DNA from: Bacteroides uniformis
GTDB lineage: Bacteria; Bacillota_I; Bacilli_A; RFN20; CAG-826
Direction of reading: 5' to 3'
DNA: 64,000 bases
NCBI GenBank assembly: GCA_963641445.1
Contig: CAVIBR010000007.1
Location: 2,525 to 66,524 of the forward strand
Part shown: positions 1 through 64,000 of the stretch, piece after piece
How positions within the stretch are numbered: the stretch's first letter is position 1
Layout: each line of letters begins with the position of its first letter
Notes under the pieces: model-generated
The model's database searches: none
The model's input: the letters and a program-made list of their open reading frames with translations, nothing else
Told to the model about the DNA's origin: nothing
Program-made: the position numbers and the translations under genes

Positions 1-133
1 ACTCGCCCCATTGGCGCCCGTTGTAGAAATCGTCGTCCTCCTCTATCGAGGCGACGAGGTCGGTCTTCGCCTGGTACTGCCTCCAGAATCTGTCGTGGAG
101 GAGCGCGTTCATGCTCTCGTTTCCCTTGGCCAT
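1..133 (-). CDS. phage portal protein, N-terminal fragment (truncated by window edge)
   Basis: ATG at 133-131 lies 3 nt after the upstream stop. Reads MAKGNESMNALLHDRFWRQYQAKTDLVASIEEDDDFYNGRQWGE. It sits directly after terL and has a YxGxQW-type motif like SPP1-type portals. Confidence 0.5.
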   Translation of the reverse strand, partial: MAKGNESMNALLHDRFWRQYQAKTDLVASIEEDDDFYNGRQWGE

Positions 134-136
134 CCG

Positions 137-373
137 TCAGCTCTCCTTTCTCCCTTGGTCGGGCCTGAATGGGTGGGAGGCCCTGAAGTCCCCGAAACCC
201 ATCATCCTCCTCTGCGCGTCGGCGGCTCTCTCCCTTGCCGGCGCGGTATCCGTTCTCTCTTCCTTCCTCATGCCCTCGATCTCCTTCCTGAGGGCGCTTA
301 TCTCGGAGGACTGCTCGGCCACCCTGGCCTCAAGCTCCCCCATCATCATGAGGATCCTCCTCTTGCTCACCAT
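137..373 (-). CDS. small Glu/Arg-rich coiled-coil-like phage protein (78 aa)
   Basis: Internal ATG of tracked ORF 137..598. Its ATG overlaps the terL stop (ATGGTGA), so it is translationally coupled. Confidence 0.5.
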   Translation of the reverse strand: MVSKRRILMMMGELEARVAEQSSEISALRKEIEGMRKEERTDTAPARERAADAQRRMMGFGDFRASHPFRPDQGRKES

Positions 374-2202
374 GTCATGTACCTCCTCACGACCTTCCTC
401 TCCTTCCTCAATGGGTCGAAGCCCATGCCCTTCCTGCCTTGCCTTGCGGCTTTCTCCACGGTCGCCGGGTACGCGCCCCTGACCAGGAAGAATCCGGCGT
501 ATGCCATGACGAGGTCGTCGTGCGCCCCGCCCTCGGCCATCGCCTTCTCCTTGCCGGACCTGCCGGATCTTATGTAGGAGAAGGACTCCATCTCGCATAT
601 CGTCGCGAAGTCATTGACGATCGAGCCCCCGGACTCCCTGAAGGCGACCACGAGGTCGTCTATCATCCTCTGGCGGTTCGACTGCTTGGTCTTGTACCCG
701 TAGCTCGCCATGAGCCTGCCGGATATGGCCTCGGTGTCCCTGTCCACGTAGACGTCCCTGACGCCCAGCCTCTTCATCGTGTTCACGAAGTAGGCGGTGG
801 TGTTGGTCTCGCCGGCCACCATGACCCTGCCCGAGGCGGCATGGAACTCCTCATAGAGGCAGTATGACTGGAAGGTGGCCTCATCCGCGTCGCAGCCCCT
901 CTTGTGGAACGTGGCGCACTGGGAGCAGTCCGAGTTGTCGATGAGCTGCGTCGCCCAGCAGTCCTCCCCGCCCATCGCGGGGTCGTTGACCATCACGTAC
1001 GGGTGCCCGGCCTCCGGCTCTCTGTAGATCGAGACCGCCCCGTTCGGGTCATCCGCCCACTCGATGCCGGAGAGCGACACCCTCCCGCCGTCTGATGAGA
1101 CGGATCTCCTGTATATGTAGTAACCCCTCCTCAATGGCTCCTTGGAGAGCAATTCGCCCTTCCTTCTCGAGACTATCGCCGAATTGAAGACGCTCGATCC
1201 GGATGAGACGAACATCTCCACCGGGTCGGAGGGGTATTCCTGCGCCATCCTGGCATCATCCTGCCCCGCTGTCTCCCATTTGGCGTGCCACCACTGCAGC
1301 TGGTCATCCGTGAGATGGTGCCTTTCTTTCATCTCCAATTCCTTCGGGGTGAGCCTGTGGCCGTCGTAGCGCATCGAGTAGGAGGGCTCCATGAACCACG
1401 GGATGAAGACCGACCTGAACATGCCCTTGCCGGACATCCCCATGTCGTACATCCTCTTCCACTCGTTGGCGCCGTTGGCCGTGGTCTCCCTGAAGATTAT
1501 CGAATCGATGTCGGTGTCCCCGACGGTGTTCTCGAGCGCCAGGCAGGTGCCCGCTATGTCGTCCCAGAAGGCGACCTCGGACTCGTGGACGTAGTCGAAG
1601 GTATTCGATCTCCCGGCGCCCTCGCCCTGGACGACCACCTTTATGGAGGAGGTGACGCCCCTCCCGTAGTCGAAGGTCAGCTCATAGGCGTTCTTGGCCT
1701 TCTTCCGGAGGTTCCTCCTGAGGTACTCCGGCGTGGTCTCATAGAGCAATTGGTATTTCTCGAAGAGCCCCGATGCGTGCCCGGCCACGTCGGCGACTAT
1801 GGCGCATCTCCTGCCGGGGATGAATGCGGTCAATGGGAAGAAGACCCCGGCCACGAAGGTCGAGCCGCCCATCTGGCGCGACTTGCCGTCGTTTATCCTT
1901 ATGGGCTTCCCCTCCCTCCTCATCAGGCACATCTCTTTGTAGAGCGCTATCTGCGAGGCGTTGAGCTCGAATGGGGCCACGCCCCCTCTCCCATCGCCCC
2001 TCTTGGTGGAGATCCTCTCATGGGCCTCCATGTAGCGCCACAATGGGTACCATCTCTGCTCCCCCGATTTGGGGTCTTTGAACCAGAATCCCATCTCGCG
2101 GTCGAACCCCGGGAGCTCCTCATCAGCCCTCGTATGCCTCATCAAGGGAGACCCATCGTCCTTGAGGATGGGATTGCCCATGGAATCCAAGACCGGTATC
2201 AT
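367..2202 (-). CDS. terL: terminase large subunit
   Basis: 611 aa. Has an ATPase P-loop-like GKSRQMGGST and a C-terminal nuclease-like GGAHDDLVMA. ATGA overlap with the upstream ORF, and a portal follows. Confidence 0.9.
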   Translation of the reverse strand: MIPVLDSMGNPILKDDGSPLMRHTRADEELPGFDREMGFWFKDPKSGEQRWYPLWRYMEAHERISTKRGDGRGGVAPFELNASQIALYKEMCLMRREGKPIRINDGKSRQMGGSTFVAGVFFPLTAFIPGRRCAIVADVAGHASGLFEKYQLLYETTPEYLRRNLRKKAKNAYELTFDYGRGVTSSIKVVVQGEGAGRSNTFDYVHESEVAFWDDIAGTCLALENTVGDTDIDSIIFRETTANGANEWKRMYDMGMSGKGMFRSVFIPWFMEPSYSMRYDGHRLTPKELEMKERHHLTDDQLQWWHAKWETAGQDDARMAQEYPSDPVEMFVSSGSSVFNSAIVSRRKGELLSKEPLRRGYYIYRRSVSSDGGRVSLSGIEWADDPNGAVSIYREPEAGHPYVMVNDPAMGGEDCWATQLIDNSDCSQCATFHKRGCDADEATFQSYCLYEEFHAASGRVMVAGETNTTAYFVNTMKRLGVRDVYVDRDTEAISGRLMASYGYKTKQSNRQRMIDDLVVAFRESGGSIVNDFATICEMESFSYIRSGRSGKEKAMAEGGAHDDLVMAYAGFFLVRGAYPATVEKAARQGRKGMGFDPLRKERKVVRRYMTW

Positions 2203-2543
2203 CGGCCATCCCCTTCCGGCGGCGCGAAGAAATCCAATGGCTCCCCGCCGGAGGTGACGTCGACCTGCTGCCTGGCCTCTCCCAATGCCGATGAGAGCTC
2301 CTTGAGGGACATCCTCTCCGGGTGCTCGAGCCTGTCACCGACCCACGCCTCTATGAGGGCGTCGCCCAAAGACGAGCCATCCTCCCCCTTCGAGGCCAAT
2401 GCGCCCGACAGGGCCTCCCTGAGGCTGAACGCCCCATCGCCCTTGTCCCCCCTCTTGGAGAGGTAGTATTCCTTCCAGTCCTTCCTCATGCTGGCTATAA
2501 TATAACGCCTCAAAAGCCCTTTTTCAAGCGGACTGCGTTGCAT
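2199..2543 (-). CDS. putative terminase small subunit (by position only)
   Basis: 114-aa ORF whose stop overlaps the terL ATG. No motif recognised. An alternative ATG at 2489 is preceded by TTGAAA-17-TATATT. Confidence 0.4.
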   Translation of the reverse strand: MQRSPLEKGLLRRYIIASMRKDWKEYYLSKRGDKGDGAFSLREALSGALASKGEDGSSLGDALIEAWVGDRLEHPERMSLKELSSALGEARQQVDVTSGGEPLDFFAPPEGDGR

Positions 2544-2710
2544 TGCGCAACATTCGCGTCATAATATGCCAGCCAATCCGGGGCGGGTGCCCTTTTCTTT
2601 TGGGAAGGTAAGGGAAGATGAGGGAATGCCTGAAATCATGGGGCGGATTTAGGGGAGGGGCATTGTTTGATGGAAGACCACCCCGCCTGTTCCCCGTGTG
2701 GGGGGTGGGG

Positions 2711-2768
2711 TCCCTCTCCCTCCTTCCTTCTCTTTCCTTCTCCTTTGCCTTCCTTCTTCCTTCCCTTG
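2711..2768. repeat. 58-nt polypyrimidine (CT) tract with a single purine
   Basis: tccctctccctccttccttctctttccttctcctttgccttccttcttccttccctt read directly. ORFs across it translate to low-complexity S/F/L/P strings. Confidence 0.8.
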
Positions 2769-2877
2769 GCGGCGTTTTGGGGCTTCATGCCCTCTTTTTT
2801 TGCTCAAAAACTGCACAATCAAAAGAAAAATAAAGGTTTCATCGTGTAAAGTTCGTTTTTTGGAAAATGAACGATAT

Positions 2878-2910
2878 AAAAAAGCATCTCAGATATTGGC
2901 ATCCGATGCC
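2878..2910 (-). terminator. possible intrinsic terminator (minus strand)
   Basis: On the minus strand reads GCATC-N16-GATGC followed by TTTTTT. The stem is short and the loop long. Confidence 0.3.
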
Positions 2911-2971
2911 TTCATGCGCACGCATCCGCGTTTGTAGACTAATTCAAGATAGTAAATAAATAATATTTTCA

Positions 2972-3017
2972 GTTAACTAGCCATTAATTAACTTACTTTG
3001 TTAACTAATTATTAACT
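2972..3017. repeat. four phased (G/A)TTAACT(A) repeats in an AT-rich spacer
   Basis: TTAACT at 2973, 2988, 3001 and 3012 (11-15 bp spacing), upstream of the packaging genes. Confidence 0.6.
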
Positions 3018-3324
3018 GAGTCTTACTTTTTGACTTAGTTTAGGTATTTTAGTTTTTCGTTTTCTGGCGGCTTCTCTTTTTCTCTCTGGGGTGTGTTCTC
3101 ATGCGCGACTAGCAAATTTAAAGAGAGTGAATAAGTATACCCAAGGAAGTATATATATTTATATCCGCATTCGCTCATATTGCCACATCATCAGTATTTA
3201 ATTTTATGGGCATTGCCATTTAAAAAACTTTTTTTCTTTCTCTTGCTTTGAAATTATCTTAAAAATATTTCTTCGATGTAATCTAGGTTTTTTATGTTTT
3301 TTGAAAGAATTTAATTATTTTCTA

Positions 3325-3354
3325 TTGCGTATGGGGTCAGTATGTGTTTATAAT
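3325..3354 (+). promoter_or_regulatory. sigma-A-like promoter of cassette A
   Basis: TTGCGT (3325-3330), 18-nt spacer, TATAAT (3349-3354), in an AT-rich context. Confidence 0.55.
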
Positions 3355-3393
3355 AATGTCGTTCCCAATGAGAGGAAGAAAGGAGGCGAGCCC

Positions 3394-3447
3394 GTGAAAA
3401 TCTTATTGAGAACGCCCCGCGTAAGTTGCAGGCCTGATTATGGATGA
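3394..3447 (+). CDS. leader mini-ORF A (17 codons, GTG start)
   Basis: AAAGGAGG lies 7 nt upstream of the GTG. Its TGA stop (3445-3447) overlaps the ATG at 3440 of the next ORF (ATGGATGA). Confidence 0.35.
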   Translation: MKILLRTPRVSCRPDYG

Positions 3448-3532
3448 AAAGAAAATCAAGCGCCTAATAATGCTACTCACAATAGCAAAGCTGGCGCTTG
3501 AGATCCTAATTCACATAATTAGTTTAGCCTAA
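3440..3532 (+). CDS. 30-aa amphipathic/hydrophobic peptide A (candidate type I toxin)
   Basis: MDEKKIKRLIMLLTIAKLALEILIHIISLA. No SD of its own, so it appears coupled to the leader. A paralog at 4582-4677 shares 11/21 residues, 7 of them through synonymous codon changes. Confidence 0.5.
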   Translation: MDEKKIKRLIMLLTIAKLALEILIHIISLA

Positions 3533-3549
3533 AAGGCGGGCGGCGTCAA
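3521..3549 (-). promoter_or_regulatory. antisense promoter A
   Basis: The minus strand reads TTGACG (3549-3544), 17 nt, TAAACT (3526-3521). It points back across peptide ORF A. The same boxes and spacing recur in cassette B. Confidence 0.5.
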
Positions 3550-3583
3550 GCGGGGCGGCGCCGTTTCGCTCAACGGGTAAAGG

Positions 3584-3787
3584 ATGCCAAGGAAGAGCAA
3601 GGAGCAGGAAAGGAAAGAGAGACAATACCAGAGGCAAAACGGATGGGCAAAGGAAAACACGAAGAAATACGCTGTTAGACTATCATACATCCAAGACGCC
3701 GAAATGATAGAGTTTCTCGAAAAGAAAGAAAGCAAAGCCGGCTACATTAAAGAATTGATAAAAAAAGACATGGAAGCCAGCAAATAA
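3584..3787 (+). CDS. ribbon-helix-helix-like small DNA-binding protein A (67 aa)
   Basis: Basic N-terminus, then a beta-strand/helix/helix pattern (KKYAVRLSY / DAEMIEFLEKK / KAGYIKELIKKDM). SD AAAGG precedes the ATG. Confidence 0.6.
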   Translation: MPRKSKEQERKERQYQRQNGWAKENTKKYAVRLSYIQDAEMIEFLEKKESKAGYIKELIKKDMEASK

Positions 3788-3939
3788 GAAAACTACCGCA
3801 GACGGTCGCACCCGCAAAGTAAAACCGCACACGGTAGCCAAACGGTGGCAAGCCTGAGCCAGCCCCGGCCAGATTGTACCACCCTAAAAGGAAAGGGGCA
3901 ACAAGAAGCCCCATAGGGGCATGAAAGGACAATCTGAAA

Positions 3940-4416
3940 ATGCTTAGAACGAACTCAAAACAAGTCAACAACAAGATCCGCGAGGCCTTCGCATCCGATG
4001 CGATGGGCTGCGCCGCCGAGTGGGCCGAATGGCTCCAGGAAAGCCCGGAGGATCTCGAGAAGGCCAAGGAGCAAGGGAGATGGGGGACGCTTGAGGCGCT
4101 CGCCATTCTCGCAGGCGTCGAAGGCTCCGAGAAGGGCATAGAGGCCCAAAAGCTCGCCGCCGATTTCATAAAAGAGACGGCAATGAAAGAGAAAGCCTAT
4201 GACGGCGCGCATTGGTCCCCTTCGCTCTTCGCCGAGTGGTGCCAGGGTTTGCCGGGCGCCCTCGACACTGCAAAATGGTACTGCCATAGCGCGATAGATT
4301 ACTGCAAAAGCCTTTTGGAGGAGACGGACGAGGAGGCCTCCAGATACTCCGAGACCGACGCCGAGGAATTGATCACAAATTTATTCTTCAGGGAGATAAA
4401 CAAATTAGCCAGATGA
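3940..4416 (+). CDS. hypothetical acidic protein (158 aa), cargo of cassette A
   Basis: ATG preceded by AAAGGA. Non-repetitive, protein-like composition. No family recognised. Confidence 0.6.
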   Translation: MLRTNSKQVNNKIREAFASDAMGCAAEWAEWLQESPEDLEKAKEQGRWGTLEALAILAGVEGSEKGIEAQKLAADFIKETAMKEKAYDGAHWSPSLFAEWCQGLPGALDTAKWYCHSAIDYCKSLLEETDEEASRYSETDAEELITNLFFREINKLAR

Positions 4417-4442
4417 AAAAACAAGGGGGATAAATCCCCCTT
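4414..4442 (-). terminator. intrinsic terminator oriented for the minus strand
   Basis: 8-bp stem AAGGGGGA/TCCCCCTT with a 4-nt loop. The U-tract (GTTTTTTCA) is present only on the minus strand. Confidence 0.6.
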
Positions 4443-4464
4443 CAAAAGAAAAACAAAATAATCG

Positions 4465-4493
4465 TTGCATAGTAAGCCACTACATTATACAAT
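4465..4493 (+). promoter_or_regulatory. sigma-A-like promoter of cassette B
   Basis: TTGCAT (4465-4470), 17-nt spacer, TACAAT (4488-4493). Confidence 0.55.
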
Positions 4494-4522
4494 GATGCTG
4501 CGAAAAGGAGGGAAAAACCCGA

Positions 4523-4585
4523 ATGATCGCAAGCCGAGGGGCTGACGCACCCAAGGCGCAAAGGGCCGGAGGGATACCCCCATAA
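4523..4585 (+). CDS. leader mini-ORF B (20 codons)
   Basis: AAAAGGAGGG upstream. The TAA stop (4583-4585) overlaps the aligned first codon of peptide B. Its amino acids are unrelated to leader A. Confidence 0.3.
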   Translation: MIASRGADAPKAQRAGGIPP

Positions 4586-4677
4586 GGAAGCCGAAAAAGA
4601 AAACTCTAGAGGCCTTAATAATCGTTCTGACGATAATTAAATTGCTTCTAGAGATCTTCGAAGCTCTTATAGTCTAA
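4582..4677 (+). CDS. peptide B, paralog of peptide A, without a canonical start (aligned start codon is ATA)
   Basis: IRKPKKKTLEALIIVLTIIKLLLEIFEALIV. The frame is open only from 4546 and has no ATG/GTG/TTG. Either a start-inactivated copy or coupled non-AUG reinitiation. Confidence 0.35.
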   Translation: MRKPKKKTLEALIIVLTIIKLLLEIFEALIV

Positions 4678-4699
4678 CCGATTAGGCCCGAGGCGTCAA
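4671..4699 (-). promoter_or_regulatory. antisense promoter B
   Basis: The minus strand reads TTGACG (4699-4694), 17 nt, TAGACT (4676-4671). The spacer sequence differs from A but the length and boxes are conserved. Confidence 0.5.
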
Positions 4700-4797
4700 G
4701 GGGGCGCGAAGCCCCGCCCATAAGGGCAAGGAGGAACCAAAAGACGAAAGACAAGGCGAAAGAGAGGGCGAGGGCCAAGCGCTGGAAGGATAGGAAC

Positions 4798-4935
4798 ATG
4801 ATAAAAATATCCGTGAATCTCAACATAGGGACCAACGCGAGGGATCAAGCCATAGCGGAATGGCTGGAGAGCCAGCCCAGCAAATCCGAGGCGCTCAAGG
4901 ACGCCGCCTACAAGGCACTATCCGAGGAGAAATAA
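4798..4935 (+). CDS. ribbon-helix-helix-like protein B (45 aa from first ATG; homologous frame open from 4678)
   Basis: MIKISVNLN...AIAEWLESQ...EALKDAAYKAL. The upstream in-frame KERARAKRWKDRN matches the N-terminus of RHH A but has no canonical start after SD AAGGAGG (4728-4734). Confidence 0.45.
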   Translation: MIKISVNLNIGTNARDQAIAEWLESQPSKSEALKDAAYKALSEEK

Positions 4936-5059
4936 GAAAAGCGCACCGGTTAAATACCACTCTAAGCGGTGCGCTCACAGGTTGCAAGGAGGCCAAAGCC
5001 CCGAAGCCCCCACATTGTAACCCTAAAAAGCCAGGAGGGGCAACAAAGGAGTTACAGAA

Positions 5060-5350
5060 ATGAGAGAATTAATCATCAAAGACCTTTCCGGGATATTCGG
5101 AAGCTTCAAAGCGGAGGACGTCGCAAAAGCGGTCATAGGCCGCATCGATGAGACCCATATAGCGGAGGGCGAGAGCCTCGAGGACGCCATCAGGGAGGCG
5201 CTAGACGCCGAGATGATATACGACGATGACAAATGGGCGGTGATAGCCAACTACAGCGACCCGGACAGCCCACTATCCTACGCCGAGGCGGAAGAGCTGT
5301 TCTTCGATGACCTCCTCCAATGCGTCGAGGCCCAGGAGATGGGCGACTAG
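5060..5350 (+). CDS. strongly acidic hypothetical protein (96 aa)
   Basis: SD AAAGGAG then ATG. 26 D/E against 7 K/R, counted by eye. Confidence 0.6.
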   Translation: MRELIIKDLSGIFGSFKAEDVAKAVIGRIDETHIAEGESLEDAIREALDAEMIYDDDKWAVIANYSDPDSPLSYAEAEELFFDDLLQCVEAQEMGD

Positions 5351-5359
5351 GGGGACGGC

Positions 5360-5647
5360 ATGATGAAGACCTTAGGGATGAATTACAAGGCCAAGACGGG
5401 GGCGGTCGTCGCCCTCACCCTGGAAGGGGAGGACATAACCGCATTGCACGAGGCGGCATCGGCGATAAGGGCGAAAAAAGTCAGGCTCTACACCGACCCG
5501 GTGGCCGACGAGACCTACCTATGGGGGCGCACGGAATCGGGCATCCGCTTCTCGAGCGAGAATTGCCCGCTCTCCATAACCTGGGGGGTGGCGGAAGGCG
5601 AGGAGAAACCCATCAGGATAGAGGGGCGCATCAGGGTCGGGGGTTAG
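5360..5647 (+). CDS. hypothetical protein (95 aa)
   Basis: Lies 9 nt after the previous stop with a GGGGGA SD-like sequence. Protein-like composition, unlike the Gly/Arg-rich overlapping frame 5320..5691. Confidence 0.55.
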   Translation: MMKTLGMNYKAKTGAVVALTLEGEDITALHEAASAIRAKKVRLYTDPVADETYLWGRTESGIRFSSENCPLSITWGVAEGEEKPIRIEGRIRVGG

Positions 5648-5695
5648 GCGATAGGCCACTCACGATTGAAGGGGCAATCAAGATAGCATAAAAAT

Positions 5696-5726
5696 AAGCC
5701 ATAATAAAATATTATGGCTTTTATTT
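5696..5726 (+). terminator. intrinsic terminator after cassette B
   Basis: 10-bp stem AAGCCATAAT/ATTATGGCTT, 5-nt loop, TTATTT tail. The upstream A-run may make it bidirectional. Confidence 0.7.
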
Positions 5727-5729
5727 CGC

Positions 5730-5758
5730 TTGCATTTTATCGTGCATTGCACTACATT
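5730..5758 (+). promoter_or_regulatory. promoter with operator palindrome of the toxin-antitoxin pair
   Basis: TTGCAT-17-TACATT. The perfect inverted repeat GTGCA-T-TGCAC (5742-5752) lies in the spacer. Confidence 0.5.
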
Positions 5759-5786
5759 AAAGGTGCCATAGCAAGGAGGCAAAAGA

Positions 5787-6008
5787 ATGAACGTGACAAT
5801 AAGGATGAGCGACGGGGAAAGGAAGATAGCCGACTCATACGCCAGATGCGAGGGGATGAGCCTCTCGGAGGCGATAAAGAGGGTTTTCTTCGAGGCCGTC
5901 GAGGAGGAATACGACCTAGCCGAGGCGAAAGCCGTCTCCGAGAGGATCGCCAGCGGGGAGGAGAAAACCTATTCGCTCGATGAGGCGGAGAAGATGCTGG
6001 GATTATGA
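5787..6008 (+). CDS. RHH-type antitoxin (RelB/CopG-like)
   Basis: 73 aa. SD AAGGAGG. The N-terminal beta-strand VTIRMSD plus helices fit an RHH fold. ATGA overlap with the toxin gene. Confidence 0.7.
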   Translation: MNVTIRMSDGERKIADSYARCEGMSLSEAIKRVFFEAVEEEYDLAEAKAVSERIASGEEKTYSLDEAEKMLGL

Positions 6009-6280
6009 CCGGGAAGGAATACCACCCGAGATATTCGGAAAGCGCAATCAGGCAATTGAGGAAGATGGACCGCCAGACGGCGCTTCTGATAACGAGATGG
6101 GTAAGGAAGAACCTTGACGGCATAGCGGACCCAAGGCGGATTGGGAAACCCTTGAAAGGAGGGCTCAACCTCTACTGGCGCTATCGCGTCGGGGACTATA
6201 GGATCCTCGCTGAGATAGTCGACGCCGAGTTCGTGATAGACGTCGTGAAAATCAGCCATAGGAGGGACGTATATGAATAG
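6005..6280 (+). CDS. relE: RelE/ParE-family type II toxin
   Basis: 91 aa. ...LKGGLNLYWRYRVGDYRILAEIVDAEFVIDVVKISHRRDVY is the typical RelE/StbE C-terminal pattern. Confidence 0.8.
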   Translation: MTGKEYHPRYSESAIRQLRKMDRQTALLITRWVRKNLDGIADPRRIGKPLKGGLNLYWRYRVGDYRILAEIVDAEFVIDVVKISHRRDVYE

Positions 6281-6306
6281 AAACCGGAAAGAATTCCGGT
6301 TTTTTC
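6281..6306. terminator. bidirectional terminator between convergent genes
   Basis: AAACCGGAA-AGAA-TTCCGGTTT followed by TTTT, and flanked by an A-run on the other side. Confidence 0.7.
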
Positions 6307-6708
6307 TTATACCATGAGCCTCCGCCTGACGTCGGCAACGAGAGAGCGGACGCGCGAGGGCCTCTCGCCTATCTTGGCCGCTATGATCGCGTAATCGAGG
6401 TCGGAGAGGGCGGCGAGGGATGCGGCGCGGTTCTGCCACGACCCTTTGGGGTACCATGAGTCCAAGACCCTCTGAAGGGCTTTTTTTGTGACTTTTAAGT
6501 CACTCTCAAGCCCCTCTTTCCTGGTCTCCAGCCTCTCGGCCGCGATGACCGCCTGGAGGGCCTTAAGCTCGCCCGCGCTCCCAGGCTTGGCGGACGCGTG
6601 GCGGTCGATGATGGCTTTCTGCGCCCTGAGCCCCGCTCTCACCGCCTCCAGCTCGAGCTCCATCGAGCGGATGGAATCGACCACGCGGACGGCGCTTGGC
6701 TCACTCAT
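6307..6708 (-). CDS. hypothetical protein with C-terminal HTH-like segment; possible late-gene regulator (position only)
   Basis: 133 aa. The C-terminus LSDLDYAIIAAKIGERPSRVRSLVADVRRRL resembles a sigma region-4-type HTH. It is the last gene before the packaging region. Confidence 0.5.
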   Translation of the reverse strand: MSEPSAVRVVDSIRSMELELEAVRAGLRAQKAIIDRHASAKPGSAGELKALQAVIAAERLETRKEGLESDLKVTKKALQRVLDSWYPKGSWQNRAASLAALSDLDYAIIAAKIGERPSRVRSLVADVRRRLMV

Positions 6709-7027
6709 AGTCGCCCGCCCTCCTCCTCGCGCCGTTTCTCAGGAAGCGCACGTCATAGGCCACGGCGGAGGTTATCGGCATTTTGCCCTCCTCGCGCATC
6801 GGCGTGCCCCTGAGCATCCCCGACACGGCGACGGGTTTGCCCTTGAGGCTCGCGAAGTCGCCAAGCCTGCTCAAAGGGTTCAGGAAGATGGCGAAGCGGA
6901 ACGGCGCGGCGTCCCCGTTGGGCACCTCGAGGATGAAGCACTGCTGCGGGGCCTTGGAGTTCGGGAATGGCGTGTAGAGGTCGGTGAGCGCGACGCCCAC
7001 GAGGTGGAACCCGTTGAGCGCGCCCAT
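6701..7027 (-). CDS. hypothetical phage protein (108 aa)
   Basis: ATG at 7027 shares one nt with the upstream stop (TGATG). The N-terminal part of tracked ORF 6701..7159 was trimmed. Confidence 0.5.
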   Translation of the reverse strand: MGALNGFHLVGVALTDLYTPFPNSKAPQQCFILEVPNGDAAPFRFAIFLNPLSRLGDFASLKGKPVAVSGMLRGTPMREEGKMPITSAVAYDVRFLRNGARRRAGDYE

Positions 7028-7206
7028 CAGCCCCCCCAGAGCTCGCTGAGCATCACGAAGCCCAATGCCGCCACCGGGATGCCGGGGATGATGAGGATCA
7101 GCCCCCAGCCCCTCCAGAGTACCGGCCCGACTATCAGCAGGAACGCGGCGGCCAGGCACACCGCGGCGGTCGCAAGCTGGAACAGCAGCACTTTTATGAA
7201 ATCCAT
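7027..7206 (-). CDS. small membrane protein, two predicted TM helices (59 aa)
   Basis: MDFIKVLLFQLATAAVCLAAAFLLIVGP...LILIIPGIPVAALGFVMLSELWGG. AAGGAG lies 8 nt upstream of the ATG at 7206. Confidence 0.55.
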   Translation of the reverse strand: MDFIKVLLFQLATAAVCLAAAFLLIVGPVLWRGWGLILIIPGIPVAALGFVMLSELWGG

Positions 7207-7227
7207 GTCTTTCGCTCCTTTGCCGTG

Positions 7228-7257
7228 ATTATGCCACGGGGCGATGCGGCAAGTCAA
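7228..7257 (-). promoter_or_regulatory. sigma-A-like promoter (minus strand)
   Basis: TTGACT (7257-7252), 18 nt, CATAAT (7233-7228), just upstream of the small membrane protein gene. Confidence 0.45.
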
Positions 7258-7363
7258 ACGGCCGTTGGCACGCACGAGCCACGCAAAGGGCTCAAATTTC
7301 AACGTTCGCAACTCGTTTGATAAATTACTCATTCTCATTCCGTTTTTTGAAATCCGTGGCATT

Positions 7364-7600
7364 CTAGCGCTTCCTCGTGCGCCTCCCGGCGATGAAGGAC
7401 ACCCCCGACCTTGTGCATCCGCCGCATCTGATAAGCCTGTAGACAGTGTCGCGGCTCACCCCGAAAGCCCTTGCCGCCTCATCCGCCGTGCGCCACCTGA
7501 TTCGCTCCTCCGCGCCGTCCTGGAGCGTGCGCACCGAGGTGACCGACATGTGGATGGTGGCCCTCTTGACCCCCATGGCCTCCCAATCGAGCATGCCCAT
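7364..7600 (-). CDS. HTH DNA-binding protein (excisionase/MerR-like HTH)
   Basis: RTADEAARAFGVSRDTVYRLIRCG is a helix-turn-helix. ATG at 7600 overlaps the RusA stop. Confidence 0.55.
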   Translation of the reverse strand: MGMLDWEAMGVKRATIHMSVTSVRTLQDGAEERIRWRTADEAARAFGVSRDTVYRLIRCGGCTRSGVSFIAGRRTRKR

Positions 7601-8043
7601 CAATCATCCCCCTCGCCGAAGAGCATGAGCTCGACCCACACGCTGGGCTCCTCGTCGTAGATCTTAGTGACCGTGAGGCTCCAGACGAGCGCGTCATCCC
7701 TGTAGGCGATGCCGTTCAGCGCGTCCATGACCGATTTCGCGGCGTTGTCTATGTCGGGCTTCCTCGATGGCACCAGCCCCCCTGAGAGCATCATGGCGCG
7801 CTTTTTCTTGCTGATGCCTTTGGGCGGGGCCATCCTGATGGTTATCCTCATCGCCACCGGGCCGTCCATCGGCTCCGCGTCCGGGTGCTCCCCCTCATAG
7901 CACAGCCTCACCCAGTTCTCGTACTCGACCTGCTTCGCCGGCGTGTATACCCTCGCATGCCCCGCGAAGGCCGATGCCTTTGGGCGCATCTTGCCCCTTG
8001 CCTCGCCCGGCACCTTGAACATCCTTCTCTTGATTATCGTCAT
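7600..8043 (-). CDS. rusA: RusA-family Holliday junction resolvase
   Basis: SRKPDIDNAAKSVMDALNGIAYRDDALV is the RusA signature. ATG at 8043 (the tracked start at 8046 is TTG). Confidence 0.85.
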   Translation of the reverse strand: MTIIKRRMFKVPGEARGKMRPKASAFAGHARVYTPAKQVEYENWVRLCYEGEHPDAEPMDGPVAMRITIRMAPPKGISKKKRAMMLSGGLVPSRKPDIDNAAKSVMDALNGIAYRDDALVWSLTVTKIYDEEPSVWVELMLFGEGDD

Positions 8044-8240
8044 CAATCATCCTCCCTGTCGTCTATCCTGATCACCACCGTGCCCCGCCCGCCGCTTCTC
8101 CTCAGCCACGTCGGGGAGCAGTACCAGCGGATGAGCCTCGCGTCCATCCCCGTCCTCTCGCGGAGCTCCTCTGCCGTGCCAAGGTCCACGAACTCATCGC
8201 CCCTGTACACGGCGTAGACCGCCCGGCATTTGCCTGCCAT
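8043..8240 (-). CDS. hypothetical phage protein (65 aa)
   Basis: Start and stop overlap the neighbouring genes in the same operon. Confidence 0.5.
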   Translation of the reverse strand: MAGKCRAVYAVYRGDEFVDLGTAEELRERTGMDARLIRWYCSPTWLRRSGGRGTVVIRIDDREDD

Positions 8241-8584
8241 CAGGCCTCGTTCCCCCTTGGCCCATCGTCATCGTCATCGACCATGCAGGATAGGGCATAG
8301 GCCACGCCCTCGTCCATCTCGGCCATCTCGCTCTCCGTCATCGCCCTCGAGTCGAATGAGCCCAGCGAGGCGAGCTTGTCTATGAGCCTCGTCTCCGCCA
8401 GGCCGAGTACGGCGAGCTGCGCGTCCGCCGCCCTTTTGCGCGCCATGTATCTCCCTGGGTCCCTCTTCCTGTCCTTGAGCATGCCGTCGATGGCCGCGCT
8501 GAGGACCGCGAACACGTAGGCGATCTCCGCCTTGGTCATGCTGATCCTGTATTCCTTGGCCTTCCTGGCCTCCCTGTCGCTCAT
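8240..8584 (-). CDS. hypothetical phage protein (114 aa)
   Basis: Internal ATG of tracked ORF 8240..8824. ATGA overlap with 8581..8787. Acidic C-terminus. Confidence 0.5.
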   Translation of the reverse strand: MSDREARKAKEYRISMTKAEIAYVFAVLSAAIDGMLKDRKRDPGRYMARKRAADAQLAVLGLAETRLIDKLASLGSFDSRAMTESEMAEMDEGVAYALSCMVDDDDDGPRGNEA

Positions 8585-8787
8585 CTTTCTTTGCCCTCCC
8601 TTATCTCGAACTCCATGAAGTTCCCGTTCCTGTGGTAGAACCTCATGCGTATCGTGCCGTCCTGGCAGACGCTCCTCTCTATCCTCGACCGTCTGTCGCA
8701 GATGAGCATATAGAGGGCGTCCTTGAGCTCGCCCTCGCTCACGCTCATCCCATCGCAGCCGCTGCTGCGCATCGTTATCTCTCTCAT
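8581..8787 (-). CDS. hypothetical phage protein (68 aa)
   Basis: ATGA-coupled at both ends. Confidence 0.5.
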   Translation of the reverse strand: MREITMRSSGCDGMSVSEGELKDALYMLICDRRSRIERSVCQDGTIRMRFYHRNGNFMEFEIREGKER

Positions 8788-8909
8788 CTCTTCTCCTTCC
8801 TGGCCTCCCTGAGCAAGCGCTCATAGTGCCTCTTCCTGTCCTTGAACGCCCTGTAATTGGGGGCGCCCCTCATGGCCTCATAGGCCCTCTTCACCTCATC
8901 GGCCAGCAT
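8784..8909 (-). CDS. hypothetical small basic protein (41 aa)
   Basis: MLADEVKRAYEAMRGAPNYRAFKDRKRHYERLLREARKEKR, translated by hand. The stop overlaps the next ATG. Below the ORF-track size cut-off. Confidence 0.4.
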   Translation of the reverse strand: MLADEVKRAYEAMRGAPNYRAFKDRKRHYERLLREARKEKR

Positions 8910-8927
8910 TTTCTCTCCTCAGGCCCC

Positions 8928-9185
8928 TCATTTCCCAAGCACCGATTTCATGAAGGCGTACTCGGCCTCGGTGAGGTAGGCGGTCTTGCCTCCCCTCATC
9001 GTGCGCATGACCGTCTTGGCGTACACGCTCTCGGTCAGGTTCAGCGCCATCTTCTCGGCGAGCATGTCGAATGCCTTGGCCTTTCTCGCGAGCCTGACCA
9101 GCTCCTCCGTCTTCGGGTCTTTGGCCGGCTCCTCGGCTTTCGCCTCTTCGATCGCTTTGCCTTCTTTGCTCTTCTTCGTTACCAT
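8928..9185 (-). CDS. hypothetical phage protein (85 aa)
   Basis: Clean ATG. Lys/Glu-rich N-terminus. Same strand and codon style as the operon. Confidence 0.5.
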   Translation of the reverse strand: MVTKKSKEGKAIEEAKAEEPAKDPKTEELVRLARKAKAFDMLAEKMALNLTESVYAKTVMRTMRGGKTAYLTEAEYAFMKSVLGK

Positions 9186-9242
9186 TTTTCATTCTCTCCT
9201 TCTGGCGGCCTCATAGGCCTCTTTTTACTTTCACCGACTCCA

Positions 9243-9986
9243 TCAGAACAGCGTCCCCTGCTCGCACTGCGTGCCGTCGGCGTTCCTGGTTATCTGGCTG
9301 GTCCCCTCGACCCTTGCCTGCGCTATCCTGAAGTAGCGCTCATTCAGCTCGAAGCCCACGTAATGCCTCCCAAGCGATTTCGCCGCGGCGCACGTCGTCC
9401 CGCTCCCCATGAAGGGATCCAATACGACCCCCCCCGGACGGCTTGAGTTCTCGATCAGGTTCGAGATTATCCCGAACGGCTTGATGGTCGGGTGGCCGTA
9501 TTTTCTCTTATCCGCGGAGTTTATGTCCGTCAGGTAGACCGTGCGCGCCCTCTCGTATCTCGTGTCGAGCCTCACGCCCTTCCAGAAGTAGAGGCAGTAC
9601 TCCTTGTCCTTCAGGTAATGGCTCCCCGTGAATGGGGGAGGGTTCCTCTTGCCCCACACGATGATCTCGAAGTTGCATCCCATCCCCTTGAGGAACCAGT
9701 CGAGGTAGGATGGGATCTGCTCCTTGTTGCACCAGACGTAGATGTTCGGCTTCCTCATAACCCTCGTGAGCTCGGGGAGGATCCTCATGGCGTCCACGCC
9801 CCTGTCGAGGCCCTCCTCCCTTATCTCCCTGTATGAGTTCGCCATGTTCCGGCGGTTTTTGAAGAGCCCCGTGTCGCATCCGCCGGTGCCGAACTCGTAT
9901 GGCGGGTCGGTGACTATGAGGTCCACGGAGCCGTCCGGGATACCCTTGATCAGCTCGTAGGCGTCGCCCAACATGAGCTCATCCAT
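9243..9986 (-). CDS. DNA methyltransferase, N6-adenine/N4-cytosine family (beta class), orphan
   Basis: TDPPY catalytic motif near the N-terminus and the SAM-binding motif DPFMGSGTT near the C-terminus. No restriction gene is adjacent. Confidence 0.85.
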   Translation of the reverse strand: MDELMLGDAYELIKGIPDGSVDLIVTDPPYEFGTGGCDTGLFKNRRNMANSYREIREEGLDRGVDAMRILPELTRVMRKPNIYVWCNKEQIPSYLDWFLKGMGCNFEIIVWGKRNPPPFTGSHYLKDKEYCLYFWKGVRLDTRYERARTVYLTDINSADKRKYGHPTIKPFGIISNLIENSSRPGGVVLDPFMGSGTTCAAAKSLGRHYVGFELNERYFRIAQARVEGTSQITRNADGTQCEQGTLF

Positions 9987-10479
9987 TGCCGTTCCCCCTC
10001 GCGAGGAGCTCAAGCGCAAGCTCGTGGGCCCTCTCCTTCGAGAGCTTGCTTGCGACCGTCGCATGCCCCTTGCCGTCCCATCGAATGAGGTAGTAGGCTC
10101 CTATCATCGGGTCGTCGACGTCGTCCCCCCACACCCCGTCCCTCATCATGCCATAGTCCCTCGGGTCGAGGTGCCTTTCCAGCTTGAGGCCGTCTATGGC
10201 GACCGCCTGGAAGCATCCCGCGTCGGTGGCTACCAATGAGAGCGAGTAGGACGGCTCCGGGCCCTGGTAGTCGCTCTCGTCCTCGTAGATGTTCCAGATC
10301 TCGTCCCTCCTGAGCGCCTCCACGTTCGCCTCCGCCCTCTCCCTCATCCTCGCCTTGAGCTCATCCTGCCTGGCGAACCTCTCGCGGTAGGATGCCCTGA
10401 GCGCGGCTAGGTCTTTCCTGAATGACTCCTCTATCTCGTCGCTCTCGGCTTTCATGACCGAATACTCCTTGTCTCTCAT
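9979..10479 (-). CDS. hypothetical phage protein (166 aa)
   Basis: ATG with GGGAAGAGG upstream. No family recognised. Confidence 0.55.
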   Translation of the reverse strand: MRDKEYSVMKAESDEIEESFRKDLAALRASYRERFARQDELKARMRERAEANVEALRRDEIWNIYEDESDYQGPEPSYSLSLVATDAGCFQAVAIDGLKLERHLDPRDYGMMRDGVWGDDVDDPMIGAYYLIRWDGKGHATVASKLSKERAHELALELLARGNGNG

Positions 10480-10490
10480 CCTCTTCCCTC

Positions 10491-10694
10491 CTATGAGTTG
10501 TCCTTGAGGCTCTTCCTGGCCGATTCCATGAGCCTCCTGTCGCCCGTCAGCGACGCCACGCGGATGTCCCTGTTGGCTTTCTCCCTCTTCCTTCTGCGCT
10601 CGGCCTCTATGAGCTCGCAGTACTCGTCGTACGCGTCATAGTCCCCTCTCCCCGCCCTCTTCCTGAGGGCCCTCATTCTCTCTTGGTCTATCAT
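10491..10694 (-). CDS. hypothetical phage protein (67 aa)
   Basis: ATGA overlap with the upstream gene. Arg/Glu-rich. Confidence 0.5.
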   Translation of the reverse strand: MIDQERMRALRKRAGRGDYDAYDEYCELIEAERRRKREKANRDIRVASLTGDRRLMESARKSLKDNS

Positions 10695-11347
10695 AATGAA
10701 TCGATCTCCTTGTTCAGTCTTTTGTCCTCCCCGACGTCTCTCTCGACCTCCTCAAGCGCCTTTGCGGGGTCCATGCGGGCGCCGAGGATCTTGCTCCTCC
10801 TGCATAATTCGAGCACCTTGGATGCCTTCCTCCACTCCTGCCTCGCCTCGAGCCACACGACCATCCTCTCGGTGAAGCCGTGGATCTCCTCGATGGTTAT
10901 GGCGGAGCCCCTCCACACGGCGTTCAGGTAGTGGTCCACCCTCTCTAGGCCGTAGCCGTCGGGGCTGTCATCCTCCACGCCTAGCCTATCCAGGCGCCTG
11001 AACAGGTTTTTGGAGGAGAGATACCCCTTATCCTCGATGGGCCTGCGGTCGAACCTGCCCTCCCTTATCTCAGGGGCTATCCTTTTCTCGATGAAGGCGC
11101 ATTTGTGGACGACCGATATCCTCACCCCGTCCAGCCTCTCTTTGAGAAGCGATATGTCGAAGGAGGACCTTCTCCCGGCCTCCTCCACCACCAGCCCGAT
11201 GGCGGCCTCCCTCGTCCTGCGGTCCCTGTCATAGCCGATGAACCCGGCCAAGAGCCCCTGCAAGGCCGCCACATCAATATCCATGTCATCTGGAATATCT
11301 GTGCTATCTACAATATTCGTAGTATTTAAGTTATTAATGTCGCGCAT
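10691..11347 (-). CDS. hypothetical protein downstream of the replisome organizer (possible replication accessory)
   Basis: 218 aa. No Walker motif. Function suggested by position only. Confidence 0.55.
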   Translation of the reverse strand: MRDINNLNTTNIVDSTDIPDDMDIDVAALQGLLAGFIGYDRDRRTREAAIGLVVEEAGRRSSFDISLLKERLDGVRISVVHKCAFIEKRIAPEIREGRFDRRPIEDKGYLSSKNLFRRLDRLGVEDDSPDGYGLERVDHYLNAVWRGSAITIEEIHGFTERMVVWLEARQEWRKASKVLELCRRSKILGARMDPAKALEEVERDVGEDKRLNKEIDSL

Positions 11348-11352
11348 AATGT

Positions 11353-11898
11353 TTACTTACATCCCTTAGGTAACATAGAAGATGGTGGTGGTGATGGCAT
11401 CTGCTCTTTCTTTAATTCTTTCTCTTTATCTAACTCTTTATCTATCTCTATATCTTTCTCTATCTCTATCTCCGTTGAAATTGGTTGAAATTGGGTTGAA
11501 GTTTGGTTGAAATTTTTCAACCTTTTCTTTTCTTTCAATAGGATATTTCGATAAGTCTCGGAACCGATCATCGAGTCGCATTCGATGAGATGGACGTCAT
11601 CCCCTTTCTCCTCCCAGAGCCCACTAGCCTTGAGAAATTGGATCGTCACCCTGACGTTGTCGACCTCCTCGTCGAGCTTGAGGGCGAGCTCCTCCTCGAT
11701 CGTCTTCTCAACGCCTTCGTAGATGATCATGGATCCGTGGTTCATAGCCATGAGGAGCATCTTGAGGTAGATGACCGTGTAGGTGTCCCCTCCCGCTATC
11801 CTCCTGAGCTTCTTGATCCTGGCGTTCTTGAACCAGTTTTTAGGGAGTTTGAGGTAGAAATACTTCCGCTCCTTCTGATATTCATTCCCGTGCGCCAT
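11353..11898 (-). CDS. phage replisome organizer (N-terminal domain family)
   Basis: YFYLKLPKNWFKNARIKKLRRIAGGDTYTVIYLKMLLMA matches the replisome-organizer N-terminal pattern. The C-terminus is low-complexity EIEIEKDIEIDKELDKEKE. Confidence 0.75.
   Translation of the reverse strand: MAHGNEYQKERKYFYLKLPKNWFKNARIKKLRRIAGGDTYTVIYLKMLLMAMNHGSMIIYEGVEKTIEEELALKLDEEVDNVRVTIQFLKASGLWEEKGDDVHLIECDSMIGSETYRNILLKEKKRLKNFNQTSTQFQPISTEIEIEKDIEIDKELDKEKELKKEQMPSPPPSSMLPKGCK
11441..11522. repeat. iteron array (candidate phage origin) inside the organizer gene
   Basis: GTTGAA at 11474, 11484, 11495 and 11506 (10-11 bp phasing) plus an inverted TTCAAC at 11516. Preceded by TCTATC/TCTCTATC repeats in a locally AT-rich stretch. 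Confidence 0.6.
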
Positions 11899-12151
11899 CT
11901 TTTTCGTCCTCCTGTGTCATGCCATCACCGCTTATCGGGTTTATGACCCAATCGCAAACTCCATCGGCTTTGTATACCTCCATGGTCCATTTCCCCCACT
12001 CTTCGGTGAAATCCCTCACCATATAGCCCTTCTCGACGAATTCCTTCTGAGCCTCCCAAATCTCATAATCGTTGGGGACGTCGTCGATTTGGACTCTCAG
12101 GTATCTTGGGTTGTCAATCATAACCCATATCAAATAGTCACTTCTTCTCAT
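11882..12151 (-). CDS. hypothetical phage protein (89 aa)
   Basis: Internal ATG (MRRSDYLIWV...) of the tracked ORF. Overlaps its neighbours. Confidence 0.5.
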   Translation of the reverse strand: MRRSDYLIWVMIDNPRYLRVQIDDVPNDYEIWEAQKEFVEKGYMVRDFTEEWGKWTMEVYKADGVCDWVINPISGDGMTQEDEKDGARE

Positions 12152-12386
12152 CCTTCCCCTCCTTCGGGCCCCATATCTTCCTGAGCACCAATGCAAGCCT
12201 GCCGTCCTTTCCGTAGAAGCACTCGATATGCTCCATCGTGCCGTCCTTGTGCGGGAGGTCGGCCTCCTTGAACTCGGAGAACTGCCATTGGGCCCTCTCC
12301 TCCCAGATGCCGAAGATGGCCTCGCTTGAGACGGTCACGCTCGTGTTCGCCACGAGGTCATACGCTGTGTACGTCGCCATTGCCAT
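12138..12386 (-). CDS. hypothetical phage protein (82 aa)
   Basis: Clean ATG, same-operon codon style. Confidence 0.5.
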   Translation of the reverse strand: MAMATYTAYDLVANTSVTVSSEAIFGIWEERAQWQFSEFKEADLPHKDGTMEHIECFYGKDGRLALVLRKIWGPKEGKDEKK

Positions 12387-12525
12387 CCCCTCCTACCGCC
12401 GCATCGTGCATCCTCGCCTTGTCCATGAGGGTCTCAAGGCCTATCACGGCCTTCACGGTCTCCTCGCTCATGAGCATGGGGTACAATACCGCTTTGATAG
12501 CCTCATATGCCTCATTTGTCGTCAT
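12358..12525 (-). CDS. hypothetical phage protein (55 aa)
   Basis: ATG at 12525 preceded by GGAGGAG. Confidence 0.45.
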   Translation of the reverse strand: MTTNEAYEAIKAVLYPMLMSEETVKAVIGLETLMDKARMHDAAVGGDGNGDVHSV

Positions 12526-12763
12526 TCTTTCTCCTCCATTCCTTGAAATCCTCAATTCTGTGGTTCTCATCAAGATATTTCCTTAATAGGTTTACTTCTT
12601 TAAGCAGGTAATCGGCGTTCTCGCTCACCGTCTCGAAGTTCTCCCATTCATCCTTGAAATTATCCCAATCGAAGTAGGAATTCTTCATCCCACATCCGTA
12701 TTTATCCCTTTCGGATTTGAGATTCCTCTCGATGAAAGCCGATACTTTCTCCTTCGGTGTCAT
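12512..12763 (-). CDS. hypothetical phage protein (83 aa)
   Basis: ATGA overlap with 12760..13089. Confidence 0.5.
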   Translation of the reverse strand: MTPKEKVSAFIERNLKSERDKYGCGMKNSYFDWDNFKDEWENFETVSENADYLLKEVNLLRKYLDENHRIEDFKEWRRKNDDK

Positions 12764-13089
12764 TCCTCTTCCTCCCTGAGGTCCTCGTCCATGTGCTCTG
12801 AGATTTCCTTTATGTCCTCGTAGCGCACCTTGAGGAGCTCGTATATGAGCGGCGTCTTGCTCTTTCTGAAATCCCTCTTGTAGAGGGTTATGCACTGCGT
12901 CCACTCGCCTTGGTAGAGGGTCGCGTCGCCTATCTCCTCAATCATTCCGCAGAGCTCGTCCTTGAGCTCCTGGAGGGTCTCGCTCACGGTCTCCCTCTCC
13001 CTCCTCTCGGATTTCAGCTGGGCGGTCAGGTCGTCGACCTCCGCCTCAAGCTTCCTGATTCTGTCAATTGCGTATTCCTCCAATGTCAT
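12760..13089 (-). CDS. hypothetical coiled-coil phage protein (109 aa)
   Basis: ATGA-coupled. Heptad-like Glu/Leu/Lys sequence. Confidence 0.5.
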   Translation of the reverse strand: MTLEEYAIDRIRKLEAEVDDLTAQLKSERRERETVSETLQELKDELCGMIEEIGDATLYQGEWTQCITLYKRDFRKSKTPLIYELLKVRYEDIKEISEHMDEDLREEEE

Positions 13090-13571
13090 TCTCCCGTCTC
13101 CTTTCCGAAGAGTCTAAGCTCCTCAACTTTGTATTCCCTGCCAAGCTCCATCCTTTCGTACATCGTGCCTTTTTCGAAACAGGGCAGGCATGCGACCTCG
13201 AATGCTAAGCAAGGGTTCTTGCTGCGTACTGTCATCTCGATTTTCTCAAAGCCAGATTTCTCGGTGGGGATTTTCTCCAGGGAGATGATTCTTCCTCTGA
13301 ACGGCCTCAGGAAAACCGACAGGTACTCCCTCTCGCCTTCATCGAGAATGGACTCCTCGTAGATTTCGTAGACGTCTTTGTTCAAATCCTCGAAAGCGAA
13401 TATGATTTCGCCCACGCCTTCAGCCATGATTTTTCCGTTCCTGCAATAAAGGACTGGCGGTTTTTCCGTTGGCCTAAGCCTAAGCGGAAGCATCTTTTCC
13501 CCCGCTTCTTTCCCTGTTACCTTTATCCTTTTGCCGGCTTTCAAAGCCTCAAGTGCCTCGATTATCGTCAT
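13086..13571 (-). CDS. hypothetical phage protein (161 aa)
   Basis: ATGA-coupled at both ends. Confidence 0.55.
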   Translation of the reverse strand: MTIIEALEALKAGKRIKVTGKEAGEKMLPLRLRPTEKPPVLYCRNGKIMAEGVGEIIFAFEDLNKDVYEIYEESILDEGEREYLSVFLRPFRGRIISLEKIPTEKSGFEKIEMTVRSKNPCLAFEVACLPCFEKGTMYERMELGREYKVEELRLFGKETGE

Positions 13572-13774
13572 TTTCTCTTCCTCCTGCCGAATGTGACCTC
13601 CCCTTTCTCGAGAAGCTCCATTAAATGGTCCTGCCTCTCAGCTTTGAGATTCAATTTCACGAGGGCGTCTATCGCCGTTATGCACTCATCGGCGCCCATC
13701 CGCCTCGTGTAGGCCGTGGCGATGAACTCCTTCAGCGCCTTCTCCGCCTGCTTGGCCGTCATGTCCTCGCTCAT
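13568..13774 (-). CDS. hypothetical phage protein (68 aa)
   Basis: Internal ATG (MSEDMTAKQ...) with ATGA overlap. Confidence 0.45.
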   Translation of the reverse strand: MSEDMTAKQAEKALKEFIATAYTRRMGADECITAIDALVKLNLKAERQDHLMELLEKGEVTFGRRKRK

Positions 13775-13989
13775 GCCTTGTCCTCCTCCCTGTACCCGTT
13801 TCTCTTGTATCTGGCGAGCCATGAGCGGTACTTCCTCATGACCGGCGAAACGGCCTCCACGACCTCCTTCTTATGCCTCTCATAAAGCTCCCTGCCCCTC
13901 ATGGAGCCGGATGCGAGGTGCGCCCTGCACCCATCGCACCTGCGGTCTAGGCACACGCCCATCTTGAGCCAAACGCAGTCCTCCCTCAT
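13771..13989 (-). CDS. hypothetical Cys-rich small protein (72 aa)
   Basis: MREDCVWLKMGVCLDRRCDGCRAH... with ATGA overlap. Confidence 0.45.
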   Translation of the reverse strand: MREDCVWLKMGVCLDRRCDGCRAHLASGSMRGRELYERHKKEVVEAVSPVMRKYRSWLARYKRNGYREEDKA

Positions 13990-14384
13990 GCGAACGCCTC
14001 CCTGAAGTTCCCGTCGAGGTCGCCTTGCCCGTCCATGCGGTACTTCCTCATCACGTCCGATGCCCTTTTGAGCTTCTTGAGGGCCGATGACCTGAGGCAC
14101 TCGGCATAGTGTTTTGCCTCATCGGCGGTCGCGAGCCAGTACCTGAAGTCATCCATTATGACTATCTTCTCGGCCTCCTCGCTCTGGTTGATCCTCGCTA
14201 TCGCATGCCAGATCGGGAAGCAACGGTCATGCGAGGCCGAGCCCTCGTTCCACCGGAGCTCGCCCGGCATCGCCGAGTTGACCTCATCCACTATCTCCTT
14301 CTGCGTCGCATAGCCCTTCGGGTCGTTTTTGGAGTGCCATGCGATTATCGAGTAGATGAGCCTCTCCCTATCTGTCAGAGCCAT
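13986..14384 (-). CDS. hypothetical phage protein (132 aa)
   Basis: Internal ATG (MALTDRERLIYSII...). Overlaps the recT end by 17 nt. Confidence 0.5.
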   Translation of the reverse strand: MALTDRERLIYSIIAWHSKNDPKGYATQKEIVDEVNSAMPGELRWNEGSASHDRCFPIWHAIARINQSEEAEKIVIMDDFRYWLATADEAKHYAECLRSSALKKLKRASDVMRKYRMDGQGDLDGNFREAFA

Positions 14385-15201
14385 CGTTTCCAGCCTCCCC
14401 CGTGAGAGGGTCGAAGTCAGGGAGGTCCATCCCATCGAGCGAGAGGGCCTCGACAGCGGGCTTCTCATCAGGGAATGAGATTGGGTTATCGAGGTATTTG
14501 TCCGCCTCGCCGCTCCCGCCAAGCACGGATTGGTCGAGCTTTATCGCCTCCTCCATGAGCGGTGAGGTCGAGATCTGGCCGCACAATTGCTTGATGACGG
14601 TCTTCAGCGCCATCTTCTCATATGAGGCAGCCCAAGGCCCGGTCGATTTGCTCTTGGAGTATCTATCCCTGTGCTCGTCCATCTTCCTCTTGGACATGTA
14701 GACGGTGGAGATGATCTTGCCTTCCTTGTCTTTCGCAAAGGCGAGGAAGCCGACTATCGCCCCATCCATCGAGCTGACGTCATCGGAGAACTCCACGCTT
14801 ATCTCGCCCGTCTCACGGTCTCTCTTGACCTTGTCGCCCTCGTAGACGACCGAGGCGTTGATTTCGGAATAGAGCCCTGATCGGTAAGCCAATTCGCGGA
14901 ATCCGCGGAATCCGATTTGTGCTTGCACCTTCGTCGTCCCAGTGTGGCTGTCGTAATAAGGCACCGGGTAGATGCAGTCATCCCTGCCGAAGTCGTATCT
15001 GGCGGTCTCGAAGCAGTATTTGACCAATGAGAACGGGTCGCATTTGGATAGCGCTGGGTTGCTTGACAACGCGAGCGCCGCGCCTTTCGCCTTGTTGATC
15101 TGCTTTGGCGTGAGCGATAGGCTGTTCGCCAATTCCTTGATTCCGTTTGAGGCCAAGATGGCGCTCATCGTCGGTTTTCTTGTTGTTATTTCGTTTGACA
15201 T
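14368..15201 (-). CDS. recT: RecT-family single-strand annealing protein
   Basis: 277 aa. QAQIGFRGFRELAYRSGLY... and ...GPWAASYEKMALKTVIKQL are typical of RecT. Paired with a YqaJ exonuclease. Confidence 0.85.
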   Translation of the reverse strand: MSNEITTRKPTMSAILASNGIKELANSLSLTPKQINKAKGAALALSSNPALSKCDPFSLVKYCFETARYDFGRDDCIYPVPYYDSHTGTTKVQAQIGFRGFRELAYRSGLYSEINASVVYEGDKVKRDRETGEISVEFSDDVSSMDGAIVGFLAFAKDKEGKIISTVYMSKRKMDEHRDRYSKSKSTGPWAASYEKMALKTVIKQLCGQISTSPLMEEAIKLDQSVLGGSGEADKYLDNPISFPDEKPAVEALSLDGMDLPDFDPLTGEAGNDGSDR

Positions 15202-15216
15202 GTTCTTTTCTCTCCT

Positions 15217-15651
15217 TTAGCTTTCTTTCCTTGAATAGTCGTAGTTGTTCTTCCTCAAATATCTCTCGAGCCTGTCCATCTGGGCCTTCGTTCCCTTCAC
15301 GGCAATCGATTCCCTTGGCTCGTGGCCCTCATAGCTCTTGATTCTCTCGTCATAGAGCGATGCGGTCGCCTTTATGAGGTCGCATATCTCCTTGCACTGC
15401 TCCGTGAACGACCCCGTGAGGTCCCTTATCTCGGCGAGTTTGCGGTCGTTTATCGCCTTGGCGGTCTTGTTGAGCAACGCCCTTGCCTCCTTGGCCTCCC
15501 TGAGCTGGGCCTCATCGGCTATCGCTTCGGGGCATCTCTTCCTGTATTCGTCGCATCTCCCCAGCGTGAACGCCTTGAGCGCCTCATAGGACGCGAGGCT
15601 GACGGATTTGCCGTCGCTGACGCACTCTATCTCGAATTCCTTCTCTTCCAT
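15217..15651 (-). CDS. hypothetical phage protein between the exonuclease and RecT (144 aa)
   Basis: Clean ATG. Helical Glu/Lys/Ala-rich sequence. Confidence 0.55.
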   Translation of the reverse strand: MEEKEFEIECVSDGKSVSLASYEALKAFTLGRCDEYRKRCPEAIADEAQLREAKEARALLNKTAKAINDRKLAEIRDLTGSFTEQCKEICDLIKATASLYDERIKSYEGHEPRESIAVKGTKAQMDRLERYLRKNNYDYSRKES

Positions 15652-15664
15652 GCTCTTTCTCCTT

Positions 15665-16366
15665 TCATAGCTTTATGGTGAGAGGGGGCCTCTTGCCCTC
15701 CCCCACGTGCCTTCTCATGAAGTAGGCCTCGTTCGAGAGCGCTATCGTGAGCGCCCTCTCGGTGGTCTCATCCGCCCTCCTGATGATGTACGGCCTGTCC
15801 TCGGCGTATATGAACCGCCAATCATCCCCGACCTTGGTGAAGCGCTTGAGGTGGGCATAGAGCACCACGAAGTCGAGCTCCGGTATCGCGAGGAGGTACT
15901 GTATGCACTGCCAGAAGTACTGGTCAGGCACCCTGTTGCCATCCCATATCTCGCGGTCCTCTGTTTTTATGACCTCGACGTTCTTGATCTCCAAACCGCC
16001 GAATTTTCCGGTGGCTCTCTCTTTGAGTATCCCGTCCGGTGAGCAATGGATGAACGGATATGCGGGGTTCCTCCATAGCCAGTTGCCTCTCTTTGGCGGC
16101 TCAATGACCTCATATTCTTTCTTGAGATCGAAGCTGAAGAGCTTCCTTATCGAGGATTCCGTTAGGGTTCCCTCCGCCATCCTGTCTGTGACGGTCTCAG
16201 GCTTCTGGGGCTTGCCGGTGAGGCGGTCGTACAAGTCGTCCAAGGTTCCGTATTTCGCCTTGCCCAATATGAGGGCCAAATCGCTCCCGCCTATCGAGTG
16301 GGCTCTTGCCTTTAGCCACTCATCCCTGGTCCTGTATCGCTCGCAGTTCGGTGGAAGGTGCCTCAT
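15665..16366 (-). CDS. YqaJ-like recombination exonuclease
   Basis: MRHLPPNCERYRTRDEWLKARAHSIGGSDLALILG... ATG at 16366 forms an ATGA overlap. The Arg/Gly-rich tracked N-terminal extension was rejected. Confidence 0.8.
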   Translation of the reverse strand: MRHLPPNCERYRTRDEWLKARAHSIGGSDLALILGKAKYGTLDDLYDRLTGKPQKPETVTDRMAEGTLTESSIRKLFSFDLKKEYEVIEPPKRGNWLWRNPAYPFIHCSPDGILKERATGKFGGLEIKNVEVIKTEDREIWDGNRVPDQYFWQCIQYLLAIPELDFVVLYAHLKRFTKVGDDWRFIYAEDRPYIIRRADETTERALTIALSNEAYFMRRHVGEGKRPPLTIKL

Positions 16367-16635
16367 AGGTATTTCCTCTCTATCGCCCTCTTCTCGATCT
16401 CCTCGGCCGGGGTGCTTCCGTCGTGGGTCTTGATGACCGCCTTGCTGAACGCCGAGATGGTCGGGTCCCCATCCGGCTGGCCACCGCTCTTGATGGCGGT
16501 CTTGATGATCTGGTAGGCCACGTTCTTGCCCACCTGGTAGTAGGACATGACGTCCCTGAAGCCCCATTTCCCCTTCTGAAGAAGGGAGAGCTCCAGGTCG
16601 AGCCTGTCCTTGCGTGTCTCTTTGTTTTCTATCAT
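16363..16635 (-). CDS. small HTH-like protein, first GC-rich early gene (possible original cro/regulator)
   Basis: 90 aa. VMSYYQVGKNVAYQIIKTAIKSGG is HTH-like. An AGGAG SD precedes the ATG. Confidence 0.5.
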   Translation of the reverse strand: MIENKETRKDRLDLELSLLQKGKWGFRDVMSYYQVGKNVAYQIIKTAIKSGGQPDGDPTISAFSKAVIKTHDGSTPAEEIEKRAIERKYL

Positions 16636-16657
16636 ATTGAATCTCCTATTTTATTTT

Positions 16658-16685
16658 TATGCTTTACGCATATTTTTATGCATAA
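16658..16685. promoter_or_regulatory. operator-like palindromes (distal pair)
   Basis: TATGC-TTTAC-GCATA (16658-16672) and the perfect palindrome TTATGCATAA (16676-16685). Confidence 0.5.
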
Positions 16686-16870
16686 AGAAAAGCATCAACA
16701 GATTTCTTTCCGAAAATTTGATACATGGTTGCAATCTCATCTCTTCTGAAATCACCTCCTCTTTTAATCTTTAAAGTTAAGGAATTGCGAGAAATACTTA
16801 ACTTTTGAGCTAAATCTTCTCTCGTCATACCTTTCGCGGCCATTGCTGCGTTGAATAAATTCTCGTTCAT
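16676..16870 (-). CDS. Cro-like XRE-family HTH protein (AT-rich cassette)
   Basis: MNENLFNAAMAAKGMTREDLAQKLSISRNSLTLKIKRGG... GGAG lies 7 nt upstream of the ATG at 16870. Divergent from the cI-like gene. Confidence 0.7.
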   Translation of the reverse strand: MNENLFNAAMAAKGMTREDLAQKLSISRNSLTLKIKRGGDFRRDEIATMYQIFGKKSVDAFLYA

Positions 16871-16886
16871 CTCTTCTCCTTTTAAA

Positions 16887-16960
16887 TTATGCATTTCGCA
16901 TAATCAAATTATATGCATATTTGAATATATTGCAACAACTTTTTTATGTTTTATGCATAA
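16887..16960. promoter_or_regulatory. divergent promoter/operator region of the AT-rich switch
   Basis: TTATGC-ATTTC-GCATAA (16887-16903), ATATGCATAT (16911-16920) and TTATGCATAA (16951-16960). The minus-strand promoter TTGCAA-16-TATAAT (16935-16908) overlaps them. Confidence 0.6.
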
Positions 16961-17013
16961 TATTTGTTGTTATTTTTTTGTGATTAATTAAAATGATTAC
17001 AGGAGGTATCAGA

Positions 17014-17361
17014 ATGCAAGATAAAAAAATCGGCGAATTAATAAGAAATAGAAGAAAGGAGTTAGGGATGAGTTCAGTTACATTGGCAAATAGGATAGGC
17101 GTTAACCAAAGCACTATATCTCGTTGGGAAAGTGGACAAATAAAAGATATAAGACGAGCTCAGATCTATCTATTATCCAAATATTTATATATACCAGTCG
17201 AAACCATACTTGGCCTTTCAGAAGAAACGACCACAGAAGATATGGAAATTGTATCAAGACGCCTCCGCTTAGAATCCAAATTAGAATCCATAAAAGACAA
17301 AGAGACTTTGGATGTTATAGATAATTTCATAAACGCATATTGCTCAGCAAAAGGAAAATAA
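17014..17361 (+). CDS. CI-like XRE-family repressor (AT-rich copy)
   Basis: AGGAGG lies 7 nt upstream of the ATG at 17014. HTH MSSVTLANRIGVNQSTISRWESG. C-terminal helical domain. Confidence 0.75.
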   Translation: MQDKKIGELIRNRRKELGMSSVTLANRIGVNQSTISRWESGQIKDIRRAQIYLLSKYLYIPVETILGLSEETTTEDMEIVSRRLRLESKLESIKDKETLDVIDNFINAYCSAKGK

Positions 17362-17363
17362 AC

Positions 17364-17732
17364 ATGGATCAGGAAATGATAGGCGCCCTGATAAAGGGCA
17401 GGAGGGAGGCACTTGGCCTCTCGCAAAGGCAATTGGCGAAAATGGTCGGCGTGAGCAACTCCACCGTAGCGAGATGGGAGAGCGGGGACATAAAGGGACT
17501 GAGGAAGGCCAACATCATCCTCCTATCCGAGAGGCTGTACATATCGGAGGAGACGCTCCTGGGCAAGTGCGAGACCCCCGAGGAGGACATCGAGCTTCTC
17601 AGGATGAGGGCGAGGATGGAGATAGCGCTCCTCAGCATCCACGACATAGGCAAGCTCAACAGGATAATGAAGGAGATCAATAGGATCAGGAAGGAGGCAA
17701 AGGATGGCCAAATACATAAAGAAGACCAATGA
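17364..17732 (+). CDS. second CI-like XRE-family repressor (GC-rich paralog)
   Basis: LSQRQLAKMVGVSNSTVARWESG. About 50% identical to the AT-rich copy over ~60 aa, aligned by eye. Confidence 0.7.
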   Translation: MDQEMIGALIKGRREALGLSQRQLAKMVGVSNSTVARWESGDIKGLRKANIILLSERLYISEETLLGKCETPEEDIELLRMRARMEIALLSIHDIGKLNRIMKEINRIRKEAKDGQIHKEDQ

Positions 17733-18831
17733 GGGGTATGCGATAGACCGCTTCGTGCAGAGGGACGGCATAAGGCTCCACGTCTACAAGGCGGGCTTCG
17801 AGACCATAGCCGACGCCAAGATGGCTATGGGCGATGAGATCGAGAGGGCGTTCGACAAAATGAGGGCGAGCAGGTACGGCGAGAAGACCCTCCGCCAGGT
17901 CTCGGAGGCGTATTTCAGGGACATGGCTGGCAAGAAATCGAGGCAGTACGCCTATGCCATAAGGAAGAAGATGGAGAGGCACTTCCTCCCTGGCTTCGAC
18001 CTTGATGCGCCCGCAAGGAAAGAGCTCACCGAGGAGAAGGTCGCAAGATGGTATGCCCGCTTCTCCTCCCAAAGCTCGCCGAGGGCTGACACGAAGAACA
18101 AGCTCCTCTCGGACGTCAGGAGGTTCATGGAGGGATGCTGGAGGAAGGAGAAGGTCATCTCCAGCGAGGAATACGCCTCGATAATGGGCATCCTCGACAA
18201 CTTCAAGGTATCAAAGGCCCCAGCGCCTGAGAGGGCGGTCTGGGGCGATGATGAGGTGAGGAGGTTCCTTGGCGCATGCGAGAAGGGCTCATCCGAGTGG
18301 GTGATGCTCTCGCTCCTCTTCTACCTGGGCACCAGATTGGGCGAGTTCCTCGCGCTCACGTGGGACTGCGTCGACTGGGCCAACCAGGAGATAAGGATAG
18401 GCAAGCAGATGATAAAGGACGGCGGGTGCATGGTGACGACGGAGCTGAAGACCGGCGCCTCATACAGGAACTGCTATCTTGAGGACTGGGTCGTCGGCAT
18501 GCTCAGGGAATACAAAAGGAAAGAGGGCAACGGGGAGGCCGCCTACCTCTTCCACTCAAAAAGATACCCCAACGGCGAGAGGCCGATGTCCTTCAACGAT
18601 TTCAGGAACGAGTGGGCGAAGGCCGAGAGGAAGGCCGGATTGCCCCATACCACCCCACACAGCGCGCGCCATAGGAAGGCGACGGAGCTGGTGATGCTCT
18701 GCAGGAACGAGGAGGAAGTCAAGGCATCCGCGGAGTTCCTGGGGCACTCGCCGAGCATGATGATGGACGTCTACGCCCACACAAACAGGGAGTCAATCAA
18801 AAATCTCATGGCTAGAAAGGGCCAAAGCTGA
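17704..18831 (+). CDS. int: tyrosine integrase
   Basis: 375 aa. TRLGEFLALTWDCVDW, HSARHRKATEL and LGHSPSMMMDVYAH give the R..HxxR..Y catalytic pattern. Confidence 0.9.
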   Translation: MAKYIKKTNEGYAIDRFVQRDGIRLHVYKAGFETIADAKMAMGDEIERAFDKMRASRYGEKTLRQVSEAYFRDMAGKKSRQYAYAIRKKMERHFLPGFDLDAPARKELTEEKVARWYARFSSQSSPRADTKNKLLSDVRRFMEGCWRKEKVISSEEYASIMGILDNFKVSKAPAPERAVWGDDEVRRFLGACEKGSSEWVMLSLLFYLGTRLGEFLALTWDCVDWANQEIRIGKQMIKDGGCMVTTELKTGASYRNCYLEDWVVGMLREYKRKEGNGEAAYLFHSKRYPNGERPMSFNDFRNEWAKAERKAGLPHTTPHSARHRKATELVMLCRNEEEVKASAEFLGHSPSMMMDVYAHTNRESIKNLMARKGQS

Positions 18832-18861
18832 GCCAACTGTGCACTGAATCGCAAAATAGCC

Positions 18862-18950
18862 GAGAAAATGTAGGAAAGCAAGTGAAAATATATGACAGTG
18901 TAAAAATAAGATGGCGATGAAAAGCCAACTTGTGAAAATATGTGAAAATG
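18862..18950. repeat. arm-type integrase binding site candidates
   Basis: GTGAAAAT(A/G) at 18882, 18932 and 18942, plus variants GAGAAAATG (18862) and GTGTAAAAATA (18898), directly after int. Confidence 0.5.
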
Positions 18951-18994
18951 CAGTCAATATCTTCCCTTCCGATTTCCCGCACCAACATTGAATT

Positions 18995-19022
18995 AAATCC
19001 TGATTAAATTCGGGATTTTTTT
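18995..19022 (+). terminator. intrinsic terminator at the prophage/host boundary
   Basis: AAATCC-N12-GGATTT followed by TTTT. Confidence 0.45.
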
Positions 19023-19127
19023 GTACTTTAAAATGTCATTATATTTTTAATACGATAATCAACGATAGTATCTCAATTTATGAGATTTAAATTGATCATT
19101 TCGAAAAAACTTCTTGATGGACTGGAT

Positions 19128-19950
19128 TCATTTACCAGTTTTCGCCTTCTGTCTTTTCTCCCTGTCCTCTTTGAATATCCTCTCCCAGTCCTTCTCCGAT
19201 TCCTCCGGGCTTTCGTATCTTATCCCTAGGCTCGTAAAAAATTTCTCTAGATCCTCTATCCAGGTATCTTTCGTTGATGTATTTGGCTGTGATTTCTGCT
19301 TGTCCATTTAGTTTCTCTTCTAACTTCAGTGTAACACAATCTTTTATAACATCATCAGAACATTTGACACAATTTTCAAAAGAAAGCTGTCAAAAGTCTC
19401 CTGATCTGATGTTAGAAGATTCACGGAAAGTCCTCTTGTTTGTATAGCAGTTAACATTGTGGAACTTTCCTTTTTTTGTTTGCTACCTACAAAAAACTAA
19501 CGGTATCCTTTTTGCCCCCGATTTGACATTTTTCGTTTCTTTGCTTACATTATTGGCGTAAACTTCAGCTAATGCATTTCCCGTGTCACTAGATTGGTTA
19601 GCCCTCTGCACGGTCCCGTTATGGGATAGGCTGATGTTTTCATTTTGCGTGTATTTCGCAACTATTTTTGTAGAAAATTTGTAATTGAATGTGTAAGGAC
19701 GGCCCCATTTTATCAAAACGATCTTCGACTTTATCTATCCACCTTATCCTCAACCATAGGGTGTTACATGGCCTCATCCTTGACGTTTTCCTTAATCCCG
19801 TAGAAGTTACTTGTGATCTTTATCGTGTTATTTCCAAAAGAACAGACTTTCACGGCTCTTGTTTCTGACACAAAAGTAGGTCTTCTGCAGGAACATAACG
19901 CGGCTTGGCGCGTAATTCTTTTTTTGTGTTTACGATATAGTCCTTACTAC
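19128..19950 (-). pseudogene. decayed coding region (family not identified)
   Basis: A series of minus-strand ORF fragments in different frames, e.g. ...KLEEKLNGQAEITAKYINERYLDRGSREIFYEPRDKIRKP then a shift to EESEKDWERIFKEDREKRQKAKTGK*. 19483..19716 is another fragment. Confidence 0.25.
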
Positions 19951-20317
19951 CAGTATAAATATTTCGATGGGTAAATCATTTTTTATATTGCAAACTAATT
20001 TTGTAATAAGGCAAACGTTGGACCAACTAGCAGAGCAAATCTGCCTCGGTTTTACAGATAAATATAAATATTTAGATTTTTATTTGAAAAATAGTTTTAG
20101 TTTTTTTCATATACGTGGGTTTTGCCATAGATATTTCAATTTCTTAATTTTGAAGTTGATTCCCTAAAATTCAATTTTCGTTGTCAAAACCCCATTATTT
20201 TGCAGTTCATCTTTCATTTTCATCAATCTAATATCAAGAAATAAATACCTTTATTTAATGTATCTAATTCGCTCAGAACTTTGTATCATTATTAGGTATT
20301 AAATATGGAGTTTTATT

Positions 20318-21148
20318 ATGTCACGCGCAGATCAAATTTTTATTGATAATTGTAAAGAAATATTAACTGAAGGTGTTTGGGACACTAATTGCAATGTCCG
20401 TCCTCATTGGGATGATGGAACACCAGCTCACACGATTAAAAAGTTTGGAATTGTCAATCGTTACAACCTTCAAGAAGAACTTCCAATCTTAACGATTAGA
20501 AAAACCGCTTTTAAGAATTGTTTAGATGAACTTCTTTGGATTTGGCAAAAGAAATCTAACAATGTTCATGACCTCCATTCACATATTTGGGATTCTTGGG
20601 CTGATGAAACTGGATCAATTGGCAAAGCATATGGTTACCAACTAGGCAAGAAATCAATCTATCCTGAAGGAGAGTTTGATCAAGTTGATAGAGTTCTATA
20701 TGATTTGAAACACAATCCTGCATCAAGAAGAATAATGACAAACATCTATAATTTCGATGATCTTCATGAGATGCATCTATACCCTTGTGCTTATTCAATG
20801 ACATTTAATGTTTCGGGAGATACGTTAAATGGCATCTTAAATCAAAGATCTAACGATATGCTTACGGCTAATAATTGGAATGTTTTGCAGTATTCATTAC
20901 TATTAATGATGTTTGCTCAAGTTTCTGGATTAAAGGCAGGCACGCTTATTCATGTCATATCTGATGCCCATTTATATGATCGCCATATTGATTTAGTTAA
21001 GGAAGTCATGGAAAAACCTCAACATCCCGCTCCAAAACTAATCATGGATAAGAACATAATCAACTTCTATGATTTCACCGTTGATTCATTCGAATTAGAA
21101 GATTATGAATTTGAGAAATTAGGAAAAAAGATTCCTGTGGCTATCTAA
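20318..21148 (+). CDS. thyA: thymidylate synthase
   Basis: 276 aa. RRIMTNIYN..., LYPCAYSMTFNV (active-site Cys), NQRSNDM, DAHLYDRH. Confidence 0.9.
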   Translation: MSRADQIFIDNCKEILTEGVWDTNCNVRPHWDDGTPAHTIKKFGIVNRYNLQEELPILTIRKTAFKNCLDELLWIWQKKSNNVHDLHSHIWDSWADETGSIGKAYGYQLGKKSIYPEGEFDQVDRVLYDLKHNPASRRIMTNIYNFDDLHEMHLYPCAYSMTFNVSGDTLNGILNQRSNDMLTANNWNVLQYSLLLMMFAQVSGLKAGTLIHVISDAHLYDRHIDLVKEVMEKPQHPAPKLIMDKNIINFYDFTVDSFELEDYEFEKLGKKIPVAI

Positions 21149-21149
21149 T

Positions 21150-21665
21150 ATGTATAAATTAAGAGCAATATTACACTGTGATTCAAAATTCGGCATCGGA
21201 AAGAAAAATGACCTTCTTTTCAAATTGCCTGCTGATATGAAATTCTTTAGAGAAACTACTTCCGGTCATGTCGTAGCAATGGGCGAAAACACTTTGATAT
21301 CATTCCCCAATTCAAAGCCATTAAAAAACAGAACGAATATCGTTTTATCAGGCGATACCACACATAACTATGAAGGTGTCATTAATGTTCACTCAATGGA
21401 AGATTTCAAAAAAGCAATAAAAGAGCATCTTCTTGAAGGAGATGTCTATGTTATTGGCGGGGCTTCGATATATTCCCAAATGCTTCCTTATTATGATGAA
21501 ATCTATCTAACAAAGGTGAATGAAGATGGTGAAGCCGAAGTATTCTTCCCCAATGTCGATGAGAATCTTTCCTATAAATTGGAAAAAGAAGGCGAGCCTC
21601 TCCTCGATAATGGGCACGAGATCCGCTTCTGCACCTATATAAACACTAACAAGATGCCACTCTAA
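21150..21665 (+). CDS. folA: dihydrofolate reductase
   Basis: 171 aa, 1 nt after thyA. GIGKKNDLLFKLPADMKFFRETT and VIGGASIYSQMLPY motifs. Confidence 0.85.
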   Translation: MYKLRAILHCDSKFGIGKKNDLLFKLPADMKFFRETTSGHVVAMGENTLISFPNSKPLKNRTNIVLSGDTTHNYEGVINVHSMEDFKKAIKEHLLEGDVYVIGGASIYSQMLPYYDEIYLTKVNEDGEAEVFFPNVDENLSYKLEKEGEPLLDNGHEIRFCTYINTNKMPL

Positions 21666-21789
21666 GGCATCTTTTTTCTTCGAATGATTATATCATTATC
21701 AATAAATCGGTAATAATTCACCGAAATATTGATAATCTTTTTCTTGTTGCTATAATCTAAATGAACATGTTCATAAAAAAGGGGGTAAA

Positions 21790-22335
21790 ATGCCTAAGAT
21801 AATCAAGAACGTCAGGGAGAATATCATTTCCTGCACAAAAGAAATCATTGCTGAAAAAGGTTTTAATTCTCTTACGATGAGAGATGTTGCAAAGAAGACT
21901 AATTATGGTGTTGGGACTATATACAACTATTTCCCTAACAAGATGAGTATTCTTGCTGCAATTCTCTTAGAAGAATGGTCTTTGGTGGAAACTCAAATAA
22001 ATCAAAAAATCGAAAAATCCCCATCATTTTCCGCTTCTTTAGAGACAATCTATTCTTCGATATGCGCTTTCTATCAAGATCACAAAGAGTTATTTTTTTC
22101 AATCCAAATCCCTGCAGAAATACGTTTTAAGATTCATTTTGGACACGACGCATTCGCAAAAAACATCGAAAAATTTGTTGTTAATGCAGAAAATAAATTT
22201 TCAATCGTTGCAGAAAGCAAAGACCGTTATGTCGCTTGCTTGCTATTAATTCAAGCTTCATCGACTTATGAGCTTCCTTTTGATGACATAAAAGATTCGT
22301 TAAACAAATTGCTTATAGGAGGTAATCAAAAATGA
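21790..22335 (+). CDS. TetR-family transcriptional regulator
   Basis: N-terminal HTH AEKGFNSLTMRDVAKKTNYGVGTIYNYFPNK. Confidence 0.85.
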   Translation: MPKIIKNVRENIISCTKEIIAEKGFNSLTMRDVAKKTNYGVGTIYNYFPNKMSILAAILLEEWSLVETQINQKIEKSPSFSASLETIYSSICAFYQDHKELFFSIQIPAEIRFKIHFGHDAFAKNIEKFVVNAENKFSIVAESKDRYVACLLLIQASSTYELPFDDIKDSLNKLLIGGNQK

Positions 22336-23264
22336 GCGATTTCAAAATATTAGAAGCAAAGGACAACTTCTATCAAACTTCTTTGTTCTTCCCAATGCCA
22401 GTTGCAATGGTTGGCACACTTGCGGAGAATGGAGAAACAAACCTAGGTCCTTATTCTTTGCTTGCTCCATATTATATTGCGGGCAAGAAATACTACGCGA
22501 TGATTCTAGAATGCCGTAACTCTTCTAACACAGCCCAAAATATTCTTAGAACAGGGAAATGCACACTTAATTTCATTCCTGACGACAAGAAATTATTCAA
22601 GGAAGCAGTAAGAATGGGTTGGCCAGGAGATACGACGGAAGAAAAAATGAAGAATTGTATCTTTGAACTCGAAGATGGCGAAATGGCTAAAGATCATCCA
22701 AATGAGAAATTCCCAAAAGTTGTAAAGCAATCTTTCCAAGTAATCGAATGCAGTTGGATGAGGGAATTAGATAACGCTCAAGATGACAAACCAGGCGAAT
22801 TAAACGGCTACCCTGAGCCATATCATGATTTCAATGGTATTACATCAAAATTTGGCGCTCATTTCATTCTTAGAATCGATCGTATTTTAATGAAAGAGAA
22901 ATATTACAACACGATCGTTAATGGCGTTACCGCTTCAGGATTCCCTAAAGTTCCAACCGATTTTGGTTACCGCGATTCCAAATATTTCTGGTGCTCAAGA
23001 TTCAAAAAACCTCACCCAGAACTTCTTCCGATGCGTGAAACATCAGTCTCTAGTGTTAGATATGCGGCAGAAAGACTTCAAACAGATGTCAAATTCACCG
23101 ATGATGCTTTAGCAAAACTTGTTAAGGTTCCAAGAATCTTCCTTCCAACAGCCTTAAAAGGATGCGTGAAATGGGCTGAAGAGCATAACGTTAAACTCAT
23201 AACGGCAAAAGAGATGGAAATCATCAACGATAAACGCGCAAAAGAGAAAGGAAAGGACAAATAA
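22332..23264 (+). CDS. flavin reductase-like domain protein with an uncharacterised C-terminal half
   Basis: The N-terminus FFPMPVAMVGTLAENGETNLGPYS resembles the FMN-binding split-barrel flavin reductase fold. ATGA overlap with the TetR gene. Confidence 0.5.
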   Translation: MSDFKILEAKDNFYQTSLFFPMPVAMVGTLAENGETNLGPYSLLAPYYIAGKKYYAMILECRNSSNTAQNILRTGKCTLNFIPDDKKLFKEAVRMGWPGDTTEEKMKNCIFELEDGEMAKDHPNEKFPKVVKQSFQVIECSWMRELDNAQDDKPGELNGYPEPYHDFNGITSKFGAHFILRIDRILMKEKYYNTIVNGVTASGFPKVPTDFGYRDSKYFWCSRFKKPHPELLPMRETSVSSVRYAAERLQTDVKFTDDALAKLVKVPRIFLPTALKGCVKWAEEHNVKLITAKEMEIINDKRAKEKGKDK

Positions 23265-24121
23265 TGAAACTAGTTATTGCAGGCGCATTCGGAAATTTAG
23301 GCGCCGATATTCTTAAAGCTGCTATAGCAAGAGGGGATGAGGTTGTTGCATTAGATATAAAGGAAAAGGACATTCCTTCAATCAAAGGAAAATATGTCTT
23401 TCATCAAATAGATGTTACTAAGCCTGAAACACTAAAAGGAACATGCGATGGTGCGGATGCGGTTATAACAACCGTTGGCTTAGTTAGTGCATCAAAAACA
23501 TTAAGCAACTATGACATCGATTTAAATGGTAATCTTAATCTTCTTGCTGAAGCTAAGAAAGCCGGTGTTAAAAAATTCGGTTACGTTTCGGTCATAAAAT
23601 GCGATACTGATCCAAGCGTTCCTATGCTTGAAGCGAAGCACCAATTCGAAGAAAAACTAAAAGAGTCAGGCCTAGAATATGTCATATATCGTCCAACAGG
23701 TTATTTCTATGACATTGCAAAAGTTTTCATGCCAATGATAGAAAAGGGCAAAGTTACTCTTTTAGGGCATAAGGATTATCCCGCTAACGTCATTGACACA
23801 AGCGATTTAGCAGAATTCATCCTCATCCATTTGAATGATACGAATAAAACATATAACGTTGGAGGAAACGAAACTTATACCTACAAGCAAATCGCTGAAA
23901 TGTTCTTTGAAGCAGCAGGCAAGAAAGTAAAAATATCTCGTGCTCCAGTCTTCCTTTTTGACTTGATCATTCGTAAAGCGGAGAAAGAAAATAATGGCAA
24001 AGGCCCAATCGTTCGTTTCTCTAAATGGACTCTTACTCATGATTTAGTCGGTGAAGACAAATATGGAAAACTTTCATTCAAAGAATACATTAAATCCCGT
24101 TACAAAAAGGAGGGAGAATAA
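23264..24121 (+). CDS. NAD(P)-binding NmrA/atypical SDR-like protein
   Basis: MKLVIAGAFGNLGADILKAAIARGDEVVALD is a Rossmann GxxGxxG motif. Confidence 0.7.
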   Translation: MKLVIAGAFGNLGADILKAAIARGDEVVALDIKEKDIPSIKGKYVFHQIDVTKPETLKGTCDGADAVITTVGLVSASKTLSNYDIDLNGNLNLLAEAKKAGVKKFGYVSVIKCDTDPSVPMLEAKHQFEEKLKESGLEYVIYRPTGYFYDIAKVFMPMIEKGKVTLLGHKDYPANVIDTSDLAEFILIHLNDTNKTYNVGGNETYTYKQIAEMFFEAAGKKVKISRAPVFLFDLIIRKAEKENNGKGPIVRFSKWTLTHDLVGEDKYGKLSFKEYIKSRYKKEGE

Positions 24122-24963
24122 TGGAACTCATTTGGATAGTAACAGGAATTCTAGCTGGAGTTGCAGCGATATGTTGCGCGATAGGCTTTGCTAAATTCGT
24201 TTACTTCATGTCTGTTGGCTATGGCTTTGCCGTGGCTGGAATGGCTATCTCCTTACTTGTAATGTCCTTAGTTGGATATATCCCAGCATTAGGGATCGCG
24301 GAATATGTCCTTGTTGCATTGCTAATCCTTTATGGCTGCAGGTTATCTGGATTCCTTTTATTTAGAGAAATCAAATCTGCTTCATATCGTAAAACTTTAG
24401 GAAATGTTGCAGGTAAAGCCGAAAAGAAAATGCCAATATTCGTCAAAGCAACGATTTGGATTTCAGTCGTAGTTCTCTATGTTTGCCAAATTGCTCCAAT
24501 TTCTTATAGAGCAATTGGTGGGGTTGATTATGCTACAACAAATAATATTCTTGATTTAGTTTTCCCGATTATTGGTGCGGCAATCATGGTTATTGCCTTA
24601 TTTATCGAATCGCTTGCTGATTATCAAAAATCCGCCGCAAAAAAAGTTAATCCAAATAGATTTGTCGACACTGGTTTGTATCGTTTCGTTCGTTGCCCAA
24701 ATTATTTAGGTGAGATTCTCTTCTGGACTGGCGTCCTTGTTAGCGGGGCTTCTGCTATGTCTTTCTGGTGGGAATGGGTTATTGCCGTCTTTGGCTGGAT
24801 CATGATTATCTATGTCATGTTATCTGGTGCAAAACGTCTAGAAAAAAGACAAATGAAAAATTATGGTAACGATCCTGAATATCAAGCCTACGTCAAAAAG
24901 ACCCCAATCCTCATGCATATAATTCCGATTAAGAGTTTACAAGGATGGAACTGGGTCAAATGA
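24121..24963 (+). CDS. DUF1295 / steroid 5-alpha-reductase-like membrane protein
   Basis: Multi-TM. C-terminal FVDTGLYRFVRCPNYLGEILFWTG motif. Confidence 0.65.
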   Translation: MELIWIVTGILAGVAAICCAIGFAKFVYFMSVGYGFAVAGMAISLLVMSLVGYIPALGIAEYVLVALLILYGCRLSGFLLFREIKSASYRKTLGNVAGKAEKKMPIFVKATIWISVVVLYVCQIAPISYRAIGGVDYATTNNILDLVFPIIGAAIMVIALFIESLADYQKSAAKKVNPNRFVDTGLYRFVRCPNYLGEILFWTGVLVSGASAMSFWWEWVIAVFGWIMIIYVMLSGAKRLEKRQMKNYGNDPEYQAYVKKTPILMHIIPIKSLQGWNWVK

Positions 24964-25706
24964 ACACGTTTATCAATTTCTTTCAAAAAGCCGCGGAAGA
25001 TACAAGTTATGCGGCAATATATGAATCTTCATCCTGGGCAATAATCCTTCAAGCTCTTTATGATTTAGTGCCAATAACGCTCTTCCTAGTTGGTGCAATA
25101 ATCCTTCAACGCTGTCTTTATAACAAGATGGTAAAAGGCAATTATGCCCTCTTTGCCGCTGGTTCAATTATGGTCTTTGCCGCTGGCTTCCTTAAAGCGA
25201 TGCATAAGCTAATAATTGGCATTAGTGGGTATACATACACCATTTTAGATAAGCAATTTACTTCAACTCAGTCAATTGGCTTTGCTTTGATGCTTATCGC
25301 TCTTATTGGAATGTTCACTAAATATAACAAGAAATACACTAAGGTTCAGGCCATAGGAACGTTTCCGTTTATTGCCACTGCTATTCTTGCTTCAACTGAT
25401 GGCTTGCCTGAATATAACAATACAATGCCATTTATCGTGATGATGATAATTGGTGCGGCCGGAAGTTTAGTCATGCTTGTTATCATTTCCATAAGAAGGA
25501 AAGACATCTTATCCGCAATATTCTTTGGGGTAGCTATCATCTTCATGGTTGCAATGGGCTATCTTTCTACTAAAGCCTCATTCAAAGCCAACTGGATTGC
25601 TATTTCCGTAAATATCGTTTATCAAGCGTTATTTATGCTAGGTACAATACGTCTTCAAAAAAGAGGCTTTATGGCAGAAGACGCCTTAGCAAAAGTTGCC
25701 GAATAA
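24960..25706 (+). CDS. polytopic membrane protein
   Basis: ATGA overlap with the previous gene. About 7 hydrophobic segments. Confidence 0.6.
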   Translation: MNTFINFFQKAAEDTSYAAIYESSSWAIILQALYDLVPITLFLVGAIILQRCLYNKMVKGNYALFAAGSIMVFAAGFLKAMHKLIIGISGYTYTILDKQFTSTQSIGFALMLIALIGMFTKYNKKYTKVQAIGTFPFIATAILASTDGLPEYNNTMPFIVMMIIGAAGSLVMLVIISIRRKDILSAIFFGVAIIFMVAMGYLSTKASFKANWIAISVNIVYQALFMLGTIRLQKRGFMAEDALAKVAE

Positions 25707-25768
25707 AAATCCAAATATCGAAAAAGAGCTGGCGAAAACCAGTTCTTTTCTTATGTTTGCTAATTCAA

Positions 25769-28090
25769 TCAATACGACGGAAGAGCTGCAACAACATCAA
25801 GAATTTGTTTGATTGTCATTCTTAAGACACTGTTAGCGTAACCACCATCTTCTTTGTTAGCAATCGCGCCAGCTGCAATCAATTGGTAGATGGTCGCATT
25901 CTCAATAACATTATTCGTATTGGAGTTAGATTCCAAATCGATATATTTATAATCAGATTGAACGTATTTGTTTGGTTTGCCGTTCGTTAGATCGTAATCA
26001 GTTACAGTGAAGCAAAGCAATCCAAGGAAGCCCGTATTTTTTGAAACGTAATAATCGCCAGTATAATCTCCATCCGTATCTAATGTGAATGTCACAAGGC
26101 CATTAGCATCAGTTCCTTTGACATAATGGTCATCAGGGAATGCCGCATTAGATGAATCTAGAGTGAAACATTGATCACCATAAAAATCATAAATATACAT
26201 GTCATTGATCTTTGTGCCAATGTTTGAAAGAGTTACGTCATCATCTTTACGTAAGGCATCGAGGATCTTATTACCTGTGTCTTCCTTTATAACGGTTGAT
26301 AAATGAACATTATCGAGCGAAAAACCTGAAAGGTCAGAAATTTTAATTTCTTCCTTGTTAATTCCCGTTGCATCTTGAAGAATATCAAATAAATTATCAT
26401 TCTCACCTAAGACAGTAAGTAAACGAACATTGTCGATATTAAAGCCATTAGATAAATCTCCAACAACCATATCATCGAAGGAGTTCTTTGTTGGGCATGC
26501 TTCAGTAAGAATATTAATTAATTTATCGTTCGTCCCCTCTGAGTCTTTTTTAATAACTAAGGAAAGCGGAACGTTGTCGATTTTGAAATTATTGAGATCA
26601 CTAAAGGTTAATTCTTCATATGATTTGTTGCTATCACCGCTGCAACCGCTAACGAGGATATCCTTTATATCACCACTTAAATTCGGCATAGCATCGCTAA
26701 TCTTGACTAGATTCATATCAAATGTGGAATTTAAGGTGCCGATTGTAAGGTCATCAAAGGAATCAGCCCCATAGCCTTTTACGAGTATATTTTTAAGGTT
26801 TTCGTCAAAATCAGTAATAATAATATTCAACGGAATTTCGTTAATATCAAAAGTTTCCTTATTCTTTAGATCATTCATGGAAATCAATTCATATTCTATG
26901 CCTGTCGCAGATGCAAGGATATCAGCAAGTTTTTCATTTCCTTCATAAGGTAATAATGTAGATAACTTAACCTTATCAATTTTAGCGTTCATGACGTCTG
27001 AAATGAGGATATCTTCTTCTTTCTTGCCGGTGGCGTCTACTAAAATACGATATAAATCTTCGTTGCTTTCGCCAGGTTCAACAATATCAACTAAATGAGC
27101 GTTATTGATATCAAGGGAGGAAAGATCTCCGACGGTTAATGTTTCAGGAGTTGGTTTTTCTTTCCCATCTTCTAATTTAATCGCTGAGCAAATGATATTG
27201 AACATTGAGCGATTGGTATCAGTGATCGCAATAAGATCGCATAAATGAACTGTATTTACATCAAAGGAGCCCATTCCTTCAATAGTATATCCATCAAAGA
27301 GTTTTTCAAAAATGGAATCCTTTTCAACGGTCGTAACCATTCTAATGACGTTAAGAACTTTCTCTTGGCCAATTCTATTTGGCAAAACATTGATTAATTC
27401 ATCAACAGGTATCTTTCTTAAAGCAGGATAATAAAGTGGTTTTCCGATAGCTTCTTCAACCATTTTCTTATCATCATCGAAAGCACGTCTAAGCGTTCCA
27501 TCATCATCGAGATAATAATACATGTAGGCTTTGAAAGATTCGCTTGTTGTGTCTATTTCTCCTTCGACCAATGTATTTTCATTCATGATGGAAAGATTTG
27601 CGAAATCACCAAGCAAGCTGCCTAAATTAAGCGTATCAACCGTGCAGATGATATCGATGCAGTTCTTGTATAAATATTCGAATGAGATTTTAGAAACATC
27701 AAAAGTTAAGGCATCAGCTAATTTGTCATAATCAACCGTGACATATTTATCAAGCCCTGCACTTGTAACTAATTTTTGAAGGGCTTCCTTGATTATTGGA
27801 AAATTAGAAACAGAATAGTTCTTATAATTCATTAAGAATTGCAAAAGAGTTTGATTAGACGTGTCTTCATCAACATATTTGCCATCTTTTCCAACATATG
27901 TGCTCATCGGAATAACGCAAACGCATACAGCGGCTACCGTTCCAGTGATTATAAAAGATGACATGAAACCGAAAAACCACCACCAAAAGTTTTTGAATCC
28001 TCTACAATGAGCAATCTCTTTAGCGCGTTTAATTTCACGCTCTTCTTTTTTAAAGGCCCTGGCCTGTTTTTTCTGTTCTTTAGTAAGCAT
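25769..28090 (-). CDS. membrane-anchored surface protein with ~8-9 tandem ~45-aa repeats
   Basis: N-terminal Lys-rich segment plus a TM helix (FWWWFFGFMSSFIITGTVAAVCVCVIPM). Repeats resemble L(T/K)(V/I)(G/S)DLSxFxIDNVxLSTVI. Confidence 0.8.
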   Translation of the reverse strand: MLTKEQKKQARAFKKEEREIKRAKEIAHCRGFKNFWWWFFGFMSSFIITGTVAAVCVCVIPMSTYVGKDGKYVDEDTSNQTLLQFLMNYKNYSVSNFPIIKEALQKLVTSAGLDKYVTVDYDKLADALTFDVSKISFEYLYKNCIDIICTVDTLNLGSLLGDFANLSIMNENTLVEGEIDTTSESFKAYMYYYLDDDGTLRRAFDDDKKMVEEAIGKPLYYPALRKIPVDELINVLPNRIGQEKVLNVIRMVTTVEKDSIFEKLFDGYTIEGMGSFDVNTVHLCDLIAITDTNRSMFNIICSAIKLEDGKEKPTPETLTVGDLSSLDINNAHLVDIVEPGESNEDLYRILVDATGKKEEDILISDVMNAKIDKVKLSTLLPYEGNEKLADILASATGIEYELISMNDLKNKETFDINEIPLNIIITDFDENLKNILVKGYGADSFDDLTIGTLNSTFDMNLVKISDAMPNLSGDIKDILVSGCSGDSNKSYEELTFSDLNNFKIDNVPLSLVIKKDSEGTNDKLINILTEACPTKNSFDDMVVGDLSNGFNIDNVRLLTVLGENDNLFDILQDATGINKEEIKISDLSGFSLDNVHLSTVIKEDTGNKILDALRKDDDVTLSNIGTKINDMYIYDFYGDQCFTLDSSNAAFPDDHYVKGTDANGLVTFTLDTDGDYTGDYYVSKNTGFLGLLCFTVTDYDLTNGKPNKYVQSDYKYIDLESNSNTNNVIENATIYQLIAAGAIANKEDGGYANSVLRMTIKQILDVVAALPSY

Positions 28091-28231
28091 ATCTAATTAT
28101 AACCATATTGAAGTGTTTTTTTCAATTTAAGGCACTACAAATTATAACGCTAATTATGATATGTGAAGTTACAGTTAGCTATTCGTTAGCTAGTTTTTAT
28201 CAATTAATCTTTGTATGTATTCCTAAAATAG

Positions 28232-28580
28232 TCATTTCAATCGTGAACGAGTTTTTATTTCCTCATCCAACTCTTTTTTTGCATCGTAATAAAACGACAT
28301 TACATCAGGATCGTTTTCTTCATATAGTTTTAGCTGAGACTCTTTAACAAAATCGATTCCACCAAGATGGCCACTACCACAATCTTCCCTTATGTTGGAG
28401 ACAACGTAAATATAGCCTTTTTTAATAAGAAATTCTTTTTTTGTATGAACTTAAAAAACTGCATCCTGAAGTTAAATCGAAGACTATGTAGAGCGGTTCA
28501 ACATTAAAATCAAAAGCTGTAGCAAAGGATGAATCTTCCCTATAAATTACCGGATCGCCTACTTTCAATTTCATATTCAT
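28232..28580 (-). pseudogene. small gene split by a +1 frameshift in an A7 homopolymer
   Basis: MNMKLKVGDPVIY...SSYKK | EFLIKKGYIYVVSNIREDCGSGHLGG...TRSRLK. Deleting one A of the run (plus-strand T7 at 28436-28442) restores a 115-aa ORF. Confidence 0.5.
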
Positions 28581-28716
28581 CCTTTAGAATAAATCTACTG
28601 GATTCAATTTTCATCTCTTCCAAGTAAAATTTCAATCTGCTTATTAAACGTCCATTTAAAATCGTTCGAGCAACGATTTGCAAACCAAATTAAAGCTTTA
28701 AAGGCGCTTAAAGAAC

Positions 28717-28739
28717 AAAAAAACATCCCTTTCAGGATG
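28717..28739 (-). terminator. terminator after the tRNA cluster
   Basis: On the minus strand CATCCT-GAAA-GGGATG followed by T7. Confidence 0.7.
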
Positions 28740-28752
28740 AATCTAGCATTGT

Positions 28753-28841
28753 TGGTGCCCGAGGCCGGAGTCGAACCGGCATGGGTTATTCGCCCGAAGG
28801 ATTTTAAGTCCTTTGCGTCTACCATTTCGCCACTCGGGCAC
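28753..28841 (-). tRNA. tRNA-Leu (anticodon UAA)
   Basis: Hand-folded: GCCCGAG acceptor, anticodon loop CTTAAAA, long variable arm, GGTTCGACTCC T-arm, encoded CCA. Confidence 0.85.
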
Positions 28842-28849
28842 TAATTGTT

Positions 28850-28924
28850 TGGTCCCCCGTGAGAGACTTGAACTCTCGACCCCTTGATTAAAAGTCAAGT
28901 GCTCTACCACTGAGCTAACGGAGG
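28850..28924 (-). tRNA. tRNA-Lys (anticodon UUU)
   Basis: CCTCCGT acceptor, GCTCAGTGGTAGAGC D-arm, loop CTTTTAA, GAGAGTTCAAGTCTCTC T-arm, CCA. Confidence 0.85.
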
Positions 28925-28931
28925 AGGTTAT

Positions 28932-29006
28932 TGGCTGGGGTGACTGGGATCGGACCAGTGTATGACAGAGTCAAAGTCTGTTGCCTTACCGCTTGGCTAC
29001 ACCCCA
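28932..29006 (-). tRNA. tRNA-Gln (anticodon UUG)
   Basis: TGGGGTG acceptor, anticodon stem ACAGA/TCTGT with loop CTTTGAC, T-arm ACTGGTCCGATCCCAGT, CCA. Confidence 0.8.
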
Positions 29007-29020
29007 AGGAACCAAAGAGA

Positions 29021-29104
29021 TGGTGGGCGAAGATGGATTTGAACCACCGAACCCGAAGGAGCTGATTTACAGTCAGCCGCGTTTGGCCACTTCGCTATTC
29101 GCCC
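29021..29104 (-). tRNA. tRNA-Tyr (anticodon GUA)
   Basis: GGGCGAA acceptor, loop CTGTAAA, long variable arm, GGTGGTTCAAATCCATC T-arm, CCA. Confidence 0.85.
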
Positions 29105-29136
29105 AAATTTCAGTCATGCACATTTTTACTAAGAGA

Positions 29137-29213
29137 TGGTGGATGCTATAGGGTTCGAACCTACGACCCCCGCCTTGTAAGGGCGATGCTCTCCCGCTGA
29201 GCTAAGCATCCAC
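29137..29213 (-). tRNA. tRNA-Val (anticodon UAC)
   Basis: GTGGATGC...GCTCAGCGGGAGAGC D-arm, loop CTTACAA, GTAGGTTCGAACCCTAT T-arm, CCA. Confidence 0.85.
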
Positions 29214-29346
29214 ATGGTGCTCGCTTAAAACGTGCTTGACTATTATACTTAACGACTATTTTTAAGTCAATCAAATATCGTAAATTTTTTAAGATTTTTT
29301 TCGAAGGCCCTTAAAATGCCTTAAATACGGAATTTTCTAGAAAGAA

Positions 29347-30633
29347 TCAATAACCAGGTTTGCCTAAAAGATGGAACATATTGCGCTTATAGACTTCGAC
29401 ACCAGGTTGGTTAAATGGGTTGATTCCTAAGAGGTATGCAGACATCGCGCAGGCTTTTTCAAACCAGTAGAAGAGATAACCAAGGTTATAGGCATTCATT
29501 CTATCTAATTCAAGAACAATGTTATTGTTTCCGCCAACTTTTGTATGTGCTTCAAGAGTGCCTTCAAAGGCTTTATCTTGAACGCTTCCTAAACCCATTC
29601 CCTCAACGAAATTCAAGTTATCAAGATTTTCTTCATCATGAGGAACTTTGATCCAATGACGGTGATGAGTTAAATGCAATGTCGTTTCAAAGAAGGAATG
29701 CGTGCCTTCTTGAATGAATTGACCTAAAGAATGTAAATCGGTCGTGAATGTTGCAGAATCTGGCAATAAGCCTTTTCCGCACTTTCCTTCTGATTCACCA
29801 AATAATTGTTTCCACCACTCACCAAGTTGAACAAATGATGGGACATAGGTAATAAAGAATTCTGCGGTCTTTCCGTATTTTGCATACATTGCGTGTCTTG
29901 CAACGGCATACTTATATGCTTCATTCTTTTCTAAGGATGGATCCATCGTATCTAAACGAGCTTGGGCTGATCCAGCAAGAATTTCATCAGGAGAGATTCC
30001 CGCAACAGCAATAGGAAGTAAGCCAACAGCTGTTGTAACGGAATATCTTCCACCGATATCATCAGGGATGACAAACATCTCGTATCCTTCTTTTTTAGCA
30101 AGGGTGAATAAGGCACCTTTTTGCTTATCTGTTGTAGCAAAGATTGCTTTTCTTGCCGCTTCAACTCCGTCTCTTTGTTCAAGTAATGTTCTTAATAAAC
30201 GGAAAGAGACGCTTGTCTCGATTGTCGTGCCTGATTTAGAAATGACATTGACAGCAAATTTCTTGTTAGCAAGGTATTCAATGCTTTCTTGAATATAGGT
30301 AGGATCCAAGCTTTGTCCAAGATAAATGATTTCTGGCTTATTTGAACGGAAAGTTCCTTTGATAGCTTCGATTGCAGCTCTTGCGCCAAGATAGGATCCA
30401 CCAATTCCACAAACAACTAGAATGTCATAGTTATTACGGATATATTCAGCGGATTTCTTGATTCTTTCTAATTCTTCTTTATCGTAATTGATTGGCCAAT
30501 CTAACCAGCCAAGGAAATCATTCCCTTCGCCAGTGCGGTTGTTGATAACCTCGTTTATTTCATTAACACGAGTTTGGTATTCAGAGAAATCGACTTTGTC
30601 TACTAAATGGTCTAATTTTGTCTCGATGATCAT
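29347..30633 (-). CDS. pgi: glucose-6-phosphate isomerase
   Basis: Bacillus-type PGI motifs: GIGGSYLGARA, ISKSGTTIET, DDIGGRYSV, GESEGK. ATG at 30633 overlaps the upstream stop. Confidence 0.9.
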   Translation of the reverse strand: MIIETKLDHLVDKVDFSEYQTRVNEINEVINNRTGEGNDFLGWLDWPINYDKEELERIKKSAEYIRNNYDILVVCGIGGSYLGARAAIEAIKGTFRSNKPEIIYLGQSLDPTYIQESIEYLANKKFAVNVISKSGTTIETSVSFRLLRTLLEQRDGVEAARKAIFATTDKQKGALFTLAKKEGYEMFVIPDDIGGRYSVTTAVGLLPIAVAGISPDEILAGSAQARLDTMDPSLEKNEAYKYAVARHAMYAKYGKTAEFFITYVPSFVQLGEWWKQLFGESEGKCGKGLLPDSATFTTDLHSLGQFIQEGTHSFFETTLHLTHHRHWIKVPHDEENLDNLNFVEGMGLGSVQDKAFEGTLEAHTKVGGNNNIVLELDRMNAYNLGYLFYWFEKACAMSAYLLGINPFNQPGVEVYKRNMFHLLGKPGY

Positions 30634-30992
30634 ATTTTTTCCTCTTTTTGATTTTCCTTTTCGATCCAATGTGGCAAGGCCTCTAAAAGGGCCTTGCAGG
30701 AGATATTTTCATCTTTCACACGCATACGTGCAATAGATTCCCTACGTTCACTTCCGGTAAGCGCTTTCAAGGAAACCCTCATTGAAGGACCTTCTTCATC
30801 AAAGGAAATAACTTTTACTTTGTAGATATTTCCTGTCTTCACATAATCGGTGAACGAACGGATGTAGTGATTTGAAACTTCGGATATATGAAGCAATCCG
30901 GTTAAGCCATCATCGAAAAGGAGAATGGCATAACGGGGGTAAACTTTAACTACCGTCCCCTCAATAACATCTCCAACTTTTACTTTCATCAT
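30630..30992 (-). CDS. S1 RNA-binding domain protein (YugI/GSP13-like)
   Basis: VGDVIEGTVVKVYPRYAILLFDDGLTGLLHISEVS is an S1 fold motif. Confidence 0.75.
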   Translation of the reverse strand: MMKVKVGDVIEGTVVKVYPRYAILLFDDGLTGLLHISEVSNHYIRSFTDYVKTGNIYKVKVISFDEEGPSMRVSLKALTGSERRESIARMRVKDENISCKALLEALPHWIEKENQKEEKI

Positions 30993-30994
30993 AA

Positions 30995-31684
30995 TTATTC
31001 ATCCAAAATGTCAATATCATGCTCGAAAGTAACCTTGATATTGATATTGTCTCCAATAACAAGTTTTGGTTGTACTCCTAAGGCGTTAAGAACTAAAGAA
31101 CCTTCATCCGTATATGATGCTAGGGAATATTTTTCTTTCTCAAAGGCCTCATCAATTAAAGCAAATTTAAATGCTTGTGGTGTTTGAACAAGATAGACGA
31201 TTTTTCTATCAGCGTATTTCGAAACGCTGTCTTTGTCTTCGGAAATAGCTACTGAATCTGTTGCAGGTGCAGCAAGAATGCAAGCGCCAGCCTCTTCTGC
31301 TGCAAGGATGCATTTTTCAATCGATGATCTAGCAACAAGAGGTCTATCTCCATCATGAATCAAAACGATTGATTCTGGATTAGTATCATGCTCTTTGAGA
31401 TATTTGATCGCTTCGTAGGCTGATTCTTCTCTACTCGCTCCGCCAGGAATAACAACACATCTTTTTCCGATTTCTTTCAAAACCACGGAAAGAGTATGAG
31501 ATTCATATCCTTCAGGAACAACGAAAACGAAATCATCGATTGATGAAATCGAAGCAAACGTTTTAGCACAATAAAGGAATAATTCCTGGTTATTCACTTT
31601 GATAAATTGTTTAGGGGTCTCAGAGGAAAATCTCTCGCCCTTCCCGCCCATTAATATGACGGCAATATTTTTCTTTTCTTCCAT
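30995..31684 (-). CDS. ispD: 2-C-methyl-D-erythritol 4-phosphate cytidylyltransferase (IspD/TarI family)
   Basis: AVILMGGKGERF...PKQF, VLIHDGDRP, VQTPQAF motifs. Confidence 0.8.
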   Translation of the reverse strand: MEEKKNIAVILMGGKGERFSSETPKQFIKVNNQELFLYCAKTFASISSIDDFVFVVPEGYESHTLSVVLKEIGKRCVVIPGGASREESAYEAIKYLKEHDTNPESIVLIHDGDRPLVARSSIEKCILAAEEAGACILAAPATDSVAISEDKDSVSKYADRKIVYLVQTPQAFKFALIDEAFEKEKYSLASYTDEGSLVLNALGVQPKLVIGDNINIKVTFEHDIDILDE

Positions 31685-31687
31685 AAA

Positions 31688-32521
31688 TTAGTCCTGAGAA
31701 GGGTTGTGATTTTCTCTTTTAGCGAGGCTCTCTTTGATAGCGATTCCTTGAATTACAAGATGCATGACCTTATCAAGCTCTTTGCCAGCGCGATAATCGG
31801 CTGGGCAAACATAATTAACGCGTCCATCTTGGAAAAGGTCTGCAACCTTATCTTCCTTTCCTCTTGGGTATACGGCGATTGATTTTCCGCCGGAATTCTT
31901 AGCAACGATCATTGCAGGAATATCCGTCATCCCATCTCCGATATAAATCATGTTGGAATATGGAACACGGCGATCAGGCTGTTTTTCATTAACGCCCTTA
32001 TCATCGTTAGCATCGACCGCGCCTTTAGAGATACGATAGAAATATTGGGTCTTTTGGGTGAAGTTAATCGCTAATTTTGGCCAAACGGCTTTTCCATTCT
32101 CATCAAAGAAGAATTCGCATCCGTAAATGACTTTGAACTCTTTAGCAATCGCGCATCCTTCAACAATCTCTTTATTTCCGGAAGAAACAAGGTAATGTTC
32201 GATCTTCAATCCGTTCTCTTTGCCATAATCATTGATTCTTTGAAACCAGTCAACCACACCAGGCCAGAATTGAATTGGCTTTCCTTGATCTTTAAGCCAT
32301 TCTTTGCTCATTTCAATGCCTTTTTCTTTGCATGATTGAAGCATGACATAAAGATATCCAAGAGTTCTTTCCATCCCGCTTTTTTCGCAGAACTCGCCTG
32401 TCTTGGACCAGAATTCTTCAGGCATCATCCCCAAAGATGGGATAAAACCGAAGTTTTGCATGTCGCTAATTGCTAGCGTTGAATCAAAATCATAGAGAAT
32501 CGCAACAATAGGTTTTTTCAT
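31688..32521 (-). CDS. HAD-superfamily hydrolase
   Basis: Motif I ILYDFDSTL and motif IV YIGDGMTDIP. ATG at 32521 (MKKPIV). Confidence 0.7.
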   Translation of the reverse strand: MKKPIVAILYDFDSTLAISDMQNFGFIPSLGMMPEEFWSKTGEFCEKSGMERTLGYLYVMLQSCKEKGIEMSKEWLKDQGKPIQFWPGVVDWFQRINDYGKENGLKIEHYLVSSGNKEIVEGCAIAKEFKVIYGCEFFFDENGKAVWPKLAINFTQKTQYFYRISKGAVDANDDKGVNEKQPDRRVPYSNMIYIGDGMTDIPAMIVAKNSGGKSIAVYPRGKEDKVADLFQDGRVNYVCPADYRAGKELDKVMHLVIQGIAIKESLAKRENHNPSQD

Positions 32522-32659
32522 AATATTCACTCTTAAGAGTGATAATAGTTTACAATCAAACAATTAATGTGTCAATTTCAGAATATGTAAGTTTTCTTTC
32601 AGAAAATGTTTCAAGAAAAGTAATTTGCCTTTTCTTAGAAAGAAAATTAAACTAATCGC

Positions 32660-33178
32660 ATGGAATGGTGGCAGATTTTACTTTATGCGATATCAATAAC
32701 CCTCATTTTATATATGATTGGTTTCTTTTATGCGCTTGAATGCATTTCCACTTTCAAAGAAAAAATCAGGAAAAAAACCTTGGCTATTTCTATTTTGCTA
32801 TCTGAAAAGAAAGATGTTCTTCAATCTCTTTTTTCTTTGATGAAAAATGATATTCAAGATAAGTCAATTCTAGATAGTTATGAGAAGGTTAATTCTCTTA
32901 ACCTAGACAAGCTAGAATCTAAGGACATCGAGCTTAGTTTGATCATCTTAACAACTTTGCAAAAACAATTGATTATGTTTGCTAATTCAACTGAATATAA
33001 GGATAACGAAAACTATCTTACTTACCATGACATTCTCAATGATTTAGATACAAATTATCGTAAAATGACTGCTGTGTTCAATAGCGATATCACCGGCTAT
33101 GATTATTGGAGAAAAACTCCTCTTTTCAGAGGGCTTTTCCACATATTCAGATTCAAAGAAATAAATAGGCTGCCTTAG
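32660..33178 (+). CDS. membrane-anchored hypothetical protein (172 aa)
   Basis: N-terminal TM helix WWQILLYAISITLILYMIGFFYAL followed by a helical domain. Confidence 0.55.
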   Translation: MEWWQILLYAISITLILYMIGFFYALECISTFKEKIRKKTLAISILLSEKKDVLQSLFSLMKNDIQDKSILDSYEKVNSLNLDKLESKDIELSLIILTTLQKQLIMFANSTEYKDNENYLTYHDILNDLDTNYRKMTAVFNSDITGYDYWRKTPLFRGLFHIFRFKEINRLP

Positions 33179-34707
33179 AAATGCATCTCGTAATCGACTA
33201 AGCCATCGTAGAAATCTTTTTCGTGGGAAACGATGATTACTGAACCAGGATATCTTTCGATGCAATCAAAAATGGCATCCTTTGCTTTTTGATCTAAATG
33301 ATTTGTCGGTTCATCTAAAACAAGGAAATTGCTCTTTTTGAAAGTCATTAAGGCAAACCTAGTTTTAGCCACTTCTCCACCAGAAAGTTCTTTCATCGGT
33401 CTTAAGGCTAGTTCTTTTCTTACCCCGCAATTGCCTAAGGCTTTACGAATTTCAGTATTGTTATAATCTGGGTAATAAGAATGAAGATATTCAAAAGGAG
33501 TCATGCTCATATCGATTTTTTCATCTTGGTTAAAATAATTGATAACAATTCCTGGAAGGAAAGAGAAACTTCCTCCAAGAGATGGTATAGCCCCTAAGAT
33601 AGTTTTTAAGAATGTTGATTTGCCAACGCCATTTTGTCCAAGGATGGCAATTTTCTCTCCTTCATTTAACTCAAAGGAAATAGGATCAAGCAATGGCTTA
33701 TTATATCCAATAACTAAATCTTCAACGCGAAGAGGGATTTTTCCAACTGGATGAGTATAAGGGAAAGAAATATAAACACGACCTTCTTCTTTTGCCGGAG
33801 CTTCCATAACATCTAGATGAGCGAGTCTTGCTCGATGAGATTTGGCCGCTTTTGCCGAAGTTGCTCTAACAATATGTTTAGCGATAAATGTTTCTTCCTT
33901 TTTTATATAACGTTGTTGAGCTTCATAATCCTTTTTATATTGTTCTTTATCTATTTCGTGTTGCAAAAGATAATGCTCAAAAGTTCCTTTGTAACGAGTG
34001 ATAGTTTGATTTTCTAAAACAAAAACAACATTGGCTATTTGCTTAAGGAATTCTTGGTCGTGAGAGACGACTAAAAATGCTTTTGGATAGGAGGAAAGAT
34101 ATTTTGCAAGCCAGCTTACTTGGCCTTGATCTAAGAAGTTTGTAGGTTCATCCATTATAAGGACGTCTTTTTCTTCAAGTAACATCTTAGCAAGATATGT
34201 CTTTTCTCTTTGCCCGGAAGAAAGTTGGGCCAAAGGCGCGTCAAGATGCTCTTTATCAAACCCTAATCCATCAGTCAAGCGACCAACCTTTTCTTGCAGG
34301 GCATAGAAATTTTTGCTATCAAGTTCTTCTTGAATCCGTTCAGCTTTCGCTAGGTATTTTTCGAAATTATCAGGATCTAATGCACTTTGCTCGTAAAGTT
34401 TTTCCATCTGTTTTTCTTTTTGGAAAAGGTCTTCATATACGCCGTAGAGATATTGATGAACTGGCATATCCTGAGCAACTTTCAATTGCTGATCCAAATA
34501 TGAATATGTCGTGCTAGATTCCCATATGACTTTCCCTTTATCCGGGGTCAAATCTCCAACGATCATGCTTAAAAGAGTGGTTTTTCCTGAGCCATTGACT
34601 CCAACAAGAACGCAATGTTCTCCTGGATTCATCTTCAATGAAGCTTGACGATATAGTTCTTTATCTGAGTAATTAAATTCGATATTGTCTAATTCTAGTA
34701 AGGCCAT
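33175..34707 (-). CDS. ABC-F family ATPase (two ABC cassettes, no TM domain)
   Basis: Walker A GVNGSGKTT and GQNGVGKST. Signatures LSSGQREK and LSGGEVAK. Confidence 0.85.
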   Translation of the reverse strand: MALLELDNIEFNYSDKELYRQASLKMNPGEHCVLVGVNGSGKTTLLSMIVGDLTPDKGKVIWESSTTYSYLDQQLKVAQDMPVHQYLYGVYEDLFQKEKQMEKLYEQSALDPDNFEKYLAKAERIQEELDSKNFYALQEKVGRLTDGLGFDKEHLDAPLAQLSSGQREKTYLAKMLLEEKDVLIMDEPTNFLDQGQVSWLAKYLSSYPKAFLVVSHDQEFLKQIANVVFVLENQTITRYKGTFEHYLLQHEIDKEQYKKDYEAQQRYIKKEETFIAKHIVRATSAKAAKSHRARLAHLDVMEAPAKEEGRVYISFPYTHPVGKIPLRVEDLVIGYNKPLLDPISFELNEGEKIAILGQNGVGKSTFLKTILGAIPSLGGSFSFLPGIVINYFNQDEKIDMSMTPFEYLHSYYPDYNNTEIRKALGNCGVRKELALRPMKELSGGEVAKTRFALMTFKKSNFLVLDEPTNHLDQKAKDAIFDCIERYPGSVIIVSHEKDFYDGLVDYEMHF

Positions 34708-34815
34708 AACGTTGCTAATTATCGCAAATTTACCTAGATAATGCTAGAAATTAAACACCGTTAAGGTTATCCTTTTGTAACACAAAAGATAAATTTGTGT
34801 TTTAATTAATGTGTT

Positions 34816-36078
34816 ATGAAAAACAAAAAACTAATAATAACCTCACTGTTTGGCGTCTTGTTATCCTCTTGTGGATTCTCTAATAACGGTTCGAGTGAAA
34901 TAAATGACTATAAAAACCCTTTAAATAATTACGAGAAAAATCTCGTTCAGAAAAGCGTTATCGAAAATATAACCGATATTGCTTCAATTGAAGTATCTTC
35001 CTCTTCTTCAAAAGATGATGAGAAACTTTATGGATCAGCTAGTTCAAAATCAATTAGCAAATCCGAATCTACTTCATCAAAAACAGCAGTAATATATTCA
35101 AATTACATTATCCTTGAAAAAGAGACAATAACTTCTTCAACCTTTGAAAATGGCATAAGAGTTACCGAATCATACGAAACGAGAAACATGCTTGCAGTTT
35201 TAGAAAATCCAGCCGGGCAAATTACATCTGGCCGTATAGCAACAAAATATGGCTTATATAAAAAGAGCTTCTATAAGGCATCTGGAGCTAAGGAATTTGG
35301 AGCAACATATTCTTTGATAAATCCAAATTTCTCTGACGAAACCGACCTAGAATATAAATGGAATACTTATTTGATTACGAATTTCGACAAGTTTTCATCT
35401 TTCGCCTTCAACTATTTCAAAAACGATGATGGATCAGTTAATGCTTTATATTCTTCTTTAAGCAAATCAACAATCACAAACCCTCTTTATCGTAACGACA
35501 CGACAAAAAACGTCACGGCCGTAACTAGCGATGTCTCAAAATTAGGTCTAGAAACCATAGATGATGGATATCGAATCAAAAAGCTTAGCACAAGCAAAAC
35601 AGTTGATTATCTCACTGATTTTTATGGAAATTCCCTTGAAGAAGGAACGGTTTCGACCTATAAAGAAGACACATCATATTTCTACGACAAATCCTTATAT
35701 GTGGGGGATCCTTTCAAAGCAAGCGAATATTGGGAACTAGATTCCTCAATTCCAGTCTTAGAAATCTATTCAGACGGAAATTTATCTGATAAGACAACGT
35801 TCACTAATATCACTCGTGATTATCAACAAACATATGGTAATGAAAACTTTGCTTTCGAATTAACGTTCAAACCAAAAGGAGAAAATTACGCTTATCGTCT
35901 AAATGACGCCTCAAGCAAAAATATCTACTCTCCTTCTTCATTCAAGACAACAGGAAATATCGGCTTAACAATAAATGAAGATAAATCCTTCACTTTGGAT
36001 CCAAATTCAACTTATTACTTCTCTGTTATTTTAAAACCTGATTTCTCCATCAAAGAAGTAAGTATCTCTCTAGCTTAA
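34816..36078 (+). CDS. lipoprotein, Ser-rich N-terminal region
   Basis: Signal peptide with lipobox LLSSC (MKNKKLIITSLFGVLLSSCG). Confidence 0.75.
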   Translation: MKNKKLIITSLFGVLLSSCGFSNNGSSEINDYKNPLNNYEKNLVQKSVIENITDIASIEVSSSSSKDDEKLYGSASSKSISKSESTSSKTAVIYSNYIILEKETITSSTFENGIRVTESYETRNMLAVLENPAGQITSGRIATKYGLYKKSFYKASGAKEFGATYSLINPNFSDETDLEYKWNTYLITNFDKFSSFAFNYFKNDDGSVNALYSSLSKSTITNPLYRNDTTKNVTAVTSDVSKLGLETIDDGYRIKKLSTSKTVDYLTDFYGNSLEEGTVSTYKEDTSYFYDKSLYVGDPFKASEYWELDSSIPVLEIYSDGNLSDKTTFTNITRDYQQTYGNENFAFELTFKPKGENYAYRLNDASSKNIYSPSSFKTTGNIGLTINEDKSFTLDPNSTYYFSVILKPDFSIKEVSISLA

Positions 36079-36079
36079 G

Positions 36080-36700
36080 ATGATTATTTATCTTATTATT
36101 GGAAAAAATATCGACTGGAAAAACTTCTCTTTTATCGAGCCATCTCTCAAAGTAGGTATCGATAAAGGGAGTTTTTTAGCATTAGAAAATGGCATAAAAC
36201 TTGATTACGCTATTGGGGATTTTGATTCTTGCAACGAAGAAGAAAAAGCAAAAATCCTCGCAGAAGTCCCGCGTGTTATAAAATTAAACCCAATCAAAGA
36301 TGATACGGATACCAAACACGCTTATTCAATTTGGAAAAACGAAAAGGATGTTTCGTTCATTATCCTCGGTGGAATTGAAGGCAAAAGAATTGAACATTTT
36401 TATGCCAATCTAGAATTGGTAATGTTAGATAAAAGAATCGCAATTCAAGATTCAAATACCATAATTCGTCTATTAAACGATGAAGAAACAATCAAACAAA
36501 GTGAATATAAATACATCTCCTTCTTCCCTCTTGAAGAAAAAGGAAGATTAACCCTTAAAGGATTTGCCTATGATCTTGATGATGAAGAAATATTCAAAGG
36601 CCAAGGATTAGCCGTTTCCAATGAATTAAAAGAAAACGAAGGATTCATCAAAGTTAATGAGGGGAAATTCCTGATGTTTTTAAGCAAAAACGATAAATAA
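36080..36700 (+). CDS. thiN: thiamine pyrophosphokinase
   Basis: YAIGDFDS motif, ...DDTDTKHA, C-terminal thiamine-binding-like domain. Lies next to the TPP riboswitch-thiT unit. Confidence 0.8.
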   Translation: MIIYLIIGKNIDWKNFSFIEPSLKVGIDKGSFLALENGIKLDYAIGDFDSCNEEEKAKILAEVPRVIKLNPIKDDTDTKHAYSIWKNEKDVSFIILGGIEGKRIEHFYANLELVMLDKRIAIQDSNTIIRLLNDEETIKQSEYKYISFFPLEEKGRLTLKGFAYDLDDEEIFKGQGLAVSNELKENEGFIKVNEGKFLMFLSKNDK

Positions 36701-36736
36701 AGATTCCAAGTTAATAAACAGTGTTATAATAAGTCC

Positions 36737-36832
36737 GGCTAAAAGCCCGGGGAGCATCCCTAAGATTGCTGAGAGGTTACTAATTCGTGACGACCCGAAA
36801 CCTGATCTAGATAATGCTAGCGTAGGTAGATG
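36737..36832 (+). ncRNA. TPP (THI-box) riboswitch
   Basis: GGGGAGC...CTGAGAG...ACCCGAAACCTGATCTAGATAATGCTAGCGTAGG matches the THI-box core. An extended -10 TGTTATAAT lies at 36722-36730. Confidence 0.9.
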
Positions 36833-36845
36833 TTTTTAATGTTTC

Positions 36846-36876
36846 CCCGCGCATTTTCTAGATTGTGCGGTTTTTC
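36846..36876 (+). terminator. riboswitch expression-platform terminator
   Basis: CCGCGCA-N10-TGTGCGG followed by TTTTT, just before the thiT SD. Confidence 0.7.
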
Positions 36877-36896
36877 TTTTATCTAGGAGGAAATTT

Positions 36897-37553
36897 ATGG
36901 ATAAGCAAAGAAAAACTTGGAACGTTAAAACCATCGCGGAAATTGCTATATTTTCCGCTTTAGGATACGTTCTAGATCTATTGGCCGGAATTTATTCTAG
37001 CCCTATTTTCCCAAATGGAGGATCCTTAGGGGTTGCAATGGTATGCGTTTTTATCATTTCGTATCGAAGAGGCTTTCTTCCAGGGCTAATAACTGCCCTA
37101 ATTATGGGGTTACTCGATATAGCAGATGGCTTCTATGTTGTTTCAGGCGCCTCATGGTATATGACCTTCATCCAAGTCGCACTCGATTATTGGATTGCCT
37201 ATCCTCTTGTATCGCTTGCTGGAATTTTTACTCGTTTGATTAAGAAGAATTCAGCAAATAGCAAGGCGATGTATCTTTACATTATTTTAGGATGCATCGT
37301 TGGAGGATTGGCTAAATATATGTCCCATGTTTTATCGGGTGCAATATTTTGGGGAAGCGACGCTTCATCATTCGCTTGGTCGTTCAAAGATAGCGGAATA
37401 AATGCCTGGGAATATTCATTTATCTACAATCTTGCCTATATGGGACCAGATATCGTTTTATCAACGATTGTTACCTGCGTTCTTATCAAAGCGTGGCCAA
37501 AAATGTTATTCCCTGAAGATAAAACGATTGAGGAAAAGGAGATTGCAAAATGA
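36897..37553 (+). CDS. thiT: thiamine transporter, ECF S-component ThiT
   Basis: 218-aa, ~6-TM protein directly under the TPP riboswitch. N-terminus KTIAEIAIFSALGYVLD is typical of ThiT. Confidence 0.75.
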   Translation: MDKQRKTWNVKTIAEIAIFSALGYVLDLLAGIYSSPIFPNGGSLGVAMVCVFIISYRRGFLPGLITALIMGLLDIADGFYVVSGASWYMTFIQVALDYWIAYPLVSLAGIFTRLIKKNSANSKAMYLYIILGCIVGGLAKYMSHVLSGAIFWGSDASSFAWSFKDSGINAWEYSFIYNLAYMGPDIVLSTIVTCVLIKAWPKMLFPEDKTIEEKEIAK

Positions 37554-38188
37554 AAATAAATTCGAAAAATCGCTTACTAAAACCCCTTGGATTTATTATT
37601 TCCGGGTTCATTGGCTTTGTTGCAACACTTGTTGGATACATCCTAACCGCTATTGATTCTTATTATGATGATGGCTTTGGTCAATCAATTTCTTATGGCT
37701 CAAAAGATCTATTGATGTTGGCTATCGTTTCTTTCTTGGTAACCTTATTTGGGATATATCTTTTAACTAATTATTTCCAAAAGAAAAAGGAAATCGATTA
37801 TCTCCCAGCGATGTTTATTGGCCTTCTTTCCTTCATCGTTCTTGTTTTCTTTATTTCCTATATTTTTAAACCTGTTATCAAAGGTGATGTTAGCGTTAAT
37901 ACGCCATATATCATGATGATATTTGGTGCAGTACTTGGAATTATTGCCACCATTCTTGCATCAATTCTTCTTTTCAATCATTTAAAAAAGAAAACATCTT
38001 ACTATTCCTTCATCTTCTCTTATCTCATCTTCATTTGTTATTGCCTTGAAATAAGCCTTTATGCAATCGCAAAAGGAATATCTTTAAGCGGAAACGGAAT
38101 TGCAATTTGCTATTACGTTCTTGTTTTTAGTGAGTTATTAGAGCTTCTATCATCGATATTCACAAACGTCGACGAAAGATTGCGTTAA
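37550..38188 (+). CDS. polytopic membrane protein
   Basis: ATGA overlap with thiT. About 6 hydrophobic helices. Confidence 0.6.
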   Translation: MKINSKNRLLKPLGFIISGFIGFVATLVGYILTAIDSYYDDGFGQSISYGSKDLLMLAIVSFLVTLFGIYLLTNYFQKKKEIDYLPAMFIGLLSFIVLVFFISYIFKPVIKGDVSVNTPYIMMIFGAVLGIIATILASILLFNHLKKKTSYYSFIFSYLIFICYCLEISLYAIAKGISLSGNGIAICYYVLVFSELLELLSSIFTNVDERLR

Positions 38189-38247
38189 TAGACATTCATC
38201 TGATTAATACCTATAATTTACAAACGTATTATTAGAGGTATTTTAGG

Positions 38248-39744
38248 ATGGAACATTCAAAAGAATTTAAGGAACTTGAACCTTATTTAAAGAAAATCAG
38301 ACATGAGAATTTCTTAAGTTCGTTAATAGGCTTTGACATATCTACTTCTTGCCCAAGTAAATCCATAGAATTAGAATCAGAACTTTCATCGGAAATCGAT
38401 GAAAACGTTGCAAACATCTTTTCTTCGGAAGAGTTTGTTACAAAATTAGAAAACCTTCTAAACAAAAAAGAGATTTCTAAGGAAGAAGAAAGACTTGCCA
38501 AAGCTTTTTCTTATAACGTCGAATTATTGAAAAAGATGTCTGTCGAAGAATATGTCGCTTGTAGAAAGTCTTTTAGCAAATCCAATGAGACGTGGAGAAA
38601 ATACAAACCAACAAACGAATTCGGCAAATGGCTTCCTTATTGGAAAGAATGCATTGCAAATGCTCGCAAAATAAACAAATTGATGATGACTAGCGATATG
38701 GAAACGCCATATGATGCCGCCTTAGATTGTTACGAGCCAGGAGAAAGAAGCAAACAATTAGATGTGATTTTTGAACCTATCAAAGAATGCGTCAAAAGCC
38801 TTCTTCCAAAGGTATTAGAAAAACAAGCGAAAATCCAAATACCTCCACTAAAACCTTACTCAATTGATGCACAGCGTCATTTAGCTGATGATCTTTTGAA
38901 ATGGGAAAAATATGATCTTGAACAAGGATGTTTAAGAGAATCCATGCACCCATTCACAATCCAAATTTCCCAATTTGACACGAGAATCACGACTGAATAT
39001 AAGATTGAAGATTGGCGCGCTGCAGCATATTCCGAGATTCATGAGGCAGGACATGCTCTTGAATTTCAAAACAAGCCTCAAGAAATGTATGATAACTACC
39101 TCGAAGGAGTAGGAACTGCTGCAATTTGCGAAACACATTCAAGACTATACGAAAACATCATTGCTAGATCCTTCGAATTCATGCCAACTTTCAAAGATTT
39201 ATGTGCCAAGAATCTTGACCCAGAATTCAAAGAGATGTCAGTAAAAGATTTCTATCATCTCGTTAATCGAGTTGAACCTATCCCTAATCGTTGTGATTCC
39301 GATGAACTCACTTATTCCTTGCATATAATAATTCGTTATGAGATCGAACGCGATTTAATCAATGGAGTTATCGAGTGCGAAGATGTTCCTTCAATTTGGA
39401 ATAAGAAATACAAGGAATATCTCAATGTTGACGTTCCTTCAGATTCCGAAGGATGCATGCAAGATATCCACTGGTCCGATAATGAAATAGGCTATTTCCC
39501 TTCATATCTATTAGGAAATCTTTATGGTGCGATGATCTTTGAGAAAATGGAAAAAGACATCGATGCTAGAAAACTCATTCAAGAAAATAGGATGGATGAA
39601 ATTCTCTTATATCTAGCTAAGAACGATTATTGCTATGATTGGATGGAACCAAATGATTGGATCAAAAAGGTCACTGGAAAAGAATTAACAAGTAAGCCAT
39701 TCATCGATTATCTCAATAAGAAATATGGAGGAATATATGACTAA
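38248..39744 (+). CDS. M32 carboxypeptidase (Taq-like)
   Basis: HPF motif (SMHPFT), zinc site HEAGHALEF, and IRYEIERDLING further downstream. Confidence 0.85.
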   Translation: MEHSKEFKELEPYLKKIRHENFLSSLIGFDISTSCPSKSIELESELSSEIDENVANIFSSEEFVTKLENLLNKKEISKEEERLAKAFSYNVELLKKMSVEEYVACRKSFSKSNETWRKYKPTNEFGKWLPYWKECIANARKINKLMMTSDMETPYDAALDCYEPGERSKQLDVIFEPIKECVKSLLPKVLEKQAKIQIPPLKPYSIDAQRHLADDLLKWEKYDLEQGCLRESMHPFTIQISQFDTRITTEYKIEDWRAAAYSEIHEAGHALEFQNKPQEMYDNYLEGVGTAAICETHSRLYENIIARSFEFMPTFKDLCAKNLDPEFKEMSVKDFYHLVNRVEPIPNRCDSDELTYSLHIIIRYEIERDLINGVIECEDVPSIWNKKYKEYLNVDVPSDSEGCMQDIHWSDNEIGYFPSYLLGNLYGAMIFEKMEKDIDARKLIQENRMDEILLYLAKNDYCYDWMEPNDWIKKVTGKELTSKPFIDYLNKKYGGIYD

Positions 39745-40153
39745 TCTTGAAAAAGCAAAAAAGATTCTTGATGAAGGAAATTATACCTTGGTCTTAGTTT
39801 CTGATAATGATATTCAAACTGATACATTAAGAGGTGTCCATCCTTTGCTAAATAGATATGGAAAAGATTTCTCATCTTATTCTGCAGCTGATAAGGTAAT
39901 TGGAAAAGGTGCGGCTCTCCTATATGCTGGATTAAAAATCAAGGAAGTGTATTGTCGTACAATTTCTATCCCTGCTTTAGAAGTAATGAATGCTTATCAA
40001 ATAAAGGTTACCTACGATAATCTTGTTCCTAATATATTCAATCATTTCAAAACAGGATTTTGTCCGATTGAAACTGCAACAAAGGATGCTAAGACGCCTG
40101 AGGAAGCGATTCCATTAATCATCGCTAAACTAAAAGAGCTTGGTGAAAAATAA
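39737..40153 (+). CDS. DUF1893-family protein
   Basis: TLVLVSDNDI...RGVHPLL...ADKVIGKGAALLYAGLKIKEVY...FCPIE pattern. GGAGG lies 5 nt upstream of the ATG at 39737. Confidence 0.65.
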   Translation: MTNLEKAKKILDEGNYTLVLVSDNDIQTDTLRGVHPLLNRYGKDFSSYSAADKVIGKGAALLYAGLKIKEVYCRTISIPALEVMNAYQIKVTYDNLVPNIFNHFKTGFCPIETATKDAKTPEEAIPLIIAKLKELGEK

Positions 40154-40155
40154 AA

Positions 40156-40195
40156 AACGCAGTCCTCCAAATATTCTTGGGGACTGCGTTATTTT
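40156..40195 (+). terminator. intrinsic terminator
   Basis: 10-bp stem AACGCAGTCC/GGACTGCGTT followed by ATTTT. Confidence 0.75.
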
Positions 40196-40596
40196 AAATT
40201 TAATGGCCTTCTATTAGAAAGATAGCCACGCAATTCGATGATTAATTAGAAGTTGAGCGAATCAACAGAATTAATGTAATCATCTAGCAGACAGGACGCT
40301 AAAACGGATAATTTTTTATCGTCGCGTTGCTTATCTTCGTAAGCGGTCTGTAAGTTCTTAAATTGCTTTTCGATCATACGTTTTTCCTCCTTTTTCTGTT
40401 TATATATCTACTGGCCTTGGAAGGTCAGGAATTAAGATTTTACACGTTTGAAAAATAAAAACAAGTTTTTTTGAAAGAAAATGAAAATATTTTTATCTTG
40501 ACATATTGTCATTAGATATTTTATGATTATTTCACCCTAAATTTAGAGAGGGAATAGGTGGCAAAGGGATTGTTCTTCTAACAGAAGAATTGCCAT

Positions 40597-40977
40597 CTAT
40601 TTCTTTTTTGCTAGGAATTCATCTTTATAGATGTAATACACTTCTTCTTTTTCTTTTTTAAGTGGTTTCTTCTTCAATGGTTTAATATCAAGTTCTTGGC
40701 ATTTGCTCGACAAAGAAAGAAAATGGACATCTAAGGATTCGTCATAATCCAATCTTAGATAATCTAGGTTTATCAAATAATGAATCCTGTATTTTAATTT
40801 CTTGGATGTTATGGATGGAAGATAGCCAAATACCTTTGATTCTGCTAAATCTTTTACTCTCTTATCGCCAAGCAAAACTAGGCAAAGGCCCTTTGGAGTG
40901 ACTTTGTAACCTTCTTCGTCGAGTGTTAAGACTGCGCCAAGAATCGTTCTTTTAGAAAGGGGAATTAATTGTTCCAT
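40597..40977 (-). CDS. hypothetical protein with Lys-rich C-terminus (126 aa)
   Basis: Clean ATG. No family recognised. Confidence 0.55.
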   Translation of the reverse strand: MEQLIPLSKRTILGAVLTLDEEGYKVTPKGLCLVLLGDKRVKDLAESKVFGYLPSITSKKLKYRIHYLINLDYLRLDYDESLDVHFLSLSSKCQELDIKPLKKKPLKKEKEEVYYIYKDEFLAKKK

Positions 40978-41040
40978 GTTGAAATATTATATTCATATTT
41001 ATTGCGATATTTAAATATTAAAACTACAATATCTAACGCT

Positions 41041-41352
41041 ATGGCTGATGAACAAATTGAAAAACAAATAGAAGAAGTCTTAGATAAGGTTCGTCCATTC
41101 TTGCAAAGAGAAGGCGGAGACATCGAATTCATAGGATTCAAAGATGGCGTTGTATATGTCAGAATGGTTGGCGCTTGCAACGGTTGCTTGTATGCTGACG
41201 CAGATATATCGCAAGGCGTTGAAATCATTCTTATGGAGGAAGTTCCTGGCGTCATTAGATGCGATGCTTCGATGAATGTCCCAGAAGACGTGATGAATGC
41301 TTATCTAGACAAAAAAGGAAAAGAACATAACGTTCCTGAAGAAGAAAAATAG
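41041..41352 (+). CDS. NifU C-terminal-domain (Nfu-type) Fe-S protein
   Basis: VLDKVRPFLQREGGDIEFIGFKDGVVYVRMVGACNGC is the Nfu CxxC pattern. ATG at 41041. Confidence 0.8.
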   Translation: MADEQIEKQIEEVLDKVRPFLQREGGDIEFIGFKDGVVYVRMVGACNGCLYADADISQGVEIILMEEVPGVIRCDASMNVPEDVMNAYLDKKGKEHNVPEEEK

Positions 41353-41381
41353 CCACATGAGGATGACCTCATGTGGTTTTT
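41353..41381. terminator. bidirectional terminator
   Basis: CCACATGAGG-ATGA-CCTCATGTGG with T-runs on both strands, between convergent genes. Confidence 0.8.
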
Positions 41382-41382
41382 C

Positions 41383-42165
41383 TTAATAATGAATGTTTTC
41401 TTTCTTGTTAGCTGTCACATAACCATCATGGTTATAGACATCTTCGCGATTGTATCTCATTTTTTCCATTGTCGGAGGAACTAACATCACTCCTCCTGCT
41501 TCAGTAAGAATGATGTCTCCTGCAGCAACATCCCACTCTTTCGTATTTCCTGAACAGCGATAAGAAATATCAGCTTGTCCATCGGCGATGTAGCAGAATT
41601 TCATTGCTGCACCTAATGGATTTATCGAGGAATATAATTCTAGATGCTTATCGTAAATGGCTTTTTCTTTTTCGTTAAAGAAAGAAACGGAACGAAGTGC
41701 ACGGAGGTTTTCCGTTCTATCAGAGACTGAAATCTTGGTTCTATTTCCATCTGGGCTTTGCCTGAAAGCGCCATTTCCTTTGCTTGCAAAATAAACGACG
41801 TCAAGAACAGGGATATTGATTACTCCAGCTACTACTTCATGATTTCTAACTAAGGCGATATTGGTTGTAAATTGCCCATTTCTTGAAACAAATTCCTTCG
41901 TTCCATCAACTGGATCAACAACGAAAATGAATTCTTTACTTAATCTTTCTTTCGTGTCTTTGCTCTCTTCAGTCAAGAAACCATATTCAGGAAATTCCTT
42001 AGAAAGAATTTCTCTAATCATCTTATCCGCCCCTTTATCGGCATTAGTAACAGGAGAATTGTCATCCTTTGTTATGACTTCAAAGTCAGTATGATATACT
42101 TCCAAAATCCATTTTTGAGCTTCTTTTGCCGCTTTGATCATCATTTCTATTTCATGTTCGTACAT
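41383..42165 (-). CDS. inositol monophosphatase / CysQ-family phosphatase
   Basis: LTEES, VVDPVDGTKEF and KEWDVAAG motifs. Confidence 0.8.
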   Translation of the reverse strand: MYEHEIEMMIKAAKEAQKWILEVYHTDFEVITKDDNSPVTNADKGADKMIREILSKEFPEYGFLTEESKDTKERLSKEFIFVVDPVDGTKEFVSRNGQFTTNIALVRNHEVVAGVINIPVLDVVYFASKGNGAFRQSPDGNRTKISVSDRTENLRALRSVSFFNEKEKAIYDKHLELYSSINPLGAAMKFCYIADGQADISYRCSGNTKEWDVAAGDIILTEAGGVMLVPPTMEKMRYNREDVYNHDGYVTANKKENIHY

Positions 42166-42169
42166 ATCT

Positions 42170-42973
42170 TTATTCCTTTATATTTATATATTTCTCAAAC
42201 GCATAAGCAATGCCATCTTCTTTAACATCTTTTGTAATGAATTTAGCATTCCTCTTGCATAATTCTATGGCATTGCCCATGGCGATTCCATTGAAATTTT
42301 TAATCATTCTTGCATCGTTTTCCTGATCGCCAAACGTGTATACGTCTCTTTCATTGATTCCCAAATAATTAGCTAAATAGCTAACTGCCGCGCTTTTATC
42401 AGCATCCTTGTTCACGAATTCAAGATATTTAGGATCGGAAAGGATGATGTTATATTTGCTCTTATCTTCTTTTTCTATCTCTAAGCATGATATTACATCT
42501 TCTTCTGCGGCAACCATTACTTTAAGAATAGGCATATCTAATTGAATTTCTTTTTCGTTTATAAGAGATACCTTGATATTGTTATATTTAATCTCATCAA
42601 AAGTCCAAATAGATTCAGAAAAAGCTAATACATTTCCATCGATGTCATAACAATATATGGCCCCGCCAAATTTTTCTATTCTCTCTTTGTATTTTTCTCT
42701 GATGGAATATAAATCCGCAATTGTAAGAGTTTTTCTTGTTATTAATATTCCGTTTGAATCGTATAAGGAGGCGCCATTAGATCCAATGGCAAAACGATTA
42801 TCGCCAATAAATTCAGATAAATAGATGTTAATCCCAACAAATGGTCTTCCTGATGCTATAGCGAGAGCGTCTCCTTTATCTAGCATTTCTTGAATGCATT
42901 TTCTAACATTAGGAGAGATTTCCCCTCCGTTATATACAAGTGTGCCGTCTACATCAAAAACGAATAATTTCAT
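42170..42973 (-). CDS. Cof-type HAD-IIB phosphatase
   Basis: FVFDVDGTL, ASGRP, FGDQENDARM motifs. Confidence 0.8.
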   Translation of the reverse strand: MKLFVFDVDGTLVYNGGEISPNVRKCIQEMLDKGDALAIASGRPFVGINIYLSEFIGDNRFAIGSNGASLYDSNGILITRKTLTIADLYSIREKYKERIEKFGGAIYCYDIDGNVLAFSESIWTFDEIKYNNIKVSLINEKEIQLDMPILKVMVAAEEDVISCLEIEKEDKSKYNIILSDPKYLEFVNKDADKSAAVSYLANYLGINERDVYTFGDQENDARMIKNFNGIAMGNAIELCKRNAKFITKDVKEDGIAYAFEKYINIKE

Positions 42974-43139
42974 AACTTTGAAATTATATCGAAATTATTT
43001 CAATTGAGCATAATTTTCTAAAAAGACTAAAGAATAGGAAATTGATCGAATTCTTTTTTCTTAAGAAAAATGCATTTTTGAGGTTGATTTCACAAATCAT
43101 CAATTTACAATTGTAAATATGAGGGGAGAAGGAGTTAAC

Positions 43140-43682
43140 ATGGCCGAAGAAGTCAAGGAAGTCGAAGTCGTTGACGAAAAGAAAGACGACAAAAAAGAAG
43201 AGAAAAAAGAGAATGGATTCAAGAAATTCTTCAAGAATATTGGCAAGAATATTTCCGATTCATCACGCGAATCCAAATTAGAAAAACTTTATAACGATAA
43301 AGCGGAACTAACCTTTGAAGTGTTCAAAGAAGGTGCAGCCTTTGGCATGGGTTCAGGTAACATAAAAGGAAAATTCATCGATGAAACCCATATTGAAATA
43401 TATGGAGATGCCAAGAAAGAAGATTATCCTTATAGCGCAGTCTTAGTTATCGAGCCAAAAGACAAAGATAAAGAACTTCCAAAGTTCTATTACATCACCG
43501 ATGTCAAACATGAGGAAAAAGATACAGTAACGCTTAAACTCACCGAAAAAGTAGATGACAAGGAAGTTGAAAACGAATATACAAGACCAATTTCAATTCT
43601 CACCTTAGATTCATCTGTCAAGGAAGTTCGTGTTATCAAGGCTCACGATAAATATTTCTTGAAATTAGACGAAACAAAGTAA
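43140..43682 (+). CDS. hypothetical Lys/Glu-rich protein (180 aa)
   Basis: AAGGAG lies 5 nt upstream of the ATG at 43140. Confidence 0.55.
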   Translation: MAEEVKEVEVVDEKKDDKKEEKKENGFKKFFKNIGKNISDSSRESKLEKLYNDKAELTFEVFKEGAAFGMGSGNIKGKFIDETHIEIYGDAKKEDYPYSAVLVIEPKDKDKELPKFYYITDVKHEEKDTVTLKLTEKVDDKEVENEYTRPISILTLDSSVKEVRVIKAHDKYFLKLDETK

Positions 43683-43692
43683 AAAGACATTA

Positions 43693-43726
43693 AAAAATAG
43701 GAGGCATAAGCCTCCTTTTTGTTTTT
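43693..43726. terminator. bidirectional terminator
   Basis: AGGAGGC-ATAA-GCCTCCT flanked by an A-run and a T-run. Confidence 0.75.
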
Positions 43727-43738
43727 GCCTAATTTTGA

Positions 43739-44191
43739 TTAGATTGATTTAAGAAGATCGTTGGTATCTAAACCACTTCCTTCTTCATCGCCATCAACTG
43801 GATTATCTTCAGATTCCCCTTCGTCTTTTTCAGGAACGATGCTATCTTCTTTTCCTTCTGTTGCGGCATTATATTCTTTATCGTCTTCTTCGTCTTCTTT
43901 ATCTTTATTAGCACTTTCTTCGTCAATTTGGCTATAAGCAAGATTGGCGGAATCATCATGTGATGCGGCATAGGTATGTCTTTCTTTGAGATCCCAAGTA
44001 TTATTTCCTAAGCAAAGGAAACGTCCATCAACTGTTAATTGGGTATAAAAGATACCGATTTTTTTCGCCTTTGTTTCTTCATCGATTTCTAAAGAAGTTG
44101 CAACTTCATCATAAAGTTCTTTGAAAGAATAAGATTTTCCTCCTTCTTCAAGGATGTCGTATGCGGCATCGATCATGCTTTTTTTGTTCAT
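43739..44191 (-). CDS. rpoE: RNA polymerase delta subunit
   Basis: IFYTQLTVDGRFLCLGNNTWDLKERH parallels B. subtilis RpoE FYTDLNIDGRFLAL..TWGLR. Long acidic C-terminal tail. Confidence 0.8.
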   Translation of the reverse strand: MNKKSMIDAAYDILEEGGKSYSFKELYDEVATSLEIDEETKAKKIGIFYTQLTVDGRFLCLGNNTWDLKERHTYAASHDDSANLAYSQIDEESANKDKEDEEDDKEYNAATEGKEDSIVPEKDEGESEDNPVDGDEEGSGLDTNDLLKSI

Positions 44192-44221
44192 GTTTTATTT
44201 TCTCCTTTTTATATATTTACA

Positions 44222-45850
44222 TTACATTTTTTCAGGTGCGCTTACTCCAAGCAAAGCCAAGGCGTTTTTAAGAACTATTTGGCATGCTTTCATAAGGGCT
44301 AATCTTGAAGATGTTAATTCAATATTATCTCTATCGATAATACGATTAGCAGCGTAATATTCATGAATTAATTTCGCTAAATCATGAATGTAGCCAGCAA
44401 CCTTGTAAGGCGCTCTTGCAGTGGCTGCGCTATTAATGATACTAGGAAATACGGAAAGATGCTTTAAAATATCGCCTTCTTTTTCATTTGTTAATCCTTT
44501 TGCGCTTGGATCGATAGCAATATCTTTGCCCATATCTAAGACTGAAGCGCATCTAGCGGAAGCGTATTGAGCATAATAAACTGGGTTATCTTTGCTCTTT
44601 GATGTGGCAAGATTCATATCGAAATCAAGGTGAGCATCAGAGCTTCTCTCGCAGAAGAAATAACGAACTGCGTCTTTTCCTACTTCTTCGATTAATTCTC
44701 TATGCGTGATGCCTTTTCCAGTACGCTTAGACATCTTGACTTCTTCTCCATCTTTGAAGACTTTGACTATTTGATAGATTTCAAAATCAATAACGTCGCT
44801 AGAGTATCCTTTCATCATGATCGCGCTTCTCATGCGGTTAAGATAACCAAAGTGATCCGCTCCAAGGCAATCGATCAATAAATCATATCCTCTTGATAAC
44901 TTGTCATAATGGTAACAGATATCAGGCATGAAATAGGTGTATTTTCCATCTGCTTTGATAATAGGTCTATCTTTATCATCAAGGAAGTCGGTTGTTTTTA
45001 GATATGTCGCACCATCTTTCTCATAGACATAGCCTTTTTCTTTTAAGAAAGCGATCGTATCTTCGATTGTATTTCCTTTACGAATATCACTTTCGAAAGA
45101 GAATTTATCGAATTTGACATCGAAATCCGCCATGTCTTTTCTAATCTTATCAAGTTCTTTTTCAATTCCATAATGAATGAAGAAGTCATGGGATTCTGGT
45201 GTATCAGTAAGATATTTATCGCCATATTCATCTTTGATTGATTGAGCGATTTTGATTAAATCTACTCCATGGTAATCATCTTCAGCGAAGTTTGGTGTCT
45301 CACCATATAATTCGTGATATCTTTCTCTTATTGAATGGCCTAAGTGCTCGACTTGGTTTCCACAGTCGTTAACGTAATATTCTCTGGTTACGTCATATCC
45401 TGCTTTAGCATATAAATTGGCAATTGAATCACCTAAGGCAGCTCCTCTTGTGTGTCCAAGGTGAAGGTCACCTGTTGGGTTTGCAGAAACGAATTCAACA
45501 TTGATTTTGATGTTTTTCTTTTCCCCATCGCCATAATGTTCTCCTTCGTCTAAGATTGTTTTGACGATGGAATTAAGGGATTCCGCTTTCATGAAGAAAT
45601 TGATAAAACCAGGACCGGCAATTTCTATTTTCTCAATCTTGTCTGATGAAATTTCTTTTAAAAGATCTTCCGCGATTTGTTTAGGCGCTTTATGGAGAGC
45701 TTTTGCTGATTTCATAGCTAAGTTAGTCGCATAATCGCCATGGGAAGGATCTTTGCTTCGTTCAATAACGATTTCTTCCGGCTTGATTTCTAAGCCAAGC
45801 TTTTTTGCCACTTCGGCAAGAATTAACTGTAGTTCTTTTTCGTTTGACAT
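44222..45850 (-). CDS. argS: arginine--tRNA ligase
   Basis: 542 aa. SANPTGDLHLGHTRG (HIGH) and KMSKRTGK (KMSKS). Confidence 0.9.
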   Translation of the reverse strand: MSNEKELQLILAEVAKKLGLEIKPEEIVIERSKDPSHGDYATNLAMKSAKALHKAPKQIAEDLLKEISSDKIEKIEIAGPGFINFFMKAESLNSIVKTILDEGEHYGDGEKKNIKINVEFVSANPTGDLHLGHTRGAALGDSIANLYAKAGYDVTREYYVNDCGNQVEHLGHSIRERYHELYGETPNFAEDDYHGVDLIKIAQSIKDEYGDKYLTDTPESHDFFIHYGIEKELDKIRKDMADFDVKFDKFSFESDIRKGNTIEDTIAFLKEKGYVYEKDGATYLKTTDFLDDKDRPIIKADGKYTYFMPDICYHYDKLSRGYDLLIDCLGADHFGYLNRMRSAIMMKGYSSDVIDFEIYQIVKVFKDGEEVKMSKRTGKGITHRELIEEVGKDAVRYFFCERSSDAHLDFDMNLATSKSKDNPVYYAQYASARCASVLDMGKDIAIDPSAKGLTNEKEGDILKHLSVFPSIINSAATARAPYKVAGYIHDLAKLIHEYYAANRIIDRDNIELTSSRLALMKACQIVLKNALALLGVSAPEKM

Positions 45851-45852
45851 AT

Positions 45853-46326
45853 TTACTCCTTCTCAATTAATACAACTGCAATCGCCTTGATTGCTTTTCC
45901 CTCTCCTATAGCATCTAGTTTCTCATTAGTCATTGCTTTGATAGAAACGTTTTCAATGGAGGTATCAAGCAATTTAGCGACATTTCCTCTCATTGCATCG
46001 ATATATTTTGCCAAATGAGGTTTTTCGGCGATTATCGATAAATCGACATTGCCGATTTTATAGCCTTTTTCTCTTACTTTCTTGTAACAGGTTTCTACGA
46101 TGATATGGGAGGCAATACCCGTTATAGAATCATCCGATGGAGGGAAATATTTCCCGATATCGCCAAGAGCAAGGCTTCCTAGAAGTGCATCAGATAAGGC
46201 GTGATAAACAACATCCGCATCTGAATGCCCATCTAAGCCAAGTTCATAAGGTATTTCTTCACCTGCAAGAATCAGTTTTCTATTAGGGACTAAAACGTGA
46301 ATATCTTCTCCGTAACCAATTCTCAT
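45853..46326 (-). CDS. ispF: 2-C-methyl-D-erythritol 2,4-cyclodiphosphate synthase
   Basis: MRIGYGEDIHVL...GHSDADVVYHALSDALLG...GDIGKYFP. Confidence 0.9.
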   Translation of the reverse strand: MRIGYGEDIHVLVPNRKLILAGEEIPYELGLDGHSDADVVYHALSDALLGSLALGDIGKYFPPSDDSITGIASHIIVETCYKKVREKGYKIGNVDLSIIAEKPHLAKYIDAMRGNVAKLLDTSIENVSIKAMTNEKLDAIGEGKAIKAIAVVLIEKE

Positions 46327-46329
46327 AAA

Positions 46330-47505
46330 TTATTTCTTTGTCACGTTGAATCTAAAGAAGACAACGTCCCCATCTTTCATAACGTATTCTTTGCCTTCGG
46401 AACGGATTTTTCCTGCTTCACGAACCATTTGCTCGATTCTATCGCCAACGCTTCCATTGCCAATGAAGGTATCTTTTGTAATTGTCTCACCGATTTTCTT
46501 GAATTCATCGAATGGATAGACGTCTGCTTTGATGAAGCCTTTTTCAAAATCAGTATGAATGATACCGGCACATTGAGGGGCAAGCATGCCATTACGGAAG
46601 GTCCAAGCACGGCACTCGTCGACACCGCAAGTAAGGAAGGTGGAAAGATTTAAAAGCTTATATGAAGCCTTGACTAAACGATCTAATCCCGATTCTTTAA
46701 CACCAAGGGTTTCTAAGAATTCCTGTTTCTCTTCTTGGCTTTCAAGTTGGGAAATATCATATTCGATTCCACAAGAAAGAGGAATGCAAACCGCTCCTTC
46801 GGAATCTGCCACTTCTTTAACGGCTTGATAATTTAAGCAGTTTTTGAGATTTCCGTAATCATCTTCTGCGACGTTAGCAACATAAAGGATTGGTTTTAAG
46901 GTAAGCAAGAAGAAATTCTTTTTAGCATATTCCATTTGCTCAGAAGAAAGGCCTTTTGTTAAACGGGCTGGCAAGCCTTGTTCAAGGGTTTCTTTCAAAG
47001 CGGTAAGAATTGGCATCTCATAAAGAGCAATCTTATCTTTTGTGATTCTGGCTTTGCTTTCTTGTTTTCCAATACGATTGTTAACGGAATCAAGGTCAGA
47101 CATCGAAAGTTCAAGATTTATGATTTCAATATCTCCTTTAGGATTTACTGGTTCATCGTTATAACGAACGACGTTTGCGTTATCGAAGCAACGAACCACT
47201 TCAACAATGGCATCACATTCTCTTATGGCGGCTAAGAATTGATTTCCTAACCCTTCTCCTTTTGAAGCACCTTTGACTAATCCTGCGATATCATAGAATT
47301 CGAAAGTGGCATTTACTTTCTTTTTTGGGCTATATTTTGAGCAAAGATAATCTAAACGCTCATCAGGTACGACAACCACACCACTATTTGGATCGATGGT
47401 TGCAAATGGGTAATTCTCAGCTAGGACGTGGGAGTTTGTGATAGCGTTGAATAAGGTGGATTTTCCGACGTTCGGAAGACCGACTATTCCAGCTTTTAAT
47501 GACAT
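46330..47505 (-). CDS. ychF: ribosome-binding ATPase YchF
   Basis: GIVGLPNVGKSTLFNAIT, DIAGLVKGASKGEGLGNQFL, and a C-terminal TGS-like domain. Confidence 0.9.
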   Translation of the reverse strand: MSLKAGIVGLPNVGKSTLFNAITNSHVLAENYPFATIDPNSGVVVVPDERLDYLCSKYSPKKKVNATFEFYDIAGLVKGASKGEGLGNQFLAAIRECDAIVEVVRCFDNANVVRYNDEPVNPKGDIEIINLELSMSDLDSVNNRIGKQESKARITKDKIALYEMPILTALKETLEQGLPARLTKGLSSEQMEYAKKNFFLLTLKPILYVANVAEDDYGNLKNCLNYQAVKEVADSEGAVCIPLSCGIEYDISQLESQEEKQEFLETLGVKESGLDRLVKASYKLLNLSTFLTCGVDECRAWTFRNGMLAPQCAGIIHTDFEKGFIKADVYPFDEFKKIGETITKDTFIGNGSVGDRIEQMVREAGKIRSEGKEYVMKDGDVVFFRFNVTKK

Positions 47506-47565
47506 ATCAATATAAAATTCCTTTTTTACGCTAGAGATTATATCTCTAAGCGGGATGAAATAAAA

Positions 47566-47600
47566 CGGAAAGAAAACACCATTCGCAAAGAAATGGTGTT
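47566..47600 (-). terminator. terminator after csp
   Basis: 9-bp stem AACACCATT/AATGGTGTT with a TTTCTTT tail on the minus strand. Confidence 0.7.
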
Positions 47601-47623
47601 GTTAGATCAAAATGTTCTAGTGG

Positions 47624-47824
47624 TTAATTAACTTTCTTGACATTGTTAGCGCGTAAGCCACGTTCACCTTCAACTGGTTCAAATTCAACATTTTCACCAA
47701 TTTCAGCGGTTTTGTAGTTATCCATTTGGATAGCACTATAATGAAAAAAGTAGTCTTTGCCGTCTTCTGCATGGATAAAGCCAAATCCTTTATCCTTGAA
47801 GAACTTTTTGACTGTTCCCTTCAT
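47624..47824 (-). CDS. cold-shock protein (CspA family)
   Basis: KGFGFI (RNP1) and DYFFHYS (RNP2-like). 66 aa. Confidence 0.9.
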   Translation of the reverse strand: MKGTVKKFFKDKGFGFIHAEDGKDYFFHYSAIQMDNYKTAEIGENVEFEPVEGERGLRANNVKKVN

Positions 47825-48055
47825 ATGTTTTAAACCTTCCTGGTCCGGTTTTTCTATTCAAGACCGCTAATTATTTTAGCACAATAAGCGAAAATATACT
47901 AAGGAATTGTAAATTTTCGTTTCGTGTCTTCCTGGCCTAATAAAACATTGACTATTTATCGTTGTTTTCTTGTTTCGAACCATTAAAAAATCACTTTGTT
48001 TTAAACTATCCTAACGTTATTTTCAGAAGAAAAATAATGACGATTATTTCTTCGT

Positions 48056-50851
48056 TCAACATTTTTCGTTACGTGAAAAATCTGCGTTTTTAATCCAATG
48101 ATTAAGGAATACAAAAGATATTAGCATTCCAATCATTATTGAGGCAGTCATTATAAGAATGGGGATGAAATCAATTTTGAAATAATTGCTCGTATTTCCA
48201 AAGTTAGTTTGAAGAGTTTTATTAATCGTATATTCCGCACTAAAAAGGGAACATAAAGAAACAACAAAAGCTATAATACTAGTTAACAAAATGTTTGTTC
48301 CAAATGAGTCAACTATATTCTTCCTTCTAACGCCTAGTTCGAATAGCAATCTTGCTTCCTTTTTATTTTCAAGCGACAAGAGCAAAGCATTCGAAACGAA
48401 AAGGAAAAAGGACGTGCTTAAGGTTAAGAAAGTTGCAAAAAGCAATACGATTTCAACATAATCAATTACATTAGAAATTGAAGATTCGATAACTAGTGAA
48501 GGGTTTGTAAATTTCAATGACGGATATTTATTCGACAAAACCGGCATGACCTCCTTAGAAATCGTTTTGTTGCAATAGAATGTAGCTTGCTTAGGCTCAA
48601 GCGAAAAAGATGACATTCCTAATTCATCTCTCCAATAATCAATCGTCCAATTTGGCATTACGTAAATAACATCATCATTTCCTTTGATGATTCCTACTAC
48701 TTCTAATTCTCCTATTCGATAATCGTTTAATAGGTAATCCCCTTGAACTGAATTAGATATTACACCGGCACAAAAAAGCGTCCTAGACTTATTGAATTTT
48801 GCTAATAATTTCTCTGAGATACAGATTTCATTTGAATTTTTTGGAACCTCTCCTTCAGCTAATTCAGAAAAATCACTGGAAATTGTCAAAGCGTCGTTTC
48901 CTTTCATTAGATAATGCCCCATAGAAACGTTCTCAGGAACATTTGCATCCGAATAAATCATTTGAGTTGAAGTCTTGCTCATCGATTCGCTTATGGTGAA
49001 TATCTCGTCCTTTGAATCACTTAAAAAGAATGGATTCAAAAAGCCAGATATCATCGAACCTGGATAGGCAACATAATTTCCTTCTCCAAAGACTGAATAT
49101 TTGTCTAAATATCGTCTCGAAGAAATCTCATTTAAGATTTGATAATCGATTGATTGTTTATCAGTTATGAATACGTGCAAACGATTGCTAGAAGAGACTT
49201 CAGTCTTTTTATTATGCGTTTGATCGTAATCATATGAGTCTCTTTCAAATACATATTTATTGAGCAAACCGTTTTTCCTTGCTTCATTGAAAAAATCCTC
49301 TTTACTGCCTTTTGGAATTAGATAGTAGTTCTTCCTAAGAATCCAAGGGAGAGAAGAGTCTTCTTCTAAACTAGTCGGGAATCCCATGCAATCCTCAAAA
49401 ACGTATTCATTCCAATCATGCCTATAATGATAGATAGTTTGGTTCTCTTCTTGAAAAACTCCTACAACGGAAAATAGTTGAGAATCTCCATATCCCCAAG
49501 ACTCGTTTGACGTTTCAAGAAATATTTCTAGAGGTTTGCTTTTCAAATATCTTCCTAAGGATTCAAAATCTCTCTTGATATGCAGTCCGATACACATATT
49601 AACCATATTTTGGTAGTTCAAAGAAAGAATTATCTGCTCATCTTCAAGGATTTTAGGCCTTTCCGGATAGATTTTTGTTTCTTCAGGAAGAGAATCTAGC
49701 CATCTGTATTCATTGATATTTCTTACGCTCAATGAAGGTATAACCGTCTTTTTTCCGAATGAATCAAAATAGAATTCGTTTGTAGTTTTAAAATAATTCT
49801 CATATGGGCAAATATAATTGATTCCGTAGTCTTCAATAAAGGATTCTCCATCTTTAAGAAGAGTTTTTATATCTTCTTCGTTTGGTGACAAGATATTTCC
49901 GAAAGTAGATTCGTTCTTTCCATTACGTTCTACGACAATTCCGTTTACTCCGTTCCATTCATCGAAAGCGTTATTTAATTCATCTTGAAGATCTCTTTGA
50001 ACATATGCCGATAATCCTAAAGCCAAAAGAGAAAAAGAAATTACTCCAACGCTTAAACTAGAGCGAATCTTTTTTGCTTTGTAAAGATTTTTAGCGTGTT
50101 TTAGCCAAGTTGAAACACCCCATTTTATTGAACTTTTCTTTGGAGGGGAGAATGTTACGAATTTTTCTTCAGTTTCTTTAGATGCGTCGTTTCTCAATGC
50201 AATTAGAGTTCCATCTTTAAGGTGCAAAATCTCATTCGCATATGTATTTGCGGCCTCTCGATCGTGAGAAACAAGAATAACAAGATGTTTTTTCGCGGCT
50301 TCTTTAAGGATGTTATAAACGTTTTCACTATTCTTTTTATCAAGCGCTCCTGTTGGCTCATCCGCAAAAATAATCTTTGGATCGGTAACTAAAGCTCGAG
50401 CAATAGCCACTCTTTGTTTTTCTCCTCCAGATAACGTATTTACCCTTTGATAGGTTTTTTCTTTCAATCCGACGAATTCTATTACTTCTAATGCTTTCCT
50501 TCTTCTTAAATTTGTTTTGACTTGCAAGCCTATCAAAGGCAATGAAACATTTTCAAAAACGGTTTCAAGTTCCAATAGATCATATCCTTGTCTGATGATG
50601 CCAAAATATCTAAGACGCAAATCGCTTCTTTCATCTTCGCTAAGTTCTTTAATATCCTTTCCTTGATATAAAACATCGCCGACATAAGAATTATCACAAC
50701 CAGCCAAAATATCTAGCATCGTTGATTTTCCTGATCCAGAATCACCCAGAATGAAATATAATCCAGAATTAGAAAAACTATAGGAAACACCTTTAAGAAC
50801 ACTTTGCCCATTAAAGTTTTTATATAAATTAACAACTTCAAGTCTTTTCAT
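48056..50851 (-). CDS. fused ABC ATPase / FtsX-type permease (MacB-like), 931 aa
   Basis: N-terminal GDSGSGKST, LSGGEKQRVAIARA, ADEPTGALD. A large extracytoplasmic region, then C-terminal TM helices. Confidence 0.8.
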   Translation of the reverse strand: MKRLEVVNLYKNFNGQSVLKGVSYSFSNSGLYFILGDSGSGKSTMLDILAGCDNSYVGDVLYQGKDIKELSEDERSDLRLRYFGIIRQGYDLLELETVFENVSLPLIGLQVKTNLRRRKALEVIEFVGLKEKTYQRVNTLSGGEKQRVAIARALVTDPKIIFADEPTGALDKKNSENVYNILKEAAKKHLVILVSHDREAANTYANEILHLKDGTLIALRNDASKETEEKFVTFSPPKKSSIKWGVSTWLKHAKNLYKAKKIRSSLSVGVISFSLLALGLSAYVQRDLQDELNNAFDEWNGVNGIVVERNGKNESTFGNILSPNEEDIKTLLKDGESFIEDYGINYICPYENYFKTTNEFYFDSFGKKTVIPSLSVRNINEYRWLDSLPEETKIYPERPKILEDEQIILSLNYQNMVNMCIGLHIKRDFESLGRYLKSKPLEIFLETSNESWGYGDSQLFSVVGVFQEENQTIYHYRHDWNEYVFEDCMGFPTSLEEDSSLPWILRKNYYLIPKGSKEDFFNEARKNGLLNKYVFERDSYDYDQTHNKKTEVSSSNRLHVFITDKQSIDYQILNEISSRRYLDKYSVFGEGNYVAYPGSMISGFLNPFFLSDSKDEIFTISESMSKTSTQMIYSDANVPENVSMGHYLMKGNDALTISSDFSELAEGEVPKNSNEICISEKLLAKFNKSRTLFCAGVISNSVQGDYLLNDYRIGELEVVGIIKGNDDVIYVMPNWTIDYWRDELGMSSFSLEPKQATFYCNKTISKEVMPVLSNKYPSLKFTNPSLVIESSISNVIDYVEIVLLFATFLTLSTSFFLFVSNALLLSLENKKEARLLFELGVRRKNIVDSFGTNILLTSIIAFVVSLCSLFSAEYTINKTLQTNFGNTSNYFKIDFIPILIMTASIMIGMLISFVFLNHWIKNADFSRNEKC

Positions 50852-52902
50852 TCGTCTCTAAGCTCCTCTAATAAATTTCTCTTTCTGGTAACAAATAAAG
50901 GGATAACCGCGGAAAATAAGGCAATAATGATTGAGAAAACAATCACAGCAATTATCGGGAAATACGGGATGCCAAAAAAAGAAGAATATGGAATTGATAC
51001 AAAGGATTCGATATGGAATTTCATATATAGCAATTTCGAGACAAAATAAGAAACGGGCCAAGAAAGAATCAGAGAAAAGAAGGAACTAATCAAACTAGTG
51101 AAAATAGGTTCGCCAATACAAAGGAGGTTAACTTCATCTTTTGTCGCGCCAAGTGAGGTAAGAATGGCCATCTGTTTTCTCTTCTCTAAAAATGAATGAT
51201 AGGTGAAAGATGAAAGAATAAAGGCGACGCCAAAAAGCTCAATAAAGACAAAAGGCAAAGAAGACATCGAAAATGCCTTAGTCAAAGTTTCAAAAGATGA
51301 ATTTATCGTAAATGCATTCGAGGAAAGAGACAATCCTTCATCTTTCTTTGATAAGGTATCGGACAATGTTTTCATTCCATCCGCCTCAGTTTCATTGAAA
51401 AATATATTGTATGAATAATTCAAGTAAGGAGAATCGTCTTTTTCTTCATCAAGAAAGGAGGAAAGACTCATATTGAAATTATCCAAATGAATCCTTTTGA
51501 TCATTGCCTCGAATGCAGGATACGAATAAAAGATTTTCGCATTGTTAAGAAAAGCGAATTCTTTGACGACGCCTATTATCAAGAACGACAAATGCACTTC
51601 TACATTTTCTTTGATATCGTTTCGTTCAAGCGTTGTTTCTAGAGATATTTTTAGTCTTTTTCCTATCGGATCGAGATTTACTTTATCTTCGAATTCTTCG
51701 TTCACTAAACAATAATTAAGCGTGTTTCCTTCAGGAAGTTCTCCTTTTTGGAGGAACCTTTGAGACCTGTTTTTCAACGTTATATCATATAAAGGAACTA
51801 AATTCGTATTTTCATAAGGAAAGCCATTTAATGTGAAAGAATGATAACTTGGCATGAAATATGAATAGTCTCTTTTGATTTTTATGTTTGCAAAATCTTT
51901 GAATGTTTCAGAACATTCTTTAAGTGAAGGACGTTCATTCCTAACGAGTGAGATTGGTGAATTTTCGACGTTAAATTTCGTTTGCTTAGAAAATGTTGCC
52001 TGCAAATAATTCAAGGAATGGCTTTTCTCATTTAGCAAAACTTTATTGCTTCCTGAATAAAATCCTAGGCAAATCAATAACGATAGGTAACCGATTATTC
52101 CAGAGAGGGTGGAGAAGAGATTTTTCACGATGTTTTTCCTGTAATTATGAACGAATAGCTTTCTAATCCAACCAAAAGAAGGATTTCTACGTTTGCTAGG
52201 CATTTCTTCTCTTCTATCTTCATATGAAGAAAATTCTTTTATGATCTTTCCGTCTTCTAGCCTCATCACATCATCTGCATATTTCTCGATTATTGCTTCA
52301 TTATGCGTGACTAAAACGACAAGATTATCTTTTGAGAATTCTTTTATTGAATCCATGATAATTTTCTCGTTTTCCTTATCTAAAGCGCCAGTTGGCTCGT
52401 CAGCAAAAAGGACCTTTGGGGATGTAATTAACGCCCTCATTAAAGCGACTCTTTGTTTTTCTCCACCGGATAGAAGACCTACTTTCTTGTCTTTATGTTT
52501 CTCTAATTTGAATTTTACAAATAAATCTTCAATCTCTTTTTCTTTATTTCCACTTCTCTTTTTATCTCCTCTTATTTCTAGTGGGAGACGAACGTTTTCG
52601 ATAGCACTTAAATCATTCAAAAGATTGAAATGCTGATAAACAAAAGAAATCCAGTTATTTCTAAAATCAACTAATTCTATTTCTTTTATCTTCGCTAGAT
52701 TTTTCTCGTTAAAGAATATTTCTCCTTCTGTTGGCTTTTCAGCCGCAGATAGCAAATTTAGAATCGTTGATTTTCCTGAACCGGATTTCCCAGCGATAAC
52801 AAATAAGCCCTTTGAAGGCAAAGTGAAAGAGACATCCTTTAAGGCAAGGCAAACATTATCGCCATTACCATATTTCTTACTTACATTTTTCAGTTTAAAC
52901 AC
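50848..52902 (-). CDS. fused ABC ATPase / FtsX-type permease (MacB-like), 684 aa, GTG start
   Basis: GKSGSGKST, LSGGEKQRVALMRA, ADEPTGALD. The stop overlaps the downstream ATG. Confidence 0.8.
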   Translation of the reverse strand: MFKLKNVSKKYGNGDNVCLALKDVSFTLPSKGLFVIAGKSGSGKSTILNLLSAAEKPTEGEIFFNEKNLAKIKEIELVDFRNNWISFVYQHFNLLNDLSAIENVRLPLEIRGDKKRSGNKEKEIEDLFVKFKLEKHKDKKVGLLSGGEKQRVALMRALITSPKVLFADEPTGALDKENEKIIMDSIKEFSKDNLVVLVTHNEAIIEKYADDVMRLEDGKIIKEFSSYEDRREEMPSKRRNPSFGWIRKLFVHNYRKNIVKNLFSTLSGIIGYLSLLICLGFYSGSNKVLLNEKSHSLNYLQATFSKQTKFNVENSPISLVRNERPSLKECSETFKDFANIKIKRDYSYFMPSYHSFTLNGFPYENTNLVPLYDITLKNRSQRFLQKGELPEGNTLNYCLVNEEFEDKVNLDPIGKRLKISLETTLERNDIKENVEVHLSFLIIGVVKEFAFLNNAKIFYSYPAFEAMIKRIHLDNFNMSLSSFLDEEKDDSPYLNYSYNIFFNETEADGMKTLSDTLSKKDEGLSLSSNAFTINSSFETLTKAFSMSSLPFVFIELFGVAFILSSFTYHSFLEKRKQMAILTSLGATKDEVNLLCIGEPIFTSLISSFFSLILSWPVSYFVSKLLYMKFHIESFVSIPYSSFFGIPYFPIIAVIVFSIIIALFSAVIPLFVTRKRNLLEELRDE

Positions 52903-52936
52903 TTATTCTTTCCCTCATCTATATAAAGACGTGGGA

Positions 52937-52971
52937 AAAGAAAAAATGCCAAATTATTGTTTATTTGGCAT
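52937..52971 (-). terminator. terminator overlapping the end of the DUF951 gene
   Basis: ATGCCAAAT-N8-ATTTGGCAT followed by TTTTTCTTT on the minus strand. Confidence 0.65.
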
Positions 52972-53163
52972 CGGTCCGATAACTTTTTTCAAAGAATGGT
53001 TAAATTTATCACGGTCTATCATGATTATGTTACCGCACCCAAGGCACTTGATTTTGATGTCAGCCCCCAAACGGACTATCTGGAATCGTTTAGAATGAGT
53101 GCTACATGGATGAGGCTTTTTCATTTCAACTTCATCAAAGAGACTATATTCAGTTATTACCAT
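52954..53163 (-). CDS. DUF951-family small zinc-ribbon-like protein
   Basis: MKKPHPCSTHSKRFQIVRLGADIKIKCLGCGNIIMIDRDKF matches the DUF951 (YyzM-like) pattern. Confidence 0.7.
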   Translation of the reverse strand: MVITEYSLFDEVEMKKPHPCSTHSKRFQIVRLGADIKIKCLGCGNIIMIDRDKFNHSLKKVIGPMPNKQ

Positions 53164-54773
53164 GGCTCTTTCTCCATCTTGATAGCGGCTGGCTCCTTAG
53201 GAAGACCAGGCATCGTCATTATTGATCCAGTAAGCGGAATAACGAAATTTGCTCCGCTAGAAAGATTCACTTCACGAATATGGATGACGTGATCTTTTGG
53301 CGCATTAAGCAATTTAGGATTATCGCTCAAAGAATTTGGGGTTTTTGCCATGCAAATATACGCATCTGAATATCCCATTTCTTCATATTTCGTTAATTGC
53401 TCTTCTGCTTTAGGGGAGTATTCAACGCTTTTTGCTCGATAAATTTCTTTGCAAATTGTCTCTATTTTCTCTTTTAGAGGCATTTCTTTTTTGTAGAGTG
53501 GATGATAATTAGATTCGTTTTTCTCAAGAGTGTTCTTTACCTTATTCGCTAAATCTATAGCGCCATCGCCGCCTTTTTCGTAGGCATCGACAAATGAATA
53601 GACATAGCCTTTGCCCTTGCAATATTCTTCTAAGGCTTCAATTTCTTTTTGAGAATCTGATTCAAAATGATTGATGGCAATTATAAAAGGAAGACCAAAT
53701 TTTTGGATGTTTTCAGCATGAACGCCTAGATTTTCGAAACCTATTTTCAATGCTTCAACGTTTTCTTTTTCTAAATCGTTAAATGCTACCCCTCCATGCA
53801 TTTTTAAAGCTCTGATTGTAGCAACTAACACTACTGCATCAGCATGCATTTTTCCTTCTTGGCAAGCGATATCAAGGAATTTTTCCGCACCTAAATCAGC
53901 GGCAAAACCGGCCTCTGTTATAACAATCGGCGCCATTTTCAAGGCTAAACGAGTTGCAATTAAAGAATTGCAGCCATGAGCGATATTCGCAAAAGGACCA
54001 CCGTGGACAAAGCATGGTTCACCTTCAATCGTCTGAACAAGATTTGGCTTAAGCGCTTCTTTCATTAAACGCATTACGGCATGAGAACAGTTTAAATCCT
54101 TAACTGTAACAGGTTTATCATCCATATCATATGCGACAATTATTTTTAAAAGTCTTTGATGAAAATCGAATTCATCTTTTGCTAAGCACATTATTGCCAT
54201 CATTTCTGAAGCGACTGTGATTAAGAATGAATCGTTTCTTCTTGTTCCGTCTTTCTCACCGTTTGCAACAACAATATTTCTTAAGGCCCTATCATTCATA
54301 TCCATCGCTCTTTTCCAAACGATTTTATCTGGATTAATATTAAGATGATTTCCCTGGAAAATAGAATTATCAATTATTGCTGAAATTAGATTGATTGAGG
54401 AAGTTAAGGCATGCATATCCCCAGTGAAATGAAGATTGATATCTTCTGAAGGGCCAATTGAGGCCTTTCCTCCACCGGTAGCTCCTCCTTTAATGCCAAA
54501 AACAGGGCCTAAAGCTGGTTCTCTAAGACAAAGCATAGAAGGTTGAAGTATTTTTCCGAAGCCTTCTTGCAAAGCGATAGACATTGTTGTTTTTCCTTCG
54601 CCTGCTTTTGTTGGAGTTATAGCGGTTACTAAAACAAGCTTACCATTCTCTTTGTTTTTGATTTCATCATAATAAGCAGTGTCGATTTTCGCTTTATAAA
54701 AGCCATATGGCTCGACATATTTTTCAGGAATTGATACGTTTTTAGCTATTTCGCTAATTTTCAAAAGAGACAT
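53157..54773 (-). CDS. fhs: formate--tetrahydrofolate ligase
   Basis: 538 aa. TPTKAGEGKTT P-loop, ...GPVFGIKGGATGGG. Confidence 0.9.
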   Translation of the reverse strand: MSLLKISEIAKNVSIPEKYVEPYGFYKAKIDTAYYDEIKNKENGKLVLVTAITPTKAGEGKTTMSIALQEGFGKILQPSMLCLREPALGPVFGIKGGATGGGKASIGPSEDINLHFTGDMHALTSSINLISAIIDNSIFQGNHLNINPDKIVWKRAMDMNDRALRNIVVANGEKDGTRRNDSFLITVASEMMAIMCLAKDEFDFHQRLLKIIVAYDMDDKPVTVKDLNCSHAVMRLMKEALKPNLVQTIEGEPCFVHGGPFANIAHGCNSLIATRLALKMAPIVITEAGFAADLGAEKFLDIACQEGKMHADAVVLVATIRALKMHGGVAFNDLEKENVEALKIGFENLGVHAENIQKFGLPFIIAINHFESDSQKEIEALEEYCKGKGYVYSFVDAYEKGGDGAIDLANKVKNTLEKNESNYHPLYKKEMPLKEKIETICKEIYRAKSVEYSPKAEEQLTKYEEMGYSDAYICMAKTPNSLSDNPKLLNAPKDHVIHIREVNLSSGANFVIPLTGSIMTMPGLPKEPAAIKMEKEPW

Positions 54774-54824
54774 AATGGTAACCCCCTATTTTCTTCATCT
54801 ATTTAAAGATAGAACTTATTTCTA

Positions 54825-55712
54825 TTAAATTAAAGAGTAATCAGATAGATAAGATAGAATTTCTTCTTCGTTTTTGATTTCTTTTGTCGGAAATTGATGA
54901 CGAAAAAATGTCTCTTGTCTTTTCACGTAATGACGAGTGTCCGTTTTGATTTGTTCAATCGTTTCTTCAAGAGTCTTTTCTTTATGAATATAAGGAATTA
55001 GCTCCTTTACTCCAATTGCCTGGAAAGCAGGCTTATCCTCTCCATATTTGCTAATCAAAGGTAACGTTTCATTTAATAAGCCTTTTTCAAACATCTTATC
55101 TACTCTTTTATTAATTAAATCGTAAAGAGTCTCCCTATCCTTGCTTAAAGCAAAGAAGAGGGCGTTTTCGTATATTGGCTCATGGTTTTGTTTAGCAAGA
55201 AGGGATGTTTTACTTTCGTTAGCCGCTAAGCATATTGCAATATCCCTTAAAACTCTTCGACGGTTCTGCAAAGGTATTTTCTTAGCCTCATCAGGATCTA
55301 ATTTTTCTAAAATCCCATGCAAATCTTCATTGCTTTTCTTTTCATATTCGCTCATATCGACAATTGAGGTATCGATTGATAGATCATAATCATATAAGGC
55401 AGAGCGGATATATAAGCCACTTCCACCGACGATAAGTGGAATTTTCTTTCTAGAAAGAATCTCTTCGATGCATCTTCTTGCATCTATTTGATAACGAGAA
55501 ATGTCATATCCCTCATTTAAAGGGATGAAATCATATAAATGGTGAGAAACTTCTTTCTTTTCTTCTTCGCTTGGAGCGGCGGTTGCAATCTTTAGTTCTT
55601 TATAAGCCTGAAAGGCATCCGCGTTAACGATTTCGCCATTAATCTTCTTGGCTAAAGAAATAGCTAAAGCGGATTTCCCCACTCCTGTTGGACCAGTTAG
55701 AGCAATAATCAT
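54825..55712 (-). CDS. miaA: tRNA dimethylallyltransferase
   Basis: IIALTGPTGVGKSALAI, ...PLIVGGSGLYIRS. Confidence 0.9.
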   Translation of the reverse strand: MIIALTGPTGVGKSALAISLAKKINGEIVNADAFQAYKELKIATAAPSEEEKKEVSHHLYDFIPLNEGYDISRYQIDARRCIEEILSRKKIPLIVGGSGLYIRSALYDYDLSIDTSIVDMSEYEKKSNEDLHGILEKLDPDEAKKIPLQNRRRVLRDIAICLAANESKTSLLAKQNHEPIYENALFFALSKDRETLYDLINKRVDKMFEKGLLNETLPLISKYGEDKPAFQAIGVKELIPYIHKEKTLEETIEQIKTDTRHYVKRQETFFRHQFPTKEIKNEEEILSYLSDYSLI

Positions 55713-57445
55713 CTAAGAGTTTCCCTAACGATTAATAATTCACCTTCGATAAGATCTTTCATATTGTCATGATTGTTTAATAGAGGGTGATTTTTTATTT
55801 TCGTGAGTGTTTCTTGATATTCATTTTTAAAGGAAAGATATTTTTCTCTGTCATTCATCGAAACGGCCATTCCTTTTTTGCTTTCAACGAGTTTTTCTGC
55901 TAATTCCTTGATTTCAGGATCATTTTTTATCGTTTTATCAAGAGATAAATATTCTTTCATTAATGGTGAACATGATAAAAGGAAGGCGACGTCTTTTGCT
56001 TTAGCAACAAGAGGATCTTCAACCATTTCTCCTGAAAGAGAATAAACGTGTGACTCTTTAACTTTAACATCAACAAAGCAACCACTTAAGTATTTAGGGC
56101 CAGGGAAGTTAATCAATTTACCATTTGGCGCATAGCCAGAAAGAACATTTTCATTCTTCTTTGATGGACCATCGACTAATACCGTATATGTCTTTCCAAT
56201 ACATTCATCTGAAGATTTTGCAGTTAAATCATCGATAAGTTTCTTTAATCGATTAAATCTTTCATGTGATACCTCTGGTGGGATTTGCTCCCATGATGCA
56301 GCCGGAGTCCCAGGGCGTGGAGAATAGATGAAAGTATATGCGCTAGAATATCCAGCTTCTTCACAAATAGATAAAGTTTCTTGGAAATCTTCTTCCGTTT
56401 CATATGGGAAGCCAACGATGATATCCGTTGTTAAAGCCATATCAGGAATTCTTGCCTTGATTTTTCTAACAACAGTTAAATAGTCTTCTCTTGTATATCT
56501 TCTTCCCATCTTTCCTAAAACATGGGACGAACCGGATTGAACAGGGAAATGTAACCAATGATCAACATTAGGGTAAGTTGCCATTATCTCAATCGTTTCA
56601 TCGGTGAATTGGGATGGATAGGATGTTAAGAATCTAAGATGAGGAATTCCAGTTTCTGCGACTGCTTTAAGAAGTTTTGCAAAAGTCGTTCCGTCTTTAA
56701 AATCCAATCCATACGAATTAACGTTTTGGCCTAGTAATGTTATTTGCTTGTAGCCTTTTTCAACTAATTCCTTACATTCTTTAACGATGTCTTCCATCTT
56801 TCTAGAACGTTCTCTTCCTCTTGTATAAGGAACGATGCAATATGTACAAAACTTATCGCATCCATAAGAGATATTAACGAAAGCCTTAGCAGAATCTAAA
56901 CGAACTGAAGGCATGTTCTCAACTACTTCTGAAGCAAACGATCTTACAGAGACTATTGATGCTTTCTTCTCTAAGGAAGAAGTCAGTAAAGAATTAAGAT
57001 TTGAAATATCATGGGTGCCAATAACAAGCGTAATCCATGGATAGGTTTTCATTAGATTCTGTGCGACATCGTTTTCATCCATGACACATCCGGCAAGAAC
57101 AAGCATGAAATCCTTGTCATTATCTTTGTTTTGCTTGAATGTCCCTATTTCGCCATAAACCTTATCTTCGGCATTTTCTCTGACCGCGCAAGTGTTAATA
57201 ATGGCGATATTGGCTTTTCTTGGATCAGTCGTTCTTTTAAATCCTGCGTCAGAAAGATATCCAGCCATAATTTCTTCATCACGAATATTAGCTTGGCAAC
57301 CATATGTTCTGATATAGAAAAAACGATCTTTTGCGAAATTTTTCAAAATTTCAGGAATCTCGTTTTTAGAGATGCTGCGTTCTACTTCTGGACGTTTTGC
57401 CGCATCTTTTTGTGAGGCGACATTTTCATAAATCACTTTTTTCAT
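55709..57445 (-). CDS. miaB: MiaB-type radical-SAM methylthiotransferase with ~120-aa C-terminal YmcA/YlbF-like extension
   Basis: FYIRTYGCQAN, radical-SAM CDKFCTYCIVPYTRG, a TRAM-like region, then ...AKAKDVAFLLSCSPLMKEYL...KNHPLLNNHDNMKDLIEGELL. Confidence 0.85.
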   Translation of the reverse strand: MKKVIYENVASQKDAAKRPEVERSISKNEIPEILKNFAKDRFFYIRTYGCQANIRDEEIMAGYLSDAGFKRTTDPRKANIAIINTCAVRENAEDKVYGEIGTFKQNKDNDKDFMLVLAGCVMDENDVAQNLMKTYPWITLVIGTHDISNLNSLLTSSLEKKASIVSVRSFASEVVENMPSVRLDSAKAFVNISYGCDKFCTYCIVPYTRGRERSRKMEDIVKECKELVEKGYKQITLLGQNVNSYGLDFKDGTTFAKLLKAVAETGIPHLRFLTSYPSQFTDETIEIMATYPNVDHWLHFPVQSGSSHVLGKMGRRYTREDYLTVVRKIKARIPDMALTTDIIVGFPYETEEDFQETLSICEEAGYSSAYTFIYSPRPGTPAASWEQIPPEVSHERFNRLKKLIDDLTAKSSDECIGKTYTVLVDGPSKKNENVLSGYAPNGKLINFPGPKYLSGCFVDVKVKESHVYSLSGEMVEDPLVAKAKDVAFLLSCSPLMKEYLSLDKTIKNDPEIKELAEKLVESKKGMAVSMNDREKYLSFKNEYQETLTKIKNHPLLNNHDNMKDLIEGELLIVRETLR

Positions 57446-57451
57446 GGTTTT

Positions 57452-58237
57452 CTATCCTTCTACAATCTGATTAATTGGGAATATTTTTGTGGCAAGGAAT
57501 GTTTCCTCATCTACTTCAATTATACAGCCATTAATCATCATTTTGGCGTTTTCGTCAATTTGGAAAGTGCTTTTTTTCCCATAAATTATTTTTTCCATTA
57601 CGGAGGTTTTCTCAAAACCTATAACTCCGTTTGGATCACCGCACATGCCGGCATCCGCCATAAATGCCGTACCGTTTTCTAGGATTCTGCAATCATTTGT
57701 TTGAATGTGGGTATGAGTTCCAACAACTGCAGTCACTAATCCATCAAAGTTATAAGCGAATATTTGTTTTTCCGACGTTGATTCGCCATGGATATCAATA
57801 AAATGGATACAAGGCTCAGGGTTATCTAAAAGAAGTTTGTTGAATGATTCAATTGGATTTTCCACTTGTTCAAGCATAAAACTTTGACAAAGGATGTTAG
57901 TAACTCGAACTGGCAAGCCATTAATGTCAAACAAAATACTCCCAAAGCCATGATCATAGCCAATAAGATTCAAAGGCCTAACCAAAGCATCCGCATCATC
58001 AATATATGAATCAATTTGCTTTTTTGAATGCCAATGATTTCCAAGAGTTATGCAATCGGCACCATCAGACAAAAATTCCTTATAATGTTTTTCGATTATG
58101 CCTTTACCATGCGTGGCGTTTTCGCCGTTGATAATTGCAAAATCAACATCGTATTTATTGATAAGCCTAGGCAAAGAAAGATGGACCGCATTGCGACCCA
58201 CCTTGCCAACTACATCTCCTAAAAAGAGGATGCGCAT
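57452..58237 (-). CDS. ymdB: YmdB-family metallophosphoesterase (2',3'-cyclic-nucleotide phosphodiesterase)
   Basis: MRILFLGDVVGKVGR, ...INGENATHGKG, ...DIHGESTSEK. ATG at 58237. Confidence 0.85.
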   Translation of the reverse strand: MRILFLGDVVGKVGRNAVHLSLPRLINKYDVDFAIINGENATHGKGIIEKHYKEFLSDGADCITLGNHWHSKKQIDSYIDDADALVRPLNLIGYDHGFGSILFDINGLPVRVTNILCQSFMLEQVENPIESFNKLLLDNPEPCIHFIDIHGESTSEKQIFAYNFDGLVTAVVGTHTHIQTNDCRILENGTAFMADAGMCGDPNGVIGFEKTSVMEKIIYGKKSTFQIDENAKMMINGCIIEVDEETFLATKIFPINQIVEG

Positions 58238-58238
58238 C

Positions 58239-59825
58239 TTATTTTGCTGTCTCCACAGCTCTATATTCACGAATGACTGAAACCTTGATTGTGCCAGGGT
58301 AGGTCATCGTGCTTTCGATCTTATCACGCATTTGTTGTGCCATTTTTATAGCTTCGGCATCGCTTACCTTCTCAGGGATAACCATGACGCGAATTTCTCT
58401 TCCGGCTTGGACGGCATAAGCTTGTTGAACGCCATCGAATTCCTTAGCGATATCTTCTAATTGAGTAATACGTTTTGTATATGTCTCAAGGGTTTCGGAT
58501 CTTGCGCCAGGTCTAGCGGCTGATAAGGTATCACCAGCAATGACTAAGTGAGCGATAACGCTCTTGCACGGGACATCTCCATGGTGAGCTTCGATAGCAT
58601 TTACAACGACATCGTTTTCACCAAATTTACGGGCTAAGGAAGCGCCAAGTGAAGCGTGGGTCCCTTCTTGTTCGTAGTCTAAGGCTTTACCAATATCATG
58701 TAATAAGCCTGCACGACGAGCTAAATTTTGATCAAGGCCAAGTTCGGCAGCCATCATACCACAAAGATAGCCAACTTCAACAGAGTGATCAAGAACGTTT
58801 TGCCCATAGGAAGTGCGGTATTTTAATTTGCCTAAGATGGCTATCATTTCACGATTTACTTTGACAAGTCCTAAACGATTGACGGCATCTTGTCCCGCTT
58901 TGAAACAATCGTTTTCGACTTCGCTTTTGCATTTAGCTGCAACTTCTTCGATTCTTCCTGGTTGGATACGTCCATCCTTAACAAGAATTTCAAGAGTGCG
59001 TTTGGCGATTTCTCTACGAATTGGGTTGAAACAGGAAACAGTGATAACTTCTGGCGTATCATCAACTACTAAGTCAACACCTAAGGTTTGTTCTAATACA
59101 CGGATATTTCTTCCTTCACGGCCGATGATTCTTCCTTTTAATTCATCTGTTGGAAGAGAGATAACAGCAACTGAACGTTCAGTAACGACATCTTGTGCAT
59201 ATTTATCGCAAGCTAAGGCGAGGAGATCTCTTGCTTTTGCTTCGGCTGTATCATGGGCTTCATCTTCAGCATTCTTGATATATTGAGCGATTTCTACTTG
59301 CATCTTGCTTTCGACACGGCTCATTATTTCATCATGCGCTTCTTTGACAGACATTCCGGAAACTTTTTCAAGTTCAGCAAGGATGCCATCGATTTTTTCA
59401 TCTAAGTCTTTGCTCTTCTTGTCGTTTTCGGCAATCTTTTTGTTAAGAACATCATTCTTTTGCTCTAAAGCATTTTCTTTAGCGAGCAAAGCATTGTCTC
59501 TAGCGTCAATTGCATCTTCTCTAGCATCAAGTTTGGATTGTTGAACTTGTGCTTCTTGTTTCATTTGGCGAATTTCGTTTTGTGCTTGTTGTTTCATCTC
59601 AAATGTGGCTTGTTTAGCGTCAATTTGAGCATTTTTCGTAATACGCTCAGCCTTAACTTCAGCATCGCGAATAATTTGTTTGGATTCCTTTGTTGCGGTT
59701 GCAACCTTTCCTTTTCCAGTTAAATGCATAAACAAGAAAAGTAAGCCACTACCGATAGCTAAGGCTAAAACACCTACTATAAGTAGCCACCACCAAGGAA
59801 GAAATCCTCCTTCTAAAAATTTCAT
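58239..59825 (-). CDS. rny: ribonuclease Y
   Basis: N-terminal TM helix, coiled coil, KH domain (GRIIGREGRNIR) and HD domain (LLHDIGKA). Confidence 0.9.
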   Translation of the reverse strand: MKFLEGGFLPWWWLLIVGVLALAIGSGLLFLFMHLTGKGKVATATKESKQIIRDAEVKAERITKNAQIDAKQATFEMKQQAQNEIRQMKQEAQVQQSKLDAREDAIDARDNALLAKENALEQKNDVLNKKIAENDKKSKDLDEKIDGILAELEKVSGMSVKEAHDEIMSRVESKMQVEIAQYIKNAEDEAHDTAEAKARDLLALACDKYAQDVVTERSVAVISLPTDELKGRIIGREGRNIRVLEQTLGVDLVVDDTPEVITVSCFNPIRREIAKRTLEILVKDGRIQPGRIEEVAAKCKSEVENDCFKAGQDAVNRLGLVKVNREMIAILGKLKYRTSYGQNVLDHSVEVGYLCGMMAAELGLDQNLARRAGLLHDIGKALDYEQEGTHASLGASLARKFGENDVVVNAIEAHHGDVPCKSVIAHLVIAGDTLSAARPGARSETLETYTKRITQLEDIAKEFDGVQQAYAVQAGREIRVMVIPEKVSDAEAIKMAQQMRDKIESTMTYPGTIKVSVIREYRAVETAK

Positions 59826-60063
59826 ATTTCACTCCTTAAATACACGACTAAAAGGTAAATCTAGCCCATAGGAAACAGGTTAAAAACGGTTTTTAGAATA
59901 ATTTATTTGACGGGATGACCCGATAATAAAGCTCCCAAAATCTATGGGCAGTACATTTCAGTACATTGATATTATAAGTTTTATTGAAAAATAAAGAAGA
60001 AGAAATGTTTCAAAAATTAGATTTCATTGCAAAAGGCCGCTGAATTAGATAGAAAAAGAGAAA

Positions 60064-61116
60064 TTATTCCTCTTCTTCTGCATCAGTTGAAACGTTGCCA
60101 CCATTTTTAAATGCATCGCGGATTTTGGCATTAATTTCTTCGGCTTTTTCTGGGTTGTCACGGAAATATGCTTTTGCCGCTTCGCGTCCGTTGCCAATCT
60201 TTTCTCCATCGATATCGTACCAATTTCCTGTCTTCTGAATAAAGCCAAATTGAACGCCAAGATCGACAGTTTCGCCATCTTTAGAGATGCCTTGTCCGTA
60301 AATGATATCAAGTGAACAGGATTTGAAAGGCGGGGCAACCTTGTTTTTGACAACTTTAACGCGAACACTATTGCCAATGATATTGGTTCCAAGCTTAATT
60401 GCGTCTTGCCTTCTGATATCGAGTCTTACAGAAGCATAGAATTTTAATGCTCTACCACCAGTCGTGGTTTCTGGGTTGCCATACATTACGCCAACTTTTT
60501 CACGAAGTTGGTTGATAAAGATGATTAAACAGCTTGATTTGCTTAAAATACCAGCCAATTTTCTCATGGCTTTAGACATAAGACGAGCTTGTAAGCCGAC
60601 TTGGTTATCAGACATCACTCCATCAAGTTCTTGTTGTGGGACTAAGGCTGCGACAGAGTCAACAACGATAACGTCAATCGCATTAGATTCGGCAAGCATT
60701 TCAACGATTTCGAGAGCTTGTTCGCCAGAATCTGGTTGGGAAAGAATCAATTCGTTAATGTTAACGCCAAGTTTTTCGGCATATTCAGGATCAATAGCAT
60801 GTTCAGCATCGATATAAGCAGCTCTTCCGCCTTTTTTCTGAGATTCGGCAACAGCATGTAAGGCTAATGTCGTTTTACCAGAGGATTCAGGGCCGAAAAT
60901 TTCGATGATTCTTCCTTTTGGATAGCCACCAATGCCAATCGCTTGATCAAGTAAGAGAGAACCTGAAGGAATAACGTCTAAATCAACGTGGGGTTTTTCG
61001 CCCATTCTCATTACTGATCCTTTTCCATATGCTTTTTCGATTGAGCGCAAAGCGGCTTCTAGAGCTGCATCTTTGTCTTTTTCATTTATGGGTTGTTCAG
61101 TTTCTTTTTTTGCCAT
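60064..61116 (-). CDS. recA: recombinase A
   Basis: [16 protein letters not shown], ...[25 protein letters not shown] at 61116 has GGTGAGGAG upstream (the tracked start at 61134 is GTG). Confidence 0.95.
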
Positions 61117-61170
61117 AATAAATATTCTCCTCACCTATTAATAGACGTACTTTTAGAAAAAATGCCATTT

Positions 61171-61650
61171 CTAGTCTTCAAAAATAGCAATTAATCGATC
61201 AAGCATCAAATCAACGCATGTTTCTCTGATCTCATTACGAGACATATGGAAATCTTGTTGCATTTCAATGATTCCATATTTCGTGGCGATACACATATGA
61301 ACTCTTCCAACAGGTGCTTCGCCTTCTTCTTTTGCTGGTCCGGCATTGCCAGTGAAAGAAACGCATACATCAACTTTTAGTGTTTTTCTTCCATTGATTG
61401 CCATTGAATCAGCAACTTCTTTTGAAACAACACCATATTTTTTTATTGTTAAAGCAGGAACGTTATCTAATTTTGTTTTTAAATCTGCGGCATATGTAAC
61501 AAGTCCGCCACGAAAAACTTCACTCGCTCCAGGAACGGAACAAAGGCTTGAGGAAAATAATCCACCAGTGAGCGATTCAACTGCCCCTAAGGTAAGTCCT
61601 TCTTTAGCAAAAGCCTTAATTACTTTTTCAGCTTTATTGAAGTCAATCAT
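61171..61650 (-). CDS. CinA C-terminal domain protein (PncC-type nicotinamide-nucleotide amidase)
   Basis: LGAVESLTGGLFSS...PGASEVFRGGLVTY. 159 aa. Lies between pgsA and recA, as in Bacillota. Confidence 0.8.
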   Translation of the reverse strand: MIDFNKAEKVIKAFAKEGLTLGAVESLTGGLFSSSLCSVPGASEVFRGGLVTYAADLKTKLDNVPALTIKKYGVVSKEVADSMAINGRKTLKVDVCVSFTGNAGPAKEEGEAPVGRVHMCIATKYGIIEMQQDFHMSRNEIRETCVDLMLDRLIAIFED

Positions 61651-62270
61651 TTTGCTTCCTCCTTAAAAACGGAAATATTTTGTGCTACATAGATGATTCC
61701 TGAAAGTAAGGACATAGCTGTAGCAAGATATATCAAAATGTTAGCAATTCTAAAATATGGATTCCAATTTAAATCGAAATATGAGAATGGCCAGCCATTT
61801 AATAAAACGACAGGAATTGCGATCATTTGGAAAATCGTCTTGAGTTTGCCAAAAATATTAGCCGCTAAAACAATTCCTTTGTTTGCTGCGACAAATCTCA
61901 AGGCATCGACAACCAAGTCTCTTGCAATCATGATAACAACCGCGAAAACAGGAATAGTCATGTTGCCGAAACGAGAAACTAATAGATAAATAAGAATTGA
62001 ATTAACAAGAAGTTTATCAGCGACTGGATCAAGGAATTTGCCCAAATCCGTTACTTGATGCCACTTTCTTGCTAAATAACCATCAAGGAAATCAGTGCAT
62101 GAAGCGATAACGAAAACGATCATGGCAATCAAATAGACGATATTAATCGAACCATTAGGCCCAAAACAAATTGGCGCATAATCAGGAATGAAGTCGAAAA
62201 CAAGCAAAAACGCTAAAAGAGCGACAACAAGAACGATTCTTGCAGTTGTAATTTTCGTAGGTATATTCAT
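61647..62270 (-). CDS. pgsA: CDP-diacylglycerol--glycerol-3-phosphate 3-phosphatidyltransferase
   Basis: DFLDGYLARKWHQVTDLGKFLDPVADK is the CDP-alcohol phosphatidyltransferase motif. Confidence 0.9.
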   Translation of the reverse strand: MNIPTKITTARIVLVVALLAFLLVFDFIPDYAPICFGPNGSINIVYLIAMIVFVIASCTDFLDGYLARKWHQVTDLGKFLDPVADKLLVNSILIYLLVSRFGNMTIPVFAVVIMIARDLVVDALRFVAANKGIVLAANIFGKLKTIFQMIAIPVVLLNGWPFSYFDLNWNPYFRIANILIYLATAMSLLSGIIYVAQNISVFKEEAK

Positions 62271-62290
62271 ATTATTTCCTTTCTTAGTGA

Positions 62291-62619
62291 GTATCCGGCC
62301 CGATAAGCCATGTTCTGTCGAGGGCGATAATTAATCTCAGGTTTCCCTGGAAGAGGCGGTTTCAGTTCACTTTCTCTTCTTCCCCTACCAAATTTGGGTT
62401 TCTCGCTTGTGGGGTTTACCAACGTTTCACCTTGTTATCGCTAACAAGCTCGTCTCTGTGGCACTTTATGGCTCCTTAACTACGGGAGTTAATTCGCCGC
62501 CGTCACGTACTCCTACGTGCCAAAGCTTATTTATTGGCTTTGCGCAATCACTACAGCCATCGCAGGCTGTGCGAGCATGGACTTTCCTCTAGTTTCCTAG
62601 CAATCGCCTGGACCGGATA
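62291..62619 (-). ncRNA. rnpB: RNase P RNA
   Basis: The minus strand reads ...GAGGAAAGTCCATGCTCGCAC... (P4 5' strand, as in Bacillus) and ...ACAGAACATGGCTTAT... near the 3' end. A GC-rich island with no ORF. Ends are approximate. Confidence 0.85.
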
Positions 62620-63027
62620 TTATTTGCGTAACTTGAGTGTTTTTGGATCATAACCTAATTGATAAAGGAAATTCTCCAATTCACGAAGACGCTTGATGTA
62701 AACGTAATTTTCTTTGCCTACATTATCATCAGAATTAAGGCCCTTCAGCCTATTCTTGTATGATGCGTTTTCTACTTCAAGTGCGCGAATGCGTTCTTTT
62801 AGTGCGGCAGTATTGTTTTTAGCATCACCACCTTGCAAACGTTTGATTTCGTTATTCAAAGACGCAACTTCAGCTTCATGGTTGGCAATTATATGTTTAA
62901 TTGCGACATAATCCTTGATCACGATATCTAAGAAAGCGTCCACTTCAGAGGCGTCATACCCCTTAATGTCTTTCTTAAATTTCTTGTTAAGGATATCTTT
63001 TTCGTTAAGTTTTAAATTGTCTTCCAT
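62620..63027 (-). CDS. gpsB: DivIVA-domain cell-division protein (GpsB-like)
   Basis: ILNKKFKKDIKGYDASEVDAFLDIVIKDY is a DivIVA N-terminal motif, followed by a coiled coil. rnpB is adjacent, as in B. subtilis. Confidence 0.75.
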   Translation of the reverse strand: MEDNLKLNEKDILNKKFKKDIKGYDASEVDAFLDIVIKDYVAIKHIIANHEAEVASLNNEIKRLQGGDAKNNTAALKERIRALEVENASYKNRLKGLNSDDNVGKENYVYIKRLRELENFLYQLGYDPKTLKLRK

Positions 63028-63199
63028 AAGCCATTCAATTATATTGAATAACCGATAAATATTAAAGTAATAAACGTTAAAAAAGAAAAACTCCTCACCA
63101 TTTTTCTTAACAATAATCGGTAAAGAGTTTTCTTGCCCTCCAACGAGGGGTTGTCATAATTGTTGGGTTCTTTAGTTCCTATATTCAAACGGCCTTAAA

Positions 63200-63421
63200 C
63201 TATTTGCAAAGTAAAAGGTGATTGAATAATAAGACCCAAAGTAAATCCAACCAACCGAAAACAGGGATGATTAAGCCAAAGATGACACCCAAAATGTTTT
63301 CTGTGGTAGGCTTCTCAAGAACGGCTGTAACACGGACGAAGATTTCAACGATCCAGTTAAGGCCTGGGATTAAGAGAAGAATAATTTGGATTAATCTCGA
63401 TTGTTTGTTAAACCAACTCAT
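63200..63421 (-). CDS. small two-TM membrane protein (73 aa)
   Basis: Two hydrophobic helices (LIQIILLLIPGLNWIVEIFV, ILGVIFGLIIPVFGWLDLLWVLLF). Confidence 0.55.
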   Translation of the reverse strand: MSWFNKQSRLIQIILLLIPGLNWIVEIFVRVTAVLEKPTTENILGVIFGLIIPVFGWLDLLWVLLFNHLLLCK

Positions 63422-63595
63422 TTTAATGACCTCCTATAACGGAACATAATTTATCACATCAGGCAATCGTTTTAAATTAGAAAATCAAGAAAATGACTGT
63501 CACTTTATCTAATTGCAAAATGAAGGGAATTTCTATCTTGTATCTTTTTGGACATTTAATAAGAAAGAATCGGCTTTTGTGGTAGAATAACGCAT

Positions 63596-64000
63596 ATGGA
63601 TATTTTTTTGAAAGAAACTAGAAATTGCAAAGCCTTAGTCTTCATCGATCTTGAAGCAACCTCTCCTTCTTTTGAAATGATTGAAATAGGCGCTTATCTT
63701 GCTGAAATAAATAGCGATGGCTCGATTAAGAAAATCCATGAGCCATTTAAGCATTATGTGAAAGCCAAGCATCCAATTGGACCAATTGTTACAAAGATCA
63801 CTGGAATAACAGAAGAACTTCTTCAAAAAGAAGGAGAGAATTTTACCTATATCATGCCTCTATTCAGAAGATATGTTGGAAGATTCTGGGCTAATTGCCG
63901 TTTCGTTACTTTTGGCGAGCATGATATGGTCATCATCCGTAACACGATGGAGCAGAATCGTGACTTCGACCCTCAATATGCAAGAAATATCTACAAACAC
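63596..64000 (+). CDS. DEDD-type 3'-5' exonuclease (DnaQ-like), 5' fragment running off the window
   Basis: Hand translation MDIFLKETRNCKALVFIDLEATSPSFEMIEIGAY... (Exo I motif FIDLEAT). Open to the window end, so it is absent from the ORF track. Confidence 0.6.
   Translation, partial: MDIFLKETRNCKALVFIDLEATSPSFEMIEIGAYLAEINSDGSIKKIHEPFKHYVKAKHPIGPIVTKITGITEELLQKEGENFTYIMPLFRRYVGRFWANCRFVTFGEHDMVIIRNTMEQNRDFDPQYARNIYKH

Follow-up and report, generated by a model that had tools for sequence, protein, structure and literature searches.

A conserved prophage-borne small open reading frame with an embedded antisense unit has the layout of a candidate type I toxin-antitoxin module

Introduction

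Among the type I toxin-antitoxin systems, Ibs/Sib of E. coli combines small hydrophobic peptides of 18–19 aa (Ibs), present in several paralogous copies, with an antisense RNA that lies opposite the toxin ORF, inside the mRNA. In hok/mok/sok, found on plasmid R1 and on Gram-negative chromosomes, translation of the toxin frame depends on an upstream leader ORF, mok, a frame that covers the greater part of hok; Sok, the antisense RNA, binds upstream of the toxin ORF, at the initiation region of the leader, and the fbi element of the hok mRNA produces a 5'-3' fold-back. According to T1TAdb, antisense RNAs embedded in the mRNA are recorded only in Gram-negative families, with Sib alone spanning the entire ORF, and the same holds for leader ORFs (Hok/Sok, Ldr/Rdl); in Gram-positive families the antisense RNA overlaps the toxin gene partly, at the 3' side (PMC8594479). 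Gram-positive type I toxins have a hydrophobic N-terminus and usually a charged, lysine-rich C-terminus (PMC6563280). Prophage-borne pairs such as txpA/RatA, bsrG/SR4, yonT/SR6 and C. difficile CD0977.1/RCd11 join a small membrane peptide to a convergent antisense RNA; yonT is described as heading a polycistronic mRNA (PMC5848175), and for C. difficile type I systems a role in prophage maintenance is reported as demonstrated (PMC7699646). A further arrangement of interest is that of plasmid pMV158, where PMC4485353 describes a small repressor gene, CopG, co-transcribed with repB, and a short, terminator-ended antisense RNA, RNAII, encoded nearby. Here we describe how a prophage locus, proposed in a first-pass annotation to be a hok/mok-style candidate type I cassette, compares with these systems.

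Results

The window, that is, the whole stretch of 64,000 nt that was analysed, contains a low-GC (36%), Firmicutes-type chromosome with a class B RNase P RNA, a five-gene tRNA cluster and a TPP riboswitch, and a prophage of 56–61% GC that extends from position 1 to ~18,990. The prophage encodes a large terminase subunit (367–2202), an integrase (17704–18831) and, on the minus strand, RecE/RecT-like proteins, a replisome organiser, a methylase and RusA; its attachment core, GATTTCCCGCACCA at 18971, equals the 3' end of tRNA-Leu as found in a homologous locus, L002. A plus-strand island (3325–6280) separates the early genes of the minus strand from the terminase genes; it holds two related cassettes, A and B, and its last genes form a DUF6290/ParE type II toxin-antitoxin pair (5787–6280). 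In the prophage the module under study stands at the head of a moron operon with the order small ORF (sORF), ribbon-helix-helix (RHH)-like gene, cargo.

Every element that had been listed for cassette A could be read from the sequence at its coordinates. The sense promoter, TTGCGT-18-TATAAT (3325–3330 and 3349–3354, plus strand), with a predicted transcription start at ~3361, can also be read as TTGCGT-17-TTATAA with a TG one base upstream. Its hexamers are present as claimed, although its −35 box agrees with the consensus in no more than 3 of 6 positions, which explains why it is missing from the list of our promoter scan. In that scan 6 promoter-like sites were counted in the cassette A region against 2.7 ± 1.8 expected, so that cassette A alone is not significant by single-sequence promoter statistics and its significance derives from conservation across ten variants (see below); homologues carry TTGCAT-17-TTTAAT, TTGCGT-17-TTTAAT or TTGTAA-18-TATAAT at the equivalent place. 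Downstream of the promoter, the strong Shine-Dalgarno sequence AAAGGAGG (3379–3386) is located 7 nt upstream of the GTG of a 17-codon leader ORF, MKILLRTPRVSCRPDYG (GTG 3394 to TGA 3445–3447), both as previously described. The leader stop overlaps the start of the peptide sORF at the junction ATGGATGA, with the TGA lying across peptide codons 2–3. This sORF (ATG 3440 to TAA 3530–3532, plus strand) encodes the 30-aa candidate toxin MDEKKIKRLIMLLTIAKLALEILIHIISLA and was correctly said to have no Shine-Dalgarno sequence of its own, the only trace upstream of its ATG being CAGG, 10–13 nt away. The peptide has a charged N-terminus followed by a hydrophobic helix of 22 residues that contains a K17/E21 pair (Eisenberg mean hydrophobicity 0.71, hydrophobic moment 0.30) and, if translated, would at 30 aa fall within the generic type I description of a hydrophobic membrane-type peptide of <60 aa. 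Its gene has already been called in the NCBI MAG GCA_963635605.1.

On the opposite strand a convergent promoter, TTGACG-17-TAAACT (3549–3544 and 3526–3521, 9 of 12 consensus matches), lies where it had been reported, with a predicted start at ~3514. The antisense RNA predicted from it is ~70 nt long (~3514 to 3443, minus strand) and constitutes the candidate antitoxin; it folds into a hairpin with arms at 3493–3501 and 3456–3464 and an apical stem (MFE −28.5 kcal/mol, z = −4.96, none of 200 shuffles as stable), followed by the U-run UUUUCUUUU. The hairpin and U-run downstream of the antisense promoter are a predicted terminator. This U-run is complementary to the AAA/AAG lysine codons at 3447–3455, so that the antisense terminator and the charged head of the peptide use the same bases. 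Judged by these sequence signals, the unit has the form of a gene for an antisense RNA that could pair with the toxin mRNA, as is general for type I systems. The −35 box of the antisense promoter is embedded in a conserved G-rich element, GGCGTCAAGCGGGGCGGCGCC (3541–3566, plus strand), which recurs in a GTCAAGGGGCGGG-like form in most variants, including standalone loci that lack the RHH-like gene.

A repeat search of the window revealed that 3520–3554 resembles 4670–4704, and alignment extended this similarity to a second cassette, B (4465–5060), with the same order of parts and with 4465–4700 as the counterpart of the cassette A module. Cassette B has a sense promoter TTGCAT-17-TACAAT (4465–4493), a 20-codon leader ORF MIASRGADAPKAQRAGGIPP (4523–4585) whose TAA overlaps the ATA at 4582 (ATAA), and a paralogous sORF, (I)RKPKKKTLEALIIVLTIIKLLLEIFEALIV (4582–4677), all on the plus strand; on the minus strand follow an antisense promoter TTGACG-17-TAGACT (4699–4671) and a predicted antisense RNA of 74 nt (4664 to 4591) with a hairpin and U-run (z = −3.69). 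The cassette B sORF has no canonical start codon, its ATA being placed 8 nt after GGAGGG, and its homologue in L034 starts with ATG. The two peptides are 43% identical. An nhmmer model of the module matched only cassettes A and B within the window.

Relatives of the two proteins encoded downstream (67 aa and 45 aa), together with a profile search with the peptides, led to further copies of the module on contigs from NCBI MAGs, ENA and Logan; the assemblies stem from SRR19415658, ERR10140910, SRR13434617 and ERZ15610560. Altogether ten variants were distinguished (winA and winB for cassettes A and B, L001A, L032A, L031A, L002A, L001B, L002C, L034 and L035), comprising the paralogue in the window and copies in six other assemblies; L005A and L041 are near-identical to winA and were counted with it. 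The genomes behind the ten variants are all uncultured, low in GC and narrow in range, so that only about six independent lineages are represented. The peptide frame, which would have lost its claim had it been broken in homologous cassettes, is open in 10/10 variants at 24–31 codons and is under purifying selection. All ten encode a lysine-rich N-terminus and then a hydrophobic helix of ~20 residues, most with a K/R-x-x-x-E pair within the helix. Synonymous changes were in excess in the peptide frame between winB and L034 (pS 0.73, pN 0.19, Fisher p = 9e-6), L001A and L032A (pS 0.51, pN 0.17, p = 0.004), winB and L035 (p = 0.004) and L034 and L035 (p = 0.03). This enrichment was confined to the peptide frame and its wobble-mirror frame −1, where the signal arises because the wobble positions coincide with those of the peptide frame; the remaining frames are closed by stops. 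A minus-strand ORF in frame −1 was rejected, as it mirrors the synonymous signal in this way and its start and extent are inconsistent. On this comparative sequence evidence the ten related copies settle that the peptide sORF is a real gene.

The convergent promoter is likewise retained in 9/10 variants as TTGAC[G/A/C]-17/18-TAnnnT, the −35 box and positions T1, A2 and T6 of the −10 box having been kept as the spacers diverged. Forms found include TTGACG-17-TAGACT, TTGACG-18-TATCTT, TTGACG-17-TATATT and TTGACC-17-TATAAT, and direct reading gave TTGACG-17-TATCTT for L032 and TTGACA-17-TAAATT for L034 and L035. In L002A the near-consensus TTGACC-17-TATAAT is shifted downstream by ~60 nt; in the one exception, L002C, the −10 box is poor (TACAAA). 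A single long imperfect hairpin followed at once by 4–6 U is predicted in 10/10 variants, with z-scores, calculated per sequence against dinucleotide shuffles, of −1.9 to −5.0. RNAalifold applied to the ten antisense RNAs returned no consensus structure, and no pair-by-pair covariation is shown, because the hairpin is re-registered between types. When the peptide was held fixed and synonymous codons were resampled, the native codons folded far more stably than the recodings on the sense strand in 8/9 variants (winA: sense z −3.6, antisense z −4.2, 0/150 recodings as stable), which indicates that RNA structure is selected besides the protein. By sequence comparison, conservation thus extends to the ORF and to the promoter, hairpin and U-run of the antisense unit, with selection on both protein and RNA structure. 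A chance ORF accompanied by chance promoter-like hexamers in an AT-rich spacer would account for the weak single-sequence statistics (3/6 for the sense −35, 9/12 for the antisense promoter, 6 sites against 2.7 ± 1.8), but with all elements conserved across ten variants and bearing signatures of selection this explanation has already been refuted by the comparative data and is almost certainly wrong.

The overlap of leader stop and peptide start, noted originally for cassette A, recurs in four of the six lineages. Junctions other than that of winA read TAGTG (L001A and L032A), ATGGACCTAG (L031A) and ATAA (winB and L001B); in these lineages the leader has a Shine-Dalgarno sequence of its own. 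Leaders of unrelated sequence in L001, L032, L031 and cassette B terminate where the peptide frame begins, and by eye the leaders of L001A and L032A have ~11 of 22 residues in common across synonymous changes. The peptide frame of L002A has its own Shine-Dalgarno sequence, and the ORF that precedes the peptide in L034 and L035 shares its reading frame. That a frameshift joins leader and peptide was considered and rejected, given that the offsets differ (+1 in cassette A, −1 in cassette B) and slippery sites are not conserved. In the predicted fold of winA the start region (3434–3442) pairs with 3514–3522; this sequestration of the start codon is marginal, being equalled by 36/500 shuffles, and is absent from some variants, hence not universal. 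For L034 and L035 a significant 5'-3' fold-back is predicted to mask the Shine-Dalgarno sequence (z = −5.5 and −4.6) and resembles that of hok mRNA; it is claimed for these two loci only because long-range 5'-3' pairing in the prophage cassettes was no better than in shuffles.

Downstream of the module in cassette A, 3584–3787 (plus strand) encodes a basic 67-aa protein with an RHH-like sequence pattern, which lies outside the minimal module and is probably co-transcribed with the sORF; its homologues (59–88% identity) always follow the sORF in prophage cassettes. The protein had no match in Pfam, its AlphaFold monomer is one long helix (pLDDT 78), and hhalign gave a probability of 16% for the B-type protein against DUF6290, so the ribbon-helix-helix assignment rests on the sequence pattern and the fold is not confirmed. 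A second antisense unit (3786–3901) is found between this gene and the cargo. No sense-strand terminator was found between the sORF and the RHH-like gene in the prophage, where the sORF is consequently the first cistron of a longer operon and there is no discrete toxin mRNA. This continuity, the selection on RNA structure and the second antisense unit, which recalls CopG/RNAII of pMV158 as described in PMC4485353, would also suit an antisense-controlled regulatory leader for the RHH-like gene and cargo, in the style of a plasmid countertranscript, whose sORF product is immaterial. Such a leader would not be expected to show the strong purifying selection at the amino-acid level and the conserved hydrophobic character of the peptide, and the distribution of the module speaks against it as well. 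In two MAGs (L034 and L035) the module follows hup as an isolated unit that has its own promoter and no RHH-like gene or cargo, and the gene that comes next differs between the two. Conversely, the B-type cassette of L033 retains the operon, from which leader, sORF, antisense promoter and G-rich element, and nothing else, are missing, an indel of ~225 nt flanked by AAGGAGG repeats, so that the promoter reads directly into the RHH-like gene. We therefore consider a role as a mere regulatory leader quite improbable. At L002 the module persists in a 1.8-kb decayed prophage remnant between tRNA-Leu and thyA. As judged from these arrangements, the ~225-nt module is autonomous and portable.

Searches of databases placed the module outside described families. 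None of the peptide variants matched a family in Pfam, NCBIfam, PHROG or PADLOC, the peptide found nothing in Pfam and NCBIfam even at E ≤ 10, and Rfam at E ≤ 10 had no match in 3250–4800, with chance matches elsewhere in the window only; this agrees with the first-pass annotation, which recognised no named family in the peptide. Searches of phage records with 2500–4500 (blastn) and of phages and plasmids with the peptides (tblastn) returned nothing, to which in the latter case the low-complexity filter may contribute. In IMG/VR neither the 158-aa cargo nor a first degenerate DNA pattern had a match, and the 25 matches to a second degenerate pattern were discarded, all lying by chance inside unrelated genes. 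In the JGI metagenomes the B-type peptide alignment retrieved nothing and the RHH-like alignment five distant proteins, none with the sORF module upstream. A single locus was found in the GTDB representative genomes, two matches came from profiles run across 1.84 billion representative proteins, and exact-protein look-ups of proteins of the window yielded no record.

Discussion

With its antisense RNA inside the ORF, the geometry of the module is closer to Ibs/Sib than to hok/sok. It shares with Ibs/Sib the position of the antisense RNA opposite the toxin ORF, inside the mRNA, the small hydrophobic peptide and the occurrence of paralogous copies. Unlike Ibs/Sib, it resides in a Firmicutes-type host, has a leader ORF and, in the prophage, a downstream operon; its peptide is 30 aa long, matches no family and is unrelated in sequence to the Ibs peptides, and no Sib match was found in Rfam. 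It recalls hok/mok/sok in that translation of the peptide frame may depend on an upstream leader ORF. It differs in the extent of the overlap (8 nt here), in the peptide, which gave no Hok/Gef match in Pfam or NCBIfam at E ≤ 10, and in the place of the antisense RNA, which covers 3443–3514 and thus not the Shine-Dalgarno sequence and start of the leader (3379–3396). As no sequence or RNA-family match was found, the module is not a member of the hok/sok, Fst, TisB or AapA families. The prophage location, small membrane peptide and convergent antisense RNA are those of txpA/RatA, bsrG/SR4, yonT/SR6 and CD0977.1/RCd11, and like yonT, as described in PMC5848175, the sORF of the prophage cassettes comes first in its operon. 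Membership in Fst/RNAII, TxpA/RatA, BsrG/SR4 or SprA1 is contradicted by a geometry unlike the one given in PMC8594479 and by the lack of any Pfam, NCBIfam or Rfam match, and the polarity of the peptide is opposite to that of Gram-positive type I toxins, its charge cluster being N-terminal. The likeness to pMV158, in so far as PMC4485353 describes that plasmid, concerns the cassette as a whole, its second antisense unit included; its cargo is no Rep protein, the RHH fold of the 67-aa protein is unconfirmed and the sORF module has no pMV158 counterpart. The module thus appears, from its sequence, to combine a Gram-negative-style anatomy with a Firmicutes prophage setting and a reversed peptide polarity, in a combination that fits no known family.

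The conserved peptide frame, the convergent promoter and the overlap of the leader stop support the candidate type I layout that the first-pass annotation had put forward. Beyond that annotation, the present analysis contributes the predicted terminator of the antisense unit within the ORF, the paralogous cassette B and the isolated chromosomal copies of the module. We consider it reasonably probable that the module is type I toxin-antitoxin-like and represents a family hitherto undescribed, with the peptide as candidate toxin and the RNA as candidate antitoxin; that the sORF is truly translated and that the antisense unit is a genuine sRNA gene is considerably more likely still. Transcription from the sense promoter (3325–3354) would produce an mRNA whose first translated unit is the 17-codon leader with its strong Shine-Dalgarno sequence. 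Since the peptide ATG has no Shine-Dalgarno sequence of its own and is predicted to be paired with 3514–3522, the peptide may be made only by ribosomes that end on the leader stop and then restart. The convergent promoter (3549–3521) would yield the ~70-nt hairpin RNA, fully complementary to peptide codons 2–25, and by analogy with known type I systems the pairing of sense and antisense RNA would prevent translation and/or lead to cleavage of the paired RNAs, keeping the peptide off. Under this mechanism both RNAs would be made, the peptide would harm the membrane and the RNA would neutralise the peptide.

Several observations weigh against a type I assignment: the N-terminal charge of the peptide, the lack of a discrete toxin mRNA, the missing canonical start codon of cassette B, the marginal sequestration of the start codon in winA, the non-significant 5'-3' pairing in the prophage cassettes, the re-registered hairpin that yields no pair-by-pair covariation, and the small number of lineages. 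The conserved sORF and antisense unit would fit equally well a non-toxic small membrane protein, for instance a modulator of host membrane proteins or a superinfection-exclusion factor, the dose of which is set by a cis-antisense RNA; a charge cluster at the N-terminus, unlike in most Gram-positive type I toxins, and a peptide that matches no known toxin family are in keeping with such a protein. What makes this alternative somewhat unlikely is the layered repression that the module seems to display (leader coupling, GTG or ATA starts, antisense RNA, Shine-Dalgarno fold-back in the standalone loci), which is typical of products that have to be kept off, as well as the joint loss of sORF and antisense unit in L033, the persistence of the module in a decayed prophage remnant and the existence of paralogous copies. 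As a type I-like system, the module may serve prophage stabilisation or abortive infection. An extended reading of this, which we regard as unlikely, is that the ~225-nt unit acts as a portable toxic gate between the promoter and the first gene of the moron operon and, joined by the RHH-like protein and a second antisense RNA, makes up a three-layer circuit. If true, type I logic would be fused to a plasmid-style repressor and countertranscript, and retention of the prophage would be tied to expression of its cargo. On this reading the family would also be the first of type I in Firmicutes with a Gram-negative-style anatomy, in which the antisense RNA lies entirely within the ORF, a leader ORF is present and the U-tract of the antitoxin terminator is written in lysine codons of the toxin.

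Three layers of information are superimposed within ~90 nt of the locus: the code for a membrane peptide, a structured mRNA and an entire antisense gene. Because it occurs alone, heads prophage operons or is cleanly absent, the module offers a test case for module mobility and for the benefit that such modules bring to prophages in maintenance or defence. The diverged cassettes A and B might, if they do not cross-react, provide compact regulatory parts. Confirmation of the type I reading would add to the known type I toxin-antitoxin systems a family from gut-type bacteria that are uncultured and low in GC, and from the prophages they carry, with a layout (antisense RNA embedded in the ORF, plus a leader ORF) that has so far been recorded only for Gram-negative families.

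A second antisense unit and the candidate start of the cassette B peptide

Both cassettes were found to contain a second conserved antisense unit, located on the minus strand between the gene for the ribbon-helix-helix-like (RHH-like) protein and the cargo gene. Sequence signals place this unit at 3786-3901 in cassette A, where its predicted promoter (TTGCCC-17-TACAAT, 3901-3873, minus strand) has a TG upstream, and at 4930-5043 in cassette B, with the promoter TTGCCC-18-TACAAT at 5043-5014 (minus strand). The RNA predicted downstream of each promoter is approximately 75-80 nt long and contains two hairpins, and its 3' end is formed by a strong terminator hairpin and U-run lying immediately beyond the RHH-like gene's stop codon. 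Loci L001, L002, L031 and L033 from other assemblies also keep this unit, with z scores ranging from -1.6 to -3.6. The combination of an antisense unit with a small repressor-like gene recalls the CopG/RNAII control of pMV158 (PMC4485353).

The peptide frame of cassette B lacks ATG, GTG and TTG codons, and its sole candidate start is an ATA (4582-4584) that lies 8 nt 3' of GGAGGG and overlaps the stop codon of the leader (ATAA). ATA is likewise the sole candidate start in L001 and in a further cassette-bearing locus, L005; the homologues in the standalone modules located after hup (L034 and L035) carry ATG at this position. Despite the absence of an ATG, GTG or TTG, the cassette B peptide frame is under purifying selection. 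Distant relatives of the RHH-like 67-aa protein, sharing the C-terminal motif YIKELIKKDM, were found at five further loci (L036-L040), in unrelated contexts and without the sORF module.

Prophage context of the cassettes

The GC content of the prophage (1-18990) is 56-61% versus 36% in the host chromosome (18991-64000), a difference that is unusually large for a phage in the integrated state. Within the prophage, AT-rich spacers at 2544-3324 (39% GC) and approximately 11300-11600 stand out against the high GC content. The AT-rich spacer 5' of cassette A contains repeated GTTAACTA / TTAACT motifs (2940-3050), and TTATTG repeats are present in the equivalent spacer of L031; the repeats at 2940-3050 could be a binding array for a protein, or a packaging or origin region, beside the small terminase gene. 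Beside the integrase, GATTTCCCGCACCA (18971-18984) is identical to the 3' end of the tRNA-Leu gene found in L002 (tRNA-Leu region, L002 4706-4792). In this locus, a related prophage has left a remnant of 1.8 kb between tRNA-Leu and thyA, which retains the sORF together with its antisense unit, the gene for the RHH-like protein and a cargo gene that is truncated.

The cargo proteins of cassettes A and B (plus strand; 158 aa, 3940-4416; 96 aa, 5060-5350; 95 aa, 5360-5647) are acidic and had no match in Pfam, PHROG or PADLOC. Between the two cassettes lies a GC-rich hairpin, AAGGGGGATTTATCCCCCTT (4423-4442), with an A-run and a T-run on opposite sides; it resembles a bidirectional terminator, which would insulate cassette A from cassette B. 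The plus-strand island carrying both cassettes is closed by a type II toxin-antitoxin pair (5787-6280, plus strand), in which the antitoxin is a DUF6290 protein of 73 aa and the toxin, of 91 aa, is of the ParE/RelE type, and the island thus holds three toxin-antitoxin-like modules.

Follow-up and report, generated by a model that had tools for sequence, protein, structure and literature searches.

A tandemly duplicated prophage operon with conserved non-coding blocks that probably serve as promoters and terminators for opposing antisense RNAs

Introduction

Two adjacent units in a 64,000 nt stretch of contig CAVIBR010000007.1 (the window) share hairpins and non-coding blocks and are followed by different genes, which raises the question of what the shared blocks do. 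A first reading made without database searches (the sequence-only reading) took them for plus-strand elements of a carrier cassette with variable payload, possibly stabilized by a type I-like addiction module. The sequence signals in the conserved blocks are best explained if a pair of opposing small antisense RNAs starts and ends there. As the best explanation we propose, with a probability of roughly 60%, that the plus-strand operon in each cassette faces two convergent transcription units on the minus strand.

Results

Cassettes A (3325-4442) and B (4465-5720) are a genuine diverged tandem duplication of one modular unit, a small prophage operon. Each carries, in the same order, a promoter (3325-3354 in A; 4465-4493 in B), a short leader ORF, a membrane peptide of about 30 residues (3440-3532; frame ending at 4677), a small DNA-binding-like protein (3584-3787; ending at 4935), a hairpin (3794-3837; 4940-4975), a conserved block (3873-3904; 5014-5046) and accessory ('cargo') genes (3940-4416; 5060-5350 plus 5360-5647). 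Local alignments judged against dinucleotide shuffles gave significant DNA similarity for the peptide segment (z 4.6), the stretch 3′ of the peptide (z 4.5) and the spacer that separates the small protein from the cargo (z 6.3), the last two scores being reached by 0 of 500 shuffles. By the same measure, neither the promoter region nor the small-protein gene is significantly similar at the DNA level. The two small proteins show no similarity by BLASTP and are homologous as profiles (hhalign 94.6%, E 7e-8). These three DNA segments and the homologous small proteins bear out the duplication and shared part order that had been claimed at the outset.

The plus-strand promoter of cassette A, read from the sequence, consists of TTGCGT (3325-3330, -35), an 18 nt spacer with a GTATG...GTATG repeat, and TATAAT (3349-3354, -10). 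Our consensus scan missed it because the -35 matches just three of six bases; its position and hexamers recur in L004, L005, L001 and L103. The cassette B promoter (TTGCAT-17-TACAAT) has an imperfect dyad in its spacer. The promoter and terminator scan placed a bidirectional terminator at 5696-5720, which closes the two-cassette transcription unit, and found no plus-strand intrinsic terminator to read through.

Each cassette also contains an overlapping leader ORF that was absent from the earlier list of parts. In cassette A this ORF (3394-3447, 17 aa) starts with GTG 7 nt after GGAGG, and its TGA stop overlaps the peptide start (ATGGATGA); the equivalent is kept in L013A, L005A, L015 and L103. 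Its counterpart in cassette B (4523-4585, 20 aa) has an ATG 10 nt after AAGGAGGG and a TAA stop overlapping an ATA at 4582, and remains open despite a 3 nt indel in L005B and L006B. Leader and peptide form a single in-frame ORF of 56 aa in L007B and L013B, which is split in the window. Because the leader stop overlaps the micro-protein start, translation of the two would be coupled, as in mok/hok.

Micro-protein A (3440-3532, 30 aa, MDEKKIKRLIMLLTIAKLALEILIHIISLA) has a basic N-terminus and a hydrophobic C-terminal helix with a Kyte-Doolittle 19-residue maximum of 2.3. Micro-protein B (4582-4677, IRKPKKKTLEALIIVLTIIKLLLEIFEALIV) comprises 31 codons from ATA and has no canonical start codon. 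Both reach hydropathy of transmembrane grade, they align with 11 of 21 identities (E 2e-4), and an L-x-L-E-I motif is kept across copies through synonymous codon changes. The family search matched no known toxin family, and most of the peptides carry Lys and Glu within the hydrophobic stretch, which counts against a toxin-like reading. We nevertheless consider a type I-like toxin plausible, so that this part of the addiction proposal survives; the attached idea of a cargo carrier is not supported, and the core also occurs without cargo. In the wider family, the peptide is seen in only 25 of 76 members.

Small protein A (3584-3787, 67 aa, RHH-like and unclassified) carries the motif NKAGY[IL]K, and Trp21 is invariant in its basic N-terminal helix. 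Small protein B (4744-4935) comprises 63 codons from an ACG lying 9 nt after AAGGAGG; in alignments this ACG falls precisely on the ATG of homologs P0032 and P0033, and a start at the sole ATG (4798) would drop the conserved basic N-terminal part. The 'RHH' label given previously finds no match in Pfam, NCBIfam, PDB or Foldseek. A predicted helix, extended segment, helix, helix pattern is the sole feature that fits, leaving RHH as a candidate fold for a family of more than 5,000 clusters that is without a Pfam model.

A GC hairpin (GGGGC-GCGAA-GCCCC, 4701-4715) sits just 5′ of the small protein B ribosome-binding site, with loops of GCGAA, GGCGA or GAGA in B-type copies. This invites the idea that the small protein regulates by binding RNA, as lambda N does, rather than as a DNA-binding RHH repressor, its Arg/Lys-rich helix with the invariant Trp binding a boxB-like hairpin (GGGGC, GNRA-like loop, GCCCC) in nascent plus-strand RNA and thereby controlling read-through or translation. 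The best PDB profile match is indeed the lambda N peptide on boxB (1QFQ_B; 17 ungapped residues, Trp against Trp18), at an E of 0.36 that is not significant. Close family members all have Trp21 and Asn25, and an AlphaFold2 model shows a long N-terminal helix (residues 6-25), but wider homologs have Tyr in place of Trp, and in the C-terminal half the order strand-helix-helix is that of RHH proteins that bind DNA. The 5 bp GC stems with G...A loops stand directly before the small-protein gene in B-type copies, whereas A-type copies have no comparable hairpin; nor are there plus-strand intrinsic terminators to be read through. We consider this reading highly improbable.

The scan placed minus-strand promoters (TTGACG-17-TA(A/G)ACT and TTGCCC-17/18-TACAAT) exactly on the two conserved blocks of both cassettes, and minus-strand terminators on the hairpins that follow the small-protein genes. 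These signals, their strand, conservation and covariation are observed directly, and from them we infer transcription. Both promoters occur at the same positions, with differing spacers, in 11-13 copies (the window, L001, L004-L007, L013, L015 and L103; about 9 other loci).

Antisense promoter 1 of cassette A (3521-3549, minus strand, TTGACG-17-TAAACT) has as its -35 the GCGTCAAG element (3543-3550) that had been singled out before, and its -10 overlaps the last codons or stop codon of the peptide. The cassette B equivalent is TTGACG-17-TAGACT (4671-4699, minus strand). Across 13 copies, TTGAC-16..18-TAnnnT occupies the equivalent place between unrelated spacers, with variants nearer consensus in L007B (TTGACA-18-TACAAT) and L001A (TTGACC-17-TATAAT). 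Antisense RNA 1 of cassette B probably ends at a minus-strand-only intrinsic terminator (4415-4442; hairpin 4423-4442, then GTTTTTTCA), which would give it a length of about 245 nt from a start around 4664. The hairpin with its preceding A-run is also found in L005, L006 and L007. No terminator was found by the scan for antisense RNA 1 of cassette A.

Small hydrophobic peptide ORFs also lie between convergent promoters with overlapping transcripts in the enterococcal plasmids pCF10 and pAD1. That likeness of layout, together with the resemblance of the L001 peptide (MLKKYVRKAVIMLLITALALALVG) to a signal peptide, would suit an exported signalling or inhibitor peptide under convergent promoters, as in the prgQ/prgX and iad/traA switches, rather than a toxin. 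No RRNPP- or PrgX-type receptor or regulator is found nearby, however, the Lys/Glu in the hydrophobic helix and the conserved LxLEI are unlike signal-peptide-derived pheromones, and in many unrelated phages the peptide is paired with a small DNA-binding-like protein. We regard this reading as highly unlikely.

The second antisense unit occupies the gap before the cargo. In cassette A, a small RNA 2 of about 79 nt is predicted on the minus strand (3788-3866), with a 5′ tail, a terminator hairpin (3794-3837) and a U-run (3788-3793) that adjoins the small-protein stop codon. The GAAAA element of the sequence-only reading is thus this U-run, and its stop, GAAAA and long hairpin form a minus-strand intrinsic terminator rather than a plus-strand element. 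The promoter (3873-3901, minus strand, TTGCCC-17-TACAAT, with TG upstream of the -10) coincides with the ATTGTA..CCCTAAAA..GGGGCAA block. In cassette B, the predicted RNA (4929-5007, minus strand, about 75 nt) has its hairpin at 4940-4975, then TTTTCTTATTT, and its promoter is TTGCCC-18-TACAAT (5014-5043, minus strand). The blocks beginning at 3873 and 5014 are real, as had been noted, but the supposedly identical 23 nt offset from ATTGTA to GGGGCAACAA is 22 nt in A (3895) and 23 nt in B (5037). Conservation of the blocks thus holds, whereas their assignment to plus-strand cargo-carrier elements gives way to a match with sigma-70 minus-strand promoters.

Alignment of the small RNA 2 region leaves as invariant columns the T, A, A and T positions of the -10 and the terminal T-run. 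The terminator stems show compensatory changes (A-U, G-C, U-G) and pair better as minus-strand RNA (88/90 and 91/99 cells) than as plus-strand RNA (72/90 and 61/99). Single substitutions at different positions in L005B and L013B leave a G.U pair in the minus-strand RNA where the plus-strand RNA would have C.A; this G.U asymmetry is partly inflated, as the structures were predicted on the minus strand, including G.U pairs with the U-run. The covariation previously proposed between the A and B hairpins compares two different terminators, and true covariation and G.U pairs occur only among orthologous copies. Covariance models of the gap elements, the check that had been suggested, do match, full length on the minus strand only (88-102 bits), the plus strand yielding the hairpin alone (24-37 bits). 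Model R2 of cassette A scores 101 bits, on the minus strand only; model R1 of cassette B scores 99 bits there, while its plus-strand match is limited to the hairpin, at 32 bits. L007 and the window differ by an exact inversion of the hairpin loop on a retained stem, so it is the stem and not the loop that is conserved. No Rfam family matches, the BsrG model reaching 14 bits where its cut-off is 55 bits.

Downstream of small RNA 2, a predicted plus-strand helix pairs 3870-3880 with 3927-3936 and sequesters the cargo A ribosome-binding site, its 5′ arm overlapping ATTGTA, the complement of the small RNA 2 -10. In cassette B, 5016-5024 pairs with 5047-5056 and covers the AGGAG ribosome-binding site of the first cargo gene (B1). 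A closing helix of this kind is present in 10 of 10 copies, which fall into three sequence classes with class-specific sequences. Its G.U pairs are valid on the plus strand only, and L006B, L013B and L015B retain the helix by means of them. Small RNA 2 ends about 5 nt short of the anti-SD arm and about 55-60 nt short of the cargo ribosome-binding site; because the predicted RNA stops upstream of this arm, its effect on the cargo is less plain.

With these elements assigned, the unusual starts of cassette B can be weighed. At the homologous start positions of peptide B and small protein B there is no ATG, GTG or TTG, and the frames begin with ATA (4582) and ACG (4744). Cassette B could therefore be weakly expressed or decaying. 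In the stronger form, B is a decaying copy whose peptide and small protein are no longer made, A alone being functional; the split of the 56-aa leader-peptide ORF of L007B and L013B points the same way. Against this, the leader ORF of the split form has stayed open and stops precisely at CCATAAGG, in spite of the 3 nt indel that separates the window from L005B and L006B. A perfect AAGGAGG stands 9 nt ahead of ACG, and the window, L005B, L006B and L007B all retain ACG AAR GAC, L006 doing so in front of an A-type gene. ATA also takes the place of ATG in L013A and L013B, and both antisense promoters and the terminator of cassette B are intact. We regard loss of function in B as unlikely.

Cargo A (3940-4416) encodes 158 aa with the family motifs MLRTNSK...WCQGLP...LEETxEE, and cargo B (5060-5647) encodes an acidic 96-aa protein (B1, 5060-5350) and a 95-aa protein (B2, 5360-5647). 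Family searches gave the three proteins no annotated family and none in common; with their different lengths, this is in keeping with the earlier view of the cargo as unrelated. The claim of a variable payload fits less well, as the payload is not hypervariable: all relatives have one 153-158-aa family in slot A, and slot B varies moderately (B1+B2; B2 only; B1, 65 aa and a B2-like protein; 85, 95 and 83 aa; 95 and 99 aa).

As had been anticipated of a modular unit, the arrangement recurs beyond this genome, in L001-L007, L013-L015 and L103, with analogous units in other phage groups. A decayed prophage remnant at the same thyA site retains cassette A intact in three samples. In L006, the B slot holds an A-type small protein with an L001-A-like promoter. 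An independent, cargo-free phage group (L062, L079, L094, L052, L078, L080 and L085) has the same layout: in the L062 group, a promoter and a 25-27-aa hydrophobic peptide are followed by a minus-strand TTGACA-17-TATAAT promoter overlapping the small-protein start, and 3′ of the small protein by a hairpin with T6 and, about 70 nt on, a minus-strand TGnTAtAAT -10. Of 49 non-redundant IMG/VR loci, 14 have minus-strand promoter-like sites 25-170 nt past the stop, as against 8 with plus-strand sites and 5.7 in shuffles; the -35s of these minus-strand sites cluster at stop+103..108. Pairing of a peptide with a small DNA-binding-like protein is seen in many unrelated phages.

A mobile carrier cassette that takes up and swaps payload genes as an integron does, with the blocks and hairpins as its cis-acting RNA or DNA elements on the plus strand, would account for an architecture common to both units ahead of differing genes, for differing slot B content among relatives and for recombination of parts between slots. 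The blocks, however, fit minus-strand promoters and terminators with correct spacing, and across copies just those hexamers are kept. Slot A also has one cargo family in all relatives, the core module occurs without cargo, and cargo A homologs are found without the cassette (L008-L012). No integrase, recombinase, attC-like or cassette-capture site, or flanking repeat belongs to the units. We judge such a carrier very unlikely.

Discussion

Each cassette appears, by analogy, to combine two known designs, a type-I-toxin-like peptide module and a small repressor-like protein with a countertranscript. In the operon with opposing antisense units that we favour, a sigma-70 promoter would drive a leader with a short ORF and a strong ribosome-binding site, then the small RHH-like protein of 63-67 residues, and cargo genes by read-through. 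The first design would comprise the toxin-like peptide, the overlapping leader ORF and antisense RNA 1, which would run back across the ORFs of micro-protein and leader and over the 5′ UTR, stopping in cassette B at the minus-only terminator (4442-4423). Much as a type I antitoxin does, antisense RNA 1 may block translation of the membrane-active peptide or destabilize its mRNA. The second design would place the repressor-like protein and a countertranscript ahead of cargo whose ribosome-binding site is locked in a conserved helix. Small RNA 2, predicted to start from the GGGGCAACAA..CCCTAAAA..ATTGTA block in the spacer and to consist of a tail of about 30 nt and the intrinsic terminator, may serve as a countertranscript that targets the 3′ portion of the mRNA and affects translation of the cargo, like pMV158 RNAII or P22 sar. 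We infer repressor activity, peptide toxicity and the direction of regulation: the small protein would repress its own promoter through dyads in the promoter spacer, and weak start codons (AUA, ACG) and coupling may add damping.

The layout of copG-rnaII-repB in pMV158 is published (PMC4485353), and the present units resemble it in that a small gene for an RHH-type, here RHH-like, repressor would share a transcript with the gene that follows. In both, the countertranscript, which is predicted here, lies wholly inside the intergenic spacer as a 5′ tail, GC hairpin and poly(U) terminator starting beside the repressor stop codon, and is complementary to mRNA just upstream of the downstream gene's translation signals. 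The RNA predicted here is longer (about 75-80 nt versus 48 nt), the downstream genes are not Rep initiators, the small protein has no detectable sequence relation to CopG, an upstream micro-protein and a second antisense promoter are added, and the context is a prophage rather than a plasmid.

Sar of phage P22 covers the ribosome-binding site of ant, whereas the RNA predicted here stops short of the cargo ribosome-binding site, and an intramolecular helix locks that site instead. A Mnt-like second repressor is also absent, and the cargo is not an Ant homolog. The likeness to immunity I (arc-sar-ant) lies in a phage moron region with an RHH repressor gene, an antisense small RNA and a regulated gene; in P22, sar base-pairs with ant mRNA and blocks its translation (PMC2629481, PMC13397905).

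As in the type I systems of Gram-positive prophages (bsrG/SR4, txpA/RatA, yonT, sprG/SprF), a prophage-borne small hydrophobic peptide would be accompanied by a convergent small RNA over the 3′ part of its mRNA, with an intrinsic terminator; antitoxin RNAs overlapping in this way and mok/hok coupling are both published (PMC4147584). The L062-group peptides look BsrG-like by eye. Unlike those systems, the cassettes show no sequence or Rfam membership, the peptide ORF and the 3′ small RNA are separated by a protein gene, a second antisense promoter points straight into the peptide frame, and the peptides are putative toxins. As in hok/mok/sok of plasmid R1, translation of the peptide appears to depend on an overlapping upstream frame with a good ribosome-binding site (PMC4147584). 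Here the antisense RNA would start at the 3′ end of the peptide ORF and not at the mok start, there is no sequence similarity, and the hosts are Gram-positive.

Judged by its sequence signals, this putative regulatory module is widespread yet unannotated in gut phages. Its likely role is that of a tightly gated toxin-like peptide that stabilizes the prophage or excludes competitors, with the accessory genes placed on the same switch.

Conserved intergenic blocks carry predicted promoters and terminators on the minus strand

The two tandem prophage operons, cassette A (3325-4442) and cassette B (4465-5720), each encode a leader ORF, a short peptide, a small protein and cargo, separated by conserved blocks that a sequence-only reading had taken for plus-strand non-coding elements. 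A consensus scan instead placed four sigma-70-like promoters on the minus strand, one per conserved block. Antisense promoter 1 is TTGACG-17-TAAACT (3549..3521) in cassette A and TTGACG-17-TAGACT (4699..4671) in cassette B, and the small RNA 2 promoter is TTGCCC-17-TACAAT (3901..3873) and TTGCCC-18-TACAAT (5043..5014), respectively. The same scan found minus-strand terminators on the hairpins 3′ of the small-protein genes and of cargo A. Because these promoters and terminators fall on the conserved blocks, GCGTCAAG would be a -35 box. The GGGGCAACAA..CCCTAAAA..ATTGTA block is, as predicted from its sequence, a whole minus-strand promoter, and what had been described as a stop followed by GAAAA and a long hairpin is, on the opposite strand, a putative terminator hairpin followed by a U-run. 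Together, the minus-strand signals predict two cis-encoded antisense RNAs that would overlap the peptide mRNA: antisense RNA 1, over the peptide and leader ORF, and small RNA 2, in the gap between small protein and cargo. The terminator hairpin and T-run of small RNA 2 end at 3788 in cassette A and at 4929-4936 in cassette B. Searches of Rfam at gathering and permissive thresholds returned nothing relevant or above chance.

Related loci were drawn from the contigs of homologs of small protein A and of cargo A. Close homologs of small protein A are rare, and the loci comprise a sister phage (L004), diverged relatives (L005, L006, L007, L013, L015 and L103) and a decayed remnant adjacent to thyA (L001-L003). 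Both minus-strand promoters occupy the equivalent position in every copy, with unrelated spacers. Some variants lie nearer to consensus, such as TTGACA-18-TACAAT in cassette B of L007 and TTGACC-17-TATAAT in cassette A of L001; in cassette A of L005 and L006 the gap sequence differs, and TTGCCC-17-TAGACT is still present. The invariant columns of an 11-copy alignment are -10 positions and the T-run.

Further leads were set aside. The sole IMG/VR match to the promoter pattern (L101) was taken as chance, and neither covariance model matches it. A duplex-energy search for targets of small RNA 2 in trans was uninformative in sequence this rich in GC and purines, and a recurring small RNA 2 site near the small protein B ribosome-binding site, with GCAAGGAGG and GAAGCCCC shared, was too inconsistent to claim.

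The two cassettes are diverged copies of one arrangement

Inspection of the sequence bore out the existence of two units with the same order of parts. Measured against dinucleotide shuffles, A and B resemble each other significantly at three places: the peptide (z 4.6), the sequence that follows it (z 4.5) and the spacer from small protein to cargo (z 6.3). Neither the promoter nor, at the DNA level, the small-protein gene reaches significance. The peptides align with each other (E 2e-4). The small proteins are dissimilar by BLASTP, and a comparison of their family profiles gives a probability of 94.6% (E 7e-8). An offset between ATTGTA and GGGGCAACAA that had been reported as identical measures 22 nt in A and 23 nt in B. 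The original observation was essentially right, and it is the interpretation that needs turning to the other strand.

Tandem duplication of the core recurs in another lineage: locus L107, from an uncultured Clostridiales, carries two tandem pairs of hydrophobic peptide and small protein (2312-3189).

The hairpins pair better as minus-strand RNA

The terminator stems contain compensatory pairs, with A-U, G-C and U-G found at one position. Single substitutions at different positions in cassette B of L005 and of L013 give G.U on the minus strand and C.A on the plus strand. Read as minus-strand RNA, 88/90 and 91/99 pairing cells are filled, versus 72/90 and 61/99 as plus-strand RNA; part of this gap comes from predicting the structures on the minus strand and from including U-run pairs. 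Covariance models, which the sequence-only reading had proposed as a check, matched at full length on the minus strand only (88-102 bits). They recovered no copies beyond the lineage. The models of the A and B small-RNA classes barely cross-hit (E 0.2-0.4).

In the B terminator hairpin the stems of the window and of L007 are identical, and the 18-nt loop of one (window 4948-4965, GTTAAATACCACTCTAAG) is the exact reverse complement of the other (L007 1124-1141, CTTAGAGTGGTATTTAAC). The inverted L007 loop is probably a flip by recombination between the hairpin arms. Inversion of a loop whose stem is kept fits a terminator, in which the loop sequence would be irrelevant.

Leader ORFs, peptides and unusual start codons

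Each cassette has a leader ORF behind a strong ribosome-binding site, and its stop overlaps the peptide start (ATGGATGA in A; cATAAgg in B). This overlap is kept despite indels in cassette A of L013 and L005, in L015 and L103, and in cassette B of L005 and L006; in cassette B of L007 and L013, leader and peptide are fused into one 56-aa ORF. The peptides are 30-31 aa long, with a Kyte-Doolittle 19-residue maximum of 2.3-2.5, and their coding sequence is conserved in 11 copies. Their N-terminus is basic and their hydrophobic helix reaches transmembrane-grade hydropathy; an LxLEI motif is common to them and retained through synonymous codon changes. Peptides A and B fit the type I toxin pattern of a hydrophobic, membrane-directed peptide ORF of fewer than 60 aa. 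No match was found for them in Pfam or among described type I toxin and antitoxin families (Fst, TxpA, BsrG, Hok, Ldr and others).

Neither peptide B nor small protein B has a canonical start codon. In small protein B, an ACG (4744) stands 9 nt downstream of AAGGAGG and falls exactly in register with the ATG of B-type homologs. ATA or ACG stands exactly at the position of the homologs' ATG at 4582-4584 and 4744-4746 of the window, in L013 at 1667-1669 and as the ATA in 'GCCATAGCAAGG' near 262, in L005 at 1361 and 1517, and in L006 at 758 and 917. These near-cognate codons, found in several loci and in both gene types, lie behind a good Shine-Dalgarno sequence or overlap an upstream stop. Two other mechanisms were considered. 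Programmed -1 frameshifting at C CCC CCA UAA, joining the leader ORF to peptide B, was ruled out because cassette B of L005 and of L006 reads CCG CCA TAA. A-to-I editing of ACG or AUA was rejected because the UACG loop context is absent.

Peptide B and small protein B share one frame with a single TAA between them, and this frame is open in four loci despite indels (window 4675-4746; L005 1454-1519; L006 851-919; L007 851-866). In L007, an ATG 10 nt past the peptide stop yields an 82-aa form. Reinitiation or stop-codon read-through from peptide B into small protein B is possible. Candidate operators are the dyads found in the plus-strand promoter spacers, such as CATAGTAAC.TTACTATG in cassette A of L013 and TATATG.CATATA in L103.

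The small protein defines a large family

The small proteins (A, 3584-3787, 67 aa; B, 4744-4935) had been labelled ribbon-helix-helix (RHH) proteins, a label that databases do not support: neither Pfam nor NCBIfam gave an RHH match, and a profile search of the PDB returned no RHH protein. Alignment by hhalign with the family of the neighbouring DUF6290 RHH antitoxin gave a probability of 0.1%, which indicates no relation, and a Foldseek search of the PDB with the small-protein model found no match. The AlphaFold2 monomer (pLDDT 87) has an extra N-terminal helix followed by an extended segment (26-38) and helices at 39-46 and 51-66, a predicted arrangement compatible with an RHH fold. The lambda N arginine-rich motif on boxB (1QFQ_B) aligns ungapped to residues 9-25 (window 3584-3660), with Trp on Trp18, at a non-significant E of 0.36. 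Hairpins resembling boxB occur in B-type copies only, and no plus-strand terminators were found. A λ N-like role for the basic N-terminal helix would be only a lead.

A search of 1.8 billion representatives with the small-protein profile recovered 5,156 clusters (50% identity) at E <=1e-3, 722 of them at <=1e-10. The profile matches 96 IMG/VR phage loci, and the family also occurs in prophages of Coriobacteriia, Lachnospiraceae, Christensenella and other Clostridia. The few members in GenBank phages are annotated 'hypothetical protein', and Pfam, PHROGs, NCBIfam and PADLOC gave no family for the small proteins, peptides or cargo. Some members (P0039, P0040, P0042 and others) are polypeptides of 118-213 aa with two or three tandem small-protein domains.

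Among IMG/VR ORFs, a hydrophobic peptide of 25-60 aa lies upstream in 25/76, and a minus-strand terminator lies just past the stop in 39/76. Promoter-like sites 25-170 nt past the stop were found on the minus strand in 14 of 49 non-redundant loci, against 8 on the plus strand and 5.7 in shuffles; their -35 elements cluster at stop+103..108. Around the gene start, such sites occur in 24/49 loci on the minus strand, 14 on the plus strand and 8.4 in shuffles. The L062 group has the full core without cargo, in the order promoter, 26-aa peptide, small protein and hairpin with T6. Its minus-strand signals are TTGACA-17-TATAAT overlapping the small-protein start and TGnTAtAAT ~70 nt past the T6 hairpin.

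The cargo and its ribosome-binding site

The cassettes had been proposed to be modular carriers with a variable payload. Slot B (5060-5350 and 5360-5647) is moderately variable among relatives, but slot A (3940-4416) is constant. As to an integron-like carrier, there is no recombinase in or adjoining the units, and the sole integrase is that of the prophage (17704-18831, plus strand). An attC-type role for the hairpins is not needed if, as predicted, they are terminators.

Invariant MLRTNSK, WCQGLP and LEETxEE motifs mark the cargo A family, whose members also occur apart from the cassette, among small acidic genes in arrays and in an island of another phage. One such homolog (L008, 5001-5366) belongs to a long array of this kind, in which the AT-rich spacers are large, and another (L010, 3127-3567) lies behind a promoter flanked by two copies of ATCACCGAGCGGTGATAAC. 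The cargo A model is confident and all-alpha (pLDDT 92), and Foldseek found nothing significant for it in the PDB and BFVD. Cargo A, B1 and B2 match no Rep or other family and contain no Ant or KilAC domain.

In 10/10 copies, which span three sequence classes, the cargo ribosome-binding site is covered by a closed helix in the minimum-energy fold. The G.U pairs of this helix are valid on the plus strand only, and its 5′ arm overlaps the complement of the -10 box. The predicted limit of small RNA 2 (~3866 in A, ~5007 in B) lies upstream of the cargo ribosome-binding sites (~3927 and ~5047).

The prophage setting

GC content is 55-62% over the first ~19,000 nt of the window, where phage genes run on the minus strand, and 32-41% over the remainder, which has Firmicute markers. 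Such a prophage-host gap of ~25 points is unusual; high-GC Coriobacteriia commonly carry relatives of the small protein. Both cassettes lie within a plus-strand island (3325-6280) inserted between the terminase genes (large terminase, 367-2202; small-terminase-like gene, 2199-2543) and the early phage genes (6307-16894), all on the minus strand. Directly after both cassettes, on the plus strand, come a DUF6290 antitoxin (5787-6008) and a ParE/RelE-type toxin (6005-6280). L004 and L007 retain both genes, L010 and L013 only the antitoxin.

Between the small-terminase-like gene and cassette A lies an AT-rich stretch (2940-3320, ~25-30% GC) that may serve in packaging or regulation. It contains TTAACT / TTAATTAACT four or five times; L004 has kept the stretch, and L001 has kept part of it. 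Outside the prophage, host features include a TPP riboswitch (36738-36845), a class B RNase P RNA (62299-62615) and a cluster of five tRNAs (Leu, Lys, Gln, Tyr, Val; 28753-29211).

The prophage's integration site lies upstream of thyA (20318-21148), and in three other samples a remnant of this high-GC element (L001, 4660-6450) is found at that site, on low-GC contigs. That the decayed remnant still has cassette A intact in three samples fits a module that is addictive or useful. Nucleotide searches of GenBank phages and PLSDB plasmids with the region gave no matches, and a large-terminase search of IMG/VR gave no relatives.

Relation to known antisense-controlled modules

In the copG-rnaII-repB region of pMV158, the countertranscript consists of a 5′ tail and an intrinsic terminator adjoining the repressor stop; it lies wholly within the intergenic spacer and is complementary to the stretch of mRNA immediately before the translation signals of the target (PMC4485353). 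The sequence signals of the small protein, small RNA 2 and cargo have the same layout, although here the downstream gene is not a replication initiator. This half is also akin to arc-sar-ant of P22. Unlike in P22 immI, the predicted small RNA 2 falls short of the cargo ribosome-binding site, and the cargo has no Ant or KilAC domain.

The other half resembles type I toxin-antitoxin systems, in which mok/hok coupling is known and convergent, 3′-overlapping antitoxin RNAs are typical of Gram-positive prophages (PMC4147584). The leader ORF, peptide and antisense RNA 1 join mok/hok-type coupling to the convergent 3′-overlapping design, but belong to no described type I family by sequence or Rfam membership. 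We infer transcription of the RNAs, toxicity of the peptide, repressor activity and the direction of regulation. The cassette unit is a new version of known antisense-controlled modules within a large undescribed family.

A broader proposal, which we regard as unlikely, is an undescribed, widespread phage module of three or four components, comprising the peptide, the NKAGY[IL]K small protein and both antisense RNAs. The Trp-containing basic N-terminal helix would also contact RNA, AUA and ACG starts with termination-reinitiation would be evolved control, and the whole would be a general gate for toxic or anti-host genes in phages of gut Firmicutes and Coriobacteriia.

For method, the lesson is that where phage genes are separated by conserved 'non-coding' blocks, both strands should be read before RNA structure is assumed. 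Provided that the predicted RNAs exist, a compact phage module of wide distribution unites a type-I-toxin-like peptide and antisense RNA with a small repressor and countertranscript, centred on a protein family of >5,000 clusters (50% identity) that has no Pfam or NCBIfam model. If true, this would account for many of the short, unannotated genes found where early and late genes meet in gut prophages, and would provide an example of AUA/ACG initiation coupled to leader ORFs and a natural, tightly closed expression switch.

What the first reader, a model, noticed from the sequence alone, without database searches (positions are those of the whole stretch)
4414..4699. Cassette B: diverged second copy with conserved peptide, conserved antisense promoter geometry, a dedicated minus-strand terminator, and no AUG on the peptide
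The layout matches cassette A: TTGCAT-17-TACAAT (4465-4493), SD AAAAGGAGGG, then a 20-codon leader (4523-4585). The peptide frame reads ..KKKTLEALIIVLTIIKLLLEIFEALIV (to 4677). Against peptide A, 11 of 21 aligned residues are identical, and 7 of those use different synonymous codons (CTA/TTA, CTC/CTG, ACA/ACG, AAG/AAA, CTG/TTG, CTT/CTA, ATT/ATA). That is a signature of selection on the peptide, whereas the two leader peptides are unrelated. The antisense boxes TTGACG-17-TAGACT (4699-4671) sit at the same position relative to the peptide stop, with an unrelated spacer of identical length. An intrinsic terminator whose U-tract exists only on the minus strand (4414-4442) lies about 230 nt downstream of that promoter, which predicts a discrete antisense RNA. 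The aligned peptide start is ATA (4582), overlapping the leader's TAA (CCATAAGG). It is therefore either a start-inactivated toxin copy or termination-reinitiation at a non-AUG codon.
Basis: partly seen in the sequence, partly recalled or inferred. Interest (0 to 1): 0.75.

Follow-up and report, generated by a model that had tools for sequence, protein, structure and literature searches.

The report
Prophage toxin–antisense cassette lacking AUG
Window 4414-4699 holds a real, conserved gene cassette built like a type I toxin-antitoxin system (a small membrane peptide opposed by an antisense RNA), from a family not yet catalogued, and in this copy the start codon has changed from ATG to the very weak ATA while the cassette stays strongly conserved.

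Summary
Related loci show these features are conserved. Eight cassette variants (A, A', A'', B, B', C, C', D) come from two prophage slots, a prophage remnant and two chromosomal sites. All share four things: a 24-38 codon peptide with a basic N-terminus and a hydrophobic C-terminus; a convergent TTGAC(G/A/C)-17/18-TAnAnT box, which lies over the peptide's stop codon in seven of the eight; a hairpin inside the coding region whose stem sequence differs between variants; and usually an upstream leader reading frame that ends at the peptide's start. The peptide is under purifying selection. In cassette B, ATA occupies exactly the codon that is ATG in the chromosomal D variant, and ATA is kept in a diverged phage. 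There the ATA-to-stop block is 97% identical while the flanks are 71-90%. B is therefore not a decaying pseudogene. It is either an attenuated toxin or one kept for an RNA-level role. No Pfam, NCBIfam, PHROG, PADLOC or Rfam family matches. Best reading: a new family of type I toxin-antitoxin-like modules that uses hok/mok-style leader coupling. Toxicity and the antisense transcript are untested.

The parts
4416..4442 (-). Intrinsic terminator that works only on the minus strand: stem 4442-4423, then G and T6 at 4422-4416. It is the predicted 3' end of the antisense RNA and abuts the stop codon of the upstream 158-aa gene.
   Evidence: Called by the scan. Equivalent minus-strand terminators were called in L001 1218-1200 and L010 601-581. 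One is also visible in L011. In every case the T run is on the minus strand only.
4465..4493 (+). Sense promoter TTGCAT-17-TACAAT, with a weak -35 and a good -10. Predicted transcription start is about 4500.
   Evidence: Sequence. TTGC(A/G)T plus TACAAT, TATAAT or TAAAAT is conserved in L001, L010 and L011. It was not called by the consensus scan because the -35 matches only 3 of 6.
4503..4512 (+). Strong Shine-Dalgarno sequence AAAAGGAGGG that serves the leader ORF.
   Evidence: Identical in L001 and L010.
4523..4585 (+). Leader ORF of 20 codons, MIASRGADAPKAQRAGGIPP. Its TAA stop overlaps the peptide's ATA.
   Evidence: In L001 the leader carries a 3-nt insertion and 15 substitutions, yet keeps its frame and the CCATAAGG junction. 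In the leader frame pS is 0.57 and pN 0.18; the other two frames score worse.
4582..4677 (+). Toxin-like peptide ORF of 31 codons starting at ATA: a basic N-terminus (net +5) followed by a 22-residue hydrophobic C-terminus. A GGAGGG at 4568-4573 lies 8 nt upstream of the ATA.
   Evidence: The ATA aligns with ATG (M21) of the D variant P0009, and 20 of 31 residues are identical. The ORF is 96.9% identical to L001 while the flanks are 71-90%.
4604..4653 (.). Hairpin inside the coding region, present in both the sense and the antisense RNA. In the antisense RNA it is the 5'-proximal stem-loop.
   Evidence: Every variant has a hairpin at this place but with different stem sequences. Native folds are more stable than synonymous recodings, z -2.6 to -4.1 in six of seven tested ORFs.
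4671..4699 (-). Antisense (antitoxin) promoter TTGACG-17-TAGACT. The -10 box overlaps the peptide's stop codon. Predicted transcription start is about 4664.
   Evidence: Called by the scan. Homologous boxes: L001 1478-1450 and 316-287, L010 876-847 (matches 11 of 12), L012 3019-2991. Those in L002 and L004 were read from the sequence.
4417..4664 (-). Predicted antisense RNA of about 250 nt. It is fully complementary to the peptide ORF, the leader ORF, the SD and the sense promoter.
   Evidence: Inferred from the promoter and terminator positions. The fold energy is -78.8 kcal/mol, z -4.1. The same geometry gives about 250-265 nt in L001 and L010. No transcript data exist.
4678..4727 (+). GC-rich tail downstream of the stop codon, complementary to the leader region. 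It may form a 5'-3' fold-back that encloses the peptide ORF.
   Evidence: The minimum-energy fold pairs the leader with this tail. Duplex energy is -50.7 kcal/mol, z -2.8; in B' it is -56.1, z -3.6. The pairing exceeds shuffles in 5 of 7 variants. There is one compensatory change, GGGCC:GGCCC to GGGCU:AGCCC, between B and B'.
3325..3549 (+). Sister cassette A. Promoter TTGCGT-18-TATAAT (3325-3354), leader GTG 3394 to TGA 3447, peptide ATG 3440 to TAA 3532, and antisense boxes at 3549-3521 on the minus strand.
4798..4935 (+). Small basic ORF downstream of cassette B, on the same transcript as far as can be seen. Its counterpart after cassette A is 3584-3787.
   Evidence: In L011 the cassette is deleted and the sense promoter is joined directly to this ORF. 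Its fold is unassigned.

Best explanation
Cassette B belongs to an uncatalogued family of modules built like type I toxin-antitoxin systems, carried by a high-GC prophage of a low-GC Firmicute and by related chromosomes.

Proposed mechanism. A weak sense promoter makes an mRNA whose strong SD drives a short leader ORF. The leader's stop codon overlaps the start of a roughly 30-codon peptide with a basic N-terminus and a hydrophobic C-terminus, so peptide translation depends on ribosomes finishing the leader. This is the hok/mok design. A convergent promoter, with its -10 box over the peptide's stop codon, makes an antisense RNA of about 250 nt that ends at a minus-strand-only terminator. That RNA covers the peptide ORF, the leader, the SD and the sense promoter. 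Its 5'-proximal hairpin, encoded inside the ORF, would nucleate pairing with the mRNA. The result would be a block on translation, duplex-triggered decay, or both, plus transcriptional interference. Pairing between the leader and the 3' tail may additionally lock the full-length mRNA shut.

What is special about B. The ancestral ATGA start/stop overlap has become ATAA by one G-to-A change. The leader keeps a stop codon, but the peptide's start becomes near-cognate AUA. Peptide output should therefore be very low, by reinitiation at AUA, or zero, while the RNA parts remain under constraint.

Shown here: the anatomy, its conservation, selection on the peptide, the hairpin, and the position of ATA at the ATG site. 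Inferred: that the antisense transcript exists, that the peptide is toxic, that translation is coupled, the fold-back, and the direction of the ATG-to-ATA change.
For: - Anatomy at the stated coordinates.
- Eight variants share the layout. Their start codons are ATG (A, A'', C in L004, C', D), GTG (A'), ATA (B, B') and ATT (C in L002).
- Antisense boxes are conserved in all eight.
- The minus-strand terminator is conserved in the B slot.
- Purifying selection on the peptide.
- An in-ORF hairpin with different stem sequences in each variant beats synonymous recodings. Fisher-combined p is about 3e-9, treating six variant types as independent.
- The leader frame is conserved between B and B' with pN/pS 0.31, and the stop/start junction is kept across a 3-nt indel.
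- The ATA-to-TAA block is 96.9% identical to L001 while the leader is 74.6% and the 3' spacer 75.5%.
- D is a stand-alone chromosomal copy between hup and cca with the same convergent promoter over its stop. The module is therefore autonomous.
- In L011 the cassette is cleanly deleted, and two near-identical remnant loci differ by an ATG/ATT change at the start codon. Both fit a costly peptide.
- Prophage-borne small hydrophobic type I toxins are well documented in Bacillus subtilis and Clostridioides difficile (PMC10730256). mok-coupled hok translation is established (bioRxiv 10.1101/2025.08.07.668861).
Against: - There is no expression, toxicity or RNA-RNA interaction data of any kind.
- The family is known from only about ten contigs from a few sample series, so the comparative depth is shallow.
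- B and B' differ at only 3 of 96 positions (2 non-synonymous, 1 synonymous). Selection on the peptide after the ATA change cannot be measured, and a recent recombination that replaced the ORF would give the same pattern.
- In D and in C' (L010) the 'leader' is in frame with the peptide, giving ORFs of 51 and 56 aa. Leader/peptide separation is therefore not universal.
- The leader-tail complementarity does not exceed shuffles in A' or A''. Because the sequences are GC-rich, non-cognate leader-tail pairs also score well.
- Cassette A has no recognisable antisense terminator.
- The sense transcript appears to run on into downstream genes, which is unusual for classical type I modules.
Confidence: 0.58

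Rival explanations
1. Cassette B is translationally silent. The ATA kills initiation, and the cassette is kept for an RNA-level job: the convergent promoter pair and the sense/antisense duplex tune expression of the downstream operon (small basic ORF plus cargo genes) through transcriptional interference and RNA decay. The peptide frame survives only because the RNA sequence is constrained.
For: Synonymous sites in the B ORF are almost invariant (pS 0.04), whereas the adjoining leader has pS 0.57. All three B/B' differences avoid the paired positions of the in-ORF hairpin. The sense promoter has no terminator before the downstream ORFs, and L011 shows the same promoter driving them directly. 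L011 keeps the minus-strand terminator even though the cassette is gone.
Against: High conservation covers the whole ORF from ATA to TAA, not only the hairpin (4604-4653). Just 1 difference falls in the 46 nt of the ORF outside it. The leader's stop stays on the ATA across an indel. A GGAGGG lies 8 nt upstream of the ATA. Table 11 lists ATA as a rare bacterial initiator.
Confidence: 0.25
2. This is not a toxin-antitoxin system. The peptide is a harmless small phage membrane protein, for example one involved in superinfection exclusion or in modulating lysis or membrane function, and it is simply the first gene of a moron operon. The antisense promoter is a lysogeny-phase regulator.
For: The peptides have a charged N-terminus and no charged C-terminal tail, unlike most Gram-positive type I toxins (PMC10730256). 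They lie at the head of multi-gene operons in a moron island. No toxin family matches.
Against: The D variant stands alone in core chromosomal contexts, with no phage genes and with the same convergent promoter. Start codons are repeatedly weakened (GTG, ATA, ATT) and the cassette is cleanly deleted in one locus. Leader coupling, the fold-back and the in-ORF hairpin are all typical of tightly silenced toxin mRNAs.
Confidence: 0.12
3. B is a dead copy on its way to loss: a start-codon knock-out that is now drifting.
For: It has no canonical start codon. The related remnant L002 carries ATT where L004 has ATG. The Hok survey found that 5.3% of loci lack both an SD and a start codon (bioRxiv 10.1101/2025.08.07.668861).
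Against: The ORF is intact in three assemblies and is the most conserved segment between the window and L001, at 96.9% against 71-90% for the flanks. The leader frame, the junction, the antisense boxes and the terminator are all retained.
Confidence: 0.04
4. Leader and peptide are joined by a programmed -1 ribosomal frameshift on the C run before the leader's stop (CCC CCA TAA). This would give a fusion of about 51 aa, similar to the in-frame ORFs of D and L010.
For: D (51 aa) and L010 (56 aa) encode the leader and peptide in one frame. In B a C5 run lies next to a stop codon.
Against: L001 has CCG CCA TAA at the same place, which does not allow re-pairing in the -1 frame. There is no canonical X XXY YYZ heptamer. 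Cassettes A and A' need a different shift (+1), yet have ordinary ATG and GTG starts at the junction.
Confidence: 0.02

Closest known systems
hok/sok/mok of plasmid R1 and enterobacterial chromosomes (type I TA)
   Same: A small membrane peptide whose translation depends on an overlapping upstream leader ORF (mok). There is a cis-encoded antisense RNA and a highly structured mRNA with 5'-3' fold-back. Copies that have lost a usable start are found in nature (bioRxiv 10.1101/2025.08.07.668861).
   Different: There is no sequence or Rfam/Pfam similarity. Here the antisense starts at the 3' end of the ORF and covers everything, whereas Sok covers only the mok translation initiation region. The host is Gram-positive. 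The peptide is about 30 aa and has no periplasmic domain. The leader ends at the peptide's start, whereas mok overlaps hok extensively.
Bacillus subtilis prophage type I systems txpA/RatA, bsrG/SR4 and bsrE/SR5
   Same: They are found in Firmicutes, in prophages or prophage remnants. Toxin and antitoxin genes are convergent, with the antisense promoter downstream of the toxin ORF. The toxins are hydrophobic peptides of 30-59 aa (PMC10730256, PMC3834814).
   Different: Those antisense RNAs overlap only the 3' part of the toxin mRNA, and there is no leader ORF. Those toxins carry a charged C-terminal tail, whereas here the charge is N-terminal. No homology was detected.
Clostridioides difficile prophage- and CRISPR-associated type I TA modules
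   Same: Prophage-borne small hydrophobic toxins with cis-antisense RNAs, proposed to stabilise the element (PMC10730256).
   Different: Those toxins are 34-59 aa with a charged C-terminus, and no leader coupling has been described. No similarity was detected.
Helicobacter aapA1/IsoA1 (from my own knowledge, not checked here)
   Same: A toxin of about 30 aa. The full-length mRNA is locked by a long-distance 5'-3' interaction. Start-codon and SD mutations are common suppressors of toxicity.
   Different: It is an unrelated sequence in an Epsilonproteobacterium, with no leader ORF, and its antisense covers the 5' region.

Membership tests
Type I toxin-antitoxin systems (functional class) | Small (<60 aa) hydrophobic, membrane-directed peptide ORF | tested here: met
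   31 codons. GRAVY of the last 22 residues is 2.25 and the N-terminal net charge is +5. The ORF is under purifying selection across variants.
Type I toxin-antitoxin systems (functional class) | Gene for an antisense RNA overlapping the toxin mRNA, with its own promoter and terminator | tested here: met
   Conserved convergent promoter boxes in 8 variants and a minus-strand-only terminator. This is an in-silico result; the transcript itself has not been observed.
Type I toxin-antitoxin systems (functional class) | The peptide is toxic when expressed without the antisense RNA | not testable with these tools
   Only indirect hints are available: weakened start codons (GTG, ATA, ATT) and a clean deletion of the cassette.
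Type I toxin-antitoxin systems (functional class) | The antisense RNA represses translation or stability of the toxin mRNA | not testable with these tools
   Full complementarity and complementary hairpin loops are present, but there are no functional data.
hok/sok/mok | Peptide homologous to Hok/Gef (Pfam) and RNA matching the Rfam hok/Sok models | tested here: not met
   No Pfam hit at E<=1. No Rfam hit at the gathering threshold or at E<=10.
hok/sok/mok | Upstream overlapping leader ORF to which toxin translation is coupled | tested here: inconclusive
   The geometry is present: stop/start overlaps ATAA (B, B'), TAGTG (A') and ATGGATGA (A), and the leader frame is conserved. D and C' have the leader in frame. 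The coupling itself is untested.
hok/sok/mok | 5'-3' fold-back that keeps the full-length mRNA inert | tested here: inconclusive
   Leader-tail duplexes exceed shuffles in 5 of 7 variants (z -1.7 to -3.6), with one compensatory pair between B and B'. Specificity for the cognate partner is weak.
Fst/Ldr, TxpA/BsrG, BsrE, YonT, SprA/SprG toxin families | Sequence membership in the curated toxin or antitoxin models | tested here: not met
   No hit in Pfam, NCBIfam, PHROGs, PADLOC, PDB sequences or Rfam. An HMM search of 1.84 billion representative proteins returned only the family's own A and D peptides.

The most novel reading that the evidence does not exclude
The AUA is not a defect but a designed, conserved start. 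The peptide would then be made only when a ribosome terminating on the leader's UAA reinitiates one base upstream on a near-cognate AUA. This would give an extremely low toxin output that is gated by leader translation. A single A-to-G transition (ATAA to ATGA) would arm the module, so phage populations could switch a toxin between disarmed and armed states with one nucleotide.
Probability: 0.18. Interest if true: 0.72.

Novelty: new member of a known kind. Interest (0 to 1): 0.55.

Why it matters
If confirmed, this would add a new type I toxin-antitoxin family from uncultured gut-type Firmicutes and their prophages. No curated protein or RNA model covers it, and only three of its peptides had been called as genes among about 15 billion predicted proteins. 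It combines features known from separate systems: mok-like leader coupling and mRNA fold-back, known from Gram-negative hok, together with the convergent 3' antisense layout of Bacillus prophage systems. It also offers a natural allelic series at the toxin start codon (ATG, GTG, ATT, ATA), which is a ready-made test of how much toxin translation such modules tolerate. The ATA allele is a convenient substrate for studying termination-reinitiation at non-AUG codons in bacteria. On the practical side, it shows that gene callers miss these modules, and miss them entirely when the start codon is non-canonical.

Tried and rejected
- Rfam, both at the gathering threshold on the whole window and at E<=10 on 3000-6300: nothing relevant.
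- Pfam, NCBIfam, PHROGs and PADLOC on all peptides and neighbouring proteins: no toxin family. Only ParE/DUF6290 at 5787-6280 was recognised.
- PDB sequence search: no hit.
- blastn of 3250-5100 against GenBank phages, and tblastn of the D peptide against phages and plasmids: no match.
- Word-indexed homolog search with the A and B peptides concatenated: nothing.
- Exact look-ups of window proteins: not on record.
- IMG/VR: five scans, one with the 158-aa protein and four with DNA or peptide patterns, gave zero true hits.
- Pattern GCCGAAAAAGAAAANTCTAGA: the genome collection gave one true cassette (L006) and one chance hit in alaS (L007). The JGI metagenomes gave only chance hits (L008, L009).
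- -1 frameshift fusion: rejected because the slippery context is not kept in L001.
- Reading the small basic ORFs as RHH regulators: not confirmed. Pfam was silent, and AlphaFold returned a single long helix with pTM 0.33.
- Strict column-by-column covariation of the in-ORF hairpin: not attempted, because the stem register shifts by about 2 nt between the A and B types. A synonymous-recoding test was used instead.
- Host taxonomy could not be determined with the remaining tools.
Full report
**1. The observation**

All features are at the stated positions.
- The sense boxes are TTGCAT (4465-4470), 17 nt, TACAAT (4488-4493).
- The SD AAAAGGAGGG lies at 4503-4512.
- A 20-codon leader runs from 4523 to 4585.
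- The peptide frame reads IRKPKKKTLEALIIVLTIIKLLLEIFEALIV and ends at TAA 4675-4677.
- After the in-frame stop at 4543-4545, that frame has no ATG, GTG or TTG that could open the peptide. Its first plausible codon, ATA 4582, overlaps the leader's TAA within CCATAAGG.
- The consensus scan independently called the minus-strand boxes TTGACG-17-TAGACT (4699-4671) and their counterpart in cassette A (3549-3521). It also called a minus-strand terminator, stem 4442-4423 followed by GTTTTTT. The plus strand has no T run after that stem.
- The composite stop/promoter motif occurs twice in the window and never in 100 shuffles.
- The codon count is exact: 11 of 21 residues are identical, 7 of them with different codons.

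There are two small corrections. The two 17-nt spacers share 10 of 17 bases. The sense -35 box is weak, matching only 3 of 6.

**2. Setting**

Positions 1 to about 18987 are a prophage of 55-62% GC inside a host of about 35% GC. The host has RNase P class B, so it is a Firmicute. The integrase gene is at 17704-18831, and an 18-nt copy of a tRNA 3' end lies at 18970-18987.

Cassettes A and B head two plus-strand operons in a 3-kb island (3300-6280). The island sits between minus-strand early genes and the terminase genes. Each cassette is followed by a small basic ORF, a hairpin, a second minus-strand promoter-like box and cargo genes of unknown function. A ParE/DUF6290 pair closes the island.

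**3. Relatives**

The peptides match nothing in Pfam, NCBIfam, PHROGs, PADLOC, PDB or Rfam. Homologs of the two small basic ORFs led to related contigs. A DNA pattern search and an HMM search led to two chromosomal copies.

| Variant | Locus | Start codon | Notes |
|---|---|---|---|
| A | window, L005 | ATG | |
| A' | L001 | GTG | overlaps the leader stop as TAGTG |
| A'' | L002 to L004 | ATG | has its own SD |
| B | window, L005 | ATA | |
| B' | L001 | ATA | |
| C | L004 | ATG | prophage remnant |
| C | L002 | ATT | otherwise near-identical to L004 |
| C' | L010 | ATG | sits in the B slot, in frame with the B-type leader, giving 56 aa |
| D | L006, L012 | ATG | 51-aa ORF with an internal ATG |

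D in L012 lies between hup and cca with no phage genes nearby. The module can therefore stand alone. In L011 the leader, peptide and antisense promoter have been deleted between the two AAGGAGG sequences. The sense promoter is left driving the small basic ORF.

**4. What is conserved**

(a) The convergent promoter. All eight variants have TTGAC(G/A/C), then 17-18 nt, then TAGACT, TAAACT, TATCTT, TACAAA, TACAAT, TAAATT or TATAAT. The -10 box lies over the stop codon in seven of them. In A'' it is displaced by about 55 nt. The spacers differ in sequence.

(b) The minus-strand-only terminator upstream of the sense promoter. It is present in every B-slot locus, and L006 has a bidirectional one. 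Together with the promoter it predicts an antisense RNA of about 250-265 nt. This RNA would be complementary to the peptide ORF, the leader, the SD and the sense promoter (z -4.1).

(c) The peptide. A vs B has pS 0.86 and pN 0.35. C vs C' has dN/dS 0.16, and B vs D has 0.14. Every variant has a basic N-terminus and a hydrophobic tail of about 22 residues that runs to the C-terminus.

(d) A hairpin inside the ORF. It lies at the same place in every variant, but the stems differ. In A the stem is UCAAGCGCC/GGCGCUUGA, and in B it is CUCUAGAGGC.../...GCUUCUAGAG. Native ORFs fold better than synonymous recodings of the same peptide, with z -2.6 to -4.1 in six of seven ORFs. Fisher-combined p is about 3e-9, treating six variant types as independent. 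In the antisense RNA this is the 5'-proximal stem-loop.

(e) Leader-tail complementarity. The GC-rich leader region pairs with the segment just after the stop codon. For B the duplex energy is -50.7 kcal/mol (z -2.8), and for B' it is -56.1 (z -3.6). The pairing exceeds shuffles in 5 of 7 variants, and there is one compensatory change between B and B'. This is suggestive rather than proven.

**5. The missing AUG**

The D peptide from its internal Met, MKVPKRKNLERLVIELTIIKLLLEIFKALLI, has 31 residues, the same length as B counted from its ATA. Twenty of the 31 are identical, and the ATG aligns with the ATA.

If B once had ATG, the junction would have read CCATGAGG. That is a classical ATGA start/stop overlap. 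A single G-to-A change gives ATAA, which keeps a leader stop codon but weakens the start. This step is inference.

ATA is present in three assemblies (window, L005, L001). Between the window and L001 the segment identities are as follows:

| Segment | Identity |
|---|---|
| ATA-to-TAA block | 96.9% |
| Terminator and upstream region | 70.8% |
| Leader | 74.6% |
| 3' spacer | 75.5% |
| Sense promoter | 79.3% |
| Downstream small basic ORF | 87% |
| 5' UTR and SD | 89.7% |

The conserved block begins exactly at CCATAAGG and ends at the stop codon. The adjoining leader has pS 0.57 and pN 0.18 in its own frame, and it keeps its stop on the ATA across a 3-nt indel. The B ORF itself has pS 0.04.

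B is therefore not drifting. With only three differences, the data cannot say whether the constraint acts on a peptide still made from AUA or on the RNA. A recent exact replacement of the ORF by recombination also cannot be excluded, and L010 shows that such swaps do occur.

A -1 frameshift is unlikely, because L001 has CCG CCA TAA at the junction.

Start codons in this family have been weakened repeatedly, to GTG, ATT and ATA, and one cassette has been cleanly deleted. This is what is expected if the peptide is costly to the cell.

**6. Mechanism proposed**

- The leader is translated from a strong SD.
- The peptide is translated by coupling at the overlapping stop/start, helped by a weak internal SD. 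In B this is GGAGGG, 8 nt upstream of the ATA.
- The antisense RNA pairs through the hairpin loops, and the resulting duplex would block translation or trigger decay.
- The convergent promoters lie about 200 bp apart, which adds transcriptional interference.
- A possible fold-back keeps the full-length mRNA closed.
- In B, AUA would reduce peptide output to a trace or to nothing.

**7. Comparison with known systems**

In the way it would work, the cassette is closest to hok/sok/mok, which has leader coupling and fold-back (bioRxiv 10.1101/2025.08.07.668861). It also resembles the Bacillus prophage systems bsrG/SR4 and txpA/RatA, which have a convergent 3' antisense and a prophage location (PMC10730256, PMC3834814).

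It is not a member of any of those families, because every sequence or model test was negative. It fits best as a new family within the type I class. That assignment remains provisional until the transcript and the toxicity are demonstrated.

**8. Verdict**

Novelty: a new member of a known kind. Interest is moderate, at 0.55. What stands out is the conserved non-AUG allele sitting on a one-nucleotide start/stop overlap, and the combination of regulatory devices known from Gram-negative and Gram-positive systems.

Noticed in passing
window 1-18987 versus 19000-64000: The prophage is 55-62% GC while the host chromosome is about 35% GC. That is an unusually large mismatch. The integration is real: an 18-nt copy of a tRNA 3' end (ccgatttcccgcaccaac) lies at 18970-18987 beside the integrase gene, and a remnant of the same phage sits at the same tRNA-thyA site in L002 to L004.
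   Followed up: partly
window 4940-4975; L010 about 1119-1154; L011 about 597-632: The hairpin after small basic ORF B has arms GCGCACCG/CGGTGCGC. Its 18-nt loop is the exact reverse complement in L010 and is also inverted in L011, compared with the window and L001. This suggests the palindromic element has flipped, or that template switching occurred.
   Followed up: no
window 3873-3901 and 5014-5043 (minus strand): A second conserved minus-strand promoter-like box, TTGCCC-17/18-TACAAT, lies just upstream of each cargo gene's SD. It is also present in L001, L010 and L011. It would give transcripts antisense to the small basic ORF that run into the cassette and stop at the same terminator. Its function is unknown.
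   Followed up: partly
window 4728-4797: Small basic ORF B has an in-frame basic extension, KDKAKERARAKRWKDRN. Across four loci its changes are K/R or synonymous, yet it has no ATG, GTG or TTG. A conserved ACG sits 9 nt after a strong AAGGAGG. This may be a second non-canonical start in the same module. The homologous ORF after cassette A starts with ATG or GTG.
   Followed up: partly
L011 340-450 versus window 4494-4760: The leader, peptide and antisense promoter have been precisely deleted between the two AAGGAGG sequences. The sense promoter is left driving the small basic ORF, and the minus-strand terminator is retained.
   Followed up: yes
L002 4893-5006 versus L004 169-282: Two near-identical prophage remnants differ at the start codon of cassette C: ATT in L002 and ATG in L004. 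This copy has no leader and no SD.
   Followed up: yes
L010 683-853: Mosaic replacement. The B-slot promoter, SD and first leader codons are joined to a C-type peptide and antisense spacer, giving a single 56-aa ORF. The flanks are nearly identical to the window. The exchanged unit runs from the body of the leader to the antisense -35 box.
   Followed up: partly
window 5787-6280: A DUF6290 antitoxin and ParE-family toxin pair (type II TA) closes the same moron island. That makes three toxin-like modules within 3 kb.
   Followed up: no
window 3200-3335: Cassette A has no recognisable minus-strand terminator upstream of its sense promoter. Its antisense transcript, if it is made, would run into the AT-rich region ahead of the terminase genes.
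   Followed up: no
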